DNA of 64,000 nucleotides from an uncultured virus (IMG/VR IMGVR_UViG_3300005673_000046) (Duplodnaviria; Heunggongvirae; Uroviricota; Caudoviricetes), in IMG/VR virus record IMGVR_UViG_3300005673_000046. One strand, given 5' to 3'. Both the position numbers and the translations under genes were made by a program. The notes under the pieces were generated by a model, which worked only from the letters and a program-made list of their open reading frames with translations, ran no database searches and was not told the DNA's origin. Shown piece by piece: positions 1-64,000 of the stretch. Numbering within the stretch: position 1 is the first letter of the stretch; each line of letters begins with the position of its first letter.

Positions 1-1
1 C

Positions 2-58
2 GACGACAGCAAGACGCCCAACGTGGAGTTCAGCGGCGGCCCGCTGGACAGTCGATGA
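2..58 (+). CDS. 3' end of an upstream cassette gene (partial)
   Basis: Frame reads DDSKTPNVEFSGGPLDSR* into the first attC, as other cassette genes do; truncated by the window edge. Confidence 0.5.
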   Translation, partial: DDSKTPNVEFSGGPLDSR

Positions 59-101
59 ACCTGGGCGGCCGAGGGCCGTCCGCTGCAACGCAGGGTTAGA
101 A
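16..101 (-). mobile_element. attC: attC site 1
   Basis: Minus strand: TTCTAAC-cctgc-GTTGCAGC-ggAcggccc...gggccgcc-GCTGAAC-tccac-GTTGGGC; R'', L'', L' and R' boxes with two extrahelical bases. Confidence 0.88.
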
Positions 102-104
102 ACC

Positions 105-383
105 ATGACGGTGATAGACCTCGCACAAGCGAAAGCGGAAAAGACGCCGCACCTGAGCGGAACGGCGGTGTGCTTGGCATGTAAGCACGAGTGGGTGGCG
201 GTGGCGCCAGTCGGGGCGGTATGGATGGAGTGCCCGGCCTGTTCGCTTGAGCGCGGAAGGTATCGAGGCCCGGTGCAGCTAGACCGCGACCATTGGCACT
301 GCCACTGCGGTAATGATCTGTTCCAGGCCACGCAAGATGGGATGTACTGCCCGAACTGCGGGGAGTGGCAGCATGGTTTCTAA
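105..383 (+). CDS. Cys-rich Zn-finger/ribbon protein (cassette gene)
   Basis: CxxC/CxC pairs (CLAC, CPAC, CHC, CPNC); stop TAA lies inside the TTCTAAC core box. Confidence 0.85.
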   Translation: MTVIDLAQAKAEKTPHLSGTAVCLACKHEWVAVAPVGAVWMECPACSLERGRYRGPVQLDRDHWHCHCGNDLFQATQDGMYCPNCGEWQHGF

Positions 384-449
384 CGGCGGAGTGGAGCCGC
401 ACGCGGAGGCCGCAGGCCGTAGCGTGTCGGCTCGCACGACTGGTTAGGC
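378..449 (-). mobile_element. attC: attC site 2
   Basis: Minus strand: GCCTAAC-cagtc-GTGCGAGC-cgAcacgc...gcgtgcg-GCTCCAC-tccgcc-GTTAGAA. Confidence 0.9.
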
Positions 450-494
450 CCCGGCTCCGAAGCGCGCAATGCAACCGTACTAGGACTAAACGAC

Positions 495-833
495 GTGGAT
501 AAGCAAACCGACCTGATTTCGAGGCTGCAAGACGAGGCCGACTTGTGCCGCAACGATGGCGCCGCCGACATTGCCGCGCTGCTGGATGAGGCGGTTGAGG
601 CGATACGCGACCGCAACCATGACACGCAAGTGGGCGAGAAGTGGCGCCAGGACAGCCGGCTGGAGACGTGGTTCCCGCTGACGGCCGAGCAGCGGAAGGT
701 CGAGCAAGCGGTGCTTGCCGAACTGGTGCTGAAGACTGGCGAGCTGATCGAGCACTTGCAAAGGACCGGGCGCCTGAAGCCCTGCTTCTACATGCCGGCG
801 CTGGCTGATGCGCGCAACGTGCTGGCGAACTGA
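495..833 (+). CDS. hypothetical phage protein (cassette gene)
   Basis: GTG start after AGGA; protein-like composition. Confidence 0.75.
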   Translation: MDKQTDLISRLQDEADLCRNDGAADIAALLDEAVEAIRDRNHDTQVGEKWRQDSRLETWFPLTAEQRKVEQAVLAELVLKTGELIEHLQRTGRLKPCFYMPALADARNVLAN

Positions 834-850
834 CAAGGAAGACATGACAC

Positions 851-1231
851 ATGGACACGCCCGAAGAGCGCGCGCTGACCGCTGCCGTGTTTGAGGCTCT
901 CGACCTGAGCCCAGAGCAGTTCTTGACGGACGGCGGCTTGGTCAATCGCGGCAAGCTCCGCGCGGCCCTTTGGTATCCGCATGACTACCTGCCAGAAGGG
1001 CACTGGATGCGCGCTGCCGATGAAGGGCGATTGCGTGCGGAGAACGCCGCGCTCAAGCGCGACCTGCAGTACGCCAGGGACGGGCTGACGAAGGGGCGCA
1101 CGCGGATGCGAGAAGACAACGAGCGGTTGCGCGCCGCGCTGGTGAAGATTGAGGCCGGCATGTGCATTGACCCGCGCACTGTGGCGCGCGAGGCATTGGG
1201 GCCTAACGTTCGAGGCAAGCCGCGCCGCTAG
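851..1231 (+). CDS. hypothetical protein with coiled coil (cassette gene)
   Basis: AAGGA RBS; LRAENAALKRDL coiled coil; C-terminus reads into attC3. Confidence 0.75.
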   Translation: MDTPEERALTAAVFEALDLSPEQFLTDGGLVNRGKLRAALWYPHDYLPEGHWMRAADEGRLRAENAALKRDLQYARDGLTKGRTRMREDNERLRAALVKIEAGMCIDPRTVAREALGPNVRGKPRR

Positions 1232-1257
1232 GCGTCGGCTTGGGCGAGGGGTTGGCC
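1201..1257 (-). mobile_element. attC: attC site 3 (57 bp, 59-be-like)
   Basis: Minus strand: GGCCAAC-ccctc-GCCCAAGC-cgAcgcc-tagc-ggcgcg-GCTTGCC-tcgaac-GTTAGGC. Confidence 0.88.
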
Positions 1258-1285
1258 GGCGTGGTTCCGGCGCGAAAGGACAGGC

Positions 1286-1717
1286 ATGAACCAAGACAAG
1301 CAAACGGATGGCGGCGAGGACCGCGAGTTTCGCGAGTGGTGTATTGCTGCCGCGCAGTCCGCCGAAGGCTCTGCGTCGATCACGGCGCGCAACGCATGGA
1401 ACGCTCGGGCCGCCCTGGCAAACATTGCGGTGGGCGCGTACCTCGGGAAGATGACGCTGCGAGACCGTGACGTTGCGATGGATGCATCGCTGGAGTCCTT
1501 GCAAACCACCGCCTACGCCGATGGCCGCGCAGACGAGCGCACCGAAGTTCGTGCCGAAGTCTTGCGCGAACTGCTGGAGTGGGAGGCCCACTACATGCAA
1601 CTGGCTCGGGGCGGCGACAGAAGCGGGCACAGCGATGCTCGGGCAGACGCGGCGCGTGAGATTCACGACCACCTGCGCAGTTCGTGGGAAGTGCGCGGCA
1701 AGCAACAAGCCGGCTAA
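1286..1717 (+). CDS. hypothetical phage protein (cassette gene)
   Basis: AAGGA RBS; stop TAA lies inside the GGCTAAC core box. Confidence 0.8.
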   Translation: MNQDKQTDGGEDREFREWCIAAAQSAEGSASITARNAWNARAALANIAVGAYLGKMTLRDRDVAMDASLESLQTTAYADGRADERTEVRAEVLRELLEWEAHYMQLARGGDRSGHSDARADAAREIHDHLRSSWEVRGKQQAG

Positions 1718-1811
1718 CGCCTGAGTTCAGGCGCCCGCCAAGGCTGCACGGCGGCGTGAGATGCAGCGAGGCGGCCCGCCGTGGCGGGTCGCCTGGAACG
1801 ACCAGTTCGGC
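1712..1811 (-). mobile_element. attC: attC site 4
   Basis: Minus strand: GCCGAAC-tggtc-GTTCCAGG-cgAcccgcca...tggcgggcg-CCTGAAC-tcaggc-GTTAGCC. Confidence 0.88.
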
Positions 1812-1843
1812 TGGGTACAGATGCACCGGAAAGGAGGCCCGCG

Positions 1844-2104
1844 ATGGGCAAGCTACAACTGAGCGCCGCCGAGAAGGCGGTGATGGACAAGGGCGTCGAG
1901 TTTGGCATGAACATGCTCAAGCTGGTGCCGACCGACGACGCGCTGGCAAAGGAGGCGCACATCACGGGCGTGCTGATCGCCTTCTGGGGCGCGCTGTGGG
2001 GCACGTTCGGCACCGAGTACGCGCGCGGCTTCATCGAAGCCCAGCTCCGAGGCATGGAACCCGGCCAACCGCACGAGCGGTTCACGCCGCCCCGAGTGCA
2101 GTAA
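1844..2104 (+). CDS. hypothetical protein (cassette gene)
   Basis: AAGGAGG RBS before ATG 1844; starts MGKLQLSAAEKAVMDKG. Confidence 0.8.
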   Translation: MGKLQLSAAEKAVMDKGVEFGMNMLKLVPTDDALAKEAHITGVLIAFWGALWGTFGTEYARGFIEAQLRGMEPGQPHERFTPPRVQ

Positions 2105-2107
2105 GAG

Positions 2108-2160
2108 GCCGAACTTGAATTACCGGACACCCTCCCCAGGCCCTGTCCGATAACGCCGCT
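2108..2160 (-). mobile_element. attI-like or degenerate attC site ending the array
   Basis: Minus-strand core GTTCGGC (2114-2108); inverted repeat TTACCGGACA/TGTCCGATAA (2120-2129/2144-2153); no RYYYAAC R'' box. Confidence 0.55.
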
Positions 2161-2174
2161 GTACCATTCTCCGA

Positions 2175-3164
2175 ATGACCAAGCGCCCCGGTCTGCCGAA
2201 GCGGGTCTACGAGAAGCACGGCCGCTACTGGTTCGTCGACGCGACGGGCAAGTGGAATGCCCTGACCCGCGTGAGCGAAGGCTTGCCCGCGATGTTCCGC
2301 GCGCTGGCCACGCTGACCGACCGCGAGCTGCGCAACGACACGATGCCGGCCGTCGCTGCCCGCTGGGTGGAGTTCAAGCTGCCTCACTGGGCGCCTGGCA
2401 CGGCCGAGGACATGAAGCGCAGCGCCGACCTGGTCGCCAGGCGCTTTGCCGAGTTCCGGCCCTCCGAAGTCACCACGCCGGTCTGCTGGGAGTTCCTGAG
2501 CGCCTACAGGGGCACGCCGCGGGCCCACAACCGCCATCGCACCGTGCTCAAGGGGATACTCGCGTTCGCCGCGCGTGAGGGGCTGCGCGAGGGCTTCTCG
2601 CCGTTGGACAACATCCCCCAGATGCGGATGGAGCCGCGTCGGCGGATCGTCACCGACGCCGAGGTCAAGGCGCTCAAGACCGCGCTCATGCAGCAGGCCC
2701 GCGGCGGCGCGACGCACTGCTTGATGGTGGACCTGTGCATGCTCACCGGCCAGCGCATCGGCGACGTGCTCAAGATGCGCTGGCAGGACGTCACCGACGA
2801 CGGCCTGCTGGTGGACCAGGGCAAGACGGACGCCCGACTCACAATCGAGTGGACGCCCGAGCTGCGCCAGGTGATCGACGCCTGCGCGGCCGGACGCGAC
2901 CGCATCGGCTACCTGCTGGTGCAGTCCACCGGCAAGCCCTACCGCTACGCCGGGGTGCGCAGCGCATGGGTGCGCGCGTTGGCCCGCGCCGGCATCGAGG
3001 ATCTGCACATTCACGACCTGCGCGGCCGCGCTGGCGCGGACGTGACCGATGAGCGCGGCATCGAAGAAGCGCAGCGCCTGCTCGGGCACGAGTCGGTGCG
3101 GATGACCGAGCACTACGTCAGGGGCAAGACCAGAAGGCGGGCCCGGCCCGCTGGAGCGAAGTGA
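2175..3164 (+). CDS. int: phage-type tyrosine recombinase/integrase
   Basis: TGQRIGD (R), QGKT (K), HDLR, LLGH, TEHY (Y); N-terminal LPKRVYEKHGRYWF arm-binding-like segment; no IntI-specific insertion. Confidence 0.95.
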   Translation: MTKRPGLPKRVYEKHGRYWFVDATGKWNALTRVSEGLPAMFRALATLTDRELRNDTMPAVAARWVEFKLPHWAPGTAEDMKRSADLVARRFAEFRPSEVTTPVCWEFLSAYRGTPRAHNRHRTVLKGILAFAAREGLREGFSPLDNIPQMRMEPRRRIVTDAEVKALKTALMQQARGGATHCLMVDLCMLTGQRIGDVLKMRWQDVTDDGLLVDQGKTDARLTIEWTPELRQVIDACAAGRDRIGYLLVQSTGKPYRYAGVRSAWVRALARAGIEDLHIHDLRGRAGADVTDERGIEEAQRLLGHESVRMTEHYVRGKTRRRARPAGAK

Positions 3165-3198
3165 TGCAACGACGATCTTTCCAGCTTGTGTTGCGTCA

Positions 3199-3384
3199 AT
3201 GAACAGCGCGGAGATGATGATTGCCATGGGCTACGGCGGCGCGGCGCTGCTCGCGCTCAATACGATCCTGTGGCTGCTGCTCGCCACCGATGCGTGGTGC
3301 CTGCGCAGGGCGGGACTCAACGCGGCGCTGGCGCTGCTGATGCTTGGCTATGGGCGCCTCGGAGAGTGGCTGACAGGTGTCTAA
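3199..3384 (+). CDS. small membrane protein
   Basis: 61 aa with two hydrophobic segments. Confidence 0.45.
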   Translation: MNSAEMMIAMGYGGAALLALNTILWLLLATDAWCLRRAGLNAALALLMLGYGRLGEWLTGV

Positions 3385-3544
3385 GAACCGCCCCAGAACC
3401 CGCATGAATGCTGGGTCGGGTTCGGCGGAATTCGTTAGACGAATCGGCCGCTAACCCGCATGGATGCTCACTTTCGCACCTGCCTTCTAAGCTGGTGCCC
3501 ATCCTATGGTGAGTGTCTAATTTTCGGCCGATTGTCTAATTTTC
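3378..3544. mobile_element. attP: attP region
   Basis: Core GCACCTGC-CTTCTAA-GCTGGTGC (3476-3498); arm-like repeats TGTCTAA at 3378, 3514, 3533 and inverted TTAGAC at 3435; repeat AACCCGCATG(A/G)ATGCT at 3397 and 3453; just downstream of int. Confidence 0.75.
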
Positions 3545-3617
3545 CGCCCGTAGCTCAGCTGGATAGAGCACGCGCCTTCTAAGCGCGGGGTCGGGGGTTC
3601 GATCCCCTCCGGGCGGG
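3544..3617 (+). tRNA. tRNA-Arg(TCT), CCA not encoded
   Basis: Acceptor CCGCCCG/CGGGCGG, D arm GCTC/GAGC, anticodon arm CGCGC-CTTCTAA-GCGCG, T arm GGGGG-TTCGATC-CCCTC. Confidence 0.95.
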
Positions 3618-3619
3618 CA

Positions 3620-6600
3620 TCACTGCTCCTCCAGCTCGTACCCCTCGGCGCGCGCGCGCCGGCGCTCGACCTCTTGCCAGCGCCGGTCGATCTTGCGCAT
3701 CGCCTTGTCGATGGCGTCCTGCTCGGCCTCCCAGCGGTCATCCTCGGACAAGCCGCTGCGCTCCAGGCCGATGATGGTCCGCCGCAGCTGGGCTTCGATT
3801 TCCCGCAGCTCGGCGTTGATGCCCTGCATGAACAGGTATTCCTGCGTCTCCGGGGCGTAGCTGCCCAGCTTGACGCCGATGGCGCTGAAGAAGGCCTGCG
3901 CCAGCGATGCCTTCTCCTGGCCCAGCGGGCCGGGCTCGATGCGGCCGCGCCAGGCGTTCAGCAGGTTCTCGGTGCTGTAGGTGCCCGGCAGGCCTGGGAA
4001 GTTGGGCATCAGGCCCTTCCACAGGTGTTCGGCGCTGGCGCCCAGCTTCTCGCCGAGCTCGTCGGTGCGCAGCGTGATGTCGCGCCCGGTGAAGCCGGCG
4101 GTGTTGAGCATGAACTCGAAGAACAGCACGGCCGGGCCGCCCGGGATCAGCGGCGGCGGGATCGGGACGGCGGCGTTGCCTGTGCCCGTGTCCACGATGT
4201 CGCCCAGCGCCACCCAGCGCCGCACGTCCAGGAAGACGGGGTTGCCGTTGGCGTCGTTCCAGGGCATGCGCACCAGCTTCGGGGTCAGGAAGCCCCAGAT
4301 GCGCCCGGCCTTCTCGTCGGCCAGCCAGGCGCGTTCGCGCTCCTCGTCGCCGTCGTCGCCCAGCATCATGTAGGCCAGCGTGTTCAGCGACCCAGCGACC
4401 AGGCCGTACTTCATGAGCTTGTGCGGCTTGTCGACCGCGGTCTTCAGCATCATCGGCACCGCCCGGTAGGTGAAGGAGAAGAACGGCCAGACGGTGCGCC
4501 GCATCGCGTTGACCCACGGCGCGGAGATTTCGTAGTTGAGGAAAGAGTCGCGCGCGAACTTGCCGGCGTCGTGGTCACTGATGCCGTCCTCGCGCGCCTT
4601 GACGAAGGCGGCCAGGCGGAACACCACATCCTCGGCGCCGTACAGCTTGATGAGCTTGCGCGGCACCCAGGCCGCCGCGCGACCGACTGGCGCATCCTTC
4701 GCGGCCGCCAGCGCCTGGCGATACTCCCGGTGGCGCAGCAGGTCCATGACCTGGGCCGCGGTGATGAGCGATTGGCCGCCGGCGTCGCGCTCAATCTCGC
4801 GCCGCAGCTCCTCGAGCAGCGGCTTGTAAAGCTCCTCGCGGATTTCGACCTCGTTGAACATGCCGGCGTCGCCGCCGTTGTCCTCGAAGTCCTCCACCAG
4901 CTTCTTCATCTCCGGGTCGGAGCGCGCGGTGGCCATCGCCCTGAGCGCCAGGTACAGGTGCCGGCCCTGAATGTCGTGCATGTCCGCGAACAGCCAGTTG
5001 GCCATCACGTTGTTCATGTGTGTGACCGGACTCAGCGCGGTCTTGCTGATCTTCCAGAGCTTGAGCATGCTCTGCCACAGCCTGGACAGCTGCCCCTGGT
5101 CGGTGAACTGACCGATCTGGCGCAGCTCGTTCCAGACCGGCCCCGGCACCCAGCGGCCGGCCAGGTTGCCGAACGCGGTGACGTTGGTGCCCTTGATCTT
5201 GGTGCTCGGCACCTGGACCCACTCGTTCTTGAGGTAGCTGCGCGCCAGGAAGTAGCTGGCGTCGGCCTGCTTGGCCCCTGCCGGCAGGCGCGACTCGTCG
5301 GCGACTGACTCGTTGCGCGCGACCCAGTCCAGGAAGCGCGCCGTCTCGATGTCGCGCGTCATCTGCATCATGGTGGCCACGGTGGCGAACTTGACCTCCT
5401 GAATCTCGCCCATCTTCGTGCGCTCGGCCAGGGTGAAGTCGCGCCACATGCCGACCTTGTCCTTCTGGTCGAAGAACCGGGCTTCCCACAGGCCATCGTT
5501 GCGCCAGCCCAGCAGGTGTCGCGGGATCGGCACGTCCTCGGGCCAGTAGACGATCTGGCGGATGCGGCCCAGCGGCTGGCCGTTCTCGTCCTCGAACAGC
5601 TGCGGCGTGTCGTCGTCGCGCGGCTTGTCGCGCAGCTCCAGGCGGTGGAACTTCTGGCCCTTGAGCGAGGGATCGTGCGCGCCACTGTTGGTCTTGCGCT
5701 GCCACCAGTCGGCGGTCCCGATCTGCGCCATCGAGGCGTTGTCGCGCATGCCGCGGCCCTTGAGCGTGTCGCCCAGAATGCGGATCGACCGCGACTTGAC
5801 CTCGTTGGCCAGGCGCTCGTCGGCGGTGTGACGCTCGTAGCTGCGGTGCATGTACGCGAAGCGGTTGCGCTCGCGTGACTCGGCGCTGATGAGCCCCAGG
5901 CGCACGGCCTCATCGGACAGGTGCTCGATGTCCTGCTTGAGGCTGGCCAGCACGGCGCGCTGTCCTTCCGGCAGCGCGTCGAACAGGGCGGCCGCGGCGC
6001 GCATGGCCGGCTCGGCCCCGGGGTTCTCGGGGTTGGTGTTCATCCACAGGTACGCGACGCGCGACTGCTCCATCGTCAGGGCGCGGAGCTTGTCCACCGT
6101 CTCGCGGGTCTTGCGCGCGTTGACCCGGATCGCGGTGCGCATCGCGGTCTTGGCCTCGCTGAAGCCATCGCTCACGCCGTAGCGGTCCACCAGCCCGGCC
6201 TTGATGTATTCCCAGTAGTCGCCCATGTGACCGCCCAGGAAGGCGTCGGCCATCCTGCCGGCATGCACTGCCCCGGGGGCGACGACCTTCTTGATGAGCG
6301 CGTCGACCGGCGTGGCGACCAGCTGCACCGGCTTCTCGATGGCGTAGTTCACCAGGTCGAAGGCGCTGAATGGCGTCTCCATGGTCGCGCGCGGCAGCTT
6401 GAGGCTGATCGGGCGCAGCGACGGGGGCGCAGCGGCGGGCGGCGGCTGCTGGCTCAGCGCCGGCAGCTCGCCGCGGTCGACATGCGGCGTCGCCGCCACG
6501 GCGCGCCGGGCGGACATCAGCAGGTCGAAGGTTTCCGCCTCGGTCAGGCTCTCCAGCCAGTCGGCAATGGCCTTGCCGAACTCGCCGAACCGCTGGCGCA

Positions 6601-9600
6601 GGGCGCGCTGCAGGCTGGCCATCACGTAGCGCCAGGCCTTGGGCGCCGGCGCGCCGGCAGCGCGATCGGCCAGCGCCTCCTCCACCGCCAGCGCCTGAAC
6701 GGCCTGCTCGGCATCCTGCCGCGACATCCCCAGGCCGACCCTGGCCTGCACCTGCGCGGCGCCCCACTGGGCATGCCAGGCAGCCGCCTCGGTCGCCAGC
6801 GCAGGGTTGGCGGCGCGCAGCGCCAGCATCATCTGGGTGTAGCGGTCGCCCAGGAACGCGCGCAGGCCGAAGTGCCCGTAGACCTCGTGCCAGAGCACCC
6901 GCAGGCCCTCGTCGATGCTGCCGATCATGTCCGCGACGAGGAACACCCGGCCATCGGGCATCAGCAGCCCGCGCGTGCTGTTCAGCGCGCGCATGCGGCG
7001 CAGGTAGTCCTGGATGTCCGGCGGCAGCTCGGCGGCAGTGCGGGCAACGGCCACGACCGGCATGCCGGGCTCGCGCGACCAGTGCCTGGTGGCCTCGGCC
7101 ACGGCGGCGCCGAGCTTGTCCGGCGCGACGCCGGGGGCGTACTTGCTGCGCCGCTTCGTCGCCGGCTGCCCGGACATCACCGGCAGCCCGCCGCCGGGCT
7201 CGGTGCCGCGCTCGGCGGCCGAGGACATGCTGACCGGGTCGATCACGTCCAGCAGGCGGACGTCGGCCAGCGCCAGCGCGGCCTTGATGTTCTCCAGGGT
7301 GCGCTCGTCGTAGGCGCCGCCCGGGTTCATGACCAGCACCGTGCTGGCGGCCGCCTCGGCCGCCGAGTTGATGAGCCGGTCGTAGCGGTCATCCTGGCGA
7401 AGCCGGCCGGCCACAGCGGGCGCCAGCGGCACCCAGGCGGTGGGCTTGCTCTGGTAGTTCATGAACAGCAGGCCCGGCCGCGAGTCCGCCGCATGCAGCA
7501 CGAGCGCCTTGTCCTTGGCCTCTGCAGGCGAACCGATCACGCTGAGGCCGGTCTGGCGAGACTCGATGGTGCGCTCGACCACGGGCACCGTCGTCGTCGT
7601 GGTCGCGCTCGGCGTGACCACGCCGCTGTAGGTGCCGCCCTCCGGGGTGACGGCCATGAAGCGGGTGATCCCGTCATCGTCGGCCACCGCGGCCAGGCCG
7701 CGCCAGCGCACGGTCGACGGCTCGAAGGAGCGCGCCATCGCCTGGCTCAGGTTCTCGTCGGCACGCGACAGTTCGCTGCGGCCGCTGGGGTGGTTGTGGA
7801 CCGCCCATACCGAGTGCGCATCCTTGATGCGCATGGCCTCCATCAGCACGACGCCGGGATAGACCGAGGTCTGCGACGGAGCGCCCTTGAAAGCGCCGAT
7901 GATGGCCAGCGGGCGGCCGTTCTTGTCGGTGACGAGCGCGTCGAAGTGCTCGACGGCGTAGCGCGTCAGCGCGGAGAGGGCTGCGGCCGCCTCGTTCCAG
8001 TTGGTGACGCGAGCAACCGGCAGATCGTGCCGCCGGACTTCGACGAGCTGGCTGGTGACGTGGTAGATGCCGGGGAAGAACGGGTCTTCCCGCACAGATA
8101 CGGCGTTGGGGGCTGGTACGTTCCGACGCGGGGCGCGGCCGGCCCGAGGTGGATTTCCTCCTCGGGGATCGGGTAGCGGTTGTTCGAACAGGTCATAGTT
8201 GGCCTCGGGCTCGTTGACAGCGTACACCGCGCGCTCCTGCGCGGCAACGGGCGGCACGGGGAAGGCGTCCAGCACCATCTGCAGGCGGTGCAGTGCAACG
8301 AAGGTGCCCCCGTCCTTGTTGAAGACGAAGGACTCCGGCAGCGCGGCCTTCACCTGCTGCGCGTCGACGTGCCGCAGGATCACGCCGAGAATGAGCTTGC
8401 CCTGGCGCGTGGTGTGCCCGATGACCTCCAGCCCGTGCTTGGTCGCCAGCTCCTCGCCGCTGGTCCTGGCCTCGGCCTTGGCGGCCTTCTTCTTCTCGCG
8501 CTCCTGGCGCGCCTGGTCGGCCGGCGGCGCGGCACCGTCGACGCCTTCCTCGGCGCCTTCCTCGGCGCGCGGCTTCGTGCGCTCTGGCACGCCCAGGTTC
8601 TCGACCTCGCCGAACAGCTCGGCAATGTCCTGCGTGCCGGAGAAGTCGTACTCCACCGGCGCCGGCGCGGTCTGGTCCTTGCCCAGCTTGTCGATCACGA
8701 CGATGCGCGTGCGGACGCCGGTGCCGGCGCGCGCGAAAGCCACGCCAGGCAGCCGGATGGTGGCGACGACATGGGCGCCCGGCGCGATGGGCTCGGACTT
8801 CTTGCGCGGGCCGGACTCCTCCAGCTTGTCGATGGCCGAGCCGAGCACGGGTTCGATGCGCCCGGTGTCCTGCATCTTGGCCATGACGTGGGTGTCGTGG
8901 ACCTCGCGGACGTGCCCCACGCGTCCGTTGCGCAGCTCGATGCGGTCGTCGTAGAACAGCTCGGCCTCGCCGTCGGCGATGCGGGCAGTGCCCAGCGCCT
9001 TGATCGGCACGTCCTGGGTGCCGCGCAGGAACTTCTCCAGCCGCGCGTCGGCGGCCGGCCCCTCGGGCAGCAGCGCGACGATGCGGCCGCCCTCGAACAG
9101 GTGCTGGTTGTAGGCCTTGGCCAGGTGCTCGAAGGCCAGCTTGCCGCCACGCTCGAACGGCGGGTTCATGGCGATGCCCCAGGCCTTGTTGGCCGCGGGC
9201 AAGTCCTCGAAGCGGGTTTCGCGGATGTCGCCGTCGAAGACCATGGCCAGGCGCGAGGCCAGCACGGTGCTGGGCTCGACGGCCAGGCGATGGACGGTGT
9301 CGGGCAGCCAGCGCGCGATGGCGCCGTGGCCGGCGCTGGGCTCGATGGCGAGCTCGCCGGGCCGCAAGTCCAGCCACTGGACCATCTTCAGGCCGATGGG
9401 CTCGGGGGTGGGGTAATACTCGTGCCCCTCCTCGCTCTTGGTCTGCTGGTTCTTCTTGCGCTGGGCCCAGTACATGGACATGGCGCGGTCCCAGTCGCTG
9501 AGAATCTGCGCCATCTCGCGGTCGCGCGCCTTGCCCCCGGTGCCCTCGCCCTCGAAGCCTGGTGGCCAGTCGCCCGTGTCCTCGAAGGCCTCGATGTAGG

Positions 9601-12600
9601 CGTCGCGCAGCCCGCGCGCCATCTCGCCCAGGCCCAGGTTCTCGGCCGCCTCCGCGCGCTCGGCGATCTTCTCGGCGAAGGCCGCGCGCTCCCAGGACGT
9701 CTGGGTGTTGAAGTAGCGGAACATCGCGTTGGAGGCCTGCCCCACGCGGTAGATGCGGCCCTCCTGCTGGATCGAGCGCGTCGGGCGCACCGGCAGGCCC
9801 AGGTTGATGAGCACGCGCTGGTGCTTGCCCGTGGTGTCGTGGCCGCTCCAGCCCTTGTCCTTGTCGGCCTGCACGACGAGCAGCGCCGGGCCGGTGTCGT
9901 CGTCGTTGAACCAGTCGACGGCGGCGACCTTCTCCTTGTCGGAGATGCGGCCGTTGAGCACGCGCGCGCGGTCGGCGAAGTGCTCCATCATGGTCTGGAT
10001 GGGGCTCTTGAGCGTGTCCCACGGGTAGGTGACGAGGTCGTCGAACTCCTTGCGCCAGGCCTCCATCGCGGCGTAGGCCCAGGCGTCTTCCTGCGGGTTG
10101 AACTTGACGTTGAACGGGTCCAGGCGCTGGCCCTGGATCAGGTCGTGGAACAGCACGACCTTGCGGCCCAGCTCGAGCTGAGCGCGGATGTACGGCACAG
10201 CCGCCTCGGCCTTGATGGCCTCCAGCATGCGCATGCGGGTCAGGTAGTCGAACTCGCTGCGCAGCTTGCGGCTGGCCTTGTGGATGCCGGCGCGCAGCTT
10301 GTCGAGGCCGCTCTTGGGGTCTTTCTCGTACTCCTCGCGCGCGCCCTCGGTCAGGAACGGCAGCGCCTCGCTGGGGTCGGCTTCCCAGAACCACTGCAGG
10401 CCGCGGTCGATGCGCTGGCCGATGGCCGAATTGGCCGCGATGAACTTGCGGTCGTAGTCGAAATCCGACAGCAGCATCCGGCCGCGCAGCACGCCCTGGT
10501 TCTTGAGCCAGGTGTTGAACTGGCGCTGCATGATGCTGCTGTTGACCGACCACTCCGGCTTGGTCAGCTTGCCGTAGCGCATGCGCCAGCCGAAGTGCTG
10601 GATCATGAAGTTCTGGTAGGCGCTCGGCGCGTTGTAGCCGCGGCCCGGGACGAATCCCTCGTTCCAGTCGAACAGGTAGCCCTGCGCGATGACGGTGGAC
10701 TGCTCCCAGGCGAACGGCGTGGCCGACAGCATCAGCAGCCGCGTGCGGCCGGCGCCCTGCCCCTGCTCGATCAGCGACTCCTGCTGGACCTTCAGCTCGG
10801 CGAAGCGGCGCACCTTGGGCAGCAGCACCTTGTCGATTTCGGCCGCGGCGGCGTGGTTCTGCTTCTCCAGGTGCCCTGCCTGCTCGATGGTCAGCGCCAC
10901 GATTTCCGCGTACAGCTCGGGGTGCGCCATCTGGGTCCGCGTCTCGGCCGACTCCGGGTGCATGGTCAGCGCCCGGATGCGCAGGCCCGACTCGGTGATG
11001 GTGCCCTCCTGACTCTGGCCCATCTCGTGGACCTCGTCGGCGATGACCAGATCCCACCGGCGCTTGAGCAGCGCGTTGTTGTCGCGCAGGTTGGCGTAGG
11101 TCGTGACGACGACGCCCGTGCCGTGGTCCTTGGTGTTCTCCAGCGCCGTGACCTTGAGGCCCAGGTCCGGGCCGGAGCGCAGCCACCCTTCCAGGATGTT
11201 GCGGTCGGGCACGACGACGAGGATGGCGTCCTTGCCCTGCTTGGCGAACCGCTTGGCCACGCCCAGGCCGGTATAGGTCTTGCCGGTGCCGGTGCCGTTG
11301 GTGAACAGCATGCCGTAGCCGGTCGGCTGGGTCAGCCGCGCCTCGGCGTCGATGACATCCTGCTGCTGCTCGGGCAGCAGCATGGGCAGCGAGGCCCGGA
11401 TGTTCTCCTCGTCGTTGAGCTTGACGGGCAGCGCCTCGGCCTGGCGCTGCAGCTGGCGGCGCTTCAGGACATCGGCGGCGGTGCTTCGAGCAGCGTCCTC
11501 AACAGCCCCGTCTGAGATGGGGTCAGATGCCTTTCCTTGATCGCCAGCGAAATCGCCTCGTTGATCGTCAGCACTTCGGGCACCGTCTCGGCCCACTCGG
11601 GGTTGGCCTCCAGCACGCGGCCGATCGCCTGGCGTTCCTGCAGCAGGGGTGCCACTTCCAGGTACGCCAGCGCCACCATCGGATCGCTGACCCGGGCGCG
11701 CAGCGCGTCCCCCAGCTTGTCCGTTTCCGGCGGGAGGTCGCGCACGTCCATCGCCAGCAGGCGCTTCCACAGGGGCGTCTTGGCCAGCGGGGCGATCTGG
11801 CTGCGGAGTCGGTGGGGTGCGTACAGGAGCATCGGGGGCCTCCGTCAAGTCGGCCTTGGACTTCACCTGCGCCACCGTCATCAGGTCGTCGACGCTGCCG
11901 TCGGTGTAGCGGGCGGACATCGAAATGTACGCCCCCTGCAGATGCTTCAGGGTGAGGGATTCGGCGGCCTGGGGACCGATGAACTCGGCGACGTCGGCCA
12001 GCGCCTTCGCCGCGGCCTCGCGGAAGGTCCGCTTGCCCTCGATCACCGCGGCGTCCAGCAGCTCGGCCAGCACCGGCAGCAGCGCCTGCTCCTGCTCGCG
12101 CGTGAGCGCGGGCGGCGCTGGCTTGTCGCCATACTCCGGGCCGGGCTCCTCGGCCTTGGGCGGCCCGAAGATGTCGGACATGCGGCCCAGGGCGGTCAGG
12201 CGCTTCGTGCGCGCCTCGGCCTCGCGCTCCGGCGTCGGCGCGTTCTCGCTGCGGCCCAGCGGGCCTGCGGCGAACTCGCGGGCGTCCGGCCAGGTGGAGT
12301 GCCACCGCGGCGTCTCGCCAGGCTTGCGCACCCAGCGGTCGCCCTCCTTGACGACCTCCACGACCTTCACGGCCCAGCCTCCGGCCTCGGTCGCCGGCTG
12401 GAACTCCAGCACCTCGTCGAATCCAGCGTAGCCCTGCACGATGTTGCCGGGCGTGTAGTAGGCGCGCAGCCTCTCGAACTTGGCTTCGTACTCGGCCTCG
12501 GCCTTGTTGAGCCGGTCCACGCGCGGCCGACGGCCGGGCCCGATGTCGTCGAACCGATCTTGCGGGTCGCGCCTGGCGCGCTGCAACAGCCGCTTGAGCC

Positions 12601-15600
12601 GCTCGTCGATCAGGCGGACCTCGGCGGGCGTCAAGCCGCTGCTCACCAGCGGGCCGCGCACGCGCTGCGCAGCCAGGCGCTGCGCCAGCAGCGTCGCGCC
12701 AGCGTCGGTCGCCTCCTGGATCATGCCCCGCAACCGGCTATCGGCCTCCATGCGGGCGCGATCCGCTGGGCTGACCTTGGGCCCCTTCTTGGCCGGCGCC
12801 GGCGGTGCGACCGAGTCCTCCGGCCCGGACAGCTCGCCGTCCAGCGCGAAGGCCTGCACGGTGCCCGGCGCAAAGCGCGGGTCGTCCAGTGTGTAGGTGG
12901 TCTGCATGGCGCCGCCGCCCACGTTCAGCGACTTGACCGCCGTGACCTTGGTGCGCAGCGGCGGACCGTCGGGCTCGCCGTCCGGGGTGCGTGGCTGCCA
13001 GGTGACGGGGTCGCCACTGGCGAAGCGCGGACCAGCGGCCTCCAGCTCCGACCAGCGCAGCATGCGCGAGCCGCCGACCTCGAAGCGCACGATGGCGCCC
13101 TCGAAGGCCGGCCCGGGGCCGTAGAAGCTTTCGACATACCCGGGCTGCCCGGATGCGAGTTCGCGCACGCGCTGCAGCTTGCCGACGGGGGCGTAGCCGT
13201 CGACCTCGACGCCGTCCTTGAGGTAGCGCGCGACCTGGCGGAAGCCTTCGGGGATGGCCGGCTGCGCGTCGTCCTCCGGGAACGGCTTGCGGCCTTCGAC
13301 CGCGCGCTCGATCCAGTCACCCTGGATGCCCGGCGCGTTCTTCAGGGCCCGCACCGCGGCCAGCAGGCTCTTGCGTAGCTGCTCGCCGAGCCCGTCATCT
13401 GTCGGCCACAGGTCTTTCTGGCTGAGGGCCTGGATGCCGGTGTCTTGCACCTTGCGGCCACCGTCCCACTTCGATTCCTGGGTCTGCCACTGCTGCAGCC
13501 ATTGCGCCGCGGTCATGCCTTCGGGCTTGATCCTGTTGCTCTCCAGGCGATCGGCGCCGATCAGCTGAAACGCGCGGCCATAGTCGCGCAGGGCCGGATA
13601 GGCGGTGTTGAGCCAGTAGTCGCGGATGCGCTGGCGCGCCCCCTGCTGCTGGTCGTCAGCCGGCGCTGGCGTCGCCGCCGGTGGCGCGGCGGGCGGGTCG
13701 TAGGCGCTGATCGAGCCGAACAGGTCATCCGCGCCAGGCGCGGTCAGCGTGAAGTTGTCGCGGTCGGCGTCGGCGCGCGCGCGGTTCTCGCGCTCGGCGC
13801 GCTCGGCGGCCTCGCGGGCCAGGCGCTCGCGCTCGGCCCTGGCGTCGGCCTCCAGGCGGGCTTGCTCGTCCTCGGCGCGGCGGCGCAGCTCGGCCTCGTC
13901 GTAGGGTCGAAGCAGCGGGTCGGCTTCGCCTTGCTGCTCGTCGTCCAGCCACCAGTCGCGCCCAACCGCTGACGGGCGAGCGGCATCGAGAAGCTGCTGC
14001 GCGAAGTCCCGTTCCTCGGGCGTGTCCAGTCGAACGCTGCTGCGCGACCCCGCGACCTCGCCGTCGTAGCTCAGAACCTCGCCGTCAAGCCGAACGGCGT
14101 TCATCTTGCCCAAGACGGCGGTGATGAGCTGCCGCCTCGTGGCGGTTCCGATCTGGAGGCCGAGACGCGAATCGAACGCGCCGGCGGTGATCGGCTCGTC
14201 CAGGATGCTGCGCGCACCAGGCGCCGGCGCGTTCACGTCGCCATGCCGCTGCCATGGCCTGGTCAGGTCGATGTGTGCCTTGCGGTAGGCGTCGGCCAGG
14301 CGCTCGACGGGCTGGATCATGAACAGGGTCCGCATGCGCTCGACGCTGTTCTTCGGCGACAGCCGCAGGTTCGCGCCGATCAGGCGAACCTGCTCCTCGG
14401 TGAGCGCCGCGATGGAGCGGTCCACGGCATCGAGGAACCTGGCGCGGGCAACGTCCATGCCCGACTCGCGCGCCTCGCGGTCCTTGGCCCACTGCAGCGA
14501 CCGCTGGAGCTTGGCGAGCTGGCCCTTGCGCGACTTCAGCTGCTCGGCGGTGTAGGCATCCAGCAGCGCCTTGGCTTCCTTGCTGTGGCGCGCCCAGTGG
14601 TCGGGCCCCACGTAGGACTTCGGCGTCTGCGGCTTCAGGCGCTGCTCGGCCTCATGGCGGGCTCGCAGGTGCAGGATGCGGATGGCCCGCTCGATTTCCT
14701 CGACCGTGCGGCCGCCATCCGGCGGGCGCGGCGCAGGCGGGGCGGCCGCAGCCTGGTCGCCATCGGCCGGCAGGCCCGCCACGTACTGCTTGATCGCCCG
14801 GTTCATCTCCCCGGTGCCGCCGATGAACTCGCGCACCGAGGCGTCTTCGGGGATCGCACCGTCCTCGATGGCCTTGGCCACCGCGGCGCGCATCACGCGC
14901 CGGTAGTGCTCGCCGCCGACGATCTGGATGTCGCGCGGCATGGCGGCCAGCAGGCCCACCGGCAGCTCGCCGCTGGCGATCGAGGCCACCAGCTCGTCGG
15001 CGCGCTCGGCCGTCATCAGCTGGTCGTAGGGCTCGATCACCTGGTCGGGCCGCACGAAGCCGTGCTTGGCCGACAGGATGAACAGCCGCGGCGGGCTCTG
15101 CGCGCCCAGCGCCTTGCGGTAGGTGTTCCACAGCGGGCCGGTGTAGAAATCCTTGGCCGGCGTCGGCGCGCCGAGCTTCATCGCCCCGCATGGCATGAAC
15201 AGCCCGCACTCGTCGCGCAGGACATCGGGCGCACGCTCGCGCCCGTTGACGACCCGCGAGGCTAGGTCTTCGAGCCGCCGGACGGCTTCTTGACGACCAT
15301 CCCTCGGCGCAACCGCTCCAGGCGCAACAGGCGCTCCCTGTCCGCCGGGTCCATCTTGGCCAGCTTCAGCATCGCGTCGCGCTGCTTCTTGCTCTTGGGC
15401 GGCTTCCTTGGCCAGTTCATCGGCAATCTCCTGCTCGCTGAATCCCAGCGCGCGCATCTGGTCGGCCAGGGACTGCGGCGGCGCAGGCGCATCCCAGGCA
15501 ACGTCGTCGTCATCGAGCGCGTCGAGTTCAGCCGGCGTGATCCCGGCCTCCTCCATGATGGCACGGCGCTCGGCCTCGGCCTCGGCGGCCGCTTCCTCGT

Positions 15601-18600
15601 CCAGAGCCGGGTACAGCAGCTCCGGGTGGTTGTCCGCGAGCCACTGCTCGCGTTCCTGCGGCGTCATGGCCTCCCAGGCCTGGCGCTCTGCGTCCTCGTC
15701 GGCCTGATCCTCGGCCTGCTGTTCCGCGCGGGTCTTGGGCTCGTCGCGGTTGAGCGCACTCGTCACCAGTGCGCGTGCTGCCTCGTCGGCGGCCTTGTAG
15801 TCGGCCTCGTAGGAGCCGGGATCGAGGTAGCCCTCCTCCTCCATCCACAGCGCGAGCTCGTTGGTGTCGGCGATGCCGCCGTCGCGGAACAGGCCGCCGA
15901 TGCCGGAGACGGGCGGGTTGAACCAGCGCGCCACCGGGCGGCCGTTGCGGTCGCGGCCCAGCTCCTTCTTGAAGCTCAGATCGTGCAGCAGGCTCGGGTC
16001 GATGCCGCCGAGCTGCCGGCTGATTTCGGCGAGCATCCTGGAGCCCCAGACGGTGGCCGGATGCGAGCGCACGCCGGCAACGCGGCGCACGGCCTTGGGC
16101 GTCTCCTGCGGTTCATCCCAGCGCAGGTCGTCGACCGTGCGCTGTCCGATGGCCGCCTCGATCTTGGCGGCGATCTGCTCGGGCGTGTCGTCCTTCGCCT
16201 CGGTGTTGATCGAGCGCAGGAAAGCCTCGCCCGCGGGGGTGAGCTGCCGCTTGATCGGGTGGACGAGGTCGGCCTTGCGCAGCGCCTCCAGCACGCTCAA
16301 GTCCGCGCTGGCCGTCAAGGCGCCGTTCATCATGTCGACCAGCGTGTTCAGCACCGCGCCGCCCTTCCACGGCTCCTTGCGCTGCACGCGCGTCGGCGGC
16401 TTGACGCCGGTGACTTCCTCGACCCACTTGGCGATGGCGCGCGCCTGCTGGCGCTGGCGCTCGCTCGCCAGGCTGCCGGTGGCCTCCAGGATGTTGAACG
16501 CGCTGCGCTGCAGGCTGCGCCCGGCAGCGCGCAGCGCGTCCTCGCGGGTGGGGAAGGTGTCGACCACGCTGGGCGAGCTGCTGCCGCCGCTCATCGAGCC
16601 GCCGGTGGTGTTGTAGTGGCTGCCCGGCGCCCAGGTGCCGTCTTCCAGCTCGACCAGGCTGATGTCCGCCTTGACGCCCTTGGCCTGGCCCTTGGGGGCC
16701 GGCATGACCAGCGTCGTCATGTCCGGGGTGCTGTCCGGGACGAAGACGCCGTGGTCGTTCGGCGCGTGGCCGCCCTTCGTGCGGATGCGGGGCCTGCCTT
16801 CGGGCGTCGGAGCGAGGGGTGCGGCGCCGGCCGGCGTTCCTGGCCCGCCAGGGACGCTACCCGATGAAGCCTCCTCGACAGGCCCCGGCGGCGCCGCGGG
16901 CACATTGTCGCGCACCGGCTGGCCGAGGATGCCCCCGAGGCTTTCTAGGGCCTTCCGGCGCTTCTCGGCGGCGGCGCTGGGGGCCTGCGGCGGCGCCGCG
17001 GGAGGCGGCGCGGCCGGCTCCGGTGTGGCCTGCTCGACCTGGCTGGCCAGGTCTTCGCGGTTGGCGGCGAACTTGGCCGCCAGAGCCTCGGCATGGCGGT
17101 CGCCGAACTCGTTGCCGTACTCCGCGAGGATGCCCTCGATGTCGCGCAGCGCGCTGCGCGCCGCGCCGCGCATCGTCTCGATGTCCTCGGGCTTGGCCGG
17201 CTTGCCGGTTTCGGGATTGGTGCCGGTGCGCAGCGCGTCCAGCAGCATGTTGGCTGCGGCCAGGTCGGTCTGGATGCGGCCGACCACCTGCTGGTGCGTG
17301 TCGCGCACGGCCTGCGTCAGGTAGACGGGGTCGTCCTCCAGGCCCTCGAACATCGAGTTGCGGCCGGCCGCGGCCAGCTCGTCGAACTGCGGACGCGGGT
17401 AGGTCTTCTCGTAGTCCGGCGTGTCGCTCAGTGCAGCGTCCTGAAGTCCAGCTCCAGGCTGGGCGCTTCCGGCTCCCGGTCTGCCAGTATCGCCATCGCC
17501 GGGTGCAGGCGCTCCGGGAACATCGCCAGCGGGATTGACTCCCCCGGGTACAGCAGCATCCGGTCCCAGATTTCCGCCGCCTCGGCCAGCGTTATCGAGC
17601 ACTCCAGGACCGGCTCCACCAGGAACCGCGGGAGCAGCTGCCACGTCAGACTGGTCATCGAATCCCTCCTTGAAGGCTGGCGAGAACGGCGCCTTGTGGT
17701 TGCCGGTCTTGATCCAGTCCTTGAACATCGGCATGTCCATGCCGCTCAGGTAGCCCAGGCCCCGCCAGTCGGGCGTGTAGTTGGCGCGGTAGGCGGCCTC
17801 GGCCTCTTGCGGGCTGGCGAAGCCCAGCATGACCTTGTGCTCGTCGAACTTCCCGGTGCGCGGGTCGCGCTGGTCGATCACGAAGACCGGGCCGTCGTAG
17901 TCGGGCGGCGTGCCGGGCTTGATGAAGGTGTCGACGTGGTCGCCGTCCTTGCCTTCGGTGCCGCGGATGTAGCCGTAGTGCGACTGGACCGTGTTCTCCC
18001 AAGGCTTCCCGTCGGGGTCCACGCCGCGGCGCACCGAGCCCTGCGGGTTCTCGATGCTGATGTCCAGGCCGCCCAGGCGGATGTGGCCCTTCTTGTAGTT
18101 GCCGGCCTCCTTCTGCGGGTCGGTCGGCTCCGGGAGGTCGTTGGTCGGGCTCGTGGCGGCGCCGTGCGCCGCGTCGTCGACCGGGGTGCCCAGTAGCGCG
18201 CCGGCGTCCATCGGCGCGTCCGGGTTCGCTGGCGGCGATGCGGCGGCGGCCGGCGGTGCGGCGGCGGTGCGCGGCTGCACCGGAATCTGCGGCGTGATGC
18301 CGGGCCGCTGGCCGAAGTCTGGCGGCAGGGGCGGGAGGTCGCCCATCGTGGGCTCGCGGCGCTCGGGCGCCGGCGCGCCGCCGCGGCCGCCGGTGCGCAG
18401 GCGGCCGATGGCCGCGCCGCCGGCCTGCATGACGCCGGTGGCGATGAAGGTCTGGACCGCGGTGTCGCGCATCGACTCCAGGAAGCCAGCGACCGTGATG
18501 TCCTCGTCCAGGCCGAGCTTGGTCCCGTCCACCAGGTACTGGCCGGCGCTGGTGATCTGCTCGCCGATGCCCTCACCGACCTGGCCGCGCACGACCTGGC

Positions 18601-19963
18601 CGACGCCGGCCGAGAACAGCCCGCGCCTCTCCAGCGCGACGACCGCGCGCTCGGCCCACTGCGGCAGCTCCTCCAGCGTCTTCTTCGCGGCCTGGCCGCG
18701 CAGCGCGTTCATGGCGGCCGGGATGAGGCCGTACCGCTCGCCGATGTACTCCAGAGCGCCCATGATGGCCGCCCGGCCGGCGGCGTGTGACGGCGCCAGG
18801 CCCTCGATGCGGCCTTGGATGAACTCCTGGCCGAAGACCTGGGTGCCCATGATCCCCATGGCCACGCGGGCGCCGGCCATCGGGTTCTTGGTCAGCACCG
18901 TCGTCGCCGCGCCGGCGCCCATGGCCGGCAGCATCTGGCCGACCGAGTTCATGGCGCCCACGCCCATTCGCTCGAGGTAGGCCGCCGGGGAAACCCCGAG
19001 CACGCCCATCTCCTCGGCGCGCTGGCGGATGGTCAGCAGCTCGTTGGCGGCATCGACCTTGACCTGCGCGCGCTTGCCCTCCTTCTCGTAGAGCTTGGCG
19101 CCCTCCTCGTCGCCGAGGGCGCGCAGCGCCATGGCCATGCCGCCCTGGACGGACTGCTTCAGGCCCTGGCCGGCGGCGAACAGGCCGCGCTGCGCGATGC
19201 CGGAGTCCTTGAGCTGCGCGCCCTCGGCCTTGGCCGCTGCCTCCTCCTCCAGGGAAAGCGGCGAGTCGATCGCCTTGGCCTGGCCGGGCAGCACGGTCAG
19301 CCCGCCCTGCAGCGCCTGGTTGCCGGCTACGCCGGCCGCCACGTCGCCGCGCATGCCGCCCTCGATCAGCCGCTCTGCGCGCGCCTCCATCGGGGCGTCC
19401 GGCGTCTGCACGCCGGTCGTCTCCTGCAGCTTGGCGTCGGCATCGAGCTGGCGCACCGCCTCGGTCATCGCCGTGCGCATCCAGGCCGGCAGGTCTTCGC
19501 GGGCGAGCTGGGCCCGGCGCACCTGCGGCGGCATGGCCCCGAGCTGGGCCTTCAGCGCCGCGAAAGCCTCCTTCGACAGCGGCGACGGGCGGCGCAGGCC
19601 GGGCTTGACCGGGTTCTGGTCGGAGTGATCTGCGAGCGTGGCGTCCGGCGCTGGCGGCGAGGCGATCTGCTGCGCCGCGGTGGTCATCTCGTCGGCGATG
19701 TTCCCGCCTGGCGGCTCCTGGCTGGGGCTCGTCACCCGGTCGACGACCTGGCCGAGCGCCTGCGCGGTTCGCTCGCCCATGGACAGCTTGCGCGGCGGCG
19801 GCGCGGGCGGCGGGTTCTTGTCCCAGCCGTAGATCGCATCCCACTCCTGCGGCGAAAGCTGGCCACGGCGCTGCTTGCCCCCCTTCTGGGGGGCGGGGGG
19901 TTCGGGGTGCGGCTTGGTTTCGACCGCGTCGTAGATGCTGTCCCAGTCGACCTGGTTGCTCAT
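3620..19963 (-). CDS. giant polyvalent (DarB-like) protein, 5447 aa: PPase-like, DUF6884-like, SF2 helicase, N6-adenine MTase, JAB/RadC and zincin metallopeptidase domains
   Basis: AGNYKKGH..ENPQGS..HYGYI..DGDHVD; CGAMK..YTGP..ILSAKHG; GTGTGKT, DEVH, QQEGRIYRVGQ; EPSAGHG and NPPF; HNHPSG..SRAD; HEVYGHFGL..EEALA. Confidence 0.92.
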   Translation of the reverse strand: MSNQVDWDSIYDAVETKPHPEPPAPQKGGKQRRGQLSPQEWDAIYGWDKNPPPAPPPRKLSMGERTAQALGQVVDRVTSPSQEPPGGNIADEMTTAAQQIASPPAPDATLADHSDQNPVKPGLRRPSPLSKEAFAALKAQLGAMPPQVRRAQLAREDLPAWMRTAMTEAVRQLDADAKLQETTGVQTPDAPMEARAERLIEGGMRGDVAAGVAGNQALQGGLTVLPGQAKAIDSPLSLEEEAAAKAEGAQLKDSGIAQRGLFAAGQGLKQSVQGGMAMALRALGDEEGAKLYEKEGKRAQVKVDAANELLTIRQRAEEMGVLGVSPAAYLERMGVGAMNSVGQMLPAMGAGAATTVLTKNPMAGARVAMGIMGTQVFGQEFIQGRIEGLAPSHAAGRAAIMGALEYIGERYGLIPAAMNALRGQAAKKTLEELPQWAERAVVALERRGLFSAGVGQVVRGQVGEGIGEQITSAGQYLVDGTKLGLDEDITVAGFLESMRDTAVQTFIATGVMQAGGAAIGRLRTGGRGGAPAPERREPTMGDLPPLPPDFGQRPGITPQIPVQPRTAAAPPAAAASPPANPDAPMDAGALLGTPVDDAAHGAATSPTNDLPEPTDPQKEAGNYKKGHIRLGGLDISIENPQGSVRRGVDPDGKPWENTVQSHYGYIRGTEGKDGDHVDTFIKPGTPPDYDGPVFVIDQRDPRTGKFDEHKVMLGFASPQEAEAAYRANYTPDWRGLGYLSGMDMPMFKDWIKTGNHKAPFSPAFKEGFDDQSDVAAAPAVPGGAGPGVLDNAGRGGGNLGPDAAVPGGVNPAGDVPGAPAPGDGDTGRPGAGSAQPGAGLQDAALSDTPDYEKTYPRPQFDELAAAGRNSMFEGLEDDPVYLTQAVRDTHQQVVGRIQTDLAAANMLLDALRTGTNPETGKPAKPEDIETMRGAARSALRDIEGILAEYGNEFGDRHAEALAAKFAANREDLASQVEQATPEPAAPPPAAPPQAPSAAAEKRRKALESLGGILGQPVRDNVPAAPPGPVEEASSGSVPGGPGTPAGAAPLAPTPEGRPRIRTKGGHAPNDHGVFVPDSTPDMTTLVMPAPKGQAKGVKADISLVELEDGTWAPGSHYNTTGGSMSGGSSSPSVVDTFPTREDALRAAGRSLQRSAFNILEATGSLASERQRQQARAIAKWVEEVTGVKPPTRVQRKEPWKGGAVLNTLVDMMNGALTASADLSVLEALRKADLVHPIKRQLTPAGEAFLRSINTEAKDDTPEQIAAKIEAAIGQRTVDDLRWDEPQETPKAVRRVAGVRSHPATVWGSRMLAEISRQLGGIDPSLLHDLSFKKELGRDRNGRPVARWFNPPVSGIGGLFRDGGIADTNELALWMEEEGYLDPGSYEADYKAADEAARALVTSALNRDEPKTRAEQQAEDQADEDAERQAWEAMTPQEREQWLADNHPELLYPALDEEAAAEAEAERRAIMEEAGITPAELDALDDDDVAWDAPAPPQSLADQMRALGFSEQEIADELAKEAAQEQEAARRDAEAGQDGPGGQGAPVAPGAVAPRDGRQEAVRRLEDLASRVVNGRERAPDVLRDECGLFMPCGAMKLGAPTPAKDFYTGPLWNTYRKALGAQSPPRLFILSAKHGFVRPDQVIEPYDQLMTAERADELVASIASGELPVGLLAAMPRDIQIVGGEHYRRVMRAAVAKAIEDGAIPEDASVREFIGGTGEMNRAIKQYVAGLPADGDQAAAAPPAPRPPDGGRTVEEIERAIRILHLRARHEAEQRLKPQTPKSYVGPDHWARHSKEAKALLDAYTAEQLKSRKGQLAKLQRSLQWAKDREARESGMDVARARFLDAVDRSIAALTEEQVRLIGANLRLSPKNSVERMRTLFMIQPVERLADAYRKAHIDLTRPWQRHGDVNAPAPGARSILDEPITAGAFDSRLGLQIGTATRRQLITAVLGKMNAVRLDGEVLSYDGEVAGSRSSVRLDTPEERDFAQQLLDAARPSAVGRDWWLDDEQQGEADPLLRPYDEAELRRRAEDEQARLEADARAERERLAREAAERAERENRARADADRDNFTLTAPGADDLFGSISAYDPPAAPPAATPAPADDQQQGARQRIRDYWLNTAYPALRDYGRAFQLIGADRLESNRIKPEGMTAAQWLQQWQTQESKWDGGRKVQDTGIQALSQKDLWPTDDGLGEQLRKSLLAAVRALKNAPGIQGDWIERAVEGRKPFPEDDAQPAIPEGFRQVARYLKDGVEVDGYAPVGKLQRVRELASGQPGYVESFYGPGPAFEGAIVRFEVGGSRMLRWSELEAAGPRFASGDPVTWQPRTPDGEPDGPPLRTKVTAVKSLNVGGGAMQTTYTLDDPRFAPGTVQAFALDGELSGPEDSVAPPAPAKKGPKVSPADRARMEADSRLRGMIQEATDAGATLLAQRLAAQRVRGPLVSSGLTPAEVRLIDERLKRLLQRARRDPQDRFDDIGPGRRPRVDRLNKAEAEYEAKFERLRAYYTPGNIVQGYAGFDEVLEFQPATEAGGWAVKVVEVVKEGDRWVRKPGETPRWHSTWPDAREFAAGPLGRSENAPTPEREAEARTKRLTALGRMSDIFGPPKAEEPGPEYGDKPAPPALTREQEQALLPVLAELLDAAVIEGKRTFREAAAKALADVAEFIGPQAAESLTLKHLQGAYISMSARYTDGSVDDLMTVAQVKSKADLTEAPDAPVRTPPTPQPDRPAGQDAPVEAPAGDGRARPPAGNGQAGGRAARPGQRSDGGAGVPGSGTPAAGTPGDRPRAGGQPRVGRDGARSADDQRGDFAGDQGKASDPISDGAVEDAARSTAADVLKRRQLQRQAEALPVKLNDEENIRASLPMLLPEQQQDVIDAEARLTQPTGYGMLFTNGTGTGKTYTGLGVAKRFAKQGKDAILVVVPDRNILEGWLRSGPDLGLKVTALENTKDHGTGVVVTTYANLRDNNALLKRRWDLVIADEVHEMGQSQEGTITESGLRIRALTMHPESAETRTQMAHPELYAEIVALTIEQAGHLEKQNHAAAAEIDKVLLPKVRRFAELKVQQESLIEQGQGAGRTRLLMLSATPFAWEQSTVIAQGYLFDWNEGFVPGRGYNAPSAYQNFMIQHFGWRMRYGKLTKPEWSVNSSIMQRQFNTWLKNQGVLRGRMLLSDFDYDRKFIAANSAIGQRIDRGLQWFWEADPSEALPFLTEGAREEYEKDPKSGLDKLRAGIHKASRKLRSEFDYLTRMRMLEAIKAEAAVPYIRAQLELGRKVVLFHDLIQGQRLDPFNVKFNPQEDAWAYAAMEAWRKEFDDLVTYPWDTLKSPIQTMMEHFADRARVLNGRISDKEKVAAVDWFNDDDTGPALLVVQADKDKGWSGHDTTGKHQRVLINLGLPVRPTRSIQQEGRIYRVGQASNAMFRYFNTQTSWERAAFAEKIAERAEAAENLGLGEMARGLRDAYIEAFEDTGDWPPGFEGEGTGGKARDREMAQILSDWDRAMSMYWAQRKKNQQTKSEEGHEYYPTPEPIGLKMVQWLDLRPGELAIEPSAGHGAIARWLPDTVHRLAVEPSTVLASRLAMVFDGDIRETRFEDLPAANKAWGIAMNPPFERGGKLAFEHLAKAYNQHLFEGGRIVALLPEGPAADARLEKFLRGTQDVPIKALGTARIADGEAELFYDDRIELRNGRVGHVREVHDTHVMAKMQDTGRIEPVLGSAIDKLEESGPRKKSEPIAPGAHVVATIRLPGVAFARAGTGVRTRIVVIDKLGKDQTAPAPVEYDFSGTQDIAELFGEVENLGVPERTKPRAEEGAEEGVDGAAPPADQARQEREKKKAAKAEARTSGEELATKHGLEVIGHTTRQGKLILGVILRHVDAQQVKAALPESFVFNKDGGTFVALHRLQMVLDAFPVPPVAAQERAVYAVNEPEANYDLFEQPLPDPRGGNPPRAGRAPRRNVPAPNAVSVREDPFFPGIYHVTSQLVEVRRHDLPVARVTNWNEAAAALSALTRYAVEHFDALVTDKNGRPLAIIGAFKGAPSQTSVYPGVVLMEAMRIKDAHSVWAVHNHPSGRSELSRADENLSQAMARSFEPSTVRWRGLAAVADDDGITRFMAVTPEGGTYSGVVTPSATTTTTVPVVERTIESRQTGLSVIGSPAEAKDKALVLHAADSRPGLLFMNYQSKPTAWVPLAPAVAGRLRQDDRYDRLINSAAEAAASTVLVMNPGGAYDERTLENIKAALALADVRLLDVIDPVSMSSAAERGTEPGGGLPVMSGQPATKRRSKYAPGVAPDKLGAAVAEATRHWSREPGMPVVAVARTAAELPPDIQDYLRRMRALNSTRGLLMPDGRVFLVADMIGSIDEGLRVLWHEVYGHFGLRAFLGDRYTQMMLALRAANPALATEAAAWHAQWGAAQVQARVGLGMSRQDAEQAVQALAVEEALADRAAGAPAPKAWRYVMASLQRALRQRFGEFGKAIADWLESLTEAETFDLLMSARRAVAATPHVDRGELPALSQQPPPAAAPPSLRPISLKLPRATMETPFSAFDLVNYAIEKPVQLVATPVDALIKKVVAPGAVHAGRMADAFLGGHMGDYWEYIKAGLVDRYGVSDGFSEAKTAMRTAIRVNARKTRETVDKLRALTMEQSRVAYLWMNTNPENPGAEPAMRAAAALFDALPEGQRAVLASLKQDIEHLSDEAVRLGLISAESRERNRFAYMHRSYERHTADERLANEVKSRSIRILGDTLKGRGMRDNASMAQIGTADWWQRKTNSGAHDPSLKGQKFHRLELRDKPRDDDTPQLFEDENGQPLGRIRQIVYWPEDVPIPRHLLGWRNDGLWEARFFDQKDKVGMWRDFTLAERTKMGEIQEVKFATVATMMQMTRDIETARFLDWVARNESVADESRLPAGAKQADASYFLARSYLKNEWVQVPSTKIKGTNVTAFGNLAGRWVPGPVWNELRQIGQFTDQGQLSRLWQSMLKLWKISKTALSPVTHMNNVMANWLFADMHDIQGRHLYLALRAMATARSDPEMKKLVEDFEDNGGDAGMFNEVEIREELYKPLLEELRREIERDAGGQSLITAAQVMDLLRHREYRQALAAAKDAPVGRAAAWVPRKLIKLYGAEDVVFRLAAFVKAREDGISDHDAGKFARDSFLNYEISAPWVNAMRRTVWPFFSFTYRAVPMMLKTAVDKPHKLMKYGLVAGSLNTLAYMMLGDDGDEERERAWLADEKAGRIWGFLTPKLVRMPWNDANGNPVFLDVRRWVALGDIVDTGTGNAAVPIPPPLIPGGPAVLFFEFMLNTAGFTGRDITLRTDELGEKLGASAEHLWKGLMPNFPGLPGTYSTENLLNAWRGRIEPGPLGQEKASLAQAFFSAIGVKLGSYAPETQEYLFMQGINAELREIEAQLRRTIIGLERSGLSEDDRWEAEQDAIDKAMRKIDRRWQEVERRRARAEGYELEEQ
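7966..8196 (-). CDS. possible nested +1-frame ORF (76 aa)
   Basis: GAGG 6 nt before ATG; MTCSNNRYPIPEEEIHLG...; the distal half looks like frame shadow. Confidence 0.35.
   Translation of the reverse strand: MTCSNNRYPIPEEEIHLGPAAPRVGTYQPPTPYLCGKTRSSPASTTSPASSSKSGGTICRLLASPTGTRRPQPSPR
11464..11832 (-). CDS. nested +1-frame gene inside the giant gene (122 aa)
   Basis: GGAGG 6 nt before ATG; Leu/Glu/Ala-rich helical composition; host frame is a low-complexity linker here. Confidence 0.75.
   Translation of the reverse strand: MLLYAPHRLRSQIAPLAKTPLWKRLLAMDVRDLPPETDKLGDALRARVSDPMVALAYLEVAPLLQERQAIGRVLEANPEWAETVPEVLTINEAISLAIKERHLTPSQTGLLRTLLEAPPPMS
15262..15420 (-). CDS. nested +1-frame gene (52 aa, basic)
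   Basis: AGGAG 7 nt before ATG; MNWPRKPPKSKKQRDAMLKLAKMDPADRERLLRLERLRRGMVVKK. Confidence 0.6.
   Translation of the reverse strand: MNWPRKPPKSKKQRDAMLKLAKMDPADRERLLRLERLRRGMVVKKPSGGSKT
17428..17658 (-). CDS. nested +1-frame gene (76 aa)
   Basis: AGGAGG 6 nt before ATG; MTSLTWQLLPRFLVEPVLECSITLAEAAEIWDRMLLYP. Confidence 0.72.
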   Translation of the reverse strand: MTSLTWQLLPRFLVEPVLECSITLAEAAEIWDRMLLYPGESIPLAMFPERLHPAMAILADREPEAPSLELDFRTLH

Positions 19964-19973
19964 GAGGCGGCTC

Positions 19974-21152
19974 TCACTTCCTGGGGGCTCGCTCGCCGGG
20001 GGCGGGGTTGCGCTTGAGCCATGCGTTGATCGCGCCGTTGATGGCGTCGGCGCGGCTCAAGCCCTGCTGCTGCTCGGCCATCTGTGCCGCACGGGCGATC
20101 TGAGCCGTGGCCGTGTCCCCGATGCGCGTGCCGCCCAGCGGGCCCTGCATGCGTTGGCCGGTGATGCGGATGACCTCGTCGTGGATGGCCTTGTAGGTCT
20201 TGCCGTCGTCGTCGGCGTCCTTGCCCTCCCTGCCCAGGCGCGCGGCCTCCACACGCGCGTTGGCGCCGGTGGTGGCAGCGTCGCGCGTGGCGCTGGCGCT
20301 GGTTTCGGTGCGCGTCTGCGCGGCGGTGTTGTTGATGTCCGCGAGGGACTTCTCGTGGCCGAAACGCTCCCTGGCGAGCGAACGGTCGTGGCCGAACTTG
20401 ACGCCGGCCAGGCCGACGTCCAGGTCGTGCTTGTAGCCGGCGGTCGCGCGGTCCTCGCCGCCCTTGACCTGTTCGGTGGCGCGGCGCTCCTGGCCTTCGA
20501 CGCGGATCTGCTCGACCTTCTGATCGCCCTTGAACCGCTCGAGCATCTGGCTGAAGTTGAACTTGATTTCCTCCTCGGCGGCCTTGGCCGGGTCGGCCAG
20601 CGAGGTCTTGATGGCGCCGACCACGCGGCGCGGATCGAGCTTGGCCTCCGAGCCGTCGGAGTAGCGCACCAGGATCGCGGGCGCCTGCGCCGGCAGCTGC
20701 TCCACCGCGTCGGCGCCGGGCAGCTTCTCGACCGCCACGATGTCGCGCCCGTCGAAGACCGTGGCGTGGTGCCGGCGCAGCAGCTTCTCGATGTCGCCGT
20801 CGACCTCGAACTCCTGCAGCGCGCGGCCGCGCAGCATGGTGCGCAGGCCTGCGACGGTGCCCTCGTTCTTCAGGTAGCTCTGCCAGTCGCCGGCGCGCGC
20901 CAGCGCGATGCCGCGGGCCTCGGCGGCGCGCATCTTCGTCTCGTCGGTGGGAACCCACTGCCCTTGCGCGCCGTTGGCAGCCCACTCGGCCTTGGACCGC
21001 TCGAAGACCCGGGCAGCTTCCTGGTCGGCCTCCATGAGCGTCTTCTGCGCCTGGCGCTCGCGCTTGATCGCCGCTTGGCGCTGGCCCCACTCGACACCCT
21101 CCTGGCCCGCCTTGACGACGTCCATGAGGGTCATCTGTCCGTTGATCGGCAT
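19974..21152 (-). CDS. putative internal virion/ejection protein
   Basis: GAGGAG RBS; helical; lies between the pilot-like gene and the giant gene. Confidence 0.6.
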   Translation of the reverse strand: MPINGQMTLMDVVKAGQEGVEWGQRQAAIKRERQAQKTLMEADQEAARVFERSKAEWAANGAQGQWVPTDETKMRAAEARGIALARAGDWQSYLKNEGTVAGLRTMLRGRALQEFEVDGDIEKLLRRHHATVFDGRDIVAVEKLPGADAVEQLPAQAPAILVRYSDGSEAKLDPRRVVGAIKTSLADPAKAAEEEIKFNFSQMLERFKGDQKVEQIRVEGQERRATEQVKGGEDRATAGYKHDLDVGLAGVKFGHDRSLARERFGHEKSLADINNTAAQTRTETSASATRDAATTGANARVEAARLGREGKDADDDGKTYKAIHDEVIRITGQRMQGPLGGTRIGDTATAQIARAAQMAEQQQGLSRADAINGAINAWLKRNPAPGERAPRK

Positions 21153-21163
21153 GGTGGTTCTCC

Positions 21164-22735
21164 TCAGTCGCCGCGGCCGCCGTTGAGCATGCCGTAGAGC
21201 TGCACGCCGGCCCCCAGGCCGCCGAGCTTGGCGTTGGCCTGCGAAATCTGCGTGGCCAAGTCATGGCTGGCCAGGCTGCTGAACAGGCTACCAGCCGAAC
21301 TGGTTGCGTTGGACGCCGCGCCGTACAGGTTGCTGGTGACGGCGGCCGGCTGGGTAGCCGCGGAGGCCAGCGCGCCGTAGCCACCGGTGGCCGCCTGACC
21401 CTGCTGGCCGGCGAGACTTGCCGTGGCCAGGCTGGTCGACGGCATGTTGCGCCCGAACTTCGCGGCGTTGTCCAGGTAGGCGATCGCCCGGTTCTCGGCG
21501 TCGCGTCGCGCCGCGCCGCGCGCGCCGCCGACACCCTTGGCCGCGGCCAGCAGGCCCTCGGCCTCGATGGCGGCGATCTTCTCGGGGTTCGCGCCGGCCA
21601 TCTGCAGGCGGCGTCGGCTCTCGGTCATGGCCGCGTCGTACTGGCCCTGCGTCTCCAGCGCGGCCCGCTCGCTCTCCTGCGCGATGCGCCCAGGCGAGGC
21701 CATCTCCAGCGAGCGCGACGCGAGCTGCTGCTCCACCGGCTTCCACGTGTCGTTGTAGAAGTTCCAGGCCTCGTCGCTGCGCTCGATGCTCTTGCCCTGC
21801 ATCGTGATCGACTGCTGAATCTGCTCGGTCAGCATCGGCTTGAACTCCTCGAACAGCGCCATGGAGTCCGCGTACTGCTTCTCGGCCAGGTCCATCTGGC
21901 GCTTGCCGATTTCGGCGTTCGTGCGCGCCGCCTCGTTGAGGCCGCTGGTGTCGGCCGGCTGCGGCGCGGTCTGCTTGCCGGCCATGTAGCCGGTCATGGC
22001 CAGGCCGGCCAGGTCGATCCAGTTGCTCGCGGTCATGCCCATGCTTGCCCCTGTCTTAGTTGCGGGAGGTACGGCCGCCGGCGCGCCGGCGGCGGGTGCT
22101 GCGCTGCCGGCGGGTGCTGCGCTGGCCAGAGAGGCGCCGCTGCCGGCGACGGCTGTCCCGGCGCCGGCATAGCCACCAGTGACGGTCGGGGCCAGCGCGC
22201 CAGCGTTGGCCTCCAGGAAGGCCGCGGTCGCTGCGTCGGTCGCGCCGACACCGGCCCCAGCCCCAGCGCCCGCGCCAGCGCCGGCGCCGCCCAGCGCGCC
22301 GCCGATGGCGTGGCCGCCGAGCGCCGCGGTGCCGACGATCGCCACCCCCTCGCCGAATGCCTGCCACCCGGCCTTGGCGCCCGACTTCTGCTTGTGGTCG
22401 CGGATGCTGCTGTCGTCGAGCATCCAGTTGCCGTCGGCGCCCTTGCGGTAGGCCGCGGTCATCAGCTCGTACTTGTGCCCGCCGGGCTTCTGGAAGGTGG
22501 CCAGCAGCGTGCCGTCGGACTGCTGCGCCAGGCTGTTGAACTTGGACTGGAAGGGCGTCTGGGCGAGCGCGTCGAGGTCCAGCGCGTACTCGCTCTGCGG
22601 CTGCCACTGCGGAAGTTCCTGGCTTCCAGCCAGGGCATCCAGGTATCCGGCCGGCAGCTTCGCCCGCTGTTCGTCAGCGGTGCCGTGGTGGATGACCGGC
22701 AGCTTGCGGATCGCGGCGTAGGGGTCAGTGGCCAT
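21164..22735 (-). CDS. putative DNA ejection/pilot protein
   Basis: Gly/Ala/Gln-rich with hydrophobic Gly-rich segments; follows the tail genes. Confidence 0.6.
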   Translation of the reverse strand: MATDPYAAIRKLPVIHHGTADEQRAKLPAGYLDALAGSQELPQWQPQSEYALDLDALAQTPFQSKFNSLAQQSDGTLLATFQKPGGHKYELMTAAYRKGADGNWMLDDSSIRDHKQKSGAKAGWQAFGEGVAIVGTAALGGHAIGGALGGAGAGAGAGAGAGVGATDAATAAFLEANAGALAPTVTGGYAGAGTAVAGSGASLASAAPAGSAAPAAGAPAAVPPATKTGASMGMTASNWIDLAGLAMTGYMAGKQTAPQPADTSGLNEAARTNAEIGKRQMDLAEKQYADSMALFEEFKPMLTEQIQQSITMQGKSIERSDEAWNFYNDTWKPVEQQLASRSLEMASPGRIAQESERAALETQGQYDAAMTESRRRLQMAGANPEKIAAIEAEGLLAAAKGVGGARGAARRDAENRAIAYLDNAAKFGRNMPSTSLATASLAGQQGQAATGGYGALASAATQPAAVTSNLYGAASNATSSAGSLFSSLASHDLATQISQANAKLGGLGAGVQLYGMLNGGRGD

Positions 22736-22744
22736 AGCTCGCCC

Positions 22745-24271
22745 TTACCAAGTTGCGTGCGCGACGCGACGCCATGTGTTCGTCGCAACGCACACGTAGA
22801 TGAATGAGGCATCCCAGCAGATTTCGCCCTGCACCCCCGCCGCGCCGGCGCTGGCCGGGGTCTTCCCGGTGCGCACGCGGAAGCTGTCGGCGTTGATGTC
22901 CAGCTTGCGCGTCGGGGCGCCAGTACCCAGGCCCAGGTTGCCCTCCAAGTAGGACTGCACGCCGCTCGTCGAGTAGAGAGCGTAGTTGTTGGCTGCCGCC
23001 GGAATCTCGCAGCGGAAGGCGATGTTGGTGCCGGCCTTGCTGTAGTCCGAGAACACCGCGAAGCCAGCAGCACGGGTCAGCGTCGAGCCAGCACCGACAG
23101 TGCCTTGGTAGGCGCGGAACGAATACAGGTCGGGCAGCGTGAAAGCGGCCGCGGCCGTGTTGGCGGTGTGGCTGACCCCAACGAGCGCCGTCGTGCACGT
23201 GGCCGGCGCGATGTTGTGGCCGTAGAAGTTGTGGTAGACCGCCGCGGTGGGCTCGACGATCGGGTAGGCACTCATGAAGGTGCTGCTGACGAAGTTGCCA
23301 ACGTGGAGCGTGCCGGTCGCCGTCAGCCGCAGTTTCTCGGTGCTGTTCGTCCAGATGCGGAAGGAGTCGTCGGCGTGGCTGTAGCGGATCAGGCCGGCGT
23401 ACTGCCCCGCGCCACTGGTGGCGTCGGAGAACGCGATGTCGTTGGTCGTGGTCGCGCCCAGCGTGATGCCGGCGCCGCCGCTCGCCAGCGGGTCGCCGAC
23501 CTGAAGCAACGTGGCGTTGGCGCCGCTGGTGACGGGGGTCGTCCCGATGCCCAGGCCGATGCTGTTCCACAGCGCGCGCAGCGTGTCGTTGACGATGAAG
23601 GCGACCGAATGGTTCGTCTCGGAGCCGATTTCGACGCGGTTCGGCCTGGTGGAGTGGTTGCTGCCCATCGCGCGCAGCACGCCGCGCGCCTGGTCGGCCT
23701 GGGCGTCCACCTGCGCCACGGCCGCAGCGCCTGTCGATGCGTTCTCCAGCCTGGTGCGCGTCGTGGCGTTCTGGTCCTGGCGCACGTGCAGCCGCTGCAT
23801 CGGCGTCACGCCGATGCCCACGCGCTGCGAGGCATCCAGGCGCATCGCCTCCACGCCGCCGGTGGCCACGGCCAGCGCGTCGGTCGCGGCCCAGAACAGG
23901 CCGGTGTTGGTGTCGCTCGCCGCCGCCACGCTGGGCGTGCCAACAGCCCCGTCGGGGAACTTGCCCGCGCCGGCCCCGGTTAGCATGTTGGCCACGTCCT
24001 GCAGCAGCTGCAGCACGCGCGCCGTCAGCGCGCGCGTCTCGCCCTGCGTCGGGATGAGTTGGTAGGCCTGGCCGGAGAGCGTCGAACCCGCGTAGTTGCG
24101 CGCCAGGGTGATGCTCGTGTTGTTGTTGACCGACAAGACCTCGTAGAGTTCTTTGTCGGGGCCATAGAAGGCCCAGCCCTGGCTGACGTGCTCGGCCCAG
24201 GTCGTGCCGACGCCGACGATGTTCGGGCTGCCGCTGGTGACGTTGACGGTTCCGGTGGAGTACCAGCTCAT
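22745..24271 (-). CDS. tail fibre/spike protein
   Basis: MSWYSTGTVNVTSGS N-terminus, VGIG repeats, C-terminal GEICWDASFIYVCVATNTWRR. Confidence 0.85.
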   Translation of the reverse strand: MSWYSTGTVNVTSGSPNIVGVGTTWAEHVSQGWAFYGPDKELYEVLSVNNNTSITLARNYAGSTLSGQAYQLIPTQGETRALTARVLQLLQDVANMLTGAGAGKFPDGAVGTPSVAAASDTNTGLFWAATDALAVATGGVEAMRLDASQRVGIGVTPMQRLHVRQDQNATTRTRLENASTGAAAVAQVDAQADQARGVLRAMGSNHSTRPNRVEIGSETNHSVAFIVNDTLRALWNSIGLGIGTTPVTSGANATLLQVGDPLASGGAGITLGATTTNDIAFSDATSGAGQYAGLIRYSHADDSFRIWTNSTEKLRLTATGTLHVGNFVSSTFMSAYPIVEPTAAVYHNFYGHNIAPATCTTALVGVSHTANTAAAAFTLPDLYSFRAYQGTVGAGSTLTRAAGFAVFSDYSKAGTNIAFRCEIPAAANNYALYSTSGVQSYLEGNLGLGTGAPTRKLDINADSFRVRTGKTPASAGAAGVQGEICWDASFIYVCVATNTWRRVAHATW

Positions 24272-24507
24272 CGTGGCTTCCCATCATCTCGAAGTACCGG
24301 CGGGAACTGGCGCCGCTGCTGCTCGGCCCAGTAGGCCGCGGCGCAGTGGTCGTCCTGCCAGAAGAAGACCGTGTTGATGCACGCGCGGATCGCGCGCCAG
24401 CGAGGCTTGTGCTGCTGGCGATGCGCGCGCGAGCTCGTGCTCTCGTCGGGGTAGCCGCCCAGCAGCGCGTTGAGGAACTGCGTGAGGGCGACGCCGATGT
24501 GCGTCAT
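24268..24507 (-). CDS. small tail-region protein
   Basis: QFLNALLGGYPDESTSSRA..FFWQDDHC motif typical of phage tail regions; coupled to both neighbours. Confidence 0.75.
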   Translation of the reverse strand: MTHIGVALTQFLNALLGGYPDESTSSRAHRQQHKPRWRAIRACINTVFFWQDDHCAAAYWAEQQRRQFPPVLRDDGKPR

Positions 24508-25031
24508 GTACCTTCCCACGTGATCGCCTCCACTTCTTCGATGGTCGTCGCCGCGTTGATCGCCGCCTCGCGGGCGGCGAACTGGGCGAACATGGCTTCG
24601 ATGTGCCCGCCGAGCGCCGTGTAGACCTGCAGTGCCTGCGAGGAGTTGACGGTCGTCCAGGTGTTGTCGGCGAGCCGCCAGGGCTTGTCTTCCATCAGCG
24701 GGTCGGCCATCGCGGCCACCGCCAGACCGACCAGGCGAAGCTGCGCGGTGCTGTCGCTGTCGAAGGGCAGCGAGTTCCAGGTGAAGCCGCCCTCGATGGC
24801 GGCATCTCGCGCAACCCGCATGTCTGCGATGCGGTCGGCCTTGGCCTGCTCCAGCGTTCGCGGGTCTTGCCAGACCAGCACGCTGTCGATCAGGAAAGCT
24901 GCGTGTCTCGGTGACGGCCGCGCACCCCAGCCGGGCCAGCCGTCGAACTGAATCCAGCCATCGCCAGGGATCGTGTCCGCCTCGACGACGCCAACAATGC
25001 GCTCGCCGTCCAGGGTCAGGAAGTGGCTCAT
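24504..25031 (-). CDS. DUF4376-like tail fibre assembly protein
   Basis: GGFTWNSLPFDSD..WRLADNT..ITW; ATGA overlap with upstream fibre gene. Confidence 0.8.
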   Translation of the reverse strand: MSHFLTLDGERIVGVVEADTIPGDGWIQFDGWPGWGARPSPRHAAFLIDSVLVWQDPRTLEQAKADRIADMRVARDAAIEGGFTWNSLPFDSDSTAQLRLVGLAVAAMADPLMEDKPWRLADNTWTTVNSSQALQVYTALGGHIEAMFAQFAAREAAINAATTIEEVEAITWEGT

Positions 25032-27601
25032 ATTGCTTGGATGGCCAGGAAGCCGACGGAGTTGACCGCCACGCGGCCATTGGCGTCGCGCACCGTGCAG
25101 GTGGCAACGCCACCAATCTCGCCGAACCGCACGGTCGCCGTGCAACCGATCGTGCTGCTGCTCGAGTTGCCGGTCATGATGATTTCGTTGGTTCCTTGGC
25201 TGCCGTCGGCGTTGGTCATCGAGAAGACCCACGAGTAGGTGTAGGGCGGCGTGCCGCCCGACGGCGTCGCGGTGCGTGACGCAAAGACATGGGTGAACGG
25301 CACCGACGGCTGCGAGTAGTTCTGATTCCCGCCGTTGAAGCTGACCGTGAACTCGTCGAGCGCAAGGTTTTCCTTCTTGACGATGGCGCCGTTGAGCGTG
25401 AGCACCGTGCCGTTGAAGGTGATGTTGGTCGTGCCGTTGCCGGCGGCCCAGGGACCGCCGGCGTTGAAGACCGCGCCGGAGCCGGTCATGGTGGTTCCGC
25501 TGATAGCGGGCGTGGTCCCGACGCTCAGCGTGCCGTTGAAAGTCCCCGTGACCCCCGACAGCTGGCCCCGGATGAAGGCGTTGTTGAACTCGACCGAGCC
25601 GTCGGAGTGGATGCGGAAGCCCGACGTGCCCGCGACGAAGTTGCTCGACTGGATGGCCGAGCCACCGATGGTGATGTTGCCGATGGTGCCGGCGGTGGCG
25701 TACACCGTGCCGCGCACGACGACCCCGGAGAACTCGGCCGTGCCGTTGGGCCGGATGCGCCAGCCCGAGCTGCCGCTGACGAAGACCGTGCTCTTGAGGT
25801 CGCCGCCCACCGTGCCGTCGCCCACCGTGAGCTTGGCCGCGCTCAGGTTGGCGACCTTCGCATCGTCGATGGCCGCGTCGCCGATCTTGACCCGCGTGAT
25901 CGAGCCGCTGCGGATGAACACCTCGTCGATGTAGACGCCCTTGAGCACCGGCTCGCCGTTGAGCGTGGTGTTGGTCGTCTGCACGAAGAACGGCAGGATG
26001 TCGTCGATGTCGCCGCTGCCGGTCGGCGCGCCGATCCAGAAGCGGTCGGCCAGCACGCCGAAGTCGATGGTCGGGCCGGCCGTGCCGCCGCTGGTGCCGG
26101 TGATGCCGAAGCCGCCGACGACCGTGCGCCCGTCCGCTGTCAGCTCGGTGCGAACCGTGTACTTCGAGCTGATGTGCCCCGTCTCGCCGGCGCGCACCGT
26201 GGCCTCGGTCTGCAGCGCCGCATAGGTCGGGTTGTTGCCGACCGTGGGCGTGTCGACCTTGGCAAACAGCGTGGTGACGTTGCTGGCGATCGCGTCGGTG
26301 TGCGCCTTGGTGTAGGTGTAGCTCTGGACGTAGGCCTCGCTGGCGCTGATGACGCCGGCGTCAGCCGCCTGGTAGGCCGCGGTCAGGTTCGTCGAGAGCG
26401 TGTTGAGCGCGCCGTCCACGTCGGAGCGCGAGTAGGCCCAGGTCTGCGTGTAGGCCTGCGCGGTGCTCAGGGTGGTGTCGTCGGCCGTCGTGAACGCGGT
26501 CGTCAGGAGCGTGGAGGCCGTGGCAATGGCCGCGGTCATCGACGCGGTCGTGCTGTAGTCGGTCAGCAGCAGCGAGCGCGTGGCCGCGAGGCCGGTCGTC
26601 GGGTTCTGCACCTCGGCGGCCAGAGTCTCGCGTGCCAGCGCCTCGGCCTGGTCGCCGCTCACGCGCGCCGCCGTCTCCTGTTGCACCAGCGCCAGCAGCG
26701 TCGCGTTGCCGGTCTGCAGCGCGGCGGTCAGGGTGACGATCTGCTCGGCAAGTTGCGTGTCGCCCTGGTTGATGACGTTGCGGACCTCCTGCAGCGCGGT
26801 GCCGCGGTCGCGGGCCTCGTTGAGCAGCGCCTCGGCGCGGCGCAGGCCCTCCTCATGGACCGTGAGCGCGGCCTCCAGCGCACGGCGCGCGGCCTCGTCG
26901 ATGTCGTGCGCCAGGCGCGTGATCGGGCGGGACAGGTCGGCGTAGAGCTGGCCCATCCTGATCTGCTGCGACAGGGCCTGCAGCACGGCCGGGATGTCCA
27001 CGCCCGTCGTCGCCACCACGCCATGCGTGCCTCCAGCGGGGTTGGTGGACTCCACGCCATCGACCGTCACCCACTTGATCCACAGGTGCCAGGTCTTCGA
27101 TGGGCCGGTGGCGTAGGCGTGGAAGGTGATCGGTCCGACCGCGGTGTCGATCAGCTTCGTGCGCGGGTCGCCGAAAGTCGGCTCCGTCTCGCCGATCAGG
27201 CGCACGGCGCCGTAGATGCGCGTGGCGAAGTGCCCATGCCCCTCGGTGTAGATCGGGGCGTCCCACTCCATGAGGATGTTGGTGAAGCCGGCCGTGGCCG
27301 CGAAACCCGTCGGCGTGGGCGGCGGCGTCAGGTCCGGGACGTAGGGGTCGCTCGGCGGGCCTGGCGGGCCGGGCACGGGCACATATCCGCCGCCGCCGAT
27401 GCCGTCACCCGCAACGAGCTGGCCGCCTGGCGTGAAGCGCAGCACCCCGGCCTGCACCAGGCGACGCAGGTCGACGAACTTGTCGAGCTGGTCGCCGACA
27501 GTGGCCTGGGTCGGATCGCGCGTCTGAACGTAGGCGCGCAGCTGCTTGAGGAAGTTGGCCGCGTTCTCGCTGGGCAGCTGCGGGATGCCGGAGCCGGCCA
27601 T
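25028..27601 (-). CDS. tail tip/host-specificity fibre (DUF1983/gpJ C-terminal-like)
   Basis: FGVLADRFWIG..PFFV..GVYIDEVFIRSGSITRVKI; FnIII-like PPPTPTGF; coiled coil. Confidence 0.8.
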   Translation of the reverse strand: MAGSGIPQLPSENAANFLKQLRAYVQTRDPTQATVGDQLDKFVDLRRLVQAGVLRFTPGGQLVAGDGIGGGGYVPVPGPPGPPSDPYVPDLTPPPTPTGFAATAGFTNILMEWDAPIYTEGHGHFATRIYGAVRLIGETEPTFGDPRTKLIDTAVGPITFHAYATGPSKTWHLWIKWVTVDGVESTNPAGGTHGVVATTGVDIPAVLQALSQQIRMGQLYADLSRPITRLAHDIDEAARRALEAALTVHEEGLRRAEALLNEARDRGTALQEVRNVINQGDTQLAEQIVTLTAALQTGNATLLALVQQETAARVSGDQAEALARETLAAEVQNPTTGLAATRSLLLTDYSTTASMTAAIATASTLLTTAFTTADDTTLSTAQAYTQTWAYSRSDVDGALNTLSTNLTAAYQAADAGVISASEAYVQSYTYTKAHTDAIASNVTTLFAKVDTPTVGNNPTYAALQTEATVRAGETGHISSKYTVRTELTADGRTVVGGFGITGTSGGTAGPTIDFGVLADRFWIGAPTGSGDIDDILPFFVQTTNTTLNGEPVLKGVYIDEVFIRSGSITRVKIGDAAIDDAKVANLSAAKLTVGDGTVGGDLKSTVFVSGSSGWRIRPNGTAEFSGVVVRGTVYATAGTIGNITIGGSAIQSSNFVAGTSGFRIHSDGSVEFNNAFIRGQLSGVTGTFNGTLSVGTTPAISGTTMTGSGAVFNAGGPWAAGNGTTNITFNGTVLTLNGAIVKKENLALDEFTVSFNGGNQNYSQPSVPFTHVFASRTATPSGGTPPYTYSWVFSMTNADGSQGTNEIIMTGNSSSSTIGCTATVRFGEIGGVATCTVRDANGRVAVNSVGFLAIQAI

Positions 27602-29248
27602 CTAGACCAAGTCCTCGAAGTTCTCGGCCAGCAGCAGGCCCTGCGCGGTCCCGGTGGTCACGATCTGGAGCTGGAACTCCTGCGCGAGGTAGCCGCCGGG
27701 CAGCGTGAAAGGCTCGCCGCTGGCCACCGTGCGCTGGAAGACCTGGGTCCAGGCGTGCGTGCCGTTGCTCTGCAGGATGTTGGCCCACAGCGTCACCTGC
27801 GCGCTGATGGGCGTGTCCGCCTCCACCTTGGCCGCGCCCGGGTTGGTCGGGTACGGGTGGCGCACGACGCCGGTCTTGAACGTCACCGGCAGTTGTGCCG
27901 CCGCGGTGTGGTGCCAGCGCCGGATGACGTTGCCGACGTCCTGGAGATACAGCCGGTCGCTGATCGGGTCGTAGAAGACCCCGCGCGCGCCCTGCGTGAG
28001 GAAGATGATGCCCCGCGGGTTGCGCGGGTCGATCATGAAGCCCTTGAGGCCGTTGCCATCGTCGTAAAAGCCGATGTACTGGTCCTCGTAGCGCGTGCCG
28101 ATGAGCGTGCTGGGCGCCATCGCCGACCACTGCTCGGGCGTCAGCATGTCGGCCGTCACCACGTTCGGGCGCACGCCCTCGCCGATGAAGCACAGGCCGT
28201 TGGGGGAGCCCCAGGCCACGCCGCCGTTGACGCCGGCGATCGAACGCTTGGACGTACACGACTGGTCGAACTCGATGGGCTGCTCGCCCATGCCCAGCGG
28301 CGACGCGCCGGTCAGCAGGAAGGGCTGGGCGGTGGTCAGGATGAGCCAGTTCTGCAGCCACTTGCCGGTGCCCACGATGTCGTCGGGCAGCGCGGCCTGG
28401 TACTTCACCGGCCAGGCCCACGGCTTGTAGGGCTCGCAGATGGCGTAGCTCTTGCCGAAGAAGCCTCCGATCATCCCGTTCCACAGGCTGATGAGGCCCT
28501 TGAGGTTGCTCGGCGGCATCTCCCAGGCCGGCTTGAGCTCGCTGCCGCCGGACTCGAGAATCCGGCCGCGCGAGCCGGTGTCGGTGTGCGCGGTCGTGGC
28601 CACCGCGATTTCGGCCACGAGCGCGTACTCCGAGCCGTCGACCGAGACGTAGATGCAGCGCAGCGTGACGTCGGGGTGGCCGCCGGGGACGGGATCGAAG
28701 GTGTCCAGGTCCACGGTCGAGCCGCCCGGGACCACGATGCTCCTGGGCAGGCCTGGCGCGCCCTCGCGGCCCTGATTGTTCTTGAAGGTGTCCACGTACA
28801 CGCGCGTCTCGTCGGCGCCGCTGCCAGCGACGTCGAGCGTGGCGTTCATGGCCGTGGTCGGCTTGGGTATGCCCAGCGGCCGGCTGGCGGCCGGCTGCGG
28901 CGTGGCGGGCAATCCGAGGACGTTGTCGGTGCGCTTGGGTGCGCCGTCGCCGGTGTAGTAAATCTCCTCGGTCGTGTCGTTGGCGATGAGGCTGCGCACC
29001 ACGTCGACATCGACGGTCCACTGCAGCCAGGCCGAGGTGTCGCTGACCACGGCGCGGTTCATGCGGTAGGCCGAGATGAGCGGCGTCACGCCGCCGGTCG
29101 TCACCACGGTCGAGGCCTCGCGCCAGCCGCCCAGGTTGGCCGCGCCGGGGCGCAGGTTGACGCAGTTGACCCCGAAGCCCTCGGGCAGCCGCTTCTTGTC
29201 GGCGCGCAGGTTCGCGCCGAAGAAGTTGGACCATGCGGCGATCAGCAT
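27602..29248 (-). CDS. tail nozzle/stabilisation protein
   Basis: Beta-rich 548 aa; EPYKPWAWP motif; follows the adaptor genes. Confidence 0.7.
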   Translation of the reverse strand: MLIAAWSNFFGANLRADKKRLPEGFGVNCVNLRPGAANLGGWREASTVVTTGGVTPLISAYRMNRAVVSDTSAWLQWTVDVDVVRSLIANDTTEEIYYTGDGAPKRTDNVLGLPATPQPAASRPLGIPKPTTAMNATLDVAGSGADETRVYVDTFKNNQGREGAPGLPRSIVVPGGSTVDLDTFDPVPGGHPDVTLRCIYVSVDGSEYALVAEIAVATTAHTDTGSRGRILESGGSELKPAWEMPPSNLKGLISLWNGMIGGFFGKSYAICEPYKPWAWPVKYQAALPDDIVGTGKWLQNWLILTTAQPFLLTGASPLGMGEQPIEFDQSCTSKRSIAGVNGGVAWGSPNGLCFIGEGVRPNVVTADMLTPEQWSAMAPSTLIGTRYEDQYIGFYDDGNGLKGFMIDPRNPRGIIFLTQGARGVFYDPISDRLYLQDVGNVIRRWHHTAAAQLPVTFKTGVVRHPYPTNPGAAKVEADTPISAQVTLWANILQSNGTHAWTQVFQRTVASGEPFTLPGGYLAQEFQLQIVTTGTAQGLLLAENFEDLV

Positions 29249-29252
29249 GGCG

Positions 29253-29873
29253 TCACACCGGGGACGGCTTCACGCGCAGCCGGTTGCGGCGGATGGGCCC
29301 GGCGTCGCTGGAGCGATCCAGCGCCAGCGCCAGGTACAGGCTCTCGTGGCGCGCCGACTCGCGCGGGTCGTAGTACGGGCGGGCCTTGTGGCGGAACATC
29401 CGCGACAGAGCCCGGTGGATGATCGGCTCGCGGTGTCTGCGGTACAGGTCGTCGTCGAGTCCGCTGGCGCCGCTGCCCGGGGCGTAGGCCACGGTGGCGA
29501 CGATGGCCTCGCCGCCGGCGACTGGCGTGGGCAGCAGCTGCAGCGTGTCGCGCGCGATGACGCGGGCGAGCTTGGCCGTGCCGACCTCGCCGGGCTCGAT
29601 GTCGTCGCTGTCGCCGGGGACCATCTCACCGACCTCGCGGCCGCCCACCCAGATCGCCGGCAGCCCGACCATGTCGGTGTCCGCGGGCGGGGTGAAGGTG
29701 TAGGCGCTCTGCAGCGCCACGGTGCTGCCGAAGGAAACGCTCGCGGCGCGCCAGACCCGCGACAGCTCGAAGTAGTCGCGCGCGGAGGCGCGCACCTCGT
29801 CGAGCATCACCGGATGAGCGGCGTCGGTCAGGTAGGCCGTCAGCTCGTCGACCAGGGTGGTCCACGGCACCAT
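29253..29873 (-). CDS. head-tail adaptor-like protein
   Basis: Likely true start MVPWTTLV at 29873 after GGAGG; position in the morphogenesis operon. Confidence 0.65.
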   Translation of the reverse strand: MVPWTTLVDELTAYLTDAAHPVMLDEVRASARDYFELSRVWRAASVSFGSTVALQSAYTFTPPADTDMVGLPAIWVGGREVGEMVPGDSDDIEPGEVGTAKLARVIARDTLQLLPTPVAGGEAIVATVAYAPGSGASGLDDDLYRRHREPIIHRALSRMFRHKARPYYDPRESARHESLYLALALDRSSDAGPIRRNRLRVKPSPV

Positions 29874-29875
29874 GG

Positions 29876-30592
29876 TCAGCCTCCCGCCGGCGCGCCGTTG
29901 CCGGCGCTCTCGGCGCCGTCGGAGAGCATGGCCAGGTTCGCGTCGAGCGCCTTCACGCGCGCGTCCTTGATGCCCAGGCTCTGCAGGAACAGCTGGTAGT
30001 AGGCGGTGGCCGCAGGGTTCTTGGTGTAGTTGGTCTGCTTGGCCATCGCGCGGAACAGCACGTAGTACTGGAGCGCGTTGGCGTAGATGTCGTCGATGAC
30101 GATGGTGTTGCCGATGGCCGCCAGCTCGGCCGGGACCGCCGAGTAGATGACCTCGCCCTTGTGGGTCGTGCCGTTGGCCTGGGGCCAGCGGTAGAAGGCC
30201 TTGGGCTCGTTCGGGTCGAAGAAGTAGTGGATGGCGTCGGCCGCGGCGTCGGCGTGCCAGTTGGGGCGCTGCTCGTCGAGCCACAGCATCGGCCGCACGG
30301 TGACGGCGCGACCCGGGGTGACGCCGTCGTTGGCGAAGTTCCGCAGGAACTTCATGAACTGCACACCGTCGGCCAGGTTGAGCCCGGCCAGGGTCTGGCG
30401 CGTGCCGGCCTGGAAGGTGACGATGCTGCTCTTGATGTAGGCCGAGGGCAGGTTGATGACGACCTCGCGCTGGCCGTCGTTGATCCACCGCAGGATTTCC
30501 TCCACCGGCCAGCGAACACCGTTGCCGCCGTTCGTGTCGTTGAGGATCGTCCAGGCGCGGTCGGCGATCATCTGTCCGGTGAAGGTCGGCAT
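29876..30592 (-). CDS. head-tail adaptor (DUF6682-like)
   Basis: VRWPVEEILRWINDGQRE; IDDIYANALQYYVLFRA. Confidence 0.75.
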   Translation of the reverse strand: MPTFTGQMIADRAWTILNDTNGGNGVRWPVEEILRWINDGQREVVINLPSAYIKSSIVTFQAGTRQTLAGLNLADGVQFMKFLRNFANDGVTPGRAVTVRPMLWLDEQRPNWHADAAADAIHYFFDPNEPKAFYRWPQANGTTHKGEVIYSAVPAELAAIGNTIVIDDIYANALQYYVLFRAMAKQTNYTKNPAATAYYQLFLQSLGIKDARVKALDANLAMLSDGAESAGNGAPAGG

Positions 30593-30595
30593 CGC

Positions 30596-31261
30596 TCACT
30601 CCTCGGCGCTGGGCGCAGCGATCGCGGCCGCGTAGACGGCGCTCTGCAGCTCCTCGTGCGAGGCGCGCAGGTTGACCTTGAGGGAGTTGACCCGCGCGAA
30701 CACCTTGAGGTCGTTGACCGCGTACTCGGACAGGTCGATTTCGTCGCCGGTGTCGACGTCGATCAGCTTGGTCGTGGAGCCTTCGACGGGCGTGAAGCGC
30801 ACGCGCGGCGGCGCGCTGTCGATCGGGTCTTCGGGCGGAATGTCCTCGCCGGCCTGGGCGGCGGGCTCGCCTTCCGGCGGTGGCTGGATCGGCTCGATCG
30901 GCTCGATCGGCTCGATCGGCCTCTCGGTGATCGGCGCGCCCGGCGCGTGCAGCGTGAGGCCGAGCTTGGCGGCGGCCAGCGCAATCAGCTCGGGGGTGAG
31001 CAGGTTGAGCACGTGGGGCAGGTTCTCGGGCGCCAGCGCGGCGGCGGCGGCCGGCGGCGCGTGCAGGCGCTTGGCCCGCTGGATGGCGGCCTGGTCGTCG
31101 GCGCGAACCCAGACATCGGGGTGCTGCAGCAGCGCGCCGGCGGCGTGGCCGGGCACCATGCGCACGGCGTTGGGGGCGTCCCACCAGATGCCGGTGCCAG
31201 CGACGGTGTCCTGGCGGCGCGGCTTGGTGCCGACGTACATGATGGGGATGGGTGCGGACAT
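30596..31261 (-). CDS. hypothetical head-associated protein
   Basis: YVGTKPRRQDTVAGTGIWW; PIE repeats; GGAG RBS. Confidence 0.7.
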   Translation of the reverse strand: MSAPIPIMYVGTKPRRQDTVAGTGIWWDAPNAVRMVPGHAAGALLQHPDVWVRADDQAAIQRAKRLHAPPAAAAALAPENLPHVLNLLTPELIALAAAKLGLTLHAPGAPITERPIEPIEPIEPIQPPPEGEPAAQAGEDIPPEDPIDSAPPRVRFTPVEGSTTKLIDVDTGDEIDLSEYAVNDLKVFARVNSLKVNLRASHEELQSAVYAAAIAAPSAEE

Positions 31262-31286
31262 GGGTTCGCTCCGGTTCGGGTTGGGG

Positions 31287-31329
31287 AAAAGACAGCGGGC
31301 CCGTCCCCGGGTGGGGAGGGCCCGCTGTT
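31287..31329 (-). terminator. intrinsic terminator after the capsid/decoration genes
   Basis: ACAGCGGGCCC/GGGCCCGCTGT stem followed by CTTTT on the minus strand. Confidence 0.65.
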
Positions 31330-31372
31330 CAAGGCGGCTGGGGTCAGCCGTTCACAGGAGACGCTGAGGCAA

Positions 31373-31801
31373 TCAGCGCAGACCGACCATGCTGCCGACG
31401 GCGATGGCGAAGACCTCGCCGGCCTGCCAGGTGCCGCCGGTGTTGATGGTCAGGCGCAGCATCACGTCCTCCTCGAACGTGATCGGCTTGAACGCGCAGT
31501 ACATGCGACCACCCGCGCGCAGCAGGGTCTGGCCGGCCGCGGCGAAGTATTGGTCGTTGTCGACGATGGTGCCGCCGGGCAGCTTGACGAAGCCCAGGCG
31601 GAACAGCGAGGTCGTGGTGCTCTCGATGTCGTCGGCCTGGATGATGAGGTCGCTGTACTCGATGCCCTTGGGCAGCAGCCAGTCGAAGGTGTCGTTGGCC
31701 GCGAGGGTCAGGGGGACGACCTTGTCGACGATGCGCGCGACGTTGCCGTCCACGCGCTGCAGCTTCGGGGCCGCGAACTTCACGGACTTGTATTGGGCCA
31801 T
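31373..31801 (-). CDS. capsid decoration/cement protein
   Basis: 142 aa beta-rich, directly after the major capsid gene; AGGAG RBS. Confidence 0.65.
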   Translation of the reverse strand: MAQYKSVKFAAPKLQRVDGNVARIVDKVVPLTLAANDTFDWLLPKGIEYSDLIIQADDIESTTTSLFRLGFVKLPGGTIVDNDQYFAAAGQTLLRAGGRMYCAFKPITFEEDVMLRLTINTGGTWQAGEVFAIAVGSMVGLR

Positions 31802-31877
31802 GTGAGGCTCCTAGAAGGTTGGGTTGAGGCGCGCGCGTGGCGTGAGGCCTGCGCGCGCCGGATCAGGCTGACGAGGG

Positions 31878-33179
31878 TCAGACCAGGCGCTTGCGCACGA
31901 CCGAGTCGATGATCGCCGCGCCGAAGTCGGTGGGCTCCAGGTCGCCATCGGCGTTGGGCAGCGAGAAGCGCAGCTTCTGCTCGGCGCCGATGATTTCGCC
32001 GGCCATCTCCAGGTTGCGGCCGAAGTTGGTGCGGTTCTCCAGCAGCGAGTAGGTTTCCTCGCTGGTCTGGTTCGCACCCGAGCACAGCGCCAGGGCCTGC
32101 GCGCTCAGGAACACCGAGCGGGCGACCATGTGGGTCGTGCTCAGCGCGCCGGCCACGGTGACGTTCGTCTCCGTGGCGGTGAGGCGGTTGGCCTGGGTGA
32201 TGTGCTTGACGACGGCGTTGGCGCTGAAGCGGATGCCGAAGTGCATCTTGCGCACCAGCACGCCGTTCCAGAGCATCGGGCCGCCGGCGAACAGCGGGTG
32301 CGCCCCCATGCGGCCGTACTGCGCGCGCTGCACCGCGTTGGCCTGGAAGGTGCGGATGTTGTTGTTGGCCGTGTTGTCGGTCAGCAGCGAGTCCCACACC
32401 AGCGGGTCGACGTACAGCACGCCCTTGATGGGGTCGTCGCCCGCGCCCTCGTCGCCGGGGATCTGCAGCGGCGACATCTTGACGGTCATCTCGTCCCAGA
32501 TCGCGGCCCAGGCGTCGATGTGCGCCAGCAGCAGCCGGTCGGCGGTGTCGACGCTGGCCAGCTGTTGGCCGCCCTGGATCAGGTCGGTGCCGTCGACCAC
32601 GAAGTGCCGGTTGAAGGTCGGCGCGAGCACCGGGTTGACCATCTGCTCGACGAAGTCGGGATCGGTGTCGAGCGGCAGAATCCAGTCGGTGCCGTTCTGC
32701 TCGCCGCGGGCGCCGGCCAGGTGCGTCAGGCAACGCTGCCAGCGGAAGCGCGGCATGCCGCCCTTGAGCTGGTTGAGCGCGTTCATGCGCAGCGAGTGCG
32801 GCGTGCGCGCCTGGCTCATCTTGCCGCCGGCGGACACCGGCAGCGTGGCCATGTCGATCTTGATGTCGACGGAGCTGTACTTCAGCTCGGCGCCCATACC
32901 CTCGGCGTTGCGGTCGCCCATGACGGCGCGCAGCTTGGCCACGTGCGCGCAGTCGACCTGGACGAGCGTGCCGGGGCCCTTGGAGAGTTCGTCGACGCGG
33001 ACGATCGGCATGTCGTTGGACGACTGCTGCCGAATCTTGCGCATCGCGTCGTCGTGGCTCGGCATCGGGCCGGTGAGCGACTTGATGGGGGTGGGTTGGC
33101 GCACCGCCATCGCGGAAAGCGCCTTGGAGAACTGCTTGTTGGCCAGCGGCGAGCTGGCCGAGACATTGGTCATGCCCAT
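31878..33179 (-). CDS. major capsid protein (DUF4043/N4-gp56-like)
   Basis: 433 aa; PIVRVDELSKGPG, GGKMSQART, HPLFAG..WNGVLVRK, DFG; follows the scaffold. Confidence 0.88.
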   Translation of the reverse strand: MGMTNVSASSPLANKQFSKALSAMAVRQPTPIKSLTGPMPSHDDAMRKIRQQSSNDMPIVRVDELSKGPGTLVQVDCAHVAKLRAVMGDRNAEGMGAELKYSSVDIKIDMATLPVSAGGKMSQARTPHSLRMNALNQLKGGMPRFRWQRCLTHLAGARGEQNGTDWILPLDTDPDFVEQMVNPVLAPTFNRHFVVDGTDLIQGGQQLASVDTADRLLLAHIDAWAAIWDEMTVKMSPLQIPGDEGAGDDPIKGVLYVDPLVWDSLLTDNTANNNIRTFQANAVQRAQYGRMGAHPLFAGGPMLWNGVLVRKMHFGIRFSANAVVKHITQANRLTATETNVTVAGALSTTHMVARSVFLSAQALALCSGANQTSEETYSLLENRTNFGRNLEMAGEIIGAEQKLRFSLPNADGDLEPTDFGAAIIDSVVRKRLV

Positions 33180-33241
33180 GGTTGAGGTTCCTGGTCGTGG
33201 AACCGCACCACGCGGTCATGCCGCGGCGTGGAGTGGGCGCG

Positions 33242-34249
33242 TCAGCCGGAGGTTCGGTTGAGCGCGGCCATCACTTCCTCGTCGCTGGCCATGGCGTGGA
33301 AGTTCGGTTCCGAGTGGGTCGGTGGAACCCCGCCGCGCACGTCGGACAGCGTCTCGGGCGCCCTGGTGGGCGCGCGCGCGACGGCATCGCGGATGGCGGC
33401 AGCGGGGTCGGGAGGGGGTGGCGGCGGCGGCGGGGTGCCGGCGCTGCCGAGTTCCGCGTTGACCCTTCGGACGACTTCTTGCAGGCGGTCGTGGACCGGT
33501 GCGTTCTTCCAGCGATCGAGCTTCAGCAGCAGCCCGTCCGTCACCTTGGCCAGTTGCCAGTGCTGCTGGTACTGGGGCAGGTGCTGCCAGTCCGACAGCG
33601 CCGGGACGTCATCCACCGCGGCCTGGAGGTCGGGGTCTTGGATGACTTCCGGGACGAAGTCGGGGTCTGGCGGCGGCGGCGGTGGTGCGCTCGCGGTGAG
33701 CTGCTGCAGCTTGGCGCTCATCGCACGCATGGCCTTGCCGATTTCCGGGAAGTCGGCTTCGGCGCGCGCGATGACGGCCTCGATGTCGTCGGGGTCGTCC
33801 GACGGCTCCGGGGTCTTGCCTGCGGCGGCTTCCTGCAGCCTCATCTCGAGGTCGAGCACCCGGTCGCGCAGGACTCGCTCCTGATGGCGCGAGGCGCGCA
33901 GCGCGGCGCGCACGTCGCCCTCTTTCGCGGGCGGCTGGCCGCTGGGCGCCGGTGCTGCAGCCGGCGGCGTCGGTGCCGCAGCCGGAGCCGGCGGCGCCTG
34001 GGTAGGCGCGGGGCTCGGTGGCTGGGTCGGCGCTGCTGGCGCTGCTGGCGCTGCTGGCGCTGCTGCTGGTGCTGCTGACAGTGCGGGCGGCTGAGGGGGC
34101 GCCGTGGGCTCGGTGGGCAAGATGCCTTCCTGCTCCAGGAGCGCCTGGTCCTCTGCGGTCGCGTTCGCATCCAGCTCGGCGATGAGCTTGTGCTCGAACT
34201 CGGCGAGTTCCTTGAGTTCGCTGGTTTCGGTCGTCGTCTCCGTGGTCAC
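33242..34249 (-). CDS. capsid scaffolding protein
   Basis: Acidic, Pro/Ala-rich, coiled coil; directly upstream of the capsid gene; GTG start after GGAG. Confidence 0.75.
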   Translation of the reverse strand: MTTETTTETSELKELAEFEHKLIAELDANATAEDQALLEQEGILPTEPTAPPQPPALSAAPAAAPAAPAAPAAPTQPPSPAPTQAPPAPAAAPTPPAAAPAPSGQPPAKEGDVRAALRASRHQERVLRDRVLDLEMRLQEAAAGKTPEPSDDPDDIEAVIARAEADFPEIGKAMRAMSAKLQQLTASAPPPPPPDPDFVPEVIQDPDLQAAVDDVPALSDWQHLPQYQQHWQLAKVTDGLLLKLDRWKNAPVHDRLQEVVRRVNAELGSAGTPPPPPPPPDPAAAIRDAVARAPTRAPETLSDVRGGVPPTHSEPNFHAMASDEEVMAALNRTSG

Positions 34250-34568
34250 GTTGAAAGCTCCATGTCGCCTTGACGGGGGCGGTCCCGAGACGACGAAGCC
34301 CCTGCAGCCGGAATCCGGCCCAGGGGCTTCGAGGTCGCCGTCCAGAGGGGTCGCGCCTGCTCGTTGGACGAGTCGTGCAGGCGGCTGCCACGGCTGGGGT
34401 GCAACACCACCGGCCGCCGCGGCTCAAGCCGATGGCTGAGAAGCTGTCCGCTGCACTGCGCGCAGCGCAGCGGACAGTTCCCGAGGAAATTGGCCAATTA
34501 CCGGCGCATCTGTGCGTTCGGGGTTCCTGGCTTAATTCGTCGAATTTCCGGGCTCGACTCCGAAGCCT

Positions 34569-34841
34569 CTACGCGAGCAGGCTCCTGATGGAGTCCAGGC
34601 TCAGGTCCAGGTAGCGGTGGACGACCTCGTAGACGGCCAGCGACGGCAGCGCGCCGGCGCACGTGGCCGCGCAGTCCCAGCCGTCGCGCGTGTGCGCATG
34701 CGGGCGCTTGCGGTCGTACTCCTCCTTCAGCCACCCAGCCGCGCAGGCCGCTGCCAGGCCCAAGGTCGGGCTGATGAGGGCCGGCAGCACCGACACCGCG
34801 AAACCGGCAGCGAAGTGCATGAGCTTGTCCTTGTGGCGCAT
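34569..34841 (-). CDS. small membrane protein (VanZ/YfiM-like motif)
   Basis: DKLMHFAAG..KEEYD..DGWDCAAT. Confidence 0.7.
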   Translation of the reverse strand: MRHKDKLMHFAAGFAVSVLPALISPTLGLAAACAAGWLKEEYDRKRPHAHTRDGWDCAATCAGALPSLAVYEVVHRYLDLSLDSIRSLLA

Positions 34842-35038
34842 GGCGCTTCCTTCCGTGATCGAGGCCGTGGCGCGCCTCTTGCGTTCATGTCAGCGACCGC
34901 TTACAGTCGCGCCGCATTGACCGAAACCCGTCCGGCTGGGAAGCAAGAGCCCGAGCCGGCAGAAAGGCGCCAGGTGAGCCTGGTGTCCTGGGTCACCGGT
35001 GGCGTCTTGAGGGGAGAACGTGGCGCCCGGTCATGAAG

Positions 35039-35073
35039 AAAGCCCCGGAGGGTCTGCAGCCTTCCGGGGCTTT
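35039..35073. terminator. potentially bidirectional terminator
   Basis: AAAGCCCCGGAGG/CTTCCGGGGCTTT stem with T-rich tails on both strands. Confidence 0.65.
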
Positions 35074-35384
35074 GTTCTTGGTGGCGGGGCCAGGGGGTGC
35101 GTGTCACGCCGGGCGCAACAGGTGTCAACCATGTCGCAACCGTGGCGCCCCCAGAAAGCTCAATCGTGGCAACGAGTTGGCGCGCATGGCGCAACCTGTC
35201 CGCAACCAGGTGCGACAGGAACACGCCGGGAGTCCGGTATATGCGGCCGCGGCTTGCGGCAGAGGGCGACGAGGCCTGGCGGGCACCCTAGTTAGGGTGG
35301 GCGACAGATTCCGCGGGTGGCCCGGCTGGAACCGACGAAACCGACGAAACCATGCGGGCGGCTCGCCCGATTCCCTGACGGTGC

Positions 35385-37460
35385 CTATTCGGTGGTGGCC
35401 GCGTCGGCCTCGGCCAGGGCCTCGTTGATGCGGCTCTCCTCGTCGGTCTGCTTGGCCTTGGCGAGGGTCAGCTCGGTCTGGGCGCCCTTGAGTTCGACGT
35501 TGGCCAGGCGTTCGGCGACGCGAGCCTGCTTCTCCTCCAGCTCGGCCTGCTGGGCGGCGCTGGCGAGGGCCTTGTTGCGTTCGGCCTCCTGGGCGGCCAA
35601 CTGCTCGGCCTGGGCGCGGGCCTGGCGGGTTCCGCCTGGGGGCAGGCCCATGACCTTGCGGAAGTCCTCGGCGGCGAGCTTGCGGGTTTCGGAGTCGAGG
35701 CTGGATGCCTCCAGGAAGGCCGGCACGAGCACCGCGGCGCCTTGGGGGAAGTTCCCCAGGCCCTTGATGATTTCGGCGATCATGGTCTGCTGCTGGGCGC
35801 GAGCGGCGGGCGAGGCGGGCACGTCGGACAGGCCCACGCGCACGGGGGCGTCCTTGACCATGTTCTTCGGCAGCTTGTTCTCGTCGAAGGTGTTGAGCAC
35901 GACGACGCGGCGGGTGGAGCCCTCGCCGACCTTGACGCGCAGGTCGGCCTCGCTGTGGTCTTCGACGATGAGGTCGAGCAGCCCCTCGTAGGTGGCGCGG
36001 CGCGAGATGGTGAAGTTGTCGTTGAGGTCGCCCATGGCGACGATGCCCTGCTCCACCAGGCCGCTGATGGCCACGCCGGAGGTGACGCCTTGCGGGGCGT
36101 TGCCGAGCTGCACGGGGTAGACGCCGCTGACGTCCTGGATCAGCTGCTTGGCGTCCTGCATGACCTCGTACTGCTCCTTCTGCAGCGTGAGGCTGGACTG
36201 CACGACGACGCCGTTGGCGTTCTTGCGCTGGGCGTTGAGGATCAGCAGCATGTCGGGCCGCTGGACGTTGTTGACCAGGTCGACCCAGTTGTTCTTCTCC
36301 AGGTCGAGGGCGTCGTTGTCGGCCGTCACCTGGCGGGCCTTCAGCAGCCACTGGATGCGCAGGCGGCGCTCGTTGTACTCGTCCTGGGGGTCGATCATCC
36401 CGTCGACGAGGCCGTAGGGGGCGCGGTCCTCGTCGTCGCGGAATGCGAAGAACGGGATGTAGGGGAACGAGCGCCGGGTGGTGCCGACGTCCATGAGCCG
36501 GTACGGGCCTGCGAAGATGGCCTTGCGGACCTGGGTGGTGAGCACCTTCTCCAGCTTGACCAGGCCGCGCTGCAGGGCGGTGACGTGCAGCGGGTTCTTC
36601 TCGTCGAAGATGATGGTGCGGGTGGGCGAGATGCGCATGACCACGGCGCGGGCCGGCACGCGATACCAGACCTCGTACATGCGCACGCGCTTGCGCAGCG
36701 TGTCGAGCCATTCCGCGGAGCTGACCTTGAAGCGGCGGAAGTCGTCGAAGGCGCGCAGCATGTCGCTGGCGTGGTTCGCGTGCTCCTCGATGAGCTGGTT
36801 GGCCGCCCAGCCTTCCCAGGAGTTCGCCAGCATGCGCAGGATGTGCCTGTGCTCGGGCATGGCGGCTTCGAGCTCGTCGAGGTCTTTCCACTCCATGCGG
36901 GCGACCCAGCGGGCGTCGCGCAGCAGCTGGTCGCGGGCGTGCCAGTCCCAGTACATCGAGTTCCGATGCACTTCGCGCACGCGGTACGGGTAGGCCAGCG
37001 GATCTTGGTCGCGCGAGACTTCGATCCAGCCGATGCCGCCCTTGACCTGGCCGGCGTAGGCCTGGCCGATGGCGATTTCGGTGTAGGCCTCGCGCTGCGC
37101 CTCCTTGAAGGCGGTGTTGAGGAAGTCGACGACGTCGGAAAGCTCGTCGTCGTCGGCCTCGATGCGCACGTCCGAGCGTGTGCGGGCCTCGAAGCCCAGG
37201 ACCGCGTTCACGGTGCGCTGGATGAGGTTGGTGGCGCGCGGCTTGAGCCCTTCGGCGATGGCCCAGGCCTGCTGCTGCTCGTCGAGCTGCTTGCCGTCGT
37301 AGTAGGCGTGGCACAGGTCGGAGCGGCGGCGCCAGCGATCGGGCTGGTCGTTGCAGTCGCGCACCAGGCGCTCGAGCGAGCGCAGGTCGAAACCGTCCTT
37401 GGCCTGGTCGCGCCAGTCGCGCCCGCCCGCGTCATGGGGCTTGATGGGCTCGATGTTCAT
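35385..37460 (-). CDS. portal protein (P22-like)
   Basis: YYDGKQ, NLIQRTVNAVLGFE, PQDEYNER, SGVAI; C-terminal helical barrel; follows TerL. Confidence 0.9.
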   Translation of the reverse strand: MNIEPIKPHDAGGRDWRDQAKDGFDLRSLERLVRDCNDQPDRWRRRSDLCHAYYDGKQLDEQQQAWAIAEGLKPRATNLIQRTVNAVLGFEARTRSDVRIEADDDELSDVVDFLNTAFKEAQREAYTEIAIGQAYAGQVKGGIGWIEVSRDQDPLAYPYRVREVHRNSMYWDWHARDQLLRDARWVARMEWKDLDELEAAMPEHRHILRMLANSWEGWAANQLIEEHANHASDMLRAFDDFRRFKVSSAEWLDTLRKRVRMYEVWYRVPARAVVMRISPTRTIIFDEKNPLHVTALQRGLVKLEKVLTTQVRKAIFAGPYRLMDVGTTRRSFPYIPFFAFRDDEDRAPYGLVDGMIDPQDEYNERRLRIQWLLKARQVTADNDALDLEKNNWVDLVNNVQRPDMLLILNAQRKNANGVVVQSSLTLQKEQYEVMQDAKQLIQDVSGVYPVQLGNAPQGVTSGVAISGLVEQGIVAMGDLNDNFTISRRATYEGLLDLIVEDHSEADLRVKVGEGSTRRVVVLNTFDENKLPKNMVKDAPVRVGLSDVPASPAARAQQQTMIAEIIKGLGNFPQGAAVLVPAFLEASSLDSETRKLAAEDFRKVMGLPPGGTRQARAQAEQLAAQEAERNKALASAAQQAELEEKQARVAERLANVELKGAQTELTLAKAKQTDEESRINEALAEADAATTE

Positions 37461-39019
37461 GCGTAGCCCCTCATGCGGCGGAACGCGCGCACGTCGGCCA
37501 CGATGCCCGCCTCCGGCAGGCCGTCAACGAAGGTCATCGCCACGGCGTCCCCCTTGTCTGGCGAGCGGCCAAGCAGCTCGCGGATGTCGTCCTTGGGCAG
37601 CATCTGGATCGCCGCGGTCTTGCCCAGCGTCACGATCTTGAAGCGCATCGCCGCCAGGTCGGAGAACAGCTCCTGGTCCGGCGGCAGCGCGATCGGCTCG
37701 GTTGCCGTCGGGTCCAGCGCCTCGCGCAGGCGCCAGTACATGAGCGCGCGCACGTTGCGGAAGCGGAAGTTGCCGGTCTTGTCGAGGGACGTGGTCCCCT
37801 CGGAGGCGTTGACCGAGAACATCTTGAGCCCCAGGCCCTTGCAGAAGTCCAGCGCCGAGGAGCCGATGCCGATGGAGTCCACCGCCACCGGCGCCCCGTT
37901 GCGCACGTGCTGCACCGTCAGCGCCGCTGTCGAGGGCCCGTCCGACGTCACCGCCCCGGGCACACAGATCAGCTCGTCGAACCACTCGCGGTGCCGCCTG
38001 GCGATCGCCGTGCGGTCCAGGCCACCGCGCGCCGGGTCCAGACCCACCGCGCTCATCGGCCCCTTGATGTCCCGCGGCTTCCACCGCGCCTGCGCCGCCC
38101 GTATCCACGCCGTCGGCAGCACCTGCCACACGTCGTCGCGGCGCCCCGCCATGAAGTTCCCGTCCCGCATCTGCGAGCGGAACGGCTCCGGCAGCGAGTC
38201 CAGCGTCGCCTCGTACCCCGTCACCCGCAGGAACAGGTTGTCCTTCACCGACGACGGAATGAACGTCCGCGAGTGCGGCTGCACCCACTTTCGCCCCACC
38301 AGCACCGGCTTCGAGTTCGGCACCTCTCGGTCCTTGCCCTCCTCGTCGGACACGAACCAGCGCAGTTCGCCAGGCTTCGCCGGGTTCGGATGCTCCGGGT
38401 CCAGCCACGGCGCGAAGAACCGGATGACCCACTCCCCTTCCGAGTCCGTCGGCGGGTTCCCCGCCATCACCACCCTCTGCCGGACCTTCAGGCTCCCCGT
38501 GCGCTTCCAGCCCATCAGCTGGCGCACCTGCATCTCCGTGAAGTGCGTCACCTCGTCGAACGCAATCAGGTCGTGCGGCCGCCCTTGGTACTTCTTCCAG
38601 TCCCCAGGCTCCTTCACCGACCCCAGCTCAAGCGTCCGACCCTCCGAAAGCCCCGCCACCGGCGGCAGCCTCCAGATTCGGTCCTGCCCGTCGTACCCCG
38701 CTCGCGTGCCCAGAATCTCCGCAACACGCTCCTCGATCCCGACAAGCTGCACCGCCTCGCGTCGGAAGATGATCGACTTCTCGTGCTCCGTCAGCGCCAG
38801 ACCTATCTCCAGGTCCGTCTTCCCCCCGCCCGCCGACCCCCCGTAGAACACCACGTCGGCCCGCGTCTCCGCAGCCCACGTCTGCGGCCCCCTCTGCGGC
38901 GACCACAGCACTTCCCCCACACCCAGAGCCTGGTCCAGCGCCGCCCTGTCCTCCTCCGACAGCCACGGCATCAGCTCCATCAGCTCATGCGGGTCCGCTA
39001 CTTCCGGCGTTCCGCTCAT
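37457..39019 (-). CDS. terL: terminase large subunit
   Basis: YGGSAGGGKT Walker A, AFDEVT Walker B, GNPP, GLDPARGGLD, SPDKGDA. Confidence 0.95.
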   Translation of the reverse strand: MSGTPEVADPHELMELMPWLSEEDRAALDQALGVGEVLWSPQRGPQTWAAETRADVVFYGGSAGGGKTDLEIGLALTEHEKSIIFRREAVQLVGIEERVAEILGTRAGYDGQDRIWRLPPVAGLSEGRTLELGSVKEPGDWKKYQGRPHDLIAFDEVTHFTEMQVRQLMGWKRTGSLKVRQRVVMAGNPPTDSEGEWVIRFFAPWLDPEHPNPAKPGELRWFVSDEEGKDREVPNSKPVLVGRKWVQPHSRTFIPSSVKDNLFLRVTGYEATLDSLPEPFRSQMRDGNFMAGRRDDVWQVLPTAWIRAAQARWKPRDIKGPMSAVGLDPARGGLDRTAIARRHREWFDELICVPGAVTSDGPSTAALTVQHVRNGAPVAVDSIGIGSSALDFCKGLGLKMFSVNASEGTTSLDKTGNFRFRNVRALMYWRLREALDPTATEPIALPPDQELFSDLAAMRFKIVTLGKTAAIQMLPKDDIRELLGRSPDKGDAVAMTFVDGLPEAGIVADVRAFRRMRGYA

Positions 39020-39071
39020 CGAACGATCCACGTGAAACAGTACGGCATAGGGGTTTCTCCGAGGTCCATGC

Positions 39072-39488
39072 TCAGGGGGCTGGTGGACGCTGGGGCCCCA
39101 TACCAATCACCCCCCCGGGCTCGCGCGCTTCGGCCTCCCCCCCCGGGGGGTCGCGGGACTCCGGGGCCTGGGGGCCGGCGGCGGGCTGGCGGGCGGGCCT
39201 GGGCGGGCGCGGCGGGTGGCTGGTGCTGGCGGCCCAGTGCTGCCAGGCCGGGCAGGCTGCGCCGTCGGTGCGGTCGCGGCGCACGATGCCGAACGAGCGC
39301 ACCAGGCCGGCGCTGACGGGGTCGAGGCAGGTCAGGCGCAGGCCGAGGTGGTCGCACGAGCCGCAGCAGCGGGCCGAGCCGCTGGCCAGGCGCCAGGCTG
39401 CGCGCCGCTCGATGCTGGGCGCGCTGGCCGGCGGCCTGGGCGGTGGCACTGGTGCGCCCGTGAAGGTCGGGCGGCGCTGGCCGGTCAT
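39072..39488 (-). CDS. hypothetical Cys-containing protein between terS and terL
   Basis: GAGG before ATG 39488; CCGSCDHL..C..CPAW. Confidence 0.45.
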   Translation of the reverse strand: MTGQRRPTFTGAPVPPPRPPASAPSIERRAAWRLASGSARCCGSCDHLGLRLTCLDPVSAGLVRSFGIVRRDRTDGAACPAWQHWAASTSHPPRPPRPARQPAAGPQAPESRDPPGGEAEAREPGGVIGMGPQRPPAP

Positions 39489-39498
39489 CGCGCTGGCC

Positions 39499-40281
39499 TC
39501 AGTGCAGCGGGCCGAGCTGGCCAGGCGCGCCAGGCTGGCCAGGCGCCGGCGGGTCTGGCAGCGCGCCAGGCGGCGCGGCGGGGTCGCGTGGGGCCCTGGC
39601 CTGGGCCTTGCGGGCCCGGTCGAGGATCGCGGCCACGCGCGCGGCGCGCTCCACGTCCGACAGGCTCTTGCGCTTCGCGTCGTCGCTGGCCGAGTCCTTG
39701 ATGCCGAAAGCGGTGCGCTCCATGTGCTGGAGCTTTGCCAGGGCATCGGCCAGCTTGTGCGCGCTGGTGGCCCGTGAGTGCAGCCGCAGCAGGTTGCGCA
39801 GCTGCTCCATGATCGTGCCGCGCTCCAGCGGGTCCATGCCTTCCGTGGCCTTGCGCACTGCCTCGGCGATTGCCTCGGGCTGCAGGCTCACCGACTCCAG
39901 CTCGGCCACCAGGCCGGCAGTCACCGCGCGCGCCCGCTCGATGTCGGTCCTGTGCTTGAGGATCACGTCCCGCGCCAGCACCGCAGTCGCCAGCACCGTC
40001 GAGGCCTCGCCACCGCGCCGCACCACGGCATCCTCGGCCAGCAGCGCGTCCGTCGCGCGCGCCACCTGATCCGACGACACCCGGCGCCACGACCCCGGAT
40101 CACGGATGCGGTCCTGGCCGCGCCGGTTGCAGATGGTCGCGTCCGATATGCCGAACAGGGCCCCAAGCTCCTTATCCGTCATCCGCGAGCTGCAGTAAGC
40201 CGACTCCACCGCCAGCCAATCCACCTTTTTCCGCGGCGGCCGGTCCGTAAGTGCTTGATTTGTATTCGGTTTTCTGGGCAT
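39499..40281 (-). CDS. terS: terminase small subunit
   Basis: VDWLAVESAY..DKELGALFGISDATICNR HTH; ERTAFGI; upstream of terL. Confidence 0.75.
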   Translation of the reverse strand: MPRKPNTNQALTDRPPRKKVDWLAVESAYCSSRMTDKELGALFGISDATICNRRGQDRIRDPGSWRRVSSDQVARATDALLAEDAVVRRGGEASTVLATAVLARDVILKHRTDIERARAVTAGLVAELESVSLQPEAIAEAVRKATEGMDPLERGTIMEQLRNLLRLHSRATSAHKLADALAKLQHMERTAFGIKDSASDDAKRKSLSDVERAARVAAILDRARKAQARAPRDPAAPPGALPDPPAPGQPGAPGQLGPLH

Positions 40282-40293
40282 CGCACAAAGTCC

Positions 40294-40349
40294 TTGCAAG
40301 GTGTCCGATATATGCCTACAGTCGGGGCTAACCGTTCGTTATTCGGAAC
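40294..40349 (+). promoter_or_regulatory. sigma70 promoter plus repressor operator for the accessory operon
   Basis: TTGCAA-17-TACAGT; GTTCGTTATTCGGAAC (40334-40349) matches the cI/cro operators. Confidence 0.6.
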
Positions 40350-40396
40350 GGTTGCAGCCAGGCGGCGGGCCTGGCACCTACCCGAGGACTTGAGGC

Positions 40397-40609
40397 ATGG
40401 CACACACGACGATCGAGGGACGCGAGGCGCGCGACCCTGAGCTGACGAGGGCACTGAACCGGCTGGGCCGGGCTGAGATAGAGGCGGCCCTGAACTGGGG
40501 CGGTTTCGCCACCTACGACCACGAGACGACCGAGGAGCTGCGCGAGGCGCTGGGGCGTGCGGTCGAGGATGGGGACGTCGAGCTGCAGACCGTCGAGGTG
40601 GCGCTGTGA
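40397..40609 (+). CDS. hypothetical protein
   Basis: GAGG RBS; first gene of the coupled operon. Confidence 0.7.
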   Translation: MAHTTIEGREARDPELTRALNRLGRAEIEAALNWGGFATYDHETTEELREALGRAVEDGDVELQTVEVAL

Positions 40610-41013
40610 ACGCGGCCGCGGTCGATCCTGGGGCGGTGGGCGAGGCGCTGCGGCTGGAGCTGGTCCGGCACCTGCCGAGGTCGGCGGTCTATGCGGCGGT
40701 GCTGACCTGTGCGGTCATGAAGGGCGCGACTGCGAGCCAGGCGGCGCGGGCGCTGCTGGTGGCGGCGCGGGTGGCGCAGCCGGAGCCGGCCGTGCAGCCG
40801 CTGCGGCCGCTGCCGGGCTGGCGGCTGCAGTGGGAGCGCGGCGTCGTGGCCAGCCTGGCGGCGCTGCTGGGGTGCAGCGAGGGCGAGGCGGGCGACGTGC
40901 TGGAGGTCTGGACTCCGGCGCTGGCCTACATGGCGCTGGGGCCTGGGGACTGTGTCCCGCCGGAGGCTGCCGCGGCGGCGATCGAGGCGGCGGCCGCGCA
41001 GGTGCGGCCATGA
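40606..41013 (+). CDS. hypothetical protein
   Basis: GTGA overlap with the previous gene. Confidence 0.65.
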   Translation: MNAAAVDPGAVGEALRLELVRHLPRSAVYAAVLTCAVMKGATASQAARALLVAARVAQPEPAVQPLRPLPGWRLQWERGVVASLAALLGCSEGEAGDVLEVWTPALAYMALGPGDCVPPEAAAAAIEAAAAQVRP

Positions 41014-41300
41014 GTGCGGCTGTCGTGAGTGCGGCGGCCAGGCTGGGCCCCGAGCATGCCGACGCGGCCGTGCTGCGGTCCCTGCGCGACCAGTGGCTGG
41101 GCCGGGCGCGAGCGCAGGGCTGGAAGCCCGGCAGTGCGCGTTACTCCACCCATCAGCTGGAGTTCTGGGTCGGCGCCTGCGCGGCGCTGGACGCGACCGG
41201 GCAGCCGTCCATCCCCTCGATGCTGCTCACGCTGCTGTCGGTCGGCCGGGACTGCGCGAGCCTGATCCGCGACCCGGCGCCCGAGGGAGTGCAGCCATGA
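41010..41300 (+). CDS. hypothetical protein
   Basis: ATGA overlap; starts MSAAVVSAAARLGPEH. Confidence 0.65.
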   Translation: MSAAVVSAAARLGPEHADAAVLRSLRDQWLGRARAQGWKPGSARYSTHQLEFWVGACAALDATGQPSIPSMLLTLLSVGRDCASLIRDPAPEGVQP

Positions 41301-41512
41301 GGGCCCGGCCGGACCTGACGCGCGAGCGCGACGTGCGGGCCGCGTTCTGGCGGGAGAACCCGAAGGCCGACCGGCGGCGCATCCCGAACCACAGCGGCAA
41401 CGGGACGATGCACTGCGCCGACACGCGGGCGGCCTTCGTGGACTGGCTCGATGCGGCCAGCCGCGAGGGGCGCATCACGCAAGAGCTGGCGCAGCGCGTG
41501 ACCTTGGGCTGA
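41297..41512 (+). CDS. hypothetical protein
   Basis: ATGA overlap; DTRAAFVDWLD..EGRITQELAQRVTL. Confidence 0.7.
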   Translation: MRARPDLTRERDVRAAFWRENPKADRRRIPNHSGNGTMHCADTRAAFVDWLDAASREGRITQELAQRVTLG

Positions 41513-41711
41513 CCCCAGCCCCTTGCCCCGCGTGCGGGGCTTGGGGGTGGGGCTTGGGGGTGGGGCCTCGCAAGGGCCTCGACCCGCCGGTTAAGTCTCG
41601 AACCCGGGCATGCCGCGCCCCGGGGGAGTCTTCGGTAAGGCGTGAAACGGTGGAAGACGGGGGCGGGCGACGGTCCGCCCCCATAGCGGCAACCCGATGA
41701 GGACACACCCG

Positions 41712-42212
41712 ATGAGCTACACGTCCCAGAGCATCAGCGGCGCGCACGACCACGCGCGCCGCATCGTCACGGGGGGCGACCGTTCCCTGCAGTGCATGCC
41801 GATCCGCGACTGGATCGAGTTCGGCCCTTGGGGGGCAGGCGGCGGGCCGCTGGACGCGCCCGAGCTGCTGCCGCGGGGCAGCGTGGACTGCATCACCTGG
41901 CATTCCGGCGACGGGCGGCCCGTGGTCGCACCGGGCGAGCTGCGCCGGCCGATGGCCGCGGCCCTCGCGGTCCGGGCCGCGCAGGCCTTGGGCTACGACG
42001 GGGTGCGCACCGCCGGCGGCGTGGTGGCCTGGGAGGACTGGCCGCTTGCCGACGACGACCGATTGACCCTGGACGAGGGGCGCCCCGCCCTCATGGGCCC
42101 GTGGCGCCTGCCGCACACCTGGGAATGCGAGGCCTACGCAGCGAAACACGGCAGCGCCGCGGGCCTCATGTCGCGCGACGCCTGGCCGCTGGTGCGCGCC
42201 GAGGACGACTGA
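41712..42212 (+). CDS. hypothetical protein
   Basis: GAGGACACACCCG-ATG leader. Confidence 0.65.
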   Translation: MSYTSQSISGAHDHARRIVTGGDRSLQCMPIRDWIEFGPWGAGGGPLDAPELLPRGSVDCITWHSGDGRPVVAPGELRRPMAAALAVRAAQALGYDGVRTAGGVVAWEDWPLADDDRLTLDEGRPALMGPWRLPHTWECEAYAAKHGSAAGLMSRDAWPLVRAEDD

Positions 42213-42215
42213 GCC

Positions 42216-42443
42216 ATGGACGTCCGCATCGCCATCGAGCTGTCGGGCATCCGCCCGGTCGAGCTGGCCGCGCGCATCACCAGCGCCGTGCAGCGCGCCG
42301 TCGAGGTCGCGCAGCGCATGCCGCCGCCAGGCGCCCAGGCGGCCTACAGCGCGCACGACAGCGTTGGCCGGCACATCGGCACCGTCACCGTGGCCACCAG
42401 CCACCCCGCCCCCACCACGCACGCGAGGAGCTACCCGCTATGA
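42216..42443 (+). CDS. hypothetical protein
   Basis: In operon; good codon bias. Confidence 0.6.
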   Translation: MDVRIAIELSGIRPVELAARITSAVQRAVEVAQRMPPPGAQAAYSAHDSVGRHIGTVTVATSHPAPTTHARSYPL

Positions 42444-42658
42444 GCTACCGCACCACCCGACCCCGCCTGATGGAAGCCGGCCGCACCGGCGTCTGTGCCG
42501 AGAAGGGCACGCCCATCAAGCGGGGGGACCGCATCCTCTACGACCCCGCGAAGCGCGCGGCCTACTGCGCCGACAGCGCGGCCTACAAGGCCGAGGAGGA
42601 GCGCCAGCGCGCCGACGCCTGGAACCGGGCCCACAACATGGCCGACGCCAACTGGTGA
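42440..42658 (+). CDS. hypothetical protein
   Basis: GAGGAG RBS, ATGA overlap; CAEKGTPIKRGDRILYDP..YC. Confidence 0.7.
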   Translation: MSYRTTRPRLMEAGRTGVCAEKGTPIKRGDRILYDPAKRAAYCADSAAYKAEEERQRADAWNRAHNMADANW

Positions 42659-42665
42659 GCCGGCC

Positions 42666-42872
42666 ATGAGCACCGACACCATGGCCCCGACTCGCCACCT
42701 GGACGACGACGCCACCGCGGATCGCATCGGCCAGAAGCTGGCGCAGCTGCTGCACCTGCCCCGCGTGCTCACCGGCCCAGACCGCGGCCGCTACCGCACC
42801 GCATGGGGTTCCAAGACCCCCGCAGGCCTGGCTCGCACGGTGGCGCGCGTGCTGCACGAGGACGCGCCATGA
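42666..42872 (+). CDS. hypothetical protein
   Basis: GRYRTAWGSKTPAGLAR motif; in operon. Confidence 0.65.
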   Translation: MSTDTMAPTRHLDDDATADRIGQKLAQLLHLPRVLTGPDRGRYRTAWGSKTPAGLARTVARVLHEDAP

Positions 42873-43081
42873 AGCAGCACCAGCATCGCCCCGCCACCCG
42901 GGCCCCGCACGGCGCGCCCGAGTTCATCGAGCGCATCGCCCTGTACTGCACCAAGCGGCACAAGCGGGCTTTCCGGGCCCGCGGCGGCAGCGAGTGGGTC
43001 CGCCGGCTGATCGACGCCGACCTGGCGGCCAATCCGGTCGACCCCAAGCCGGTGCGCGGCCCGCGCCGGCCCGCCCGATGA
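42869..43081 (+). CDS. small ribbon-helix-helix-like DNA-binding protein
   Basis: IALYCT..AFRARGGSEWVRRLID. Confidence 0.5.
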   Translation: MKQHQHRPATRAPHGAPEFIERIALYCTKRHKRAFRARGGSEWVRRLIDADLAANPVDPKPVRGPRRPAR

Positions 43082-43299
43082 GCACGCTCGCCGAACTGCA
43101 GGCCTGGTGCCGCGAGGCCAAGGCCCGCGGCGACATCGTGGACTGGGGGCCCGCCTGCGACGGCGCGGCCATCCAGATCCGCACGGAACAGGGCTGGGCG
43201 CCGCCGGACTACGGCAGCGACACCGCCCCGGACCGCATCAACGGCACCGACCCCCGCGACGAGCACGACGCGGGCTTCCTGACCTGGAGGACCACATGA
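43078..43299 (+). CDS. hypothetical protein
   Basis: ATGA overlap. Confidence 0.55.
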   Translation: MSTLAELQAWCREAKARGDIVDWGPACDGAAIQIRTEQGWAPPDYGSDTAPDRINGTDPRDEHDAGFLTWRTT

Positions 43300-43454
43300 C
43301 CGAGCCCACCCGCCGCCTGGCCACCCGCGTCGAGCCGACGCGCCGCCTGGCCACCACGAGCACGAAGCCCTGCCCCTACCGGCCGAGCTACGCCACCGAC
43401 ATCCGCGCCACCTTCCGGCGCATCCAGCGCCAGCAGCGCGCAGCCAAGGAGTGA
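43296..43454 (+). CDS. hypothetical basic protein
   Basis: GGAGG RBS; EPTRRLAT duplicated; YRPSYATDIRATFRR. Confidence 0.6.
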   Translation: MTEPTRRLATRVEPTRRLATTSTKPCPYRPSYATDIRATFRRIQRQQRAAKE

Positions 43455-43457
43455 GCC

Positions 43458-44318
43458 GTGAGCTACACCACCCCCGACTTCGCAGACGACGCGATGGACC
43501 TGCTGCAGGCCGACGGCTACGAGGTCCACGAGGAGGCCGACGACGACACGCGCAGCGACGGCGGGACCGCCGGCCACCACTGGACGCTGACCCGCGACGG
43601 CCGCCGCGTCGCCACCGGCCCGAGCTTCGAGAGCGAGCACCAGGCCTGGCTGGACGCGCTCGCGCACCGGCTGCGCGAGCGCGCGTCCGAGGCGCCGCCG
43701 ACGCCGGGGTCCAACACCGCCCCGCTGACCGTGCGCGACCTGTGCCTGATCGAGGCCGGGCTGCTGTGCCTGCGGCACGTCATCGAACAGACCAATGGCG
43801 ATCCGCCGAACGACGTGCACGACGCGCTGCCGGCCGGCATCGAGCACCCGTCCGAGGAGGCCGACAAGCTGCTGGCGCGGCTGATCGAGCACAAGGCCCG
43901 CGCCGAACGCTTCATCGTGCTGGAGCACGAGCTGACCGACCAGGCGATGAGCGACCTACTCACCACCGCCGTCGAGTCGGGGACCGCGGCCGTGCGCTAC
44001 TGGGCCGACATCACGCGCATCCTGCGAGACAACCCGACCGACCTGAACGTGGTCGAGTTCGAGGCCGAGGTCAGCGAGGAGGGTCCGGTCACGGTGGACC
44101 ACCCCGACATCCCGGCCGCCGAGGTTTCGCGCTTCGTTTGCGACCGCCAGACCATGCGCGACGGCATCCGGCGCCTGCTGGCGCCAGGCGCCAACGTCCA
44201 CGCCAGCATCCGCAACGACGTGATGCTGCTGTGCACCGACCCCGAGCACGCGGCCGACGCCGACACCGCCGACGCTGTCGTGCAGTTCGCTGTCTTCGGC
44301 GAGCTGGTCTTCGGATGA
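43458..44318 (+). CDS. hypothetical acidic protein
   Basis: AAGGAG RBS, GTG start; C-terminal DADTADAVVQFAVFGELVFG. Confidence 0.75.
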   Translation: MSYTTPDFADDAMDLLQADGYEVHEEADDDTRSDGGTAGHHWTLTRDGRRVATGPSFESEHQAWLDALAHRLRERASEAPPTPGSNTAPLTVRDLCLIEAGLLCLRHVIEQTNGDPPNDVHDALPAGIEHPSEEADKLLARLIEHKARAERFIVLEHELTDQAMSDLLTTAVESGTAAVRYWADITRILRDNPTDLNVVEFEAEVSEEGPVTVDHPDIPAAEVSRFVCDRQTMRDGIRRLLAPGANVHASIRNDVMLLCTDPEHAADADTADAVVQFAVFGELVFG

Positions 44319-44530
44319 GCGCCACCGCATGCGCCCGCTGGCTGGGCCACGACCCGGCGCCGCCGCCAGGCATCCGGCGCGGCACCCGGGCCTGGCTGGC
44401 TTGCATCACCGACGGCCCCGCCCTGCTCTGGCACGGCGGCACCCACAAGCACCACACGGCCGCACTGGCCGAGGCCGAGGCCGAGCTGGCCAGGCGCAAC
44501 GCCCCCAAGGGGCAAGAGGAGCGCGCATGA
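44315..44530 (+). CDS. hypothetical protein
   Basis: ATGA overlaps on both sides. Confidence 0.55.
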   Translation: MSATACARWLGHDPAPPPGIRRGTRAWLACITDGPALLWHGGTHKHHTAALAEAEAELARRNAPKGQEERA

Positions 44531-44694
44531 CCTGGATCGAGAAGCTGATCCTCGCCGCCGTAGTGGCCTTCCTTGTCGTGAGCTGCATCGGCTTCGCCCG
44601 CCAGGCCGAGGAGTTCGAGCAGCACTGCCGCGATGCCGGCGGGACGGCCGTTCACAACGGCCGCAACTACGAGTGCATCCAGCGCCAGCGATGA
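44527..44694 (+). CDS. small membrane-anchored protein
   Basis: GAGGAG RBS; N-terminal TM helix; C..GG...C. Confidence 0.7.
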   Translation: MTWIEKLILAAVVAFLVVSCIGFARQAEEFEQHCRDAGGTAVHNGRNYECIQRQR

Positions 44695-44770
44695 CCCCAC
44701 CGCCCAGGCCCTGCCGGGGCCTGGCCAGTGGCGCCAGCCGGCACCACGTCACCCGAGGACACACCCGATG
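44695..44770 (+). repeat. intergenic leader repeat, copy 1
   Basis: GCCCAGGCC..GGCCTGGCCAGTGGCGCCAGCCGGCACCACGTCACCCGAGGACA; similar to 46668-46747. Confidence 0.75.
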
Positions 44771-45190
44771 AACAAGTCCATCACCCCGAGCCTGCGCCGC
44801 GGCCACGACGGCGCCCTGCGCGTCGAGTCGCGCCACCCGCTGAGCTTCGACCGCCGCGCCATCGACGTGCTGACCCACAAGGGCCACCGCGGCCTGACCT
44901 GCAGCGCGCAGTGCATCCAGCTCGCCCCGGACGGCCTGACCTTCAGCTTCGTGCTCTACCAGGACTGGCACGTGCTGCTGGCCGCCGAGAACGCCCGCGG
45001 CACCGAGCGCGCGCTGCGCGAGCTGCACGCCAAGGGCCTGCAGCGGCTGCGCGAGCTGCTGCCGGCGATCCACCAGAAGTACGGCCAGCCCGAGCCACGG
45101 CCGAGCGACTACGCGCTGCTGCTGACCGACCCGGCCGAGCTGGAGCGCGAGCGCGCGGCCGAACTGGAGTTCGAGGCCCGCGTGGCCTGA
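44768..45190 (+). CDS. hypothetical protein
   Basis: Starts MNKSITPSL after the GAGGA leader. Confidence 0.7.
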   Translation: MNKSITPSLRRGHDGALRVESRHPLSFDRRAIDVLTHKGHRGLTCSAQCIQLAPDGLTFSFVLYQDWHVLLAAENARGTERALRELHAKGLQRLRELLPAIHQKYGQPEPRPSDYALLLTDPAELERERAAELEFEARVA

Positions 45191-45257
45191 AGCGCCCTTC
45201 ACCCCTGAAGCCGGCTTCACCCCTGAAGCCGGCTGCACACCATCACCGAGGACCGAC

Positions 45258-45866
45258 ATGGCCATTCAATCCTCCCCCTGGGGCGCCGTGCAGCACGAGC
45301 AGCGCGTGGCCGAGGGCATCACCTACGTCAGCACCGCCGGACACGGCGGCTATCGCGTCACGCAGCCTCGGCTGAAGACCATGCCGCCCGAGCTGCAGGG
45401 CATCATGCCTTTCGCCGGGCCGGGCTGGTACGAGCACGACCTGGACTGGGTCATCGTGGCGCTGGCCTGGCCCGACCACTTCCCGCCGCACGTGCGCGCC
45501 GCCGCCGTCAGGACCGCCAGGACGCTGCCCGACGAGCACTACATGGTGGCCGCGCGCCACTGGCTGCTGTCCCCGGCCGGCCAGGCGCTGCGCACCGAGG
45601 CCGAGGCCTGGGAGCGCGAACACGCCGACCACTACGCCGTCAGCGCCAGCGGCACGATCCCGCGCCGCTACGAGCACGTGGCCGAGCGGCTGCTGCCCGA
45701 CATCCGGCGCCAGCACGGGAGCACGGCCTACCTGAGCTGGGCCGCACTGCGCGGCATCGTGCGCAACAGCACCGCCGAGGCGCTGCTGCTGCCCGCCGAG
45801 GTCAACGCCCCGACGGTCCGCTTGGCCGACATCCCGGCAGAGCGAGTGCTGAGGGTCACGCCATGA
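45258..45866 (+). CDS. DUF7007-like domain protein
   Basis: SPWGAVQ..AEGITYVSTAGHGG..WYEHDLDW. Confidence 0.7.
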   Translation: MAIQSSPWGAVQHEQRVAEGITYVSTAGHGGYRVTQPRLKTMPPELQGIMPFAGPGWYEHDLDWVIVALAWPDHFPPHVRAAAVRTARTLPDEHYMVAARHWLLSPAGQALRTEAEAWEREHADHYAVSASGTIPRRYEHVAERLLPDIRRQHGSTAYLSWAALRGIVRNSTAEALLLPAEVNAPTVRLADIPAERVLRVTP

Positions 45867-46123
45867 GCGACGACGACGCACTGCGCGATGCGCTGACTCG
45901 CCTTACGCACGCCACCCGTCAGCACGCCGCCGCAGAGCTTGCGCTGCGCAAGGCCCGAGCCGAGTTGAACGACGCCGAGGACGAGGTCTTGAACTGCGCC
46001 GGCCACCGCGACTCTGTGTTCCCCGTGATCCACGGCGGCATCGTCTACGTGCTGCCCGATGAATACTGGGAGCGCCCCAAGGGCGATCGCATCGCGGTCC
46101 TCGTGCCGAGGAGCCTGACGTGA
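45863..46123 (+). CDS. hypothetical protein
   Basis: ATGA overlap. Confidence 0.6.
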   Translation: MSDDDALRDALTRLTHATRQHAAAELALRKARAELNDAEDEVLNCAGHRDSVFPVIHGGIVYVLPDEYWERPKGDRIAVLVPRSLT

Positions 46124-46665
46124 GCCACCTGCACCACGACGACGCGCGCCAGGCCGATCCGCTGTGGCGCCACGCGCACCTGCTGCGCTGCCTGCACGCG
46201 GCGCACCAGCCGCGCCTGGACGAGCTGGCGCAGCGCCGGCGCCGCATCCTCACGGCCAGGCGCATCGAGCGCGAGGACCGGGCCGAGCGCGAGCTGGCGC
46301 AGCTGCTGGAGTCCCTGGACCTGGACAACGCACCGGCAGACGCCCCTTGGCAGGTCCGGCTCATGGTCGAGGAGAACCGCATGCGCCTGAACATGGCCCG
46401 ATGGGCCGAGGGCGGCCGCATCGGCATGGTCATCGAGTCGCGCGACTCCGACTGCGTCTACAGCGTGCGCGCGAAGGTGCTCAACGCGCGCTGGCCCACC
46501 GTGCAGGCCTACATGCAGCGCACCGAGGACGGCGCCGACGGCCCGGTCCACTTCCGGCTGTGCAGGCCCAGCTCGCTGCGCGAGTTCGAGCCCGTCACGC
46601 GCGACCTGGTGCTTGAGGCCATGGAGGAGGGACACCCGCACCACGTCGTTTCGCCGATCGGCTGA
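46120..46665 (+). CDS. hypothetical protein
   Basis: GAGGAG RBS, GTGA overlap; TRDLVLEAMEEGHPH. Confidence 0.7.
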   Translation: MSHLHHDDARQADPLWRHAHLLRCLHAAHQPRLDELAQRRRRILTARRIEREDRAERELAQLLESLDLDNAPADAPWQVRLMVEENRMRLNMARWAEGGRIGMVIESRDSDCVYSVRAKVLNARWPTVQAYMQRTEDGADGPVHFRLCRPSSLREFEPVTRDLVLEAMEEGHPHHVVSPIG

Positions 46666-46667
46666 GG

Positions 46668-46747
46668 CCCCACGGCCCAGGCCTGCGCGCCAGGCCTGGC
46701 CTGTGGGGCCATCCCGGCACCACTTCACCCGAGGACATCGACCCATG
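46668..46747 (+). repeat. intergenic leader repeat, copy 2
   Basis: GCCCAGGCC..GGCCTGGCCTGTGGGGCCATCCCGGCACCACTTCACCCGAGGACA. Confidence 0.75.
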
Positions 46748-47239
46748 CAACCCGACAACCAAGACCAACCGGCCGAACGCCGCAGTGTGCGCGTCGTCAC
46801 GCCCGAGCAGTTCCTCAAGCTGCTGCGCGACCTGCCTCCGGCCACCGAAGACAAGGGCGCCGCCGCGGGCGCCAGCGAGGACCACAAGAAGGAGAAGTGT
46901 CGGCCGGCCACGGCCGACGAGGTCCGCCACCTGCTCGCGCGCCCGCGGCTCCGCACCGGCGACGTGGTGCGCCTGCTGCCCTTCGCGGCGCCGCGCTTTC
47001 GGTGGCCCGGCCCCACCGACGAGTGCATCGTCACGCAGGTGCTGGACGAGCCGCACCGCAGCGGCGAGCACGCCACGCCGCAGACCGCCGAGCGGCTGGA
47101 CATCGCGCTGGCGTTCACCAACAGCGACGGCCTCCTGGTCGAGTGCCTGTACGACAGTCGGTGCTTCGAGCGCATGGGCAGCGTGGTGAACAACGACATC
47201 GTCGATCCCGATTGGAACCCACGCGCGCCGCCGCGATGA
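46745..47239 (+). CDS. hypothetical protein (SH3/KOW-like beta domain)
   Basis: LRTGDVV..CIVTQVLDEP..YDSRCFE. Confidence 0.7.
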   Translation: MQPDNQDQPAERRSVRVVTPEQFLKLLRDLPPATEDKGAAAGASEDHKKEKCRPATADEVRHLLARPRLRTGDVVRLLPFAAPRFRWPGPTDECIVTQVLDEPHRSGEHATPQTAERLDIALAFTNSDGLLVECLYDSRCFERMGSVVNNDIVDPDWNPRAPPR

Positions 47240-48808
47240 ACCGCACCGTCATCCCTTCCGGCGCCCAGATCAATGCCAACCAGAAGGCCCAGGTGGCATT
47301 GAGCACGGCGGCCCTGCAAGAAGCCGTGGGCAAGCTGGTCGCCCGCTACATCCAAGACATCGAATCCAAGGAGAACCCTGTGAGCAAGACCCTCGAAGCC
47401 GCCAAGACCGTCCACGTCGCCGCCATCGAACGGCATGGCGAGAAGCTGACCATCCCGGCGAACATGAACCTGCAAGACGCCGCCGCCCTCATCAAGGCGC
47501 GCATGGAGTACGAGGACACCGAGGTCCGCATCATGGAGAAGTTCGACGTGCTGCCCTTCGACGGGGCCCACGCCCTCAACGAAGTGCTGCGCGCCAAGTT
47601 CGGCTGGGCGCAGGGCGTGGCGATCGAGTCGTTCTTCGGGCAGATCGCGCCGATGCTGCTCTCCGGCGAGGTCGCCCCCGGCGTCATCGCGCAGGTGCCC
47701 TGGGGCCGCTTGTCCCTGCCCACGATCAAGGGCCACATCGAGACGGGATCGACCCGCGAGAACGGGCGCGTGCGCTTCGCCATCATGGCGGCCGTGCTGC
47801 GCCGCGACGAGGCGACGATCCGCTCGCTGTTCGACGAGGTGCGCGAATACCTCAAGACCGGCTCGATCTACATGGGCAAGGCGGTGCGCGCGCTTCCGCA
47901 CCGACGACGGCGACTACCTGGACATGCCGCGCATCGAGTTCATCGACACGCGCTCGACCGACCCCGACGACCTGATCTACCACCCGGACCTGGCCGCGGC
48001 GATCCAGACCAACCTGTTCACGCCGATCACGCGCGCGACCGACTGCGCGGCCAACGGCATCCCGCTGAAGCGCGGCATCCTGCTGGGCGGCACCTTCGGC
48101 ACGGGCAAGACCATGGCCGCGGCCGTGGCGGCGCGCCTGGCGGTGGACGCGGGCATCACCTACGTCTACGTGCCCCACGCCGACGAGCTGGCCGACGCCA
48201 TCGAGTTCGCCCGGCAGTACCAGTCCCCGGCGTGCGTCGTCTTCTGCGAGGACGTCGACCGCGTCGTGGCCGGCGAGCGGTCGGTGGAGATGGACGACAT
48301 CCTCAACATCATCGACGGCATCGACTCCAAGGACGCCAACGTCATCACGGTGCTGACCACCAACGACCTGCACTCGATCAACCAGGCGATGCTCCGGCCG
48401 GGCCGCCTGGACGCCATCATCGACATGATCCCGCCCGATGCGGCAACCGCCGAGCGGCTGCTGCGGCGCTATGCCGGCCCGGCCATCGCGCCCGACACCG
48501 AGCTGACGGTGGCGGCGGGAATCCTCGCGGGGCACATCCCGGCCGTCATCGCCGAAGTGGTGCGCCGCGCGAAGCTCGCGCAACTGCGCCGCCAGGCGCC
48601 CGGCACGCCGGTCACGCAGCTGAGCCAGGAAGCCCTGATCGAGGCGGCCCAGACGATGCGGGCCCAGGTCAGCCTGCTCAAGGACCGCACGAAGATCGAG
48701 CCGATGACGCTGGACAGCATGCTCGCCCAGACCCTCGCCCTGGCGCTGGAGCCGCAGATGCAGCGCCTCGAGGACCGGCTGCGCAGCATCGAGAAGGAAG
48801 TCAGCTGA
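47236..48808 (+). pseudogene. AAA+ ATPase split by a frameshift near 47890
   Basis: N-half ..GSIYMGKAVR continues in another frame as RFRTDDG..GILLGGTFGTGKT..FCEDVD..TTN..MLRPGRLD; alternative start GTG 47380 with AAGGAG. Confidence 0.8.
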
Positions 48809-48870
48809 TCGAGCGCCGGCCGCCGCGCCGGCGCGCGGCGGCCCTTTCTTGCCCACTGGAGCACAACACC

Positions 48871-49158
48871 ATGCACCGCGAAGTCCTGCGGGCCAGCGGC
48901 ACGCGAGAGCCGCTGCCGCACCCCATCACGATCACGAAGGCGGCCGAGCTGATCGGCGCCGACACCCTCACCACGGTCAACCTGCGCGACGGCCGGATCA
49001 TGCTGGTCGACGACACCGGCCACCACAAGGGCCTGCCGATCAACGCCGAGGCGACCAGCCTGTATCACTCGATCTGCAGGCCGGGCACCACCTGGAAGAT
49101 CGTCGGCGACGCCGTGATCGTGTTCGACGCCGACTACGCCGAAGACGACGAGCCATGA
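48871..49158 (+). CDS. DUF3846-like protein
   Basis: MLVDDTG..KGLPINAEAT..IVGDAVI. Confidence 0.65.
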   Translation: MHREVLRASGTREPLPHPITITKAAELIGADTLTTVNLRDGRIMLVDDTGHHKGLPINAEATSLYHSICRPGTTWKIVGDAVIVFDADYAEDDEP

Positions 49159-49394
49159 AGCTCACCGGCAAGGCCAAGACCGCCGTCAACCGCAAGACCG
49201 ACGAGCGGCTGCTCAAGCGCGGCGGCTGGATTCTCCCCGTGCGCCTGACGCCCAAGGCGGTTCAGGACATGACGCTGATCGCGCGCTACTACGGCCTGAA
49301 GTCCAACGCCGAGGCTATCCGGCTGGCGCTGGACCACAAGGGCAACCGGCTGCGCCAGCTCATGTCGAGCGCAGGCGCAGGCCGCAAGCCCTGA
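49155..49394 (+). CDS. ribbon-helix-helix-like DNA-binding protein
   Basis: LPVRLTPKA..YGLKSNAEAIRLAL. Confidence 0.55.
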   Translation: MKLTGKAKTAVNRKTDERLLKRGGWILPVRLTPKAVQDMTLIARYYGLKSNAEAIRLALDHKGNRLRQLMSSAGAGRKP

Positions 49395-49944
49395 CGGCGC
49401 GATCGCTCTCGCGCAGGCCCAGCGCCTGCGCGAGCAGCACCCGCGCGCGGCGCAGCACCTGCGACACGCGCGACGCTGACACCCCGACCGCCGCGGCTGC
49501 CTCGGCTTGCTCGTCGAATCTCAGCGCGGCCTCGAGCGTTTCCAGCTCGCGCGCCGTGAGCCGCTTGCGCAGGAACGCCACCGCCTGCGCAGCGATCAGC
49601 GCCGATTCCGGGTCGTCCCCGGACACCCCCAGCCAGTCGTCGGCGTCGTCGGGCAGCGGGAAGGTCATCAGGTTCAGCATGCGCCTGCTGAAGCCCTTGC
49701 GCCCCCCCTGCGCCCGCAGCTCCTCGACCACGGCCCAGAGCGCCTGCTGATACGCAGCCGAGAACTCCGGCAGCCCGGCGCGGCCCTTGCGCGTGCGCCA
49801 CAGCGCGATGTGCGCGGCCTGGTACAGGTCGTCGACCTCCACCGTCGGCGGCACCCAGCCCCTGCTGACCGCCGCGGATACCGCATGGCCGACCGCCCGG
49901 TTCTCCTCGGCCGTCAGCAGCGGGCAGCGGTTGCGCTTGCGCAT
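49360..49944 (-). CDS. sigma70-family-like factor
   Basis: Region-2-like DDLYQAAHIALW; region-4 HTH QAEAAAAVGVSASRVSQV. Confidence 0.7.
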   Translation of the reverse strand: MRKRNRCPLLTAEENRAVGHAVSAAVSRGWVPPTVEVDDLYQAAHIALWRTRKGRAGLPEFSAAYQQALWAVVEELRAQGGRKGFSRRMLNLMTFPLPDDADDWLGVSGDDPESALIAAQAVAFLRKRLTARELETLEAALRFDEQAEAAAAVGVSASRVSQVLRRARVLLAQALGLRESDRAVRACGLRLRST

Positions 49945-49947
49945 CGC

Positions 49948-50373
49948 CTACTTCCAGGTGGGCACGCGGGCCAGGTAGGTTTCCGCGGCCTTCGCGGCCA
50001 GGTCCACCACGCTCAGGTCCGTCAGGCCCGTCACCTGCGGCATGTGCGGCAGCAGCTGATGCACCAGCTGCGCCTTCGACGGCGGCGTCCACGGGGGCGG
50101 CGGCGCGCTCATCGCATCCGCGAGGCGGTTCTGCGCCGCGATCGAGTCGCGGATGGCCGCCGCGGTGCGGTCCTGGGCCGCGGCCAGCGCGCGCGTGGCC
50201 TCGATCTGCCCGCGCCGCAGCTCGGCGTCCTGCAGCATCGCCGCAATGCGCAGGTACACGTCCCACTCTTGCCAGGTCGCCCCGCTGGGCGGCGTCGGTG
50301 GCGGCGTCGGCAGCGGCGGCGGGTCGCCGGCCGGGTCAGGTGAGTCCGGGCCGCCTGGTGTCGTCTCGCTCAT
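49948..50373 (-). CDS. hypothetical Pro-rich protein
   Basis: AAGGAG RBS. Confidence 0.65.
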   Translation of the reverse strand: MSETTPGGPDSPDPAGDPPPLPTPPPTPPSGATWQEWDVYLRIAAMLQDAELRRGQIEATRALAAAQDRTAAAIRDSIAAQNRLADAMSAPPPPWTPPSKAQLVHQLLPHMPQVTGLTDLSVVDLAAKAAETYLARVPTWK

Positions 50374-50677
50374 GTCGGGACTCCTTGGATTGAACGAAGG
50401 CGCTCAGCGGCACCCGCACGGCGTCGCCATCGGCGAAGGCGACTTGAACCACGCGCCCGCGCAACACCCAGCAGCCCGGCACCACCACCTGGCCGTCGGC
50501 GCTGCGCCACTCGGCGTAGTGAGCGCCGCCCACGCAATGGCGCACCTCGTCGGTGAGCACGACCCGGGAACCGCTGACGCCAGGCGTCTCGGCCACCGGC
50601 GCGGCCACGCCGCTCGATGCCCCCAGCAGCGCCAGCGCCAGCAGCGCGGCCCACAGCACGATGGCAAGGCGTTTCAT
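50336..50677 (-). CDS. small exported protein
   Basis: Signal peptide MKRLAIVLWAALLALALLG; C..GCW motif. Confidence 0.65.
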   Translation of the reverse strand: MKRLAIVLWAALLALALLGASSGVAAPVAETPGVSGSRVVLTDEVRHCVGGAHYAEWRSADGQVVVPGCWVLRGRVVQVAFADGDAVRVPLSAFVQSKESRHERDDTRRPGLT

Positions 50678-51138
50678 GGCTTCACGGCTCCGGCACGACG
50701 AGGCCATCCGGCGAGCACTGCGCGAAGATCGGCGCTGCACTGTTCAGCGCCCTCGACAGCCGCAGCTGCAGTTCGCACAGCATCGCCCAGTAGTGCCCCG
50801 AGGGTTTCGGCTCGGCCACGGCAGGCGGCGACGGAATCGTCGGCAGGGCCGGCGGCGTAGGCGGCGACGTCGTCGCGCAGCCGGTCACGATCAGCGCGCA
50901 GAGCACGCTCGATGCGCGCATGCCGCGCGCGGTCCGCTTCACGTCCATGCTGGGCCTCCGTCACCTTCTGCTGCCAGCCGGTTTCGATGCGCCTGGCGTT
51001 CTCGGCGTGCGCCAGCGCCACCGCGAGCTTGGCCTCGCGCTCGGCCGCCTCGCGGTCCAGCGCCGCGTCCAGCTTGAGCCACAGGACCGCGCAGGCCAGC
51101 GCCAGCGCGGCGATCACGCCGAGGAGCACCCGCAGCAC
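50674..51138 (-). CDS. i-spanin (Rz-like)
   Basis: N-terminal TM helix and periplasmic coiled coil; follows the endolysin. Confidence 0.8.
   Translation of the reverse strand: MLRVLLGVIAALALACAVLWLKLDAALDREAAEREAKLAVALAHAENARRIETGWQQKVTEAQHGREADRARHARIERALRADRDRLRDDVAAYAAGPADDSVAACRGRAETLGALLGDAVRTAAAAVEGAEQCSADLRAVLAGWPRRAGAVKP
50682..50948 (-). CDS. o-spanin (Rz1-like lipoprotein) nested in Rz
   Basis: Lipobox-like IVTG-C followed by a Pro-rich tract; alternative frame. Confidence 0.75.
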   Translation of the reverse strand: MDVKRTARGMRASSVLCALIVTGCATTSPPTPPALPTIPSPPAVAEPKPSGHYWAMLCELQLRLSRALNSAAPIFAQCSPDGLVVPEP

Positions 51139-51141
51139 AGC

Positions 51142-51645
51142 TCAGGCCTCCGACTCGCTCAGCTTGCCCGGCTCCCTGTACGGCGCCGGCGGCAGCTCGC
51201 CCCAGGCCAGCGGCTTGCGGTAGGCCACGACCCGCCAGGTCGGGAACCACGCCAGGCTGACCGCGTCGCCCTGGTTGCCGCCCAGCAGCTGGACATACTG
51301 GTGGCCGGGTGAGCGCGCGGTGACGAAGCCGACATGTCCGCCGCCCTCGCGCTGCAGCACTGCCAACGCGCCCAGCCGCGGCGGCGTGGCTTCGCCCCAC
51401 TGCCGCCAGGCCAGCGCGCTCGCGTACTGCTTCGGGTAGGGCATGCCGCACTCGTCGAAGACGGCCGCGCAGAACGCGCCGCACCACGGCAGCTTGCTGT
51501 CGTCCTCGCCGTAGTGCTTCCAGAACCAGGCGCCGCCGCGCAGGCGGTGCCACAGATCCTTGATCCAGGAGTTCGAGGCCGGGCCGGGAACCTCCCGCTG
51601 CCCGATCCATTCGCGCGCGGTGCGCAGCCAGGTCGGATCGTCCAT
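51142..51645 (-). CDS. endolysin, TIGR02594/NlpC-P60-like
   Basis: PWCGAF, GGGHVGFV, LLGGNQGDAV. Confidence 0.88.
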   Translation of the reverse strand: MDDPTWLRTAREWIGQREVPGPASNSWIKDLWHRLRGGAWFWKHYGEDDSKLPWCGAFCAAVFDECGMPYPKQYASALAWRQWGEATPPRLGALAVLQREGGGHVGFVTARSPGHQYVQLLGGNQGDAVSLAWFPTWRVVAYRKPLAWGELPPAPYREPGKLSESEA

Positions 51646-51646
51646 G

Positions 51647-51877
51647 TCAGGCCTCCACGGCGGCCAGGAATTGCTCGGCCGCCTCGATTTCGTCGCCGTG
51701 CATGTCGCGCCAGCCAGCGAACGGCTCGCGCAGGCGCATGGAGCCGTGGTCGGGGGCGTAGTCCATCTCGGCCATCTCGCGCGGCATGGGCGGCGGCGAG
51801 CTGAAGACGCGGATGCGGCAGCCGGCGCAGGCTCGCCCGGTCTTGCCGTCCCAGATGAGACGGCGCAGCAGCTTCAT
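51647..51877 (-). CDS. hypothetical protein
   Basis: Fills the gap between holin and endolysin. Confidence 0.55.
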   Translation of the reverse strand: MKLLRRLIWDGKTGRACAGCRIRVFSSPPPMPREMAEMDYAPDHGSMRLREPFAGWRDMHGDEIEAAEQFLAAVEA

Positions 51878-51886
51878 GGGGCCGGA

Positions 51887-52294
51887 CTACAGCGGTGGCT
51901 TGTCGCGGCCGCGCAGCCGGCGGTGGAGCTCGTCGGCGATGTCGGCGATGTCTGACTGGCGGCGGCGCTCCAGGAAGTTGAACACCCAGCGCACGACCGT
52001 CCAGGCAGGCAGCCCGCACGCGAAGACCAGCCCCAGCATCGACACCAGGCCCAGGTAGCTGTCCGCCCAGGCGTGCAGGTTGAAGTGCAAGATCACGAAG
52101 GCGCCGCCGGCCACCGAGCCGAGCACGGTGCAGATGATGCCCACGATCCACTCGCGCAAGCTGCGCGGCGGGGTCATGCACATGACCACGACCGCAGCCA
52201 GGCCGGCGCCAGCGGCCGCGGCGCCAGCCGCGCCGCCGATGGCCTTCCACCCCACCACGCCGGCGGCGGCGCCCGAGGATGCCGGGTCGCTCAT
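51887..52294 (-). CDS. holin
   Basis: Three TM segments; FACGLPAWTVVRW; upstream of the endolysin. Confidence 0.8.
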   Translation of the reverse strand: MSDPASSGAAAGVVGWKAIGGAAGAAAAGAGLAAVVVMCMTPPRSLREWIVGIICTVLGSVAGGAFVILHFNLHAWADSYLGLVSMLGLVFACGLPAWTVVRWVFNFLERRRQSDIADIADELHRRLRGRDKPPL

Positions 52295-53634
52295 TGCATG
52301 AGCCCCGCGATGCCAGTGCTGAGCATGTTCGGCAGATTCGGCAACACCAGACGCAGATGCTGCGACGGGATGCCCCACCAGCGCAGAAGCTCACCGGCGT
52401 ACTGGTCGCACGACAGGGTCGGGATGCTGCGACCCTGGCCGGAGTCCTGCGGACCGTCGACCGTCATGTCGTAAGGCGCCCCGTAGATCGAGCCGTTGAC
52501 CGAGCCGCCCATCACGAAGTGGTGCCCGCCCCAGCCGTGGTCCGTGCCGAGGCGGCCGTTCTGGATAAGCGCGCGGCCGAAGTCGCTCATCGTGAAGGTC
52601 GTGACGCTGTCCTGCATCGACAGGTCGCCCAGCGCCAGCCAGAAGGTGTTCAGCGCCTCGTCCACCGTGCTCATCAGCGCGTCATGCCGCGCGCGCAGCG
52701 AGTCGTGCGTGTCGAACCCGCCGATGCTCACGAAGAACAGCTGCCGGCGCTGCGCGAACTGGGTGCGCGAATGGATCACGCGCGCCACCACGCGCAGTTG
52801 CTGGGCCAGGCTGTTGCCGGAGACGGCGTCGAAGCGGCCATTGGGCGTGCCGGGCAGAGCCTGCAGCGCGGCGGCCAGCGAGGCCTGGCGCGCGATCGCC
52901 GACGTCATCCGGTCTGCCCAGTACCCCTGAAGCGCGTTCTGGTAGTCCGAGCGGATGCGCGCGGCCGCGGCGTGGCCGCCGGACTCCACGGTCGTCGAGT
53001 GCGCGGTGAAGGACTCGATCGTGCTCGGGCCGGCCTCCTGCATGTCCGAGGAGCGCAGCCCGGCGTAGCCCCGCATCAGCGTCTGCAGGCCCGACACACT
53101 GAAGCCTGGCGGCAGGCCGTCCGTCGGCGCCGGGTTGAAGTAGCCGGCAGCCAGGTTCGCTGCGCGCCCGAACCAGCCGCGCAGGATCGGCAAGCCGAAC
53201 TGCTCCAGGGCCTGCCACTGCTGCTGCTGGGAATTGTGGCTGAACAGCTGCTGCGCGATGCGCACAGACCTGGCCTGGTAGGCCTGGCGCGTGGTCGGCT
53301 CGATCAGCATGCCGACGTTGAGCACGACACCCAGGTCGCCGGCGTCCCACCGGGTCTTGAGCCCGCCCAGGTTGTGGTGCAGTCGCCAGTCGGCGCCCAG
53401 GTGATTCGTCGGCGCCTGCGCGATCGGGATGCCGACGTTCGTCTGGTCGGGCCGGTAGAAGTCGTACTGCTGGCGATTGGCCCCGGTCAACGGGATGACC
53501 GTGTTGTAGTGGTCGTTGCCGCCGAACAGGAAGACGCAGACCAAGGCCCTGAAGTCGGTCCCGCCGCCCGCTGCCGCAGCCGCTGTCAGGTCGGCGACGA
53601 CATTCGGGGCGGTGTAGCTGGCTGGCACGCTCAT
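52291..53634 (-). CDS. DUF1501 family protein
   Basis: DFRALVCVFLFGGND, LFSHNSQQ, GGFDTH, MSDFGR, GTDHGWGG. Confidence 0.9.
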   Translation of the reverse strand: MSVPASYTAPNVVADLTAAAAAGGGTDFRALVCVFLFGGNDHYNTVIPLTGANRQQYDFYRPDQTNVGIPIAQAPTNHLGADWRLHHNLGGLKTRWDAGDLGVVLNVGMLIEPTTRQAYQARSVRIAQQLFSHNSQQQQWQALEQFGLPILRGWFGRAANLAAGYFNPAPTDGLPPGFSVSGLQTLMRGYAGLRSSDMQEAGPSTIESFTAHSTTVESGGHAAAARIRSDYQNALQGYWADRMTSAIARQASLAAALQALPGTPNGRFDAVSGNSLAQQLRVVARVIHSRTQFAQRRQLFFVSIGGFDTHDSLRARHDALMSTVDEALNTFWLALGDLSMQDSVTTFTMSDFGRALIQNGRLGTDHGWGGHHFVMGGSVNGSIYGAPYDMTVDGPQDSGQGRSIPTLSCDQYAGELLRWWGIPSQHLRLVLPNLPNMLSTGIAGLMQ

Positions 53635-53644
53635 GGCTGTCCCC

Positions 53645-55576
53645 TCAAAGCTGGATGCGGAAGTCCGGGCTGGAGACGACCAGCTGCGCGGCCACCGAGA
53701 CGCGGTCCTGCTGCTCGGTGTCGGTGCCCGTGGCCATGCTGCCCGTGACGCTCTCGATCGAGGCGCGCAGCCCCGGGCTCATGCGGCCGCCGCAGAACAG
53801 CAGGTTCAGCCGCTCGGCCAGCTCGGCCGCAGTGCCTGTGACCGGCAGGTAGGAGGCATACCCGCCCGATGGTATGTAGACCGAGTTCGCGGGCGTGTCA
53901 CGCGGCTCCGAGGCCGTCCAGCGGTTGCGCAGCCTGTTGACGCTGCGCACCATCAGCACGTCCGACCACTGGCCAATCTCCGGGGCTTCGAGGCCCCACT
54001 CGGCCAGCGAGCCCTCGGTGTGGTTCGCGTCGTGGAAGCCGAAGATGCTCGGCGCGCTGAGGAAGTCGGCGTTGCCGAAGTCGTTCATGTGGTCCGTGCG
54101 CGAGTTCTGCGCCCACGACAGGAAGCCGCTGTTGTTCTCGCGGTGCATGACCCGAAGCCAGTGAATCCAGCACTCGAAGCCGTCGCGGACCCGGCCGCCG
54201 TGCTCGTCGATGGCACCGTCGTATGAGGCCTCCGGGTCGCACAGGATCGCCGTCCACAGCGCCTTCATGTCGCCGCGCACGCCGAAGCCGTTGTCGATGA
54301 ACTTGGCCGCCACGCGCGCCACGTAGGCCGGCGTGGGGTTGCTCTTGACCAGCATCTGGATGAAGCGGCGCGCGACGAAGGGCGGCGTGTTCGGGTGGTT
54401 GAAAAGCGCGTCGTGCACGATCGTCAGGTTCGTCACCGGATCGGTGCCCTCCGTGATGTCGACGCGGCCGCCCAGCGCGCGCTTCGCTCCCCACTCGTAC
54501 AGGTAGTGAAAGTGCTTCTGCCGCAGGTCCGGGTTGTCGAACAGCATCTGCGCGCGCGTCAGATTGTTCGAGATGCCGAACCGCGTGCGCATGTTGCTGA
54601 TCGTGCCGGCCGAGGGGTTGGGGTCGGTGTAGAGGTTGCTGGCCAGGTCGGGCCGGCACAGCCCGGTAAAGGCCCGCGCGAGCTGCCGGATGTCGTCGTT
54701 GGTGTAGGTCGGGATCGGCTGGCCGTCGGTGTCCAGGCGCTGCGTGCCATCGGGGTTCAGCTCCCACAGCCCGATGGTGAACAACTGCATGATTTCCCGC
54801 GCGTAGTTCTCGTCAGGCTGGGTAGAACCGTCGGGGGCCGCCTTCTCGTTGGCGTTGAAGGTCAGCATGCTGGCCATTGGGGTGCTGTAGCTCACGCTCT
54901 CCAGCAGTTCGCGGAAGTTGCCGAAGACGTGCGCGTTCAACCGGTCAAGCCAGCACGGGCCTTCGTAGTTGGCGACGCTGGCAATGCCGCCGCCAGGGAA
55001 TCCGACCGGAAAGAACTTGGCCACCGCCCACAGGCACCGCAAGCGCAGGATGGCCGGCTCGGCGTGCAACCCGAAGCCGGTGTTGACGGTGTAGCTCACG
55101 GGCGATGCATACGAGGCCCCCGCGACGTCGGTGGCGCTGATGGGCGCGTCGAACATGCGCTGGCGGAACGATTTGGACAGCGACATGGCGAGCTGCTGGC
55201 GCACCCACAGCTTGCGCGAGCCCAGCGTGTGGCAGGCCTGGATTTCGGCCCAGGTGGCGCCCATCGCGGCCTGGCGCAGGAAGTGCGCCGACTCGCGCAG
55301 GGTGGTGATCTTGTCCGTGGCGTGCTCCGTGCCTATCAGGCTGGCCACCGCGGCCGACACATCGGCCTTCGTCGGCACGCCACCGGCGGCGGATGCGCCA
55401 CGCACGGCGTTCGTCTCGCCGGCGGTCAGCAGTTGGACCATCTTCTCGCCGTCCCACCAGAAGGTGCGCGACGGCTTCTCGTCGCTGGTCTGATACCAGA
55501 CCCCGGGCCGCCCCTCGATGCCGGGGCCGCCCGGCGTGGCGCGGACCTCGGACGAGCGGATGAGCTGGATGTTCAT
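53645..55576 (-). CDS. DUF1800 family protein
   Basis: FGNFRELLE, PDENYAREIMQLFTIGL, FNHPNTPPF, LVKSNPTPAYVARVA, GDMKA. Confidence 0.9.
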   Translation of the reverse strand: MNIQLIRSSEVRATPGGPGIEGRPGVWYQTSDEKPSRTFWWDGEKMVQLLTAGETNAVRGASAAGGVPTKADVSAAVASLIGTEHATDKITTLRESAHFLRQAAMGATWAEIQACHTLGSRKLWVRQQLAMSLSKSFRQRMFDAPISATDVAGASYASPVSYTVNTGFGLHAEPAILRLRCLWAVAKFFPVGFPGGGIASVANYEGPCWLDRLNAHVFGNFRELLESVSYSTPMASMLTFNANEKAAPDGSTQPDENYAREIMQLFTIGLWELNPDGTQRLDTDGQPIPTYTNDDIRQLARAFTGLCRPDLASNLYTDPNPSAGTISNMRTRFGISNNLTRAQMLFDNPDLRQKHFHYLYEWGAKRALGGRVDITEGTDPVTNLTIVHDALFNHPNTPPFVARRFIQMLVKSNPTPAYVARVAAKFIDNGFGVRGDMKALWTAILCDPEASYDGAIDEHGGRVRDGFECWIHWLRVMHRENNSGFLSWAQNSRTDHMNDFGNADFLSAPSIFGFHDANHTEGSLAEWGLEAPEIGQWSDVLMVRSVNRLRNRWTASEPRDTPANSVYIPSGGYASYLPVTGTAAELAERLNLLFCGGRMSPGLRASIESVTGSMATGTDTEQQDRVSVAAQLVVSSPDFRIQL

Positions 55577-55589
55577 GGGCAACTCCAGA

Positions 55590-55618
55590 AAGCACAAAGC
55601 CCGCCGAATGGCGGGCTT
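55590..55618 (-). terminator. intrinsic terminator between the tRNA and DUF1800
   Basis: AAGCCCGCC-ATTC-GGCGGGCTT followed by TGTGCTTTCT on the minus strand. Confidence 0.65.
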
Positions 55619-55752
55619 CAGGATCAAGAACGGGGCGATGGTGCAGGCGAGCGCAACGTCTATGCCTCGGCCGGCGCTACCCTGCACAGCGCGCCGGCGC
55701 CTATGACTTCATCCCGTGGGACGCACCACGGTTAGCCCCTGCGGGGTGTATC

Positions 55753-55827
55753 TGGATGCGAAGGCCGGAATCGAACCGACGACCTGGTGGTTATGAGCCA
55801 CCCGCTCTACCACTGAGCTACCTCGCA
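55753..55827 (-). tRNA. tRNA with CAT anticodon (Met or Ile2), CCA encoded
   Basis: Acceptor TGCGAGG/CTTCGCA, D arm GCTC/GAGC, GGTGG-CTCATAA-CCACC, GTCGG-TTCGATT-CCGGC, T-CCA. Confidence 0.92.
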
Positions 55828-55978
55828 AGGGAATTCAGGGACGAGTTCGCCCGCCTATGGGCGCCGCGGCACGCGCGGATCAGGCGGCACGGCCGCCAGG
55901 CGGGGGCTCCGGGGAGCCTGTGATCTGCCGCCCGGCCGTTGTCGGCGGGGTGGCCTGTTCCCTATTCGGGGTGGCTCC

Positions 55979-56006
55979 ATTATGCAGCGCCAGGTCCGTG
56001 TGTCCA
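55979..56006 (-). promoter_or_regulatory. putative sigma70 promoter upstream of the tRNA/lysis block
   Basis: TGGACA-16-CATAAT on the minus strand. Confidence 0.45.
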
Positions 56007-56097
56007 CCCTCGGAGTCTTCGGGGTCATCCTCGGGCCCGTCCCAGGCGTCGGCATAGCGGGCCTGCATGGCCGCCTGCCGGGCCCTGGCGCGGCGGC

Positions 56098-56943
56098 TCA
56101 TTGCGACGGAACCTTGTACGACGTGGCACCCAGGAACACCGGCCTGCCCAGCGCCTCGGCCACGCGCTTGCGCAGCTCCTCGATGGCGTGCTCGCGGTCC
56201 TTGTGGGGGCGGTCCAGGTCGTACCACAGCCGCAGCTCGCCGCCGTCCATCACGCGGTAGCGCAGCTTCGCGCGGATCTTGTGCATCGGGCCGTTCTTGA
56301 GCACCGGGATGGCGATGTCGATGTCCTGCGGAATCTCGAGCATGCCGTTGCGCGCGCTGCCCTCGATCGTCTCCTCGTAGCGAATCTGGACCTGGCCGTT
56401 GTCCAGCCTCGTCGCGCTGCCGAAGCGCAGCGTCTTCTTGACCTCCAGCTGCAGCGCGACCTCCAGCACCTGCGCGGCATCCGGCCGGACGATGTCGACC
56501 AGGTTGTCCTCCAGGAACGTGCCGAATTCGCGCTGGCTCATCGGGGAGCCATCCTTCGCGGTCCACGTCTTCCACTCGATGCTCGGCTTGCAGTGGTAGG
56601 TGGCGGCGTACTGCTTCCAGCCCGGGGCGCCGCCGTGGTCGTCGATCACGGCGACCAGCACCGTGTTGTCGTCGTTCTCGGAGTCCAGGTAGATGCGGGT
56701 CGCGTCCGTGGCCTCCTGCTTGACGTAGTCGATGAAGCTCTGCTCGTCCTGCAGCCGGGTCAGGCCGCGCTTGCGCATCGGCTCGGGCATCAGGAACTCC
56801 AGGCCCTCGATCCGGTCGCCCCGGTCCATGACGATGAAGGGGACCGAGCCGGCCATGGGCATCACGCGCGCATCGGTCGCGCGGCGCGCCAGCTCGGCGA
56901 CGACTTCGGCCTCGGTGACGGTCTTGATCTGCGGGGTGTCCAT
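56098..56943 (-). CDS. YfdQ/DUF2303 family protein
   Basis: SFIDYVK, VAVIDDH, MSQREFGTFLEDNLVDI, RLDNGQVQ, ARLRYR-like motif. Confidence 0.88.
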   Translation of the reverse strand: MDTPQIKTVTEAEVVAELARRATDARVMPMAGSVPFIVMDRGDRIEGLEFLMPEPMRKRGLTRLQDEQSFIDYVKQEATDATRIYLDSENDDNTVLVAVIDDHGGAPGWKQYAATYHCKPSIEWKTWTAKDGSPMSQREFGTFLEDNLVDIVRPDAAQVLEVALQLEVKKTLRFGSATRLDNGQVQIRYEETIEGSARNGMLEIPQDIDIAIPVLKNGPMHKIRAKLRYRVMDGGELRLWYDLDRPHKDREHAIEELRKRVAEALGRPVFLGATSYKVPSQ

Positions 56944-56967
56944 CGGGTTCTCCTTGGGTTGTGGCGC

Positions 56968-57318
56968 TCAGGCCTTGTTGACGACGCGGACCTCGGTGGT
57001 CGCCTTCTCGATGACGGTCAGCCCCTCCAGCTCGCCCTGGCGCGGGTCGCTGCGCTGCAGGTGGCCGTCGGGGGTGGCGTACAGCAGCGTGATGCCCTTC
57101 TCGGGCTTGGGCGGCGTGACCTTGAAGTCGTCGACGATTTCCATGGGGCCGCCCTTGCTGGGCTTGATCTTGATGGTCAGCGTCAGCGAGCCGCCCTTGC
57201 CGGAGGACTCGGCCTCCTTGACCAGGCGCTGCAGCGCGGCGTCCAGGTCGACGGCCAGCGCGCCGCGGCGCAGCGCGTTGATGGTGTCGGCGAAGGTTCG
57301 CTTGGGGATGTCGCTCAT
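56968..57318 (-). CDS. conserved phage protein typically paired with DUF2303
   Basis: GKGGSLTLTIKIKP..TPDGHLQRSDPRQGEL. Confidence 0.8.
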   Translation of the reverse strand: MSDIPKRTFADTINALRRGALAVDLDAALQRLVKEAESSGKGGSLTLTIKIKPSKGGPMEIVDDFKVTPPKPEKGITLLYATPDGHLQRSDPRQGELEGLTVIEKATTEVRVVNKA

Positions 57319-57425
57319 CGGGGACTCTCCGGTGGGTTGAAGAAAGCGGGCGGCGCTTGCGCGCGGCGGCGGGGAACAACGGGAGGGAGGAGGAGGCTCA
57401 ACCCCGCCGCACTCGCCCGGGAAAC

Positions 57426-57680
57426 TCAGGACTCGCGCTTGGCGTCGCGCTCGTGCTTCTCGAAGGGGAACTTGCCGCTGACCAGCGCGCCGAAGGCCTT
57501 GCCGATCGACTCGGCCTCGGCCAGCGACTGGTGGACCTCGGCGGGCACGCCGTCGTACACGTAGGCCGCCTGGCTGCTGTGGAAGGTCAACACCAGGCGC
57601 TGTGCCGCAGGGTCGTAGCCCATGCCGCTGATGCGCGTTGATCCCGTGACGGGCTTGACCAGGTCGAAGACGCTACCCAT
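57426..57680 (-). CDS. KTSC domain protein
   Basis: STRISGMGYD..LTF..YVYDGVP..AESIGKAF. Confidence 0.85.
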   Translation of the reverse strand: MGSVFDLVKPVTGSTRISGMGYDPAAQRLVLTFHSSQAAYVYDGVPAEVHQSLAEAESIGKAFGALVSGKFPFEKHERDAKRES

Positions 57681-58011
57681 TGCTGCGCCCCTTGAGCTTG
57701 TTGATGTGATCCATGCCGTCGTCGTTGAGCATCTGCACGGCCACCCGGACATCGTTGGCGACGTCCGAGTGGTTGTCGTTGATGAGGGCCTCCAGCATTG
57801 AGCCCTGAACCGCGCAGAGGAACGGGGCCAGGGCCTGGATGATGTCCGGCGGGGCTTCCTTGATGAGTGACGCCATCGTGCTGTTGTTGTAGAGCAGCGC
57901 CGTCAGGTGCATGACGCGCGTTGAAGTCGCCTCGCCCCGCACGGCCTTGAGGTTGTCGACGAAGTCCCGAAGCCGCGGCGCGTCCGGCATGGCGTTCGCG
58001 GGGCCGCTCAT
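57673..58011 (-). CDS. hypothetical protein
   Basis: Coupled to its neighbours; starts MSGPANAMPD. Confidence 0.65.
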   Translation of the reverse strand: MSGPANAMPDAPRLRDFVDNLKAVRGEATSTRVMHLTALLYNNSTMASLIKEAPPDIIQALAPFLCAVQGSMLEALINDNHSDVANDVRVAVQMLNDDGMDHINKLKGRSNG

Positions 58012-58892
58012 ACGACCCCCTTGCGAATCGCCACCGACTCGCGGTACACGGCCCGCAGGCCCGGGACGGTCATGCCCTCCTCCAGCGCGGCGGCGAGCTT
58101 GTTGGCCGCGCTCTGGTCCAGCGACAGCAGGTTGACGAGGCTGCGGTCGCCCTTGGCCAGGCGCTCGGCACACGCCACGATCAGCGCGTCCAGCGACAGC
58201 AGCTCGGCCTCCCACTTGCCGCGCACGCCCTTGGCGCGCACCGCGGTCGGCTTGGCGACGACGTGCAGCGCCTGCACGGCCTGCACAGCGGCGCCGGTGG
58301 CCGCGTCCTGCACCTGCGAGGCCTGCTGCAGCAGCTCTGCGGCCATGATGCCGTCGTGCTGCTTGGCCGCGGCGATCAGCTCGGCCGCCTGAATCTTGGC
58401 CTCCAGCTCGGCATCGGCGGCCCGGCGCGCGGCCTCCTCGCGCTCGCGGCGCTCGCGCTCGGCACGCTCGGCGGCCTGGCGCCGCTGCTCGCGGTCGTAG
58501 TCGACGATCTTGGTGCGCAGCGCGTCCAGGACCACCTTCACGTGCTGGCGCGGCGTGTTGTAGCCGGCGTTGATGAGCTTGACCACCGCGTTGTAGGGCC
58601 CGACCTGGGCCTGGCGCTCGCGCTCGATTTCGCCGCTGTCGGAGGCCACCGCGGCCAGCCGGCCGGCAATCTCCTGCGCCTCGGCCAGCATGTCCGGCGA
58701 GTCGATGACCAGGTCACGCCCGACCTCGATGTCGTCGGCGATCTTGTCCAGCAGCTCCTGCACGCGCATCGTGCTGGCCACCAAGCGGCTCTCTGGGGAT
58801 ACCTCCACCAGGTCGCCGATGCGCTCCAGCGCCGGCGCGAGCGCGCCGCGGCGCTCCATGAGCGCCTGGGTTTCGGGGATCATGAGCTTCAT
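58008..58892 (-). CDS. coiled-coil protein of the recombination module
   Basis: GGAGG RBS; long EAR-rich coiled coil; C-terminal VPGLRAV. Confidence 0.7.
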   Translation of the reverse strand: MKLMIPETQALMERRGALAPALERIGDLVEVSPESRLVASTMRVQELLDKIADDIEVGRDLVIDSPDMLAEAQEIAGRLAAVASDSGEIERERQAQVGPYNAVVKLINAGYNTPRQHVKVVLDALRTKIVDYDREQRRQAAERAERERREREEAARRAADAELEAKIQAAELIAAAKQHDGIMAAELLQQASQVQDAATGAAVQAVQALHVVAKPTAVRAKGVRGKWEAELLSLDALIVACAERLAKGDRSLVNLLSLDQSAANKLAAALEEGMTVPGLRAVYRESVAIRKGVV

Positions 58893-59494
58893 CGTCTCGC
58901 CTCCTGCCATTGATGGACGGCCAGCAGCCCCGTGAAGCAGCTCCAGTCGTCCGGGGACGTCCAAGGCAGCAGCTCGTAGCTGCCATCGGCCGCCAGTTGC
59001 ACCGTGCCGCGCCGGTCCAGCGCGGCCTCGGGGTCTTGTTCCGCAAACATCGAGCGATAGGCGGCGGTCTGCACGCCCCACGGCTCGTGCGCATCGGTCG
59101 CCGTCTTGATGTCGATGGTCCAGACGCCGGGCATCGACCCATGCAGCGAGCCCCTGCGATCCGGCGTGCCGGCGTACTTGAGCCGCGCCGAGTACATCGG
59201 CTGCTCGATGGCGAACCAGCGCGGATCGTGGTCCTGCAGAAACGCCTTCCACGCCCGCAGGTAGCCGTGAAAGCGCGCGTGCTGCGGGTCCGCCAGCATC
59301 GCCGCCTCGTCCAGCAGCCCCAGGTCGTAGGCCTCCGTGAGCTTGTGGACGTAGGTGCCGCGCTCCTGCGCGGCGCGCAGCACCGCTGGCGGCACACGCG
59401 ACCAGTCGTGCAGCGGCGCCATGATCTGGGTCACGCTCGGCACGCGCACACCGTTCCACCGGTAGGTATGCGTCGCCTCGTCGAAGGTGAGCAC
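58889..59494 (-). CDS. PD-(D/E)xK exonuclease
   Basis: FDEATHTY..PSVTQI..RGTYVH..YAGTPD..IDIKT..QTAAY. Confidence 0.85.
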   Translation of the reverse strand: MLTFDEATHTYRWNGVRVPSVTQIMAPLHDWSRVPPAVLRAAQERGTYVHKLTEAYDLGLLDEAAMLADPQHARFHGYLRAWKAFLQDHDPRWFAIEQPMYSARLKYAGTPDRRGSLHGSMPGVWTIDIKTATDAHEPWGVQTAAYRSMFAEQDPEAALDRRGTVQLAADGSYELLPWTSPDDWSCFTGLLAVHQWQEARR

Positions 59495-59496
59495 GG

Positions 59497-60669
59497 TTAG
59501 CCCAGCTTGGTCTTGGCCAACCTCCACTGCTCCTTGGTCAGGCCGTCCAGCGTGTTCGGGTCGACGTTGACGCCCACCGAACGCAGCAGCTCACCCAGGT
59601 CGACGTCGGCCGCCTCGCAGGCGCGCCGCAGGTTCTGCCGCTCGCCGGCACTGGCCAGCAGCGCGGCCGGCGCGGCCGGCGGCGGCGGGGACAGAGGCGG
59701 CGCCACCTGGGCGGGTGCCGGCGCGGGGCTCGGGCCATCGTCCCACGGCAGGTCACTGTCGCCGTACTGGCCGCTCTGCTGGCCGCTCGGCGTCGGCCCC
59801 GGGGCCGGCTCCGGCGCTGGGGCCGGCTCCGGCGCTGGGGCCGGCTCCGGTGCAGGCGCCTGGGCGCGCATCGGCGGCGTCGGCGGCGCTGCGGGCGGCG
59901 CTGCGGGCGGCGGCGGGACTTCGATCGTCTCCGGCGTGATGTCGATGATGTCGCGCTCGACCTCGGCCGGCTGGCCCATGCCCATGACGATGTCGCTGGC
60001 GTGGATCGCCGCGAAGAAAGTTCCGGCGCGGTACTGCAGCATCAGCTCGCGCATTTCGCCCTGCCACTTGCTGCCGTCCTTCGCGTACCAGCCTTCTTCG
60101 ACGGCCATCTTCATGCTCACCGGCGGGCCCTCGACGCGCCGCGTGGTCAGCACGCCGTTCTGCCGCGCGTAGGCCCAGGCGCGGCACTCGACGTCCTCGA
60201 TTTCGACTTCGTGCTCGACGTAGTCGTACTTCCGGGTTTGCTTGTTCCAGCCCTGCTTCTCTCGGTACTTCGCCTTGATCTTGCCCCGCGGCTTGATGTC
60301 GTACTGCAGCGGCCCGAAGCGGCCCGACGCATTCACCGCGGCGATCTGGAACTTGCTCGTCCACCGCAGCTTGCCGTTGATGTTGTCGGCGTTCTGCATG
60401 ACGCTCACCACGCTCATGCCGATACTGCGCGCGACCTCGATGGCCACCAGGCAGTTGCCGATCGCGTTCGGGTTCTCGACGTAGGTGACGTTGAAGTCCC
60501 GATCCTTCTTCTCGATCGTGGCGCGGAACTGTTCGGGCACCGCGTTGCTGCTGGCCAGCGCGCGCGCCAGGCGGATGCCGAACTCGAAGCCCTGCGGAGA
60601 GAGCAGGTCGATGGGAGTGCTGCGCTGCGCTTCGACCGTGGCGACGGCGCGCGGCTCGGGTGCGTTCAT
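59497..60669 (-). CDS. RecT-like single-strand annealing protein
   Basis: ASSNAVP..NCLVAIE..VMQN..MAVEEGW..GSKW..MLQYRA; adjacent to the exonuclease. Confidence 0.75.
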   Translation of the reverse strand: MNAPEPRAVATVEAQRSTPIDLLSPQGFEFGIRLARALASSNAVPEQFRATIEKKDRDFNVTYVENPNAIGNCLVAIEVARSIGMSVVSVMQNADNINGKLRWTSKFQIAAVNASGRFGPLQYDIKPRGKIKAKYREKQGWNKQTRKYDYVEHEVEIEDVECRAWAYARQNGVLTTRRVEGPPVSMKMAVEEGWYAKDGSKWQGEMRELMLQYRAGTFFAAIHASDIVMGMGQPAEVERDIIDITPETIEVPPPPAAPPAAPPTPPMRAQAPAPEPAPAPEPAPAPEPAPGPTPSGQQSGQYGDSDLPWDDGPSPAPAPAQVAPPLSPPPPAAPAALLASAGERQNLRRACEAADVDLGELLRSVGVNVDPNTLDGLTKEQWRLAKTKLG

Positions 60670-60703
60670 GGGCGTTCCTCGATCGGGTTGATGACCCGCT
60701 GAC

Positions 60704-60744
60704 GTTCGTTTTACGGGTCGCCCGCAGTGTACGGCCTACCGAAC
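60704..60744. promoter_or_regulatory. leftward operators (OL-like)
   Basis: GTTCGTTTTACGGGTC (60704-60719) and GTACGGCCTACCGAAC (60729-60744). Confidence 0.55.
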
Positions 60745-60823
60745 ATCGTGACAACAAGGCGCCGCGTACCCCGTGGTCGCGGGGGCTATGTTCTAGGGGG
60801 TGCCGTTACCATTGCGCCGACTT

Positions 60824-61240
60824 ATGGACGCAGGCACCCAATGTGCCGACGGCCTGCGGTGGTCTTGGCAGACTGTCGGCGATGTGTTGATCCTTCGAGC
60901 GAACGGCCCATTCGGGCCGGCGGGCGCGCACGCGGTGCGCATGCGGCTGTGGCACGCGCAAAGCTCCTGCATCGTGCCTGTGCTCGATGTCCGAGCTGCG
61001 GTGCTGCTGCCCGGTGTGACCGACGAGCTTCCGGCGCGCGGCGTTCCCGTGGCGCTGCTGACGCTCGAGATACAGCGCGCTACGGCCGAGGCGTGGGCCT
61101 ACAGCGCGTGCGATGCCGGCCTGCTGTTGATGCCGTTCAGCGAGGAACGCGCGGCCGTCTCCTGGGCTGCGGCGCGCGCGCGGAATCGGCGCTGGACGCA
61201 GCGTCGGAGGCCTTGGCAGAGTCAGCTCGGGCGTCGATAG
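60824..61240 (+). CDS. hypothetical protein, possibly STAS/SEC14-like
   Basis: VLILRANGPF..VLDVR..VALL..PFSEERAAVSWA. Confidence 0.45.
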   Translation: MDAGTQCADGLRWSWQTVGDVLILRANGPFGPAGAHAVRMRLWHAQSSCIVPVLDVRAAVLLPGVTDELPARGVPVALLTLEIQRATAEAWAYSACDAGLLLMPFSEERAAVSWAAARARNRRWTQRRRPWQSQLGRR

Positions 61241-61601
61241 CGCGCAGCGCGTGCATCGCCAGCGCGTAGGCCTGCGATCGCTTGCGCGGGTCGGCGATCG
61301 CGTCCAGTGACTCGGCCAGGTCCAGCGCCTCGGCCGACAGGCGCATCAGCGGCGGCTGACCCGCCTCGCCGCCGGCCGCAATAAGCTGCCACGGCTCTAC
61401 CCCGAAGACCTGGGCCACGCGCTCCAGTACATCCAGGCCGATCGACGTCCCGCCATCCTTGATGCGGCTGGCGGTCGAAGGCGACACCTCGGCCTCTCTG
61501 GCCAGCCGGCGCAGGTTCTCTCGCCCCCACTGCTCAAGCATCAGCTGCGACACCGCCGCCCACAGGACGGCTCGCGTGTCTGTCACATCGCGGGTTTTCA
61601 T
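61137..61601 (-). CDS. XRE-family HTH repressor (CI-like)
   Basis: LRRLAREAEVSPSTASRIKDG..IGLDVLERVAQVFGVEPWQLI; divergent from the Cro-like gene; no S24 peptidase domain seen. Confidence 0.85.
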   Translation of the reverse strand: MKTRDVTDTRAVLWAAVSQLMLEQWGRENLRRLAREAEVSPSTASRIKDGGTSIGLDVLERVAQVFGVEPWQLIAAGGEAGQPPLMRLSAEALDLAESLDAIADPRKRSQAYALAMHALRAIDARADSAKASDAASSADSARAPQPRRRPRVPR

Positions 61602-61670
61602 GGCCTGTAAACCCTAGCAGGGTGGCGAACCGAATACGGTGCATCGAGTCGGGAATGGCCGACGTCTTAC

Positions 61671-61718
61671 GTACCGTAAAGCGAACCACATTGGCAGCCC
61701 AGGTTCGTTTCTCGGTAC
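61671..61718. promoter_or_regulatory. rightward operators (OR-like)
   Basis: GTACCGTAAAGCGAAC (61671-61686) and GTTCGTTTCTCGGTAC (61703-61718) as an inverted pair. Confidence 0.65.
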
Positions 61719-61727
61719 ACTGCGGGC

Positions 61728-61931
61728 ATGGCTCTGAAGATTTGCACTCCCGAGGACGTGCGCGAGCACCTGGAGAAGCTGGAGCTGTGGCAGCTCAAGC
61801 GTCTCAGCCGGCTGAGCAAGGTGCCGTACACGACGCTCTACGGTTTGCGGCAAGGCGTGACGCGCGACCCGAGGCTGAGCACGATCAACGCGATCGCTCC
61901 GCACTACCGGGCGTGCCAGCGGCCGCACTAG
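61728..61931 (+). CDS. Cro-like HTH protein
   Basis: LSRLSKVPYTTLYGLRQGVTRDPRLSTINAI. Confidence 0.85.
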   Translation: MALKICTPEDVREHLEKLELWQLKRLSRLSKVPYTTLYGLRQGVTRDPRLSTINAIAPHYRACQRPH

Positions 61932-62247
61932 GAGGGTCGTCGTGATCGCCGGCGCCACCCTCGGCGTCAATGCGACGTTGCAGTCGCTGCAGCATGTCGC
62001 CCGCATGCTCGGCGCGGCGGGTGGCGCGCTCGTAGCAGGCCTGGCCGGCCTGTTGGCTGACCTGCTCCAGCGCCACGCACTGCGCCCAGGACTCCAGCAT
62101 GTCGGCTGCCAGGCTGTTCTGTTGTGCCTGCAGCGCCCGAATGCGTGCCTCGCGCTCCTCATCGGCCGATGGCTGCACCAGCAGATGCGTCCCGTAGACC
62201 AGCGCCAGCAGCGCGGCCGCGGCGACGGCAATGCTTCGCGGCTTCAT
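61885..62247 (-). CDS. membrane-anchored/exported coiled-coil protein
   Basis: GGAG RBS; MKPRSIAVAAAALLALVYG signal/TM segment. Confidence 0.55.
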   Translation of the reverse strand: MKPRSIAVAAAALLALVYGTHLLVQPSADEEREARIRALQAQQNSLAADMLESWAQCVALEQVSQQAGQACYERATRRAEHAGDMLQRLQRRIDAEGGAGDHDDPPSAAAGTPGSAERSR

Positions 62248-62529
62248 GCCCTGCTCCCCTGTCTCAGCCGCTCAGGACGCACACACAGCGACGGCAAGCT
62301 CATCGAGCTGCCGACCCTGCGAGTAGGCGCCGCCACGGCTGATGGTCTTCGGCGGCTGGCCGCGGCCGAGGGCATGCCCCTGGCCGAGTTCGTTCGGACG
62401 CTGTTGGATGCGCGGGTGTTCGGTGCGGCTCATGTCGAAAGCCTAGCCGTCGATCGCATCCGGCGGGTGGTCGGAACCGGGGCCGCAAAAGGCCCGATTC
62501 CGGGGTCGCACTGGGAGGTGCGTCGATGA
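61942..62529 (+). CDS. protein in the cII position with an RHH-like C-terminus
   Basis: AGGAGG before GTG; LRRLAAAEGMPLAEFVRTLL. Confidence 0.5.
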   Translation: MIAGATLGVNATLQSLQHVARMLGAAGGALVAGLAGLLADLLQRHALRPGLQHVGCQAVLLCLQRPNACLALLIGRWLHQQMRPVDQRQQRGRGDGNASRLHALLPCLSRSGRTHSDGKLIELPTLRVGAATADGLRRLAAAEGMPLAEFVRTLLDARVFGAAHVESLAVDRIRRVVGTGAAKGPIPGSHWEVRR

Positions 62530-62873
62530 GCCTGGGGGTGGAGTCCGTCGCCACCGGCATCGAACTCAAGCGCGCCGGCCAGCAGCTCGCGCTGGACTTC
62601 TCCGGCTCCTGGGCCGAGGAGGTCGTCATGGAGTTCCGCGGCTGGGCGGCCATCGAGAAAGCCCGCGGCCTGGAGCGCACCACGATCGAGCGGTTCCGCG
62701 CCACGGCGCGCCACCAGCCGCCGTCGCACAAGGCGTGGGGCGCGCTGCCGCGCCTGCTCGTCGAGGCCGGGCTGATCGAGCCGGTGCTCGATGACACCGG
62801 CCAGCCGGTCTACCGGCGCGCGGCTTCACCCAAGACCCACGCGCATCCGGTGCGCCTGTGGAGGCTGCGCTGA
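62526..62873 (+). CDS. hypothetical phage protein
   Basis: GGAGG RBS; PPSHKAWGAL..HAHPVRLW. Confidence 0.75.
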   Translation: MSLGVESVATGIELKRAGQQLALDFSGSWAEEVVMEFRGWAAIEKARGLERTTIERFRATARHQPPSHKAWGALPRLLVEAGLIEPVLDDTGQPVYRRAASPKTHAHPVRLWRLR

Positions 62874-63802
62874 TGGGGGCCAAACTCATCCGCCAGGACA
62901 TCCTGGAGTCCGAGCGCGTGGCCAAGCTGCCCATGGAAGGGCGCTGGCTGTTCCTGGCCATCCTGCTGACGGCCGACGACCTGGGCCTGTTCGAGGCCAC
63001 GACGCACCGGCTGCACAAGAAGTCCGACCTCAAGCACGAGCACATCGAGCGGCTGCTGCCCATCCTGGCCGACCTCGACCTGATCCGACTGTACCCCGGG
63101 CCCGGCGCCAGAGTCTTCGGGTTCATCCCCCGCTACGGCCAACGTCTGCGGGTCCGGCGCGTCCGATTCCCCCTCCCGCCCATCGAACTGCTGGCCGGAG
63201 ACGAGGACGCCATCAAGAAATTCAACAACTTAGTCGCCGAACTCGCTGACAAATGCGGCGGATTGCAGCATTCCGCCGCAACGCGCGGCGAAGTGCGGCC
63301 TGAACCTGAACCTGAACCTGAACCTGAACCTGAACCTCCTAACGGAGGAATACCAACCACAGGTTCGCTTCGCTCACCTGTGGTCGTCGCCGGAGCTGGC
63401 GCTCCGGGCGACCAGACCGGGGTAATCCCGAAGACCACGGACCCGGCCAAGCCGTGGCTGGCGGTGGCTGAACGGTGCCCGCACCAGAAGCTCGTTGCGC
63501 TGTACCACGAGCTGCTGCCGACGCTGGACCGCGTCGCGCGCTGGGACGACCGCCGCCAGGCGTTTTCCCGCGGACGCTGGCGCGAGGTGGCCATCGAACG
63601 GCGCTGGCGGGACGAGGAGGAGGGGCTGCGGTACTTCGCCCGGTTCTTCCGCTACGTGGCCACCTGCCCGCACCTGATGGGCAAGAGCCCACCGCAGACG
63701 CCGGGCGGTCCGCCGTTCCAGGCCACGCTGGAGTGGCTGCTGCGGCCGACCAACTTCGTGAAGGTCGTCGAGGGCTTCTACGCCCCGAAGGAACGCACAT
63801 GA
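62873..63802 (+). CDS. replication initiator (O-like)
   Basis: wHTH-like N-terminus (LLTADDLG), (EP)n linker, C-terminal CPHQKLVALYHELLP..ATLEWLL..NFVKVVEG. Confidence 0.8.
   Translation: MGAKLIRQDILESERVAKLPMEGRWLFLAILLTADDLGLFEATTHRLHKKSDLKHEHIERLLPILADLDLIRLYPGPGARVFGFIPRYGQRLRVRRVRFPLPPIELLAGDEDAIKKFNNLVAELADKCGGLQHSAATRGEVRPEPEPEPEPEPEPPNGGIPTTGSLRSPVVVAGAGAPGDQTGVIPKTTDPAKPWLAVAERCPHQKLVALYHELLPTLDRVARWDDRRQAFSRGRWREVAIERRWRDEEEGLRYFARFFRYVATCPHLMGKSPPQTPGGPPFQATLEWLLRPTNFVKVVEGFYAPKERT
63299..63337 (+). repeat. (CCTGAA)x6.5 tandem repeat in the initiator linker, probably near ori
   Basis: Read directly; A/T-richer flanks. Confidence 0.85.
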
Positions 63803-64000
63803 GCAGAGGTTTCAACCCCGACACCGACGACGAGCCGGCCGGTAGTGCGCCGCCGTCGACCCTGCGCTGCAATGCCCACGGTTGCCCGCACCGCAGGACG
63901 GTGCGCACCGAGCTGGGCCAGCTGTGCAGCGCGCACGCCGCGGCGCCGCCGCACGAATGGCCGGCGCTGACGGCGCATCTGCAGCACCTGGCCGAGCGCG
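63799..64000 (+). CDS. hypothetical Zn-binding protein (partial)
   Basis: ATGA overlap; CNAHGCP..LCSAH. Confidence 0.65.
   Translation, partial: MSRGFNPDTDDEPAGSAPPSTLRCNAHGCPHRRTVRTELGQLCSAHAAAPPHEWPALTAHLQHLAER

Follow-up and report, generated by a model that had tools for sequence, protein, structure and literature searches.

Why should one giant phage gene, at a handful of places in its linkers, lose the codon pattern of its genome to another reading frame? The window examined here, a stretch of 64,000 nucleotides from an uncultured virus, is that of a temperate phage, in which the structural module ends with a gene of 5447 codons and an integrase adjoins. The reading we favor, at a probability of about 85%, is that the linkers of this gene contain at least three real, conserved and unannotated small genes in a second frame, each with its own Shine-Dalgarno sequence and ATG, which would be translated by internal initiation and would owe their position to read-through by the giant frame.

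A giant gene and its second frame

The features discussed are as follows, with +1 denoting the frame relative to that of the giant host gene.

3620..19963, minus strand: giant host gene, 5447 codons (ORF list, translation, Pfam)
17428..17658, minus strand: s1, +1-frame gene, 76 aa, ATG 17658, stop TGA 17428-17430; GC1/2/3 0.68/0.43/0.91; maximal +1 coding-likeness segment 17649..17443, 55.3 nats
17665..17670, minus strand: Shine-Dalgarno AGGAGG of s1, 6 nt before the ATG (sequence)
15262..15420, minus strand: s2, probable +1-frame gene, 52 aa, very basic, ATG 15420; GC3 0.96; maximal +1 segment 15399..15265, 38.9 nats
15428..15432, minus strand: Shine-Dalgarno AGGAG of s2, 7 nt before the ATG (sequence)
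11464..11832, minus strand: s3, +1-frame gene, 122 aa, ATG 11832; GC1/2/3 0.72/0.45/0.88; maximal +1 segment 11835..11524, 92.0 nats
11839..11843, minus strand: Shine-Dalgarno GGAGG of s3, 6 nt before the ATG (sequence)
9467..11461, minus strand: host-frame DarB-like helicase module with both RecA lobes (Pfam ResIII/SNF2/Helicase_C_4)
7966..8196, minus strand: s4, doubtful +1 ORF, 76 aa, ATG 8196, GAGG 8203-8206; maximal +1 segment 8184..8095, 23.4 nats

Pfam places four kinds of domain in the giant protein: InPase (aa 617-752), DUF6884 (aa 1589-1700), a ResIII/SNF2/Sbno-type helicase (ResIII from about aa 2863) and RadC-JAB (RadC from about aa 3987). Several unrelated, conflict-related domains are thereby joined in one polypeptide in a phage context, and the product of this last structural gene, at 5447 aa, is a phage large polyvalent virion (ejection) protein. 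LPD domains gave no match in the window's giant protein (Pfam, E <= 0.01), and LPD38 or LPD39 was found in the relatives L043, L058, L085 and L002. The gene belongs to the class of large polyvalent proteins described by Iyer et al. (2017, PMC5512222): it unites many unrelated enzymatic domains (InPase, helicase/methylase, RadC) in one polypeptide, lies in the virion module and has a product that is probably packaged and ejected. What sets the present gene apart is a second coding layer in its linkers, which does not figure in their description; the words "overlapping" and "frameshift" do not occur in that text.

Over its whole length, the giant ORF has GC1/2/3 of 0.72/0.49/0.915. Only at four places does host GC3 drop to approximately 0.40-0.45 while host position 1 rises to 0.9-0.98 (120-nt windows), namely at 17683-17414, 15493-15224, 11863-11444 and, more weakly, 8263-8084. 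At all four low-GC3 sites, the +1 frame shows a normal coding pattern, and at the small genes it carries the codon pattern normal for the genome. In 100 synonymous shuffles of the host gene, +1 segments scored 7.2 nats on average and 14.3 at most; the best +2 segment in the giant gene reaches 9.5 nats.

The first-pass annotation had singled out the ATGs at 17658, 15420, 11832 and 8196 as +1-frame starts behind Shine-Dalgarno sequences, placed at domain boundaries and over low-complexity host sequence, and these observations were borne out. Coordinate arithmetic shows that all four are in +1 relative to the minus-strand ORF 3620..19963; AGGAGG, AGGAG, GGAGG and GAGG precede them with spacers of 6, 7, 6 and 6 nt; the translated host frame over the four stretches is rich in G, A, P, R and D; and by Pfam positions s1 follows InPase, s2 precedes DUF6884 and s3 precedes the helicase. 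On the scale of the giant protein, the ORFs occupy aa 769-846 (s1), 1515-1568 (s2), 2711-2834 (s3) and 3923-3999 (s4). Altogether the giant ORF holds 51 +1-frame ATGs, five of which have a Shine-Dalgarno sequence 4-10 nt upstream, and four of these five are the starts of s1-s4. All four ORFs lie wholly within 3620..19963, on the same strand and in +1, and the ribosome-binding site and start codon of s1, s2 and s3 are kept in relatives.

s3 precedes the helicase in many phages

We regard s3 as a real gene. It overlaps the linker immediately 5' of the N-lobe of the helicase, a segment with 55% mean column identity in an 18-sequence alignment. An HMM search with s3 recovered 26 loci besides the window, and at 25 of them s3 is embedded in a long ORF and immediately followed by the helicase N-lobe; its relatives are in +1 of the giant ORF at 13/13 phage or viral loci and 9/10 genome loci. 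Because most of these loci were found with s3 as the query, only the helicase-first search is unbiased. Applied to the phage collection, it returned eight records representing six distinct phages (Pseudomonas phage Skulduggery, ZX1, Serratia phage Parlo, Ruegeria 45A6, Vibrio 1.232.O and D274), and in all six of these isolated phages s3 is present in +1 just upstream of the helicase. The two Vibrio phages have a GC content of 46%; in the giant gene at this composition, 101 stops occur among 2245 +1 codons, and no +1 stretch stays open for longer than the 135-codon ORF of s3. By these searches, s3 is a companion of the anti-restriction helicase module in the giant genes of many different phages.

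In each of the 13 s3 homologues examined, an ATG stands at the exact onset of homology, and most have SD-like motifs 6-10 nt 5' of the start. The frame remains open at a constant 120-135 aa down to approximately 30% identity, in genomes ranging from 46% to 70% GC. The protein database contains 118 s3 clusters, mostly of 120-136 aa, with no longer fused form among its proteins. Identity is higher in +1 than in the host frame in 15/15 pairs compared. Across five close pairs, substitutions that are silent in +1 and change the host number 33, 33, 31, 19 and 19, against 9, 11, 11, 4 and 2 that are host-silent and change +1, where the possible changes are 3408 and 4014, respectively. Constraint in the +1 frame of homologues, on which the first-pass proposal had been staked, is thus what s3 displays: an open frame, a retained ATG and, by these counts, purifying selection under which substitutions spare the +1 protein. 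Between distant phages, sequence comparison shows better conservation of the +1 frame than of the host frame that it overlaps. AlphaFold2 confidently predicts a folded, all-helical, globular domain for s3 (pLDDT 93.7, pTM 0.86), and no known fold matched this model.

s1 and s2

We regard s1, like s3, as a real gene; it overlaps the linker directly 3' of the InPase domain. Homologues lie in +1 in L014 and in L025, where AAGGAG precedes a GTG start. When the family HMM was run against the 25,865 six-frame ORFs of 80 loci selected for carrying InPase, it matched in 34 loci, every time in +1 within the giant ORF and nowhere else. All 34 matches are open, 32 from ATG and two from GTG, and a GAGGTG motif recurs 5' of the start in most of them. 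The family is approximately 65 aa long; a profile search found 158 representatives, mostly full-length and of 59-75 aa, and the AlphaFold2 model consists of three helices (pLDDT 74). The link between s1 and InPase is loose, since s1 is missing from 46 of the 80 InPase-bearing giant genes and its position varies, after InPase in three loci and 80-340 aa before it in the others. Among the closest relatives, s1 identity is 0.46-0.51 in +1 and 0.36-0.46 in the host frame, an excess that is modest at the available divergence.

s2, which overlaps the linker 5' of DUF6884, is probably a real gene, kept with its ribosome-binding site in the closest relative, L025. There the +1 ORF is 67% identical over 45 codons, compared with 41% for the host frame, with an identical run of 19 residues and an identical start context, ...GCAGGAGATTGCCG-ATG. 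At a cutoff of E <= 0.01, tblastn with s2 missed this copy in L025. L003 has a weaker relative, and the protein database holds three short s2-like proteins. Among the variants listed, at least two natural variants fall inside s2, both silent in +1. For s1 and s2 together, +1 identity exceeds host identity in 5/5 pairs among the window, L025 and L014; the excess is modest, and these comparisons provide weaker evidence of selection than those for s3. The G/A/P-rich host frame raises chance identity in s1 and s2 comparisons.

Do the small genes travel with their modules, as originally suggested? For s3 they do, at 25/26 loci and in 6/6 phages with the helicase, and s1 at least adjoins InPase. The suggestion fails for s2, which is kept in L025 and L003, where Pfam shows no DUF6884, and which therefore does not travel with that domain.

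Alternatives to small genes

In a gene of 70% GC with low-complexity linkers, long alternative ORFs with odd codons might arise by chance composition. Six-frame translation of the window gives 153 ORFs of 150 aa or more, stop-free runs in +2 of the giant gene reach 1101 codons, and Ala/Pro/Gly linkers with T- or A-ending codons automatically give common +1 codons. Composition may fully account for s4 and for some of the 83 regions flagged in relatives. For s1-s3 we rejected it as extremely improbable, given their scores of 38.9-92.0 nats against a shuffle maximum of 14.3, the s3 homologues that form the longest open +1 stretch in 46% GC phages, the confident AlphaFold2 fold of s3 and purifying selection on its +1 frame.

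It is also very unlikely that s1-s3 are fossils, that is, relics of separate genes swallowed by fusion to the giant ORF, which retain an old codon pattern but are now untranslated and useless. The codon signature alone would fit a living gene or a recent relic alike, and the giant gene is able to absorb independent genes, as the HNH endonucleases of L005 and L008 illustrate; for s4, a relic or simple linker composition fits best. A relic would nevertheless not explain why s3 has stayed open at 120-135 aa with its ATG and Shine-Dalgarno sequence across the identities and GC contents given above, why its substitutions preferentially spare the +1 protein, or why s1 is open with an ATG or GTG in 34/34 matches. 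Could the internal SD-like sites serve instead for programmed +1/-2 frameshifting, yielding shortened giant proteins with the s1, s2 or s3 peptide at their C-terminus in place of free small proteins? Internal Shine-Dalgarno sequences are known to stimulate frameshifting (prfB, dnaX), and the stop that ends each +1 ORF would give a nested set of shorter products. Such products require a +1 frame open from an upstream shift site, and for s3 this candidate was rejected: in the window, L002 and L006, only 0-4 codons separate the s3 ATG from a +1 stop on its 5' side, and in L009-L013 the stop abuts the start as TAA-ATG, so there is no space for a shift site. With s3 homology beginning exactly at the ATG in 13/13 homologues and the database family proteins beginning at profile residue 1, we consider frameshifting highly improbable.

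Origin of the overlap

Small genes translated from their own starts thus remain the preferred reading, and how they came to lie inside the giant gene can be considered. The first-pass annotation had them overprinted on the giant gene. The direction was probably the reverse, because it is the giant linker that is the poorly conserved frame, while the small genes are codon-typical and more constrained. We propose that small genes, either already present or inserted, are traversed by the giant ORF in the one frame where a GC3-rich gene has almost no stops and where the third codon positions of the small gene become first positions; read-through in that frame would turn small genes into disordered G/A/P/R/D linkers. 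Every embedded gene would be in +1 and none in +2 because that frame alone is nearly stop-free, and among the alternative-frame coding-like regions in 80 giant genes, 83/83 are in +1 and none in +2. The s1-s3 products would be made by ribosomes that start inside the late mRNA of the giant gene, so that small and giant proteins would be produced at the same time.

In L005 and L008, the +1 ORFs inside the giant gene encode HNH endonucleases (phrog_3377, E 3e-52 and 1e-50), so that in these relatives even ordinary genes of this kind are traversed by the giant ORF. The usual place of free-standing endonuclease genes is between other genes or within introns and inteins, whereas here a typical phrog_3377 gene occupies the same kind of +1 slot as the small genes, and the host ORF continues through it in another frame without a stop. 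s1, s2 and s3 themselves are not endonucleases.

Possible roles and known systems

What might the small proteins do? Any functional assignment is a guess, because Pfam and further family and fold searches found no known family or fold for s1, s2 or s3. Tentatively, they may be module-linked helpers, either assembly or packaging chaperones or temporary inhibitors; s3 would then act for the DarB-like helicase/methylase module, upstream of which it is always found, and s1 for the InPase region. In the P1 Dar system, a DarB-type methylase/helicase virion protein similarly depends on small co-expressed helpers for packaging or function; its accessory proteins are Ulx, DdrA, DdrB, Hdf and DarA. P1 ulx (146 aa) adjoins darB as a separate gene downstream, whereas s3 lies upstream of the helicase and inside the giant gene. 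The s3 profile showed no similarity to P1 Ulx (hhalign probability 0.2%, E 0.3). According to the JC1 paper, the Bcep22-like phages with giant DarB-like genes have no identified homologues of the Dar helpers (PMC9144972). One speculative generalization is that giant polyvalent virion genes are "operons inside a gene", whose linkers are read-through of small genes for the missing module-specific helpers, from many unrelated embedded families and always in +1, throughout the phages with such genes. If so, an s3 protein, for instance, would be needed for the folding, silencing or packaging of the DarB-like helicase/methylase, in the way that P1 DarB relies on Ulx and DdrA.

The closest precedent for the arrangement is Rz/Rz1 of phage lambda and many others, in which a larger gene fully contains, in +1 on the same strand, a small gene that has its own start, is expressed late off the shared transcript and is often overlooked by gene callers. 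Here, by contrast, several unrelated small genes share one 16-kb gene, each is confined to a disordered inter-domain linker rather than laid over a folded region, and the embedded frame is more constrained than the host; unlike Rz1, the s1-s3 proteins look soluble and helical and are without a lipoprotein signal. An embedded Rz1 spanin gene inside Rz is also present in Bcep22-like phages, according to PMC9144972.

A doubtful fourth ORF

The claim that standard annotation overlooks small genes here stands for s1, s2 and s3, which behave as real genes missed by gene callers and GenBank annotators, and not for s4, whose signal spans 30 codons and is without support from relatives. Only the first ~30 of its 76 codons (8184..8095) are coding-like, and the remainder runs over the conserved N-terminal end of the RadC/JAB module. 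At the s4 position, L106-L109 have a 70-aa +1 ORF with a +1 signal of 6.5 against a null maximum of 8.6, an ATG without a good Shine-Dalgarno sequence and a host frame conserved on both sides. s4 is probably no gene, or at most one of ~30 codons. Elsewhere in the giant ORF, one further faint composition switch is visible at 14023-13874.

Four Candidate Genes in the +1 Frame of a Giant Gene

The window (~70% GC) carries on its minus strand the structural module of a temperate phage, comprising large terminase, portal, major head protein, internal virion protein and tail fibres. A single giant ORF forms the last gene of this module, and Pfam detects four domain types in its product:

2175-3164: integrase
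3620..19963, minus strand: giant gene, single ORF of 5447 codons
Giant-protein aa 617-752: InPase domain
Giant-protein aa 1589-1700: DUF6884 domain
Giant protein from ~aa 2863: ResIII/SNF2/Strawberry-notch-type helicase
Giant protein from ~aa 3987: RadC-like JAB domain

The giant protein is a phage virion protein of the 'large polyvalent protein' class. The giant proteins of relatives contain LPD38 and LPD39 domains, and their GenBank labels read 'DarB-like antirestriction' or 'PLxRFG protein'. Metagenome runs from bioreactor sludge and from sediment contain DNA nearly identical to window 7900-17800; one contig from sediment shows scattered substitutions and, at 8538, an in-frame deletion of 12 nt.

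The first-pass annotation had proposed that four small genes (here s1 to s4) lie within the giant gene in its +1 frame, each starting at an ATG behind a Shine-Dalgarno (SD) motif. These start sites are borne out, with SD spacings of 6-7 nt. An SD is found 4-10 nt upstream of just five of the 51 +1-frame ATGs in the giant gene, and four of the five are those of s1-s4. The fifth, at window 19839 (minus strand), has AGGAG 4 nt upstream and opens an ORF of 35 codons in which the segment scan described below flagged no coding-like composition.

A shift in host-frame composition at the four sites had also been noted, and it holds. GC at codon positions 1, 2 and 3 of the giant gene is 0.72, 0.49 and 0.915, while in 120-nt windows at these sites, and only there, host GC3 is ~0.40-0.45 and position 1 is 0.9-0.98. 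Read in +1, the normal pattern is restored (GC3 of 0.91 in s1, 0.96 in s2 and 0.88 in s3). A maximal-segment scan, scoring in nats how much more coding-like the +1 frame is than the host frame, identified a segment at each site.

Segments of the giant gene (minus strand) identified by the maximal-segment scan
s1 (ATG 17658, 76 aa): 17649..17443, 55.3 nats
s2 (ATG 15420, 52 aa): 15399..15265, 38.9 nats
s3 (ATG 11832, 122 aa): 11835..11524, 92.0 nats
s4 (ATG 8196, 76 aa): 8184..8095, 23.4 nats, spanning only 30 of 76 codons

All four segments begin 0-7 codons from the ATGs, and those of s1-s3 end 0-20 codons before the stops. One hundred synonymous shuffles of the host gene gave a maximum of 14.3 nats (mean 7.2), and the top +2-frame segment in the giant gene scored 9.5. 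The initial observation is thus correct and far from chance. We place at about 0.85 the probability that at least three of the small ORFs, s1, s2 and s3, are real overlapping genes. Neither Pfam nor PHROGs assigns any of s1-s4 to a family. A faint fifth place, window 14023-13874 (minus strand), has a host position 1 GC of 0.88-0.90 versus a GC3 of 0.75-0.78 and stays below threshold in likelihood scans.

s3 Is a Widespread Gene Linked to the Helicase

A tblastn search with s3 matched isolated phages of Pseudomonas (Skulduggery) and Klebsiella (ZX1), in each case within the annotated giant CDS but shifted by one base from its frame. Scanning IMG/VR with a profile added 11 loci, and in all 13 phage and viral loci the homolog is in +1 of a host ORF of 2303 to >4000 codons. 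The same arrangement is found in nine of ten loci with s3 from bacterial genomes and metagenome-assembled genomes (MAGs). In the exception, contig L015 from a Burkholderiales MAG, the giant gene between 4800 and 18600 is broken up into ORFs of 150-830 codons in many frames, reflecting either a decayed prophage or assembly indel errors, and the locus was excluded as uninformative. Plasmids gave no tblastn match to s3.

Across all collected loci, an s3 HMM detects the gene in 26 besides the window; 25 of these have it embedded, and at most a few codons separate its stop from the start of the conserved helicase N-lobe. Counts are taken from the HMM; transitive BLAST clustering grouped 40 's3-like' stop-to-stop ORFs, but this cluster was left out because ORFs can be linked by spurious read-through sequence ahead of their true starts. 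Since these loci had been found through s3 itself, the reverse search was run with the helicase N-lobe alone. It retrieved eight records from the phage collection, representing six distinct phages, and all six have an s3-family +1 ORF immediately upstream of the helicase (HMM E-values of 1e-52 in Parlo, 6e-35 in Ruegeria 45A6, 4e-30 in Vibrio 1.232.O and 5e-31 in Vibrio D274). Could GC-richness alone keep this frame open? The Vibrio phages have 46% GC, and in Vibrio 1.232.O the +1 frame has 101 stops in 2245 codons, the 135-codon s3 ORF being its longest open stretch; GC-richness therefore cannot explain the open s3 frame.

Homology begins at an ATG in all 13 s3 homologs checked, most with an SD-like motif. 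Pairwise comparison of codon positions in homologous giant genes indicates that the +1 protein is spared: s3 identity is higher in +1 than in the host frame in 15 of 15 pairs, and differences concentrate at +1 third positions. In five close pairs, substitutions silent in +1 and replacing in the host outnumber the reverse class by 33:9, 33:11, 31:11, 19:4 and 19:2, with opportunities for the two classes of 3408 and 4014. The protein database holds 118 s3-family clusters without names, nearly all of 120-136 aa; none of 8000 scored candidates is a longer, in-frame fused form, although this is weak evidence. We conclude that s3 is a real, widespread gene. Standard gene callers had been expected to miss such genes, and the s3 site bears only the giant CDS in all six GenBank phage records (NC_070827/MF042361, MW722080, KT820175, NC_048758, MG592596 and OZ196038).

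AlphaFold2, using a 36-sequence alignment, predicts s3 to be an eight-helix globular domain (pLDDT 93.7, pTM 0.86). The model has no convincing relative in the PDB by Foldseek (best E 1.9), no match of Z ≥5 among 48,161 chains by VIA-align (best Z 4.5) and a best E of 1.9 in BFVD. In ESM Atlas the best feature score was 0.90, with few features shared, and some entries named 'anti-sigma factor' scored 0.87-0.89; both lie within the stated noise and were discarded. An ATPase assignment of the s3 homolog in L008, a related giant-gene locus, was likewise dismissed as a weak, unconvincing Pfam/PHROGs match (E 0.017).

Two loci have a shorter helicase-bearing ORF, with the upstream modules as separate genes: in L007 (5400-12305) this ORF begins just ~180 codons before s3, and in L021 (7396-11184) it is 1262 codons long. 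In both, s3 is still embedded in +1; the s3-overlap linker and helicase therefore behave as a single unit.

Relatives of s1, s2, and s4

In the closest relatives of the window, L025 (InPase 84% identical) and L014, s1 homologs lie in +1 right after the InPase and start with GTG and ATG, respectively, both with an SD. s1 itself aligns with a larger family of ~65-aa ORFs. A family HMM was searched against 25,865 six-frame ORFs from the best 80 of the 552 InPase-bearing loci encoding a protein related to the query. It matched in 34 of the 80 loci, with every match in +1 of the giant ORF and none at any other location, and detected no s1 in the other 46. Starts in the 34 loci are ATG (32) or GTG (2), most preceded by a GAGGTG motif. 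Here the s1-family ORF lies 80-340 aa upstream of the InPase, not after it, and the s1-InPase link is therefore loose. A profile search of 1.84 billion representatives returned 158 proteins at E ≤ 0.001, mostly of 59-75 aa and matching from residue 1. AlphaFold2 predicts a three-helix core (pLDDT ~80-90 at residues 11-60, 74 overall), for which the best PDB hit has E 6.1. s1 is a real gene.

At the s2-equivalent place, L025 has a +1 ORF that is 67% identical over 45 codons versus 41% in the host frame; a stretch of 19 residues is identical, and the GCAGGAGATTGCCG-ATG context is unchanged. A weaker relative (35%) is present in L003. The L025 copy was found by codon scan and alignment and missed by tblastn, which in the 80 InPase loci returned nothing for s2 or s4 at E ≤ 0.01 and in the phage collection gave no match to s1 or s2. 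Among viral contigs, 212 pattern matches to s2 yielded no confirmed relative, and just three database proteins match it. A metagenome contig has at least two natural variants inside s2, both silent in +1 and one altering a host residue. We regard s2 as probably real.

For s4, beyond its 30-codon signal, the ORF becomes an S/P/T-rich out-of-frame reading of the DNA that encodes the conserved beginning of the RadC module. Four relatives with a JAB region 50% identical (L106-L109) have a 70-aa +1 ORF at the s4 place. Its score of 6.5 is within the null range (maximum 8.6). Both ATGs lack a well-spaced SD, the inner one having only GGAG ~13 nt upstream, and the host frame is conserved on both sides. 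The giant-gene JAB region was not found in the closest contigs, L014 and L025. Of the four genes proposed, relatives thus support s1 and s3 as real and s2 as probably real, while s4 is doubtful and on balance unlikely to be a gene.

Expression and Origin of the Overlaps

How would the small proteins be made? We favor internal initiation on the giant-gene mRNA, each at its own SD-ATG. The alternative, a ribosomal shift into +1, is disfavored by the conserved ATG with SD and by stops in the +1 frame, 0-4 codons ahead of the s3 ATG, in the window, L002 and L006; in L009-L013 a TAA abuts the ATG.

The first-pass annotation described the small genes as overprinted inside the giant gene. The reverse reading is preferred, in which the linkers would have been overprinted on the small genes, because the codon pattern and the stronger constraint reside in the small genes and because relatives read through an HNH gene. 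Over the small genes the host frame is a fast-evolving, low-complexity G/A/P/R/D linker. Complete HNH endonuclease genes occupy the +1 frame of two giant genes, at L005:3973-4626 (+) and L008:4591-5040 (+), with the giant ORF open throughout. They match phrog_3377 (E 3e-52 and 1e-50, respectively) with no HNH match in Pfam, and are 40% identical to each other. An independent gene can therefore be spanned by a giant ORF without interrupting it.

Why +1? Among 80 giant genes, 83 of 83 coding-like alternative-frame regions are in +1 and none in +2. Stop codons begin with T, so the frame that turns GC3-rich third positions into first positions is almost stop-free, which accounts for this bias. For bacterial same-strand overlaps, an earlier study reportedly describes a phase-1 bias of compositional origin (PMC2542354). 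A simple growth rule is suggested for very long ORFs in GC-rich phages, namely that they read through neighboring or inserted genes in the stop-poor frame, and it predicts where else hidden genes may be sought.

Possible Role and Significance

The first-pass annotation supposed that each small gene travels with its module. This applies to s3 and the helicase, only loosely to s1 and the InPase, and not to s2: L025 and L003 retain s2 although Pfam detects no DUF6884 in them, so s2 is not tied to that domain. Our best guess, tentative and somewhat below an even chance, is that the small proteins would act as module-linked helpers, since s3 is co-inherited with the helicase module and P1 provides a precedent of small DarB helpers. 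In P1, ulx adjoins darB; s3 as a homolog of Ulx was rejected on comparison. Work on Bcep22-like phages reports no identified homologs of the P1 DarB helpers (PMC9144972). s3 and its homologs are concrete candidates for the accessory factors that, according to P1 genetics, DarB-type anti-restriction needs.

Embedded +1 genes are well known in phages, the standard case being Rz1 inside Rz, with phiX174 as another. What is new is the presence of several conserved, unannotated families inside polyvalent giant genes, confined to inter-domain linkers, together with their module linkage and the way in which the giant ORF reads through independent genes. The terms 'overlapping' and 'frameshift' are absent from the text of the polyvalent-protein paper (PMC5512222), and searches of the literature outside subscription journals found no account of embedded genes in giant genes of this type. 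About one-fifth of these ~60-kb phage genomes is a giant DarB-like/polyvalent gene annotated as a single gene, and a hidden, conserved, well-folded protein upstream of its helicase means that phage gene content is under-counted. Some of these phages are under consideration for therapy.

Other Embedded +1 Families

Directly upstream of the s3 homolog, L009-L013 contain a second small basic +1 ORF of 56-61 aa (e.g. L010:5779-5961), 69-98% identical among the five loci and without a Pfam or PHROG family. Its TAA stop is the one directly abutting the s3 ATG, giving two consecutive embedded genes. A further conserved +1 family is found in 12 loci within L043-L060, at giant-gene nt ~11,300-12,450 (e.g. 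L043:17460-17828), with no family match in Pfam or PHROGs; in the one locus examined, L043, its end falls shortly ahead of the region encoding LPD39 in the host protein. Short +1 ORFs in the giant genes of L014, L026/L027, L035, L039, L069 and L084 share the motif 'LT(P/S/K)SE(I/V)E(S/L)L(R/L)'. They form two BLAST clusters of four and three members and may therefore represent another embedded family.

Follow-up and report, generated by a model that had tools for sequence, protein, structure and literature searches.

A putative protein-coding gene embedded out of frame in the linker of a DarB-like giant phage gene

The 64,000-nucleotide window analyzed here, from an uncultured virus of the Caudoviricetes (IMG/VR IMGVR_UViG_3300005673_000046), raises the question of whether a 122-codon open reading frame (ORF) that lies within a giant phage gene of the same orientation, but in a shifted frame, encodes a protein of its own. 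Sequence comparison and structure prediction indicate that it very probably does: we assign a probability of about 0.88 to the reading in which a genuine protein-coding gene is embedded out of frame in the giant gene, making this stretch of DNA dual-coding, a figure that leaves the function of the product aside. The features concerned are the following.

3620..19963, minus strand: host gene, an ORF of 5447 aa for a DarB-like polyvalent virion protein (ORF, translation and Pfam)
11849..12106, minus strand: conserved helical module of the giant protein (residues ~2620-2705, ending ...LKHLQGAYISMS...), directly upstream of the linker
11845..11847, minus strand: TGA stop in the nested frame, four codons upstream of the nested ATG, closing that frame just before the start
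11839..11843, minus strand: Shine-Dalgarno-like GGAGG, 6 nt upstream of the nested ATG
11486..11920, minus strand: low-complexity linker rich in P, G, A and R (giant residues ~2682-2826), the same DNA read in the giant frame
11464..11832, minus strand: putative embedded gene (P0001, 122 aa; ORF call and translation) in the +1 frame relative to the giant ORF
11830-11832 and 11464-11466, minus strand: ATG start and TGA stop of the nested ORF
9599..11377, minus strand: SF2 helicase region (giant residues ~2863-3455), directly downstream of the embedded gene

The original prediction had placed a 122-aa ORF, preceded by GGAGG at a spacing of 6 nt from its ATG, in the linker ahead of the helicase, and this description was borne out by the ORF list and translation, in which the ORF was present on the minus strand and the peptides quoted for it were found. 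It lies wholly inside the host gene, where it overlaps giant residues 2711-2834. As the Pfam ResIII match of the giant protein begins at residue ~2863, the nested ORF spans the pre-helicase linker. In the giant frame, the GGAGG is read as part of the codons ACG GAG GCC.

The host gene (71% GC) closes the structural module of a temperate phage, where it follows tail-fibre and virion-protein genes, and its product carries InPase, DUF6884, ResIII/SF2 helicase and RadC-like JAB domains together with the N6-adenine methyltransferase motif NPPF. The helicase assignment is based on Pfam ResIII (E 7.6e-12), with a Helicase_C_4 match under its curated cutoff, and the GTGKT motif was invariant in an alignment (A5) of the upstream module, linker and helicase of the giant protein. 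The NPPF motif was read straight from the giant translation; no Pfam methylase model matched the giant protein at E≤0.01. This combination of an SF2 helicase and an N6-adenine methyltransferase motif in one giant protein of the virion module identifies the host gene as DarB-like, and its relatives are annotated as ‘DarB-like antirestriction’.

The length of the nested ORF is in itself unremarkable, the giant gene containing 30 other same-strand, shifted-frame open stretches of at least 100 aa, the longest of 492 aa. The composition of the DNA is more telling. Over the whole giant gene, GC at the first, second and third codon positions is 0.72/0.49/0.92, and the nested frame shows nearly the same signature (0.72/0.46/0.87), while the GC3 of the giant frame drops to 0.40-0.57 over residues ~2700-2820. 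The codon-phase signature passes sharply to the nested frame where the nested ATG lies and returns to the giant frame at the nested stop, and the same switch was seen at two further loci (L005 and L007).

The arrangement is shared by relatives. In all 14 non-redundant, diverged loci, with a GC content ranging from 45 to 71%, an ORF of 120-139 aa was found in the +1 frame of the giant ORF, just before the helicase, which is where the original prediction had suggested looking for homologues in other phage giant genes. The family profile matched 17 of 18 loci with E values from 1e-32 to 1e-45. One locus (L001), a single weak match from the genome-contig scan with 29% identity over 52 residues, was left out because the family HMM did not confirm it. 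Scanning viral contigs with P0007 returned five loci, and scans of the same kind with P0001, the Skulduggery copy, P0049 and P0045 returned no matches; a plasmid search gave no match. Six carriers are cultured phages, namely Pseudomonas Skulduggery, Serratia Parlo, Klebsiella vB_KpnP_ZX1, Ruegeria 45A6, Vibrio D274 and Vibrio 1.232.O, and in all six the giant CDS is the only annotation at the position of the nested gene. To our knowledge, complete-genome annotation pipelines do not allow a gene that lies fully inside another on the same strand. That each of the related phages examined has the nested ORF at this position thus points to a real gene that was missed by complete-phage annotation.

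Start signals are conserved along with the position. The start codon is ATG in 13 of the 14 loci and GTG in the remaining one (L007), and a Shine-Dalgarno-like motif is present 6-9 nt upstream in 12 of them, compared with 113 of 994 (11%) other shifted-frame ATGs of the same giant ORFs; the two loci devoid of the motif are L007 and L010, the latter with an ATG start. A promoter scan of positions 11200-12700 found none, which is uninformative since shuffled sequences gave none either, and a look-up of RNA runs for positions 10800-12500 returned no entry.

Across the 14 loci, comparison shows constraint on both reading frames. Over 91 pairs, mean amino acid identity was highest in the nested frame (0.364), with 0.258 for the unused third frame and 0.235 for the giant frame, and 90 pairs had a higher value in the nested than in the giant frame. 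By nested-frame codon position, substitutions were most frequent at position 3, followed by position 1 and then position 2. In the giant frame, no stop codon occurs over the overlap in any of the loci, against 0.9-12.7 expected when the same small protein is recoded with the codon usage of the gene itself; the third frame contains 3-19 stops over the overlap. A giant frame recoded in this way stays open with P≤0.06 in 11 of the 14 loci, and in four of them it did so in 0 of 3000 resamples. At the window locus, around 0.9 giant-frame stops are expected.

Whereas a lack of homologues had been named beforehand as what would speak against the nested ORF, the profile search retrieved 396 representatives of 50%-identity clusters at E≤1e-3, 180 of them at E≤1e-10. 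Among the 150 matches listed, most were full-length, at ~115-130 aa. P0001, which is one of the three seed sequences, matched the family profile over residues 3-122 with an E value of 3.7e-58, and P0003 and P0005 (120 and 121 aa) are 57% and 48% identical to it. All core residues of the family (P62, L63, E66, A69, P85, E92, A93, L103, L111 and L115) are present in P0001. A W-N motif that ranks among the best-conserved N-terminal positions, with W in 82% and N in 86% of the 88 members in alignment A3, is replaced in P0001 by R10 and S11; P0001 was therefore counted as a member that diverges at this motif, since the rest of the match is full length. Because the homologues in the databases were predicted by gene callers, for the most part on short contigs, they are evidence of conservation and not of expression.

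Searches against characterized families gave little. P0001 had no match in PHROGs or Pfam, 25 long family members had none in Pfam, and eight members compared with NCBIfam and PADLOC yielded at most sub-threshold RecX, MsbA-related and HisI rows; the RecX row, a weak lead, was found in one of the eight (E 0.018, 14.8 bits against a cutoff of 237). In the sequence-profile search of the PDB, the best E value was 0.016. Two longer proteins were set aside. P0004 (150 aa) shares 55 identical residues with P0001 before continuing as His_Phos_1-type sequence, looks like the product of a chimeric contig and was excluded from the alignments. P0028 (563 aa), in which the small domain is joined to an HLQGAYISMS-type module, was considered as fusion evidence for an interaction and was not relied on, as it is one isolated prediction, made on high-GC DNA, whose long middle part is of low complexity.

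The nested protein was modeled by AlphaFold2 (88 sequences) with high confidence as a domain of seven helices (pLDDT 96.4, pTM 0.89). Foldseek returned no row at E≤0.001 against the PDB and BFVD, and the best Z score of VIA-align against 48,161 chains was 4.6; a RecX chain (3e3v_A) reached 4.0 over 51 residues, which is within the noise of helical models. Leads from the ESM Atlas, scoring up to 0.90 and belonging to small hypothetical and anti-sigma-like clusters, were within the stated chance range. The giant frame gave a very different prediction. In a model of giant residues 2615-3480, residues 68-212 of the model had pLDDT values below 50 (10-residue block means of 23-34), and there was no secondary structure at 91-203, so that the DNA of the nested gene, when read in the giant frame, is predicted to be disordered (pLDDT ~25). 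The helical module upstream of the linker, by contrast, has helices at model residues 8-73 and is conserved in a giant-frame alignment over 12 loci. Comparison, composition and predicted structure together lend strong support to the original proposal of a coding ORF for a globular helical protein.

Several other explanations were weighed against the embedded gene. A programmed +1 frameshift, by which ribosomes on the giant ORF would slip into the nested frame and yield a truncated N-terminal protein ending in the helical domain, with no free 122-aa protein, would make use of the +1 relation and of the position at a domain boundary, which would allow two products per message. Moreover, the +1 shift of prfB has a Shine-Dalgarno-like element a few bases upstream of the shift site. 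However, in both Vibrio phages as well as in the window, ZX1 and Parlo, a stop lies 2-4 codons ahead of the start in the nested frame. Any shift site would have to fit between the two, where the sequence differs from locus to locus. Further, the conserved domain has a start codon at its N-terminal edge in all 14 loci, and this is the column where the majority of family proteins start with M. We consider a frameshift very improbable.

Slightly less probable still is the idea that the nested ORF is a relic, i.e., a domain once encoded in frame within the giant polyprotein, displaced by compensated indels or by assembly errors and now silent. A recent double frameshift could leave the codon-phase signature described above, and fusions in which the domain stands in frame at the N-terminus of other sequence do exist, as in the 557-aa P0049 from a Bacillota MAG. 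Nevertheless, the out-of-frame state is common to all 14 loci, whose nested proteins average 36% identity, and must thus be ancient rather than recent or an assembly error, and a silent copy would not be expected to retain its sequence, start codon and Shine-Dalgarno motif. A search of longer proteins for in-frame fusions returned P0045 alone and no giant protein with the domain in frame, which is weak evidence in the same direction.

To much the same low degree, the locus might comprise three separate genes, the 5447-aa ORF being an annotation artefact whose frame is open over the overlap without being meaningfully translated. This would agree with the low complexity and predicted disorder of the giant frame in this region, with its conservation being no better than that of the third frame, and with the chance of 0.39 that the giant frame of the window locus would be open anyway. 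It is opposed by the stop-free giant frames of all 14 loci and by the layout of the genes: there is no stop after the upstream part, on which a ribosome would have nowhere to terminate, and no conserved start codon for the helicase near the nested stop. Finally, that nothing is encoded and the frame is open by chance, as long shifted-frame ORFs are common at 71% GC and the start motif has its own background frequency, has a negligible probability, since the frame is open at the same place in all 14 loci, down to 45% GC, and in Vibrio D274 no other shifted-frame stretch of the giant gene is as long. A chance product is refuted by the family, the predicted fold, the profile matches at the loci and the frame conservation, and the codon-phase switch also speaks against it.

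In the embedded-gene reading, ribosomes would most likely initiate independently on the giant late mRNA, at its internal GGAGG-6 nt-ATG, and we infer from the sequence features of the start region and their conservation that the nested protein is translated. The product would be a compact seven-helix protein of ~120 aa whose gene ends just before the helicase-coding part, while the same DNA in the giant frame would supply a disordered P/G/A/R-rich linker connecting the small helical module to the SF2 helicase-methyltransferase. Selection would then act on the amino acid sequence in the nested frame and mainly on freedom from stops in the giant frame. The small gene may be the older of the two readings, the linker having been overprinted on it when neighboring genes fused; no relative with the upstream part, the small gene and the helicase as separate genes was found.

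Embedded genes have precedents among phages. In lambda, Rz1 lies in the +1 frame of Rz. As in that pair, a complete gene with a start of its own is enclosed here by a second late gene of the phage, which runs in the same direction but in another frame, with both frames open across relatives. Unlike in Rz1/Rz, the host frame encodes a disordered linker within a virion protein of 5447 aa, and the embedded product is predicted to be a soluble seven-helix domain of ~120 aa, neither a lipoprotein nor a lysis protein; the likeness covers gene architecture and not the interaction of the two products. Embedded two-component spanin genes form a class present in many phages (PMC6139136, PMC5295617).

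Overprinting offers a second comparison, which has been covered for small viruses in general reviews (PMC8227390, PMC6195259). As in overprinted genes at large, a single stretch of DNA here would specify two proteins, one per frame, and both would be under selection. The overprinted genes of phiX174 include E in D, B in A, and K, and in textbook cases disorder tends to be a property of the embedded, younger protein. In the present overlap, in contrast, it is the embedded protein that is predicted to be ordered, is better conserved and carries the codon signature of the genome, while the host frame would be a disordered by-product.

With respect to the host, the giant protein resembles the DarB-like and polyvalent proteins of phages and conjugative elements (PMC5512222) in its many domains, its helicase-methylase dyad and its place in the virion module. 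In the accessible text of that study, the terms ‘frameshift’, ‘overlapping’ and ‘linker’ are absent, and an embedded gene is not part of the polyvalent architecture described there. Another DarB-like giant gene, Bcep22 gp75, is without an embedded family member. A search of the openly accessible literature, supplements aside, that included passages of PMC9144972 and PMC5512222 found no description of the embedded gene.

A role of the small protein as a partner of the helicase-methyltransferase was put forward in the original prediction as an inference. The P1 DarB antirestriction system needs Ulx, DdrA and Hdf (PMC9144972, citing Piya et al. 2017), and these accessory proteins provide a functional model for a ‘helper’ role, being, like the nested product, small proteins encoded together with a giant helicase-methylase virion protein. 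They differ from the embedded gene in that their genes are separate, and the domain order of P1 DarB is different. Kinship was rejected, hhalign of alignment A3 giving probabilities of 0.12%, 0.10% and 0.22% for Ulx, DdrA and Hdf, respectively. In a complex prediction with the small protein (A3) and giant residues 2615-3480 (A5), the score was 0.00, which speaks neither for nor against binding. The evidence in favor of a partner role is positional, the ORF lying directly before the helicase in 14 of 14 loci, and it is consistent with, if somewhat short of favoring, a product that acts as an adaptor, chaperone or regulator of the adjacent helicase-methylase. A broader scenario, which we regard as rather unlikely, holds that giant polyvalent genes were built by fusion across an intact, translated small gene, that the alternative frame was recruited as a linker, and that the product, with a new all-alpha fold, is a helper loading, restraining or packaging the helicase-methylase.

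The family to which the nested protein belongs is large, has a fold predicted with very high confidence and lacks any match to known families or folds. It would therefore represent a sizeable portion of phage ‘dark matter’ that is consistently associated with a helicase-methylase of the anti-restriction type. The overlap itself is unusual in that the embedded gene would be the ordered and conserved reading and the linker of the host its by-product, and it suggests a route by which giant multidomain proteins may arise without loss of an intervening gene. If the scenario of fusion across a translated small gene is true, it would, together with a second candidate in the window, suggest that small, unannotated genes form a general ‘second layer’ within the linkers of giant phage proteins.

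At the end of the temperate-phage structural module of the window (~70% GC), which comprises an integrase, small and large terminase, portal, major head protein, internal virion protein, tail fibres and RecT, lies a giant ORF whose GenBank relatives carry the annotation 'DarB-like antirestriction'. Pfam matches to InPase, DUF6884, a ResIII-type SF2 helicase and a RadC-like JAB domain were found in this ORF, and the adenine-methylase motif NPPF is readable in its translation. The ORFs concerned are:

3620..19963, minus strand: giant ORF of 5447 codons
11464..11832, minus strand: P0001, nested ORF of 122 codons, +1 to the giant frame, overlapping giant residues 2711-2834
17428..17658, minus strand: P0159, 76-codon +1-frame ORF just after the InPase domain of the giant ORF

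We put a probability of about 0.9 on P0001 being a genuine embedded gene, conserved among relatives and belonging to a large family without a name. The original prediction of a nested 122-codon ORF with GGAGG-6 nt-ATG inside the giant gene was correct in every detail: GGAGG stands six bases 5' of the ATG, and in the window a TGA shuts the nested frame four codons upstream of it. The length of the ORF is no argument for coding, since 30 further open stretches of at least 100 aa, the longest 492 aa, occur in shifted frames on the same strand of the giant gene. Codon composition is more telling. GC at codon positions 1, 2 and 3 (GC1/2/3) is 0.72/0.49/0.92 for the giant gene; at gene offsets ~8070-8460, GC3 drops to 0.40-0.57 and GC1 climbs to about 0.9, while the nested ORF in its own frame shows 0.72/0.46/0.87, the genome's normal signature. 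This codon-phase switch coincides with the nested ATG and the nested stop.

The third-position GC signal of the giant gene also weakens at 15148..15793, 13768..14098 and 8008..8308 (minus strand), where the giant frame is of low complexity, Glu/Ala/Arg- or Pro/Gly-rich, and where no alternative frame with a normal coding signature was found. Most weak-phase places in the giant gene are of this kind (Gly/Pro/Ala- or Glu/Ala/Arg-rich, with no normal-signature alternative frame), P0159 being the one exception. It has AAGGAGG-6 nt-ATG and the same sharp phase switch, the GC3 of the giant frame dropping to 0.40 between gene offsets of about 2260 and 2500. A counterpart occurs only in the closest relative, locus L005, where it starts with GTG; the two are 49% identical when read in the nested frame, as against 36% (giant frame) and 34% (third frame). 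A database search with P0159 returned no homologue, and the case for a second embedded gene is suggestive but thin.

The homologues of P0001 against which the original prediction was to be checked do exist. A word-indexed search yielded two of the same length, with 57% (120 aa) and 48% (121 aa) identity, and a profile built from these three sequences matched 396 of 1.84 billion cluster representatives at E<=1e-3 (180 at E<=1e-10); among the 150 matches listed, most are full-length (115-130 aa). DNA loci were drawn from metagenomes, IMG/VR and GenBank phages, and 17 of 18 matched the family HMM in six-frame translation (E 1e-32 to 1e-45); the other, the weak tblastn candidate L001, was dropped. 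In all 14 non-redundant loci, from carrier genomes of 0.45-0.71 GC, a nested ORF of 120-139 aa lies +1 to the giant ORF and immediately ahead of the 'LFTNGTGTGKT' helicase. Within the locus sequences, the giant frame is open over 2740-5447 codons, and over 335 on the 1-kb contig L006. On the IMG/VR contig L010 (8286..16859) it begins just 238 codons before the embedded gene, so that the long N-terminal part is absent or a separate ORF; the embedded arrangement before the helicase is unchanged there.

Six carriers are cultured (Pseudomonas phage Skulduggery, Serratia phage Parlo, Klebsiella phage vB_KpnP_ZX1, Ruegeria phage 45A6 and Vibrio phages D274 and 1.232.O), and all six records annotate only the giant CDS at this spot. 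Nowhere in the giant gene of Vibrio D274 (46% GC) is there a shifted-frame stretch longer than the nested ORF. Short contigs in NCBI nr and other collections carry the exact 122-aa sequence of P0001, labelled 'hypothetical protein', which indicates that gene callers do find the nested ORF when the giant ORF is truncated.

Start signals are conserved as well. The nested start codon is ATG in 13 of the 14 loci and GTG in one, and a Shine-Dalgarno-like motif lies 6-9 nt upstream in 12, against a background of 113 of 994 (11%) other shifted-frame ATGs of the same giant ORFs. Independent internal initiation is thus the simplest reading of these sequences. A ribosomal frameshift from the giant into the nested frame would have hardly any space: the nested frame is open for no more than 2-4 codons ahead of the ATG in ZX1, Parlo, the two Vibrio phages and the window, and these codons are not conserved between loci. 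Further, no conserved giant-frame start codon was found near the nested stop, so re-initiation yielding a separate helicase protein is not indicated.

Both frames bear marks of selection, of different kinds. Over 91 locus pairs, mean amino acid identity was highest in the nested frame (0.364), followed by the unused third frame (0.258) and the giant frame (0.235), the nested frame exceeding the giant frame in 90 pairs, and nucleotide differences by nested codon position ranked third > first > second. The preserved amino acid sequence is therefore that of the small protein, the giant frame over the overlap being no better conserved than a non-coding frame. Nevertheless, giant-frame stops are absent from the overlap in 14/14 loci, against 3-19 stops in the third frame. 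When each small protein was re-encoded following the codon usage of the giant gene around it (3000 resamples), 0.9-12.7 giant-frame stops were expected; the probability of an open giant frame was 0.39, 0.32 and 0.24 in the three GC-richest loci and <=0.06 in the other eleven, with 0/3000 resamples open in four of these. The need to keep the giant frame open thus limits which synonymous codons the small gene can use; the overlap is genuinely dual-coding, and the giant ORF is no artefact. Short motifs recur among the giant-frame linkers of the loci (...VEPD..., ...GVP.../...RVS.DG..., ...ERGD...); these mirror the conserved segments WNQI, AY..APLL and ENEAI of the small protein and appear to be by-products of nested-frame conservation.

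The globular, helical character ascribed to the nested protein was borne out by prediction: AlphaFold2 (88-sequence alignment) gave a compact seven-helix bundle with mean pLDDT 96.4 and pTM 0.89. Foldseek of this model against PDB and BFVD gave no match at E<=0.001, the top Z of an exhaustive VIA-align comparison with 48,161 chains (4.6) was under the chance level for helical models, and no sequence matches were found in Pfam, PHROG, NCBIfam, PADLOC or PDB sequences. The family is mildly acidic (median pI 5.1, net charge -4), and conservation is strongest at positions that are for the most part hydrophobic or Pro/Ala, along with E66 and E92; from these positions, the small protein looks more like a binding module than an enzyme. 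Over the same DNA the giant frame is P/G/A/R-rich. In a model of giant residues 2615-3480, based on an alignment of only 7 sequences, model residues 68-212 had pLDDT <50 (10-residue block means 23-34) and residues 91-203 no secondary structure; pLDDT was about 55-68 in the flanking helical module and about 80-94 in the helicase core.

The ~120-aa domain also forms the N-terminal part of some longer predicted proteins (P0023, P0028, P0029, P0045 and P0122; 391-563 aa). A second conserved region, ...VYRPRP...LAVEQ...VRAER.RR.G..., is common to the first four. In several of the five a hydrophobic segment lies near the C-terminus, and in P0023, P0045 and P0122 a coiled-coil-like tail follows it. 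P0028 additionally contains a HLQGAYISMS-type module similar to that found ahead of the embedded gene in the window. In P0049 (557 aa, MBP2641197.1), from a low-GC Bacillota MAG (95,751-base contig), the domain is fused in frame to a long acidic repeated C-terminal extension, and hence also occurs outside the embedded arrangement; no relatives of P0049 were found among viral contigs. P0004 (150 aa), probably a chimeric assembly, is identical to P0001 over its first 55 residues and then turns into sequence of the histidine-phosphatase type (precomputed Pfam PF00300).

In phage lambda, Rz1 lies in the +1 frame of Rz. P0001 matches in architecture the class of embedded phage genes whose standard case is lambda Rz1 inside Rz (PMC6139136, PMC5295617), as well as viral overprinting in general (PMC8227390, PMC6195259). 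It differs from both in that a conserved, predictedly folded protein lies inside a predictedly disordered linker of a giant virion protein, and in that the embedded reading is dominant. The small accessory proteins of the P1 DarB system are the nearest functional model for a partner; the paper that mentions them also reports that the DarB-like giant protein of a Bcep22-like phage is virion-associated and that no Ulx, Hdf or DdrA homologues were found there (PMC9144972). We found no similarity of P1 Ulx, DdrA or Hdf to the P0001 family, nor the family in the Bcep22 giant gene. The terms 'frameshift', 'overlapping' and 'linker' did not occur in a term search of a polyvalent-protein survey (PMC5512222), and no description of the embedded gene was found in the openly accessible article text searched.

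The small protein would be translated by internal initiation on the giant late mRNA. Its gene may be the older reading, since it carries the codon signature and is the ordered, conserved frame; an upstream gene would have fused to the helicase-methylase gene, with read-through of the small gene in the other frame giving the giant linker. No relative with unfused parts was found among the loci examined. Given its invariant position directly before the helicase, the small protein probably acts together with the giant protein, and the partnership with the helicase-MTase originally proposed is plausible by position. That it is a physical helper or regulator of the giant protein is suggested by the same invariant position, tentatively and at somewhat under even odds, the remaining probability going partly to an anti-defence effector that acts independently and partly to other roles.

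The embedded gene is missing from the annotation of complete phage records, and the modelled fold of its product is without a match in the libraries searched. Comparison of the loci shows that the part of the giant gene coding for the linker contains a small gene equipped with start signals of its own, that both readings are maintained, and that the small one encodes a predicted folded protein of a large family.
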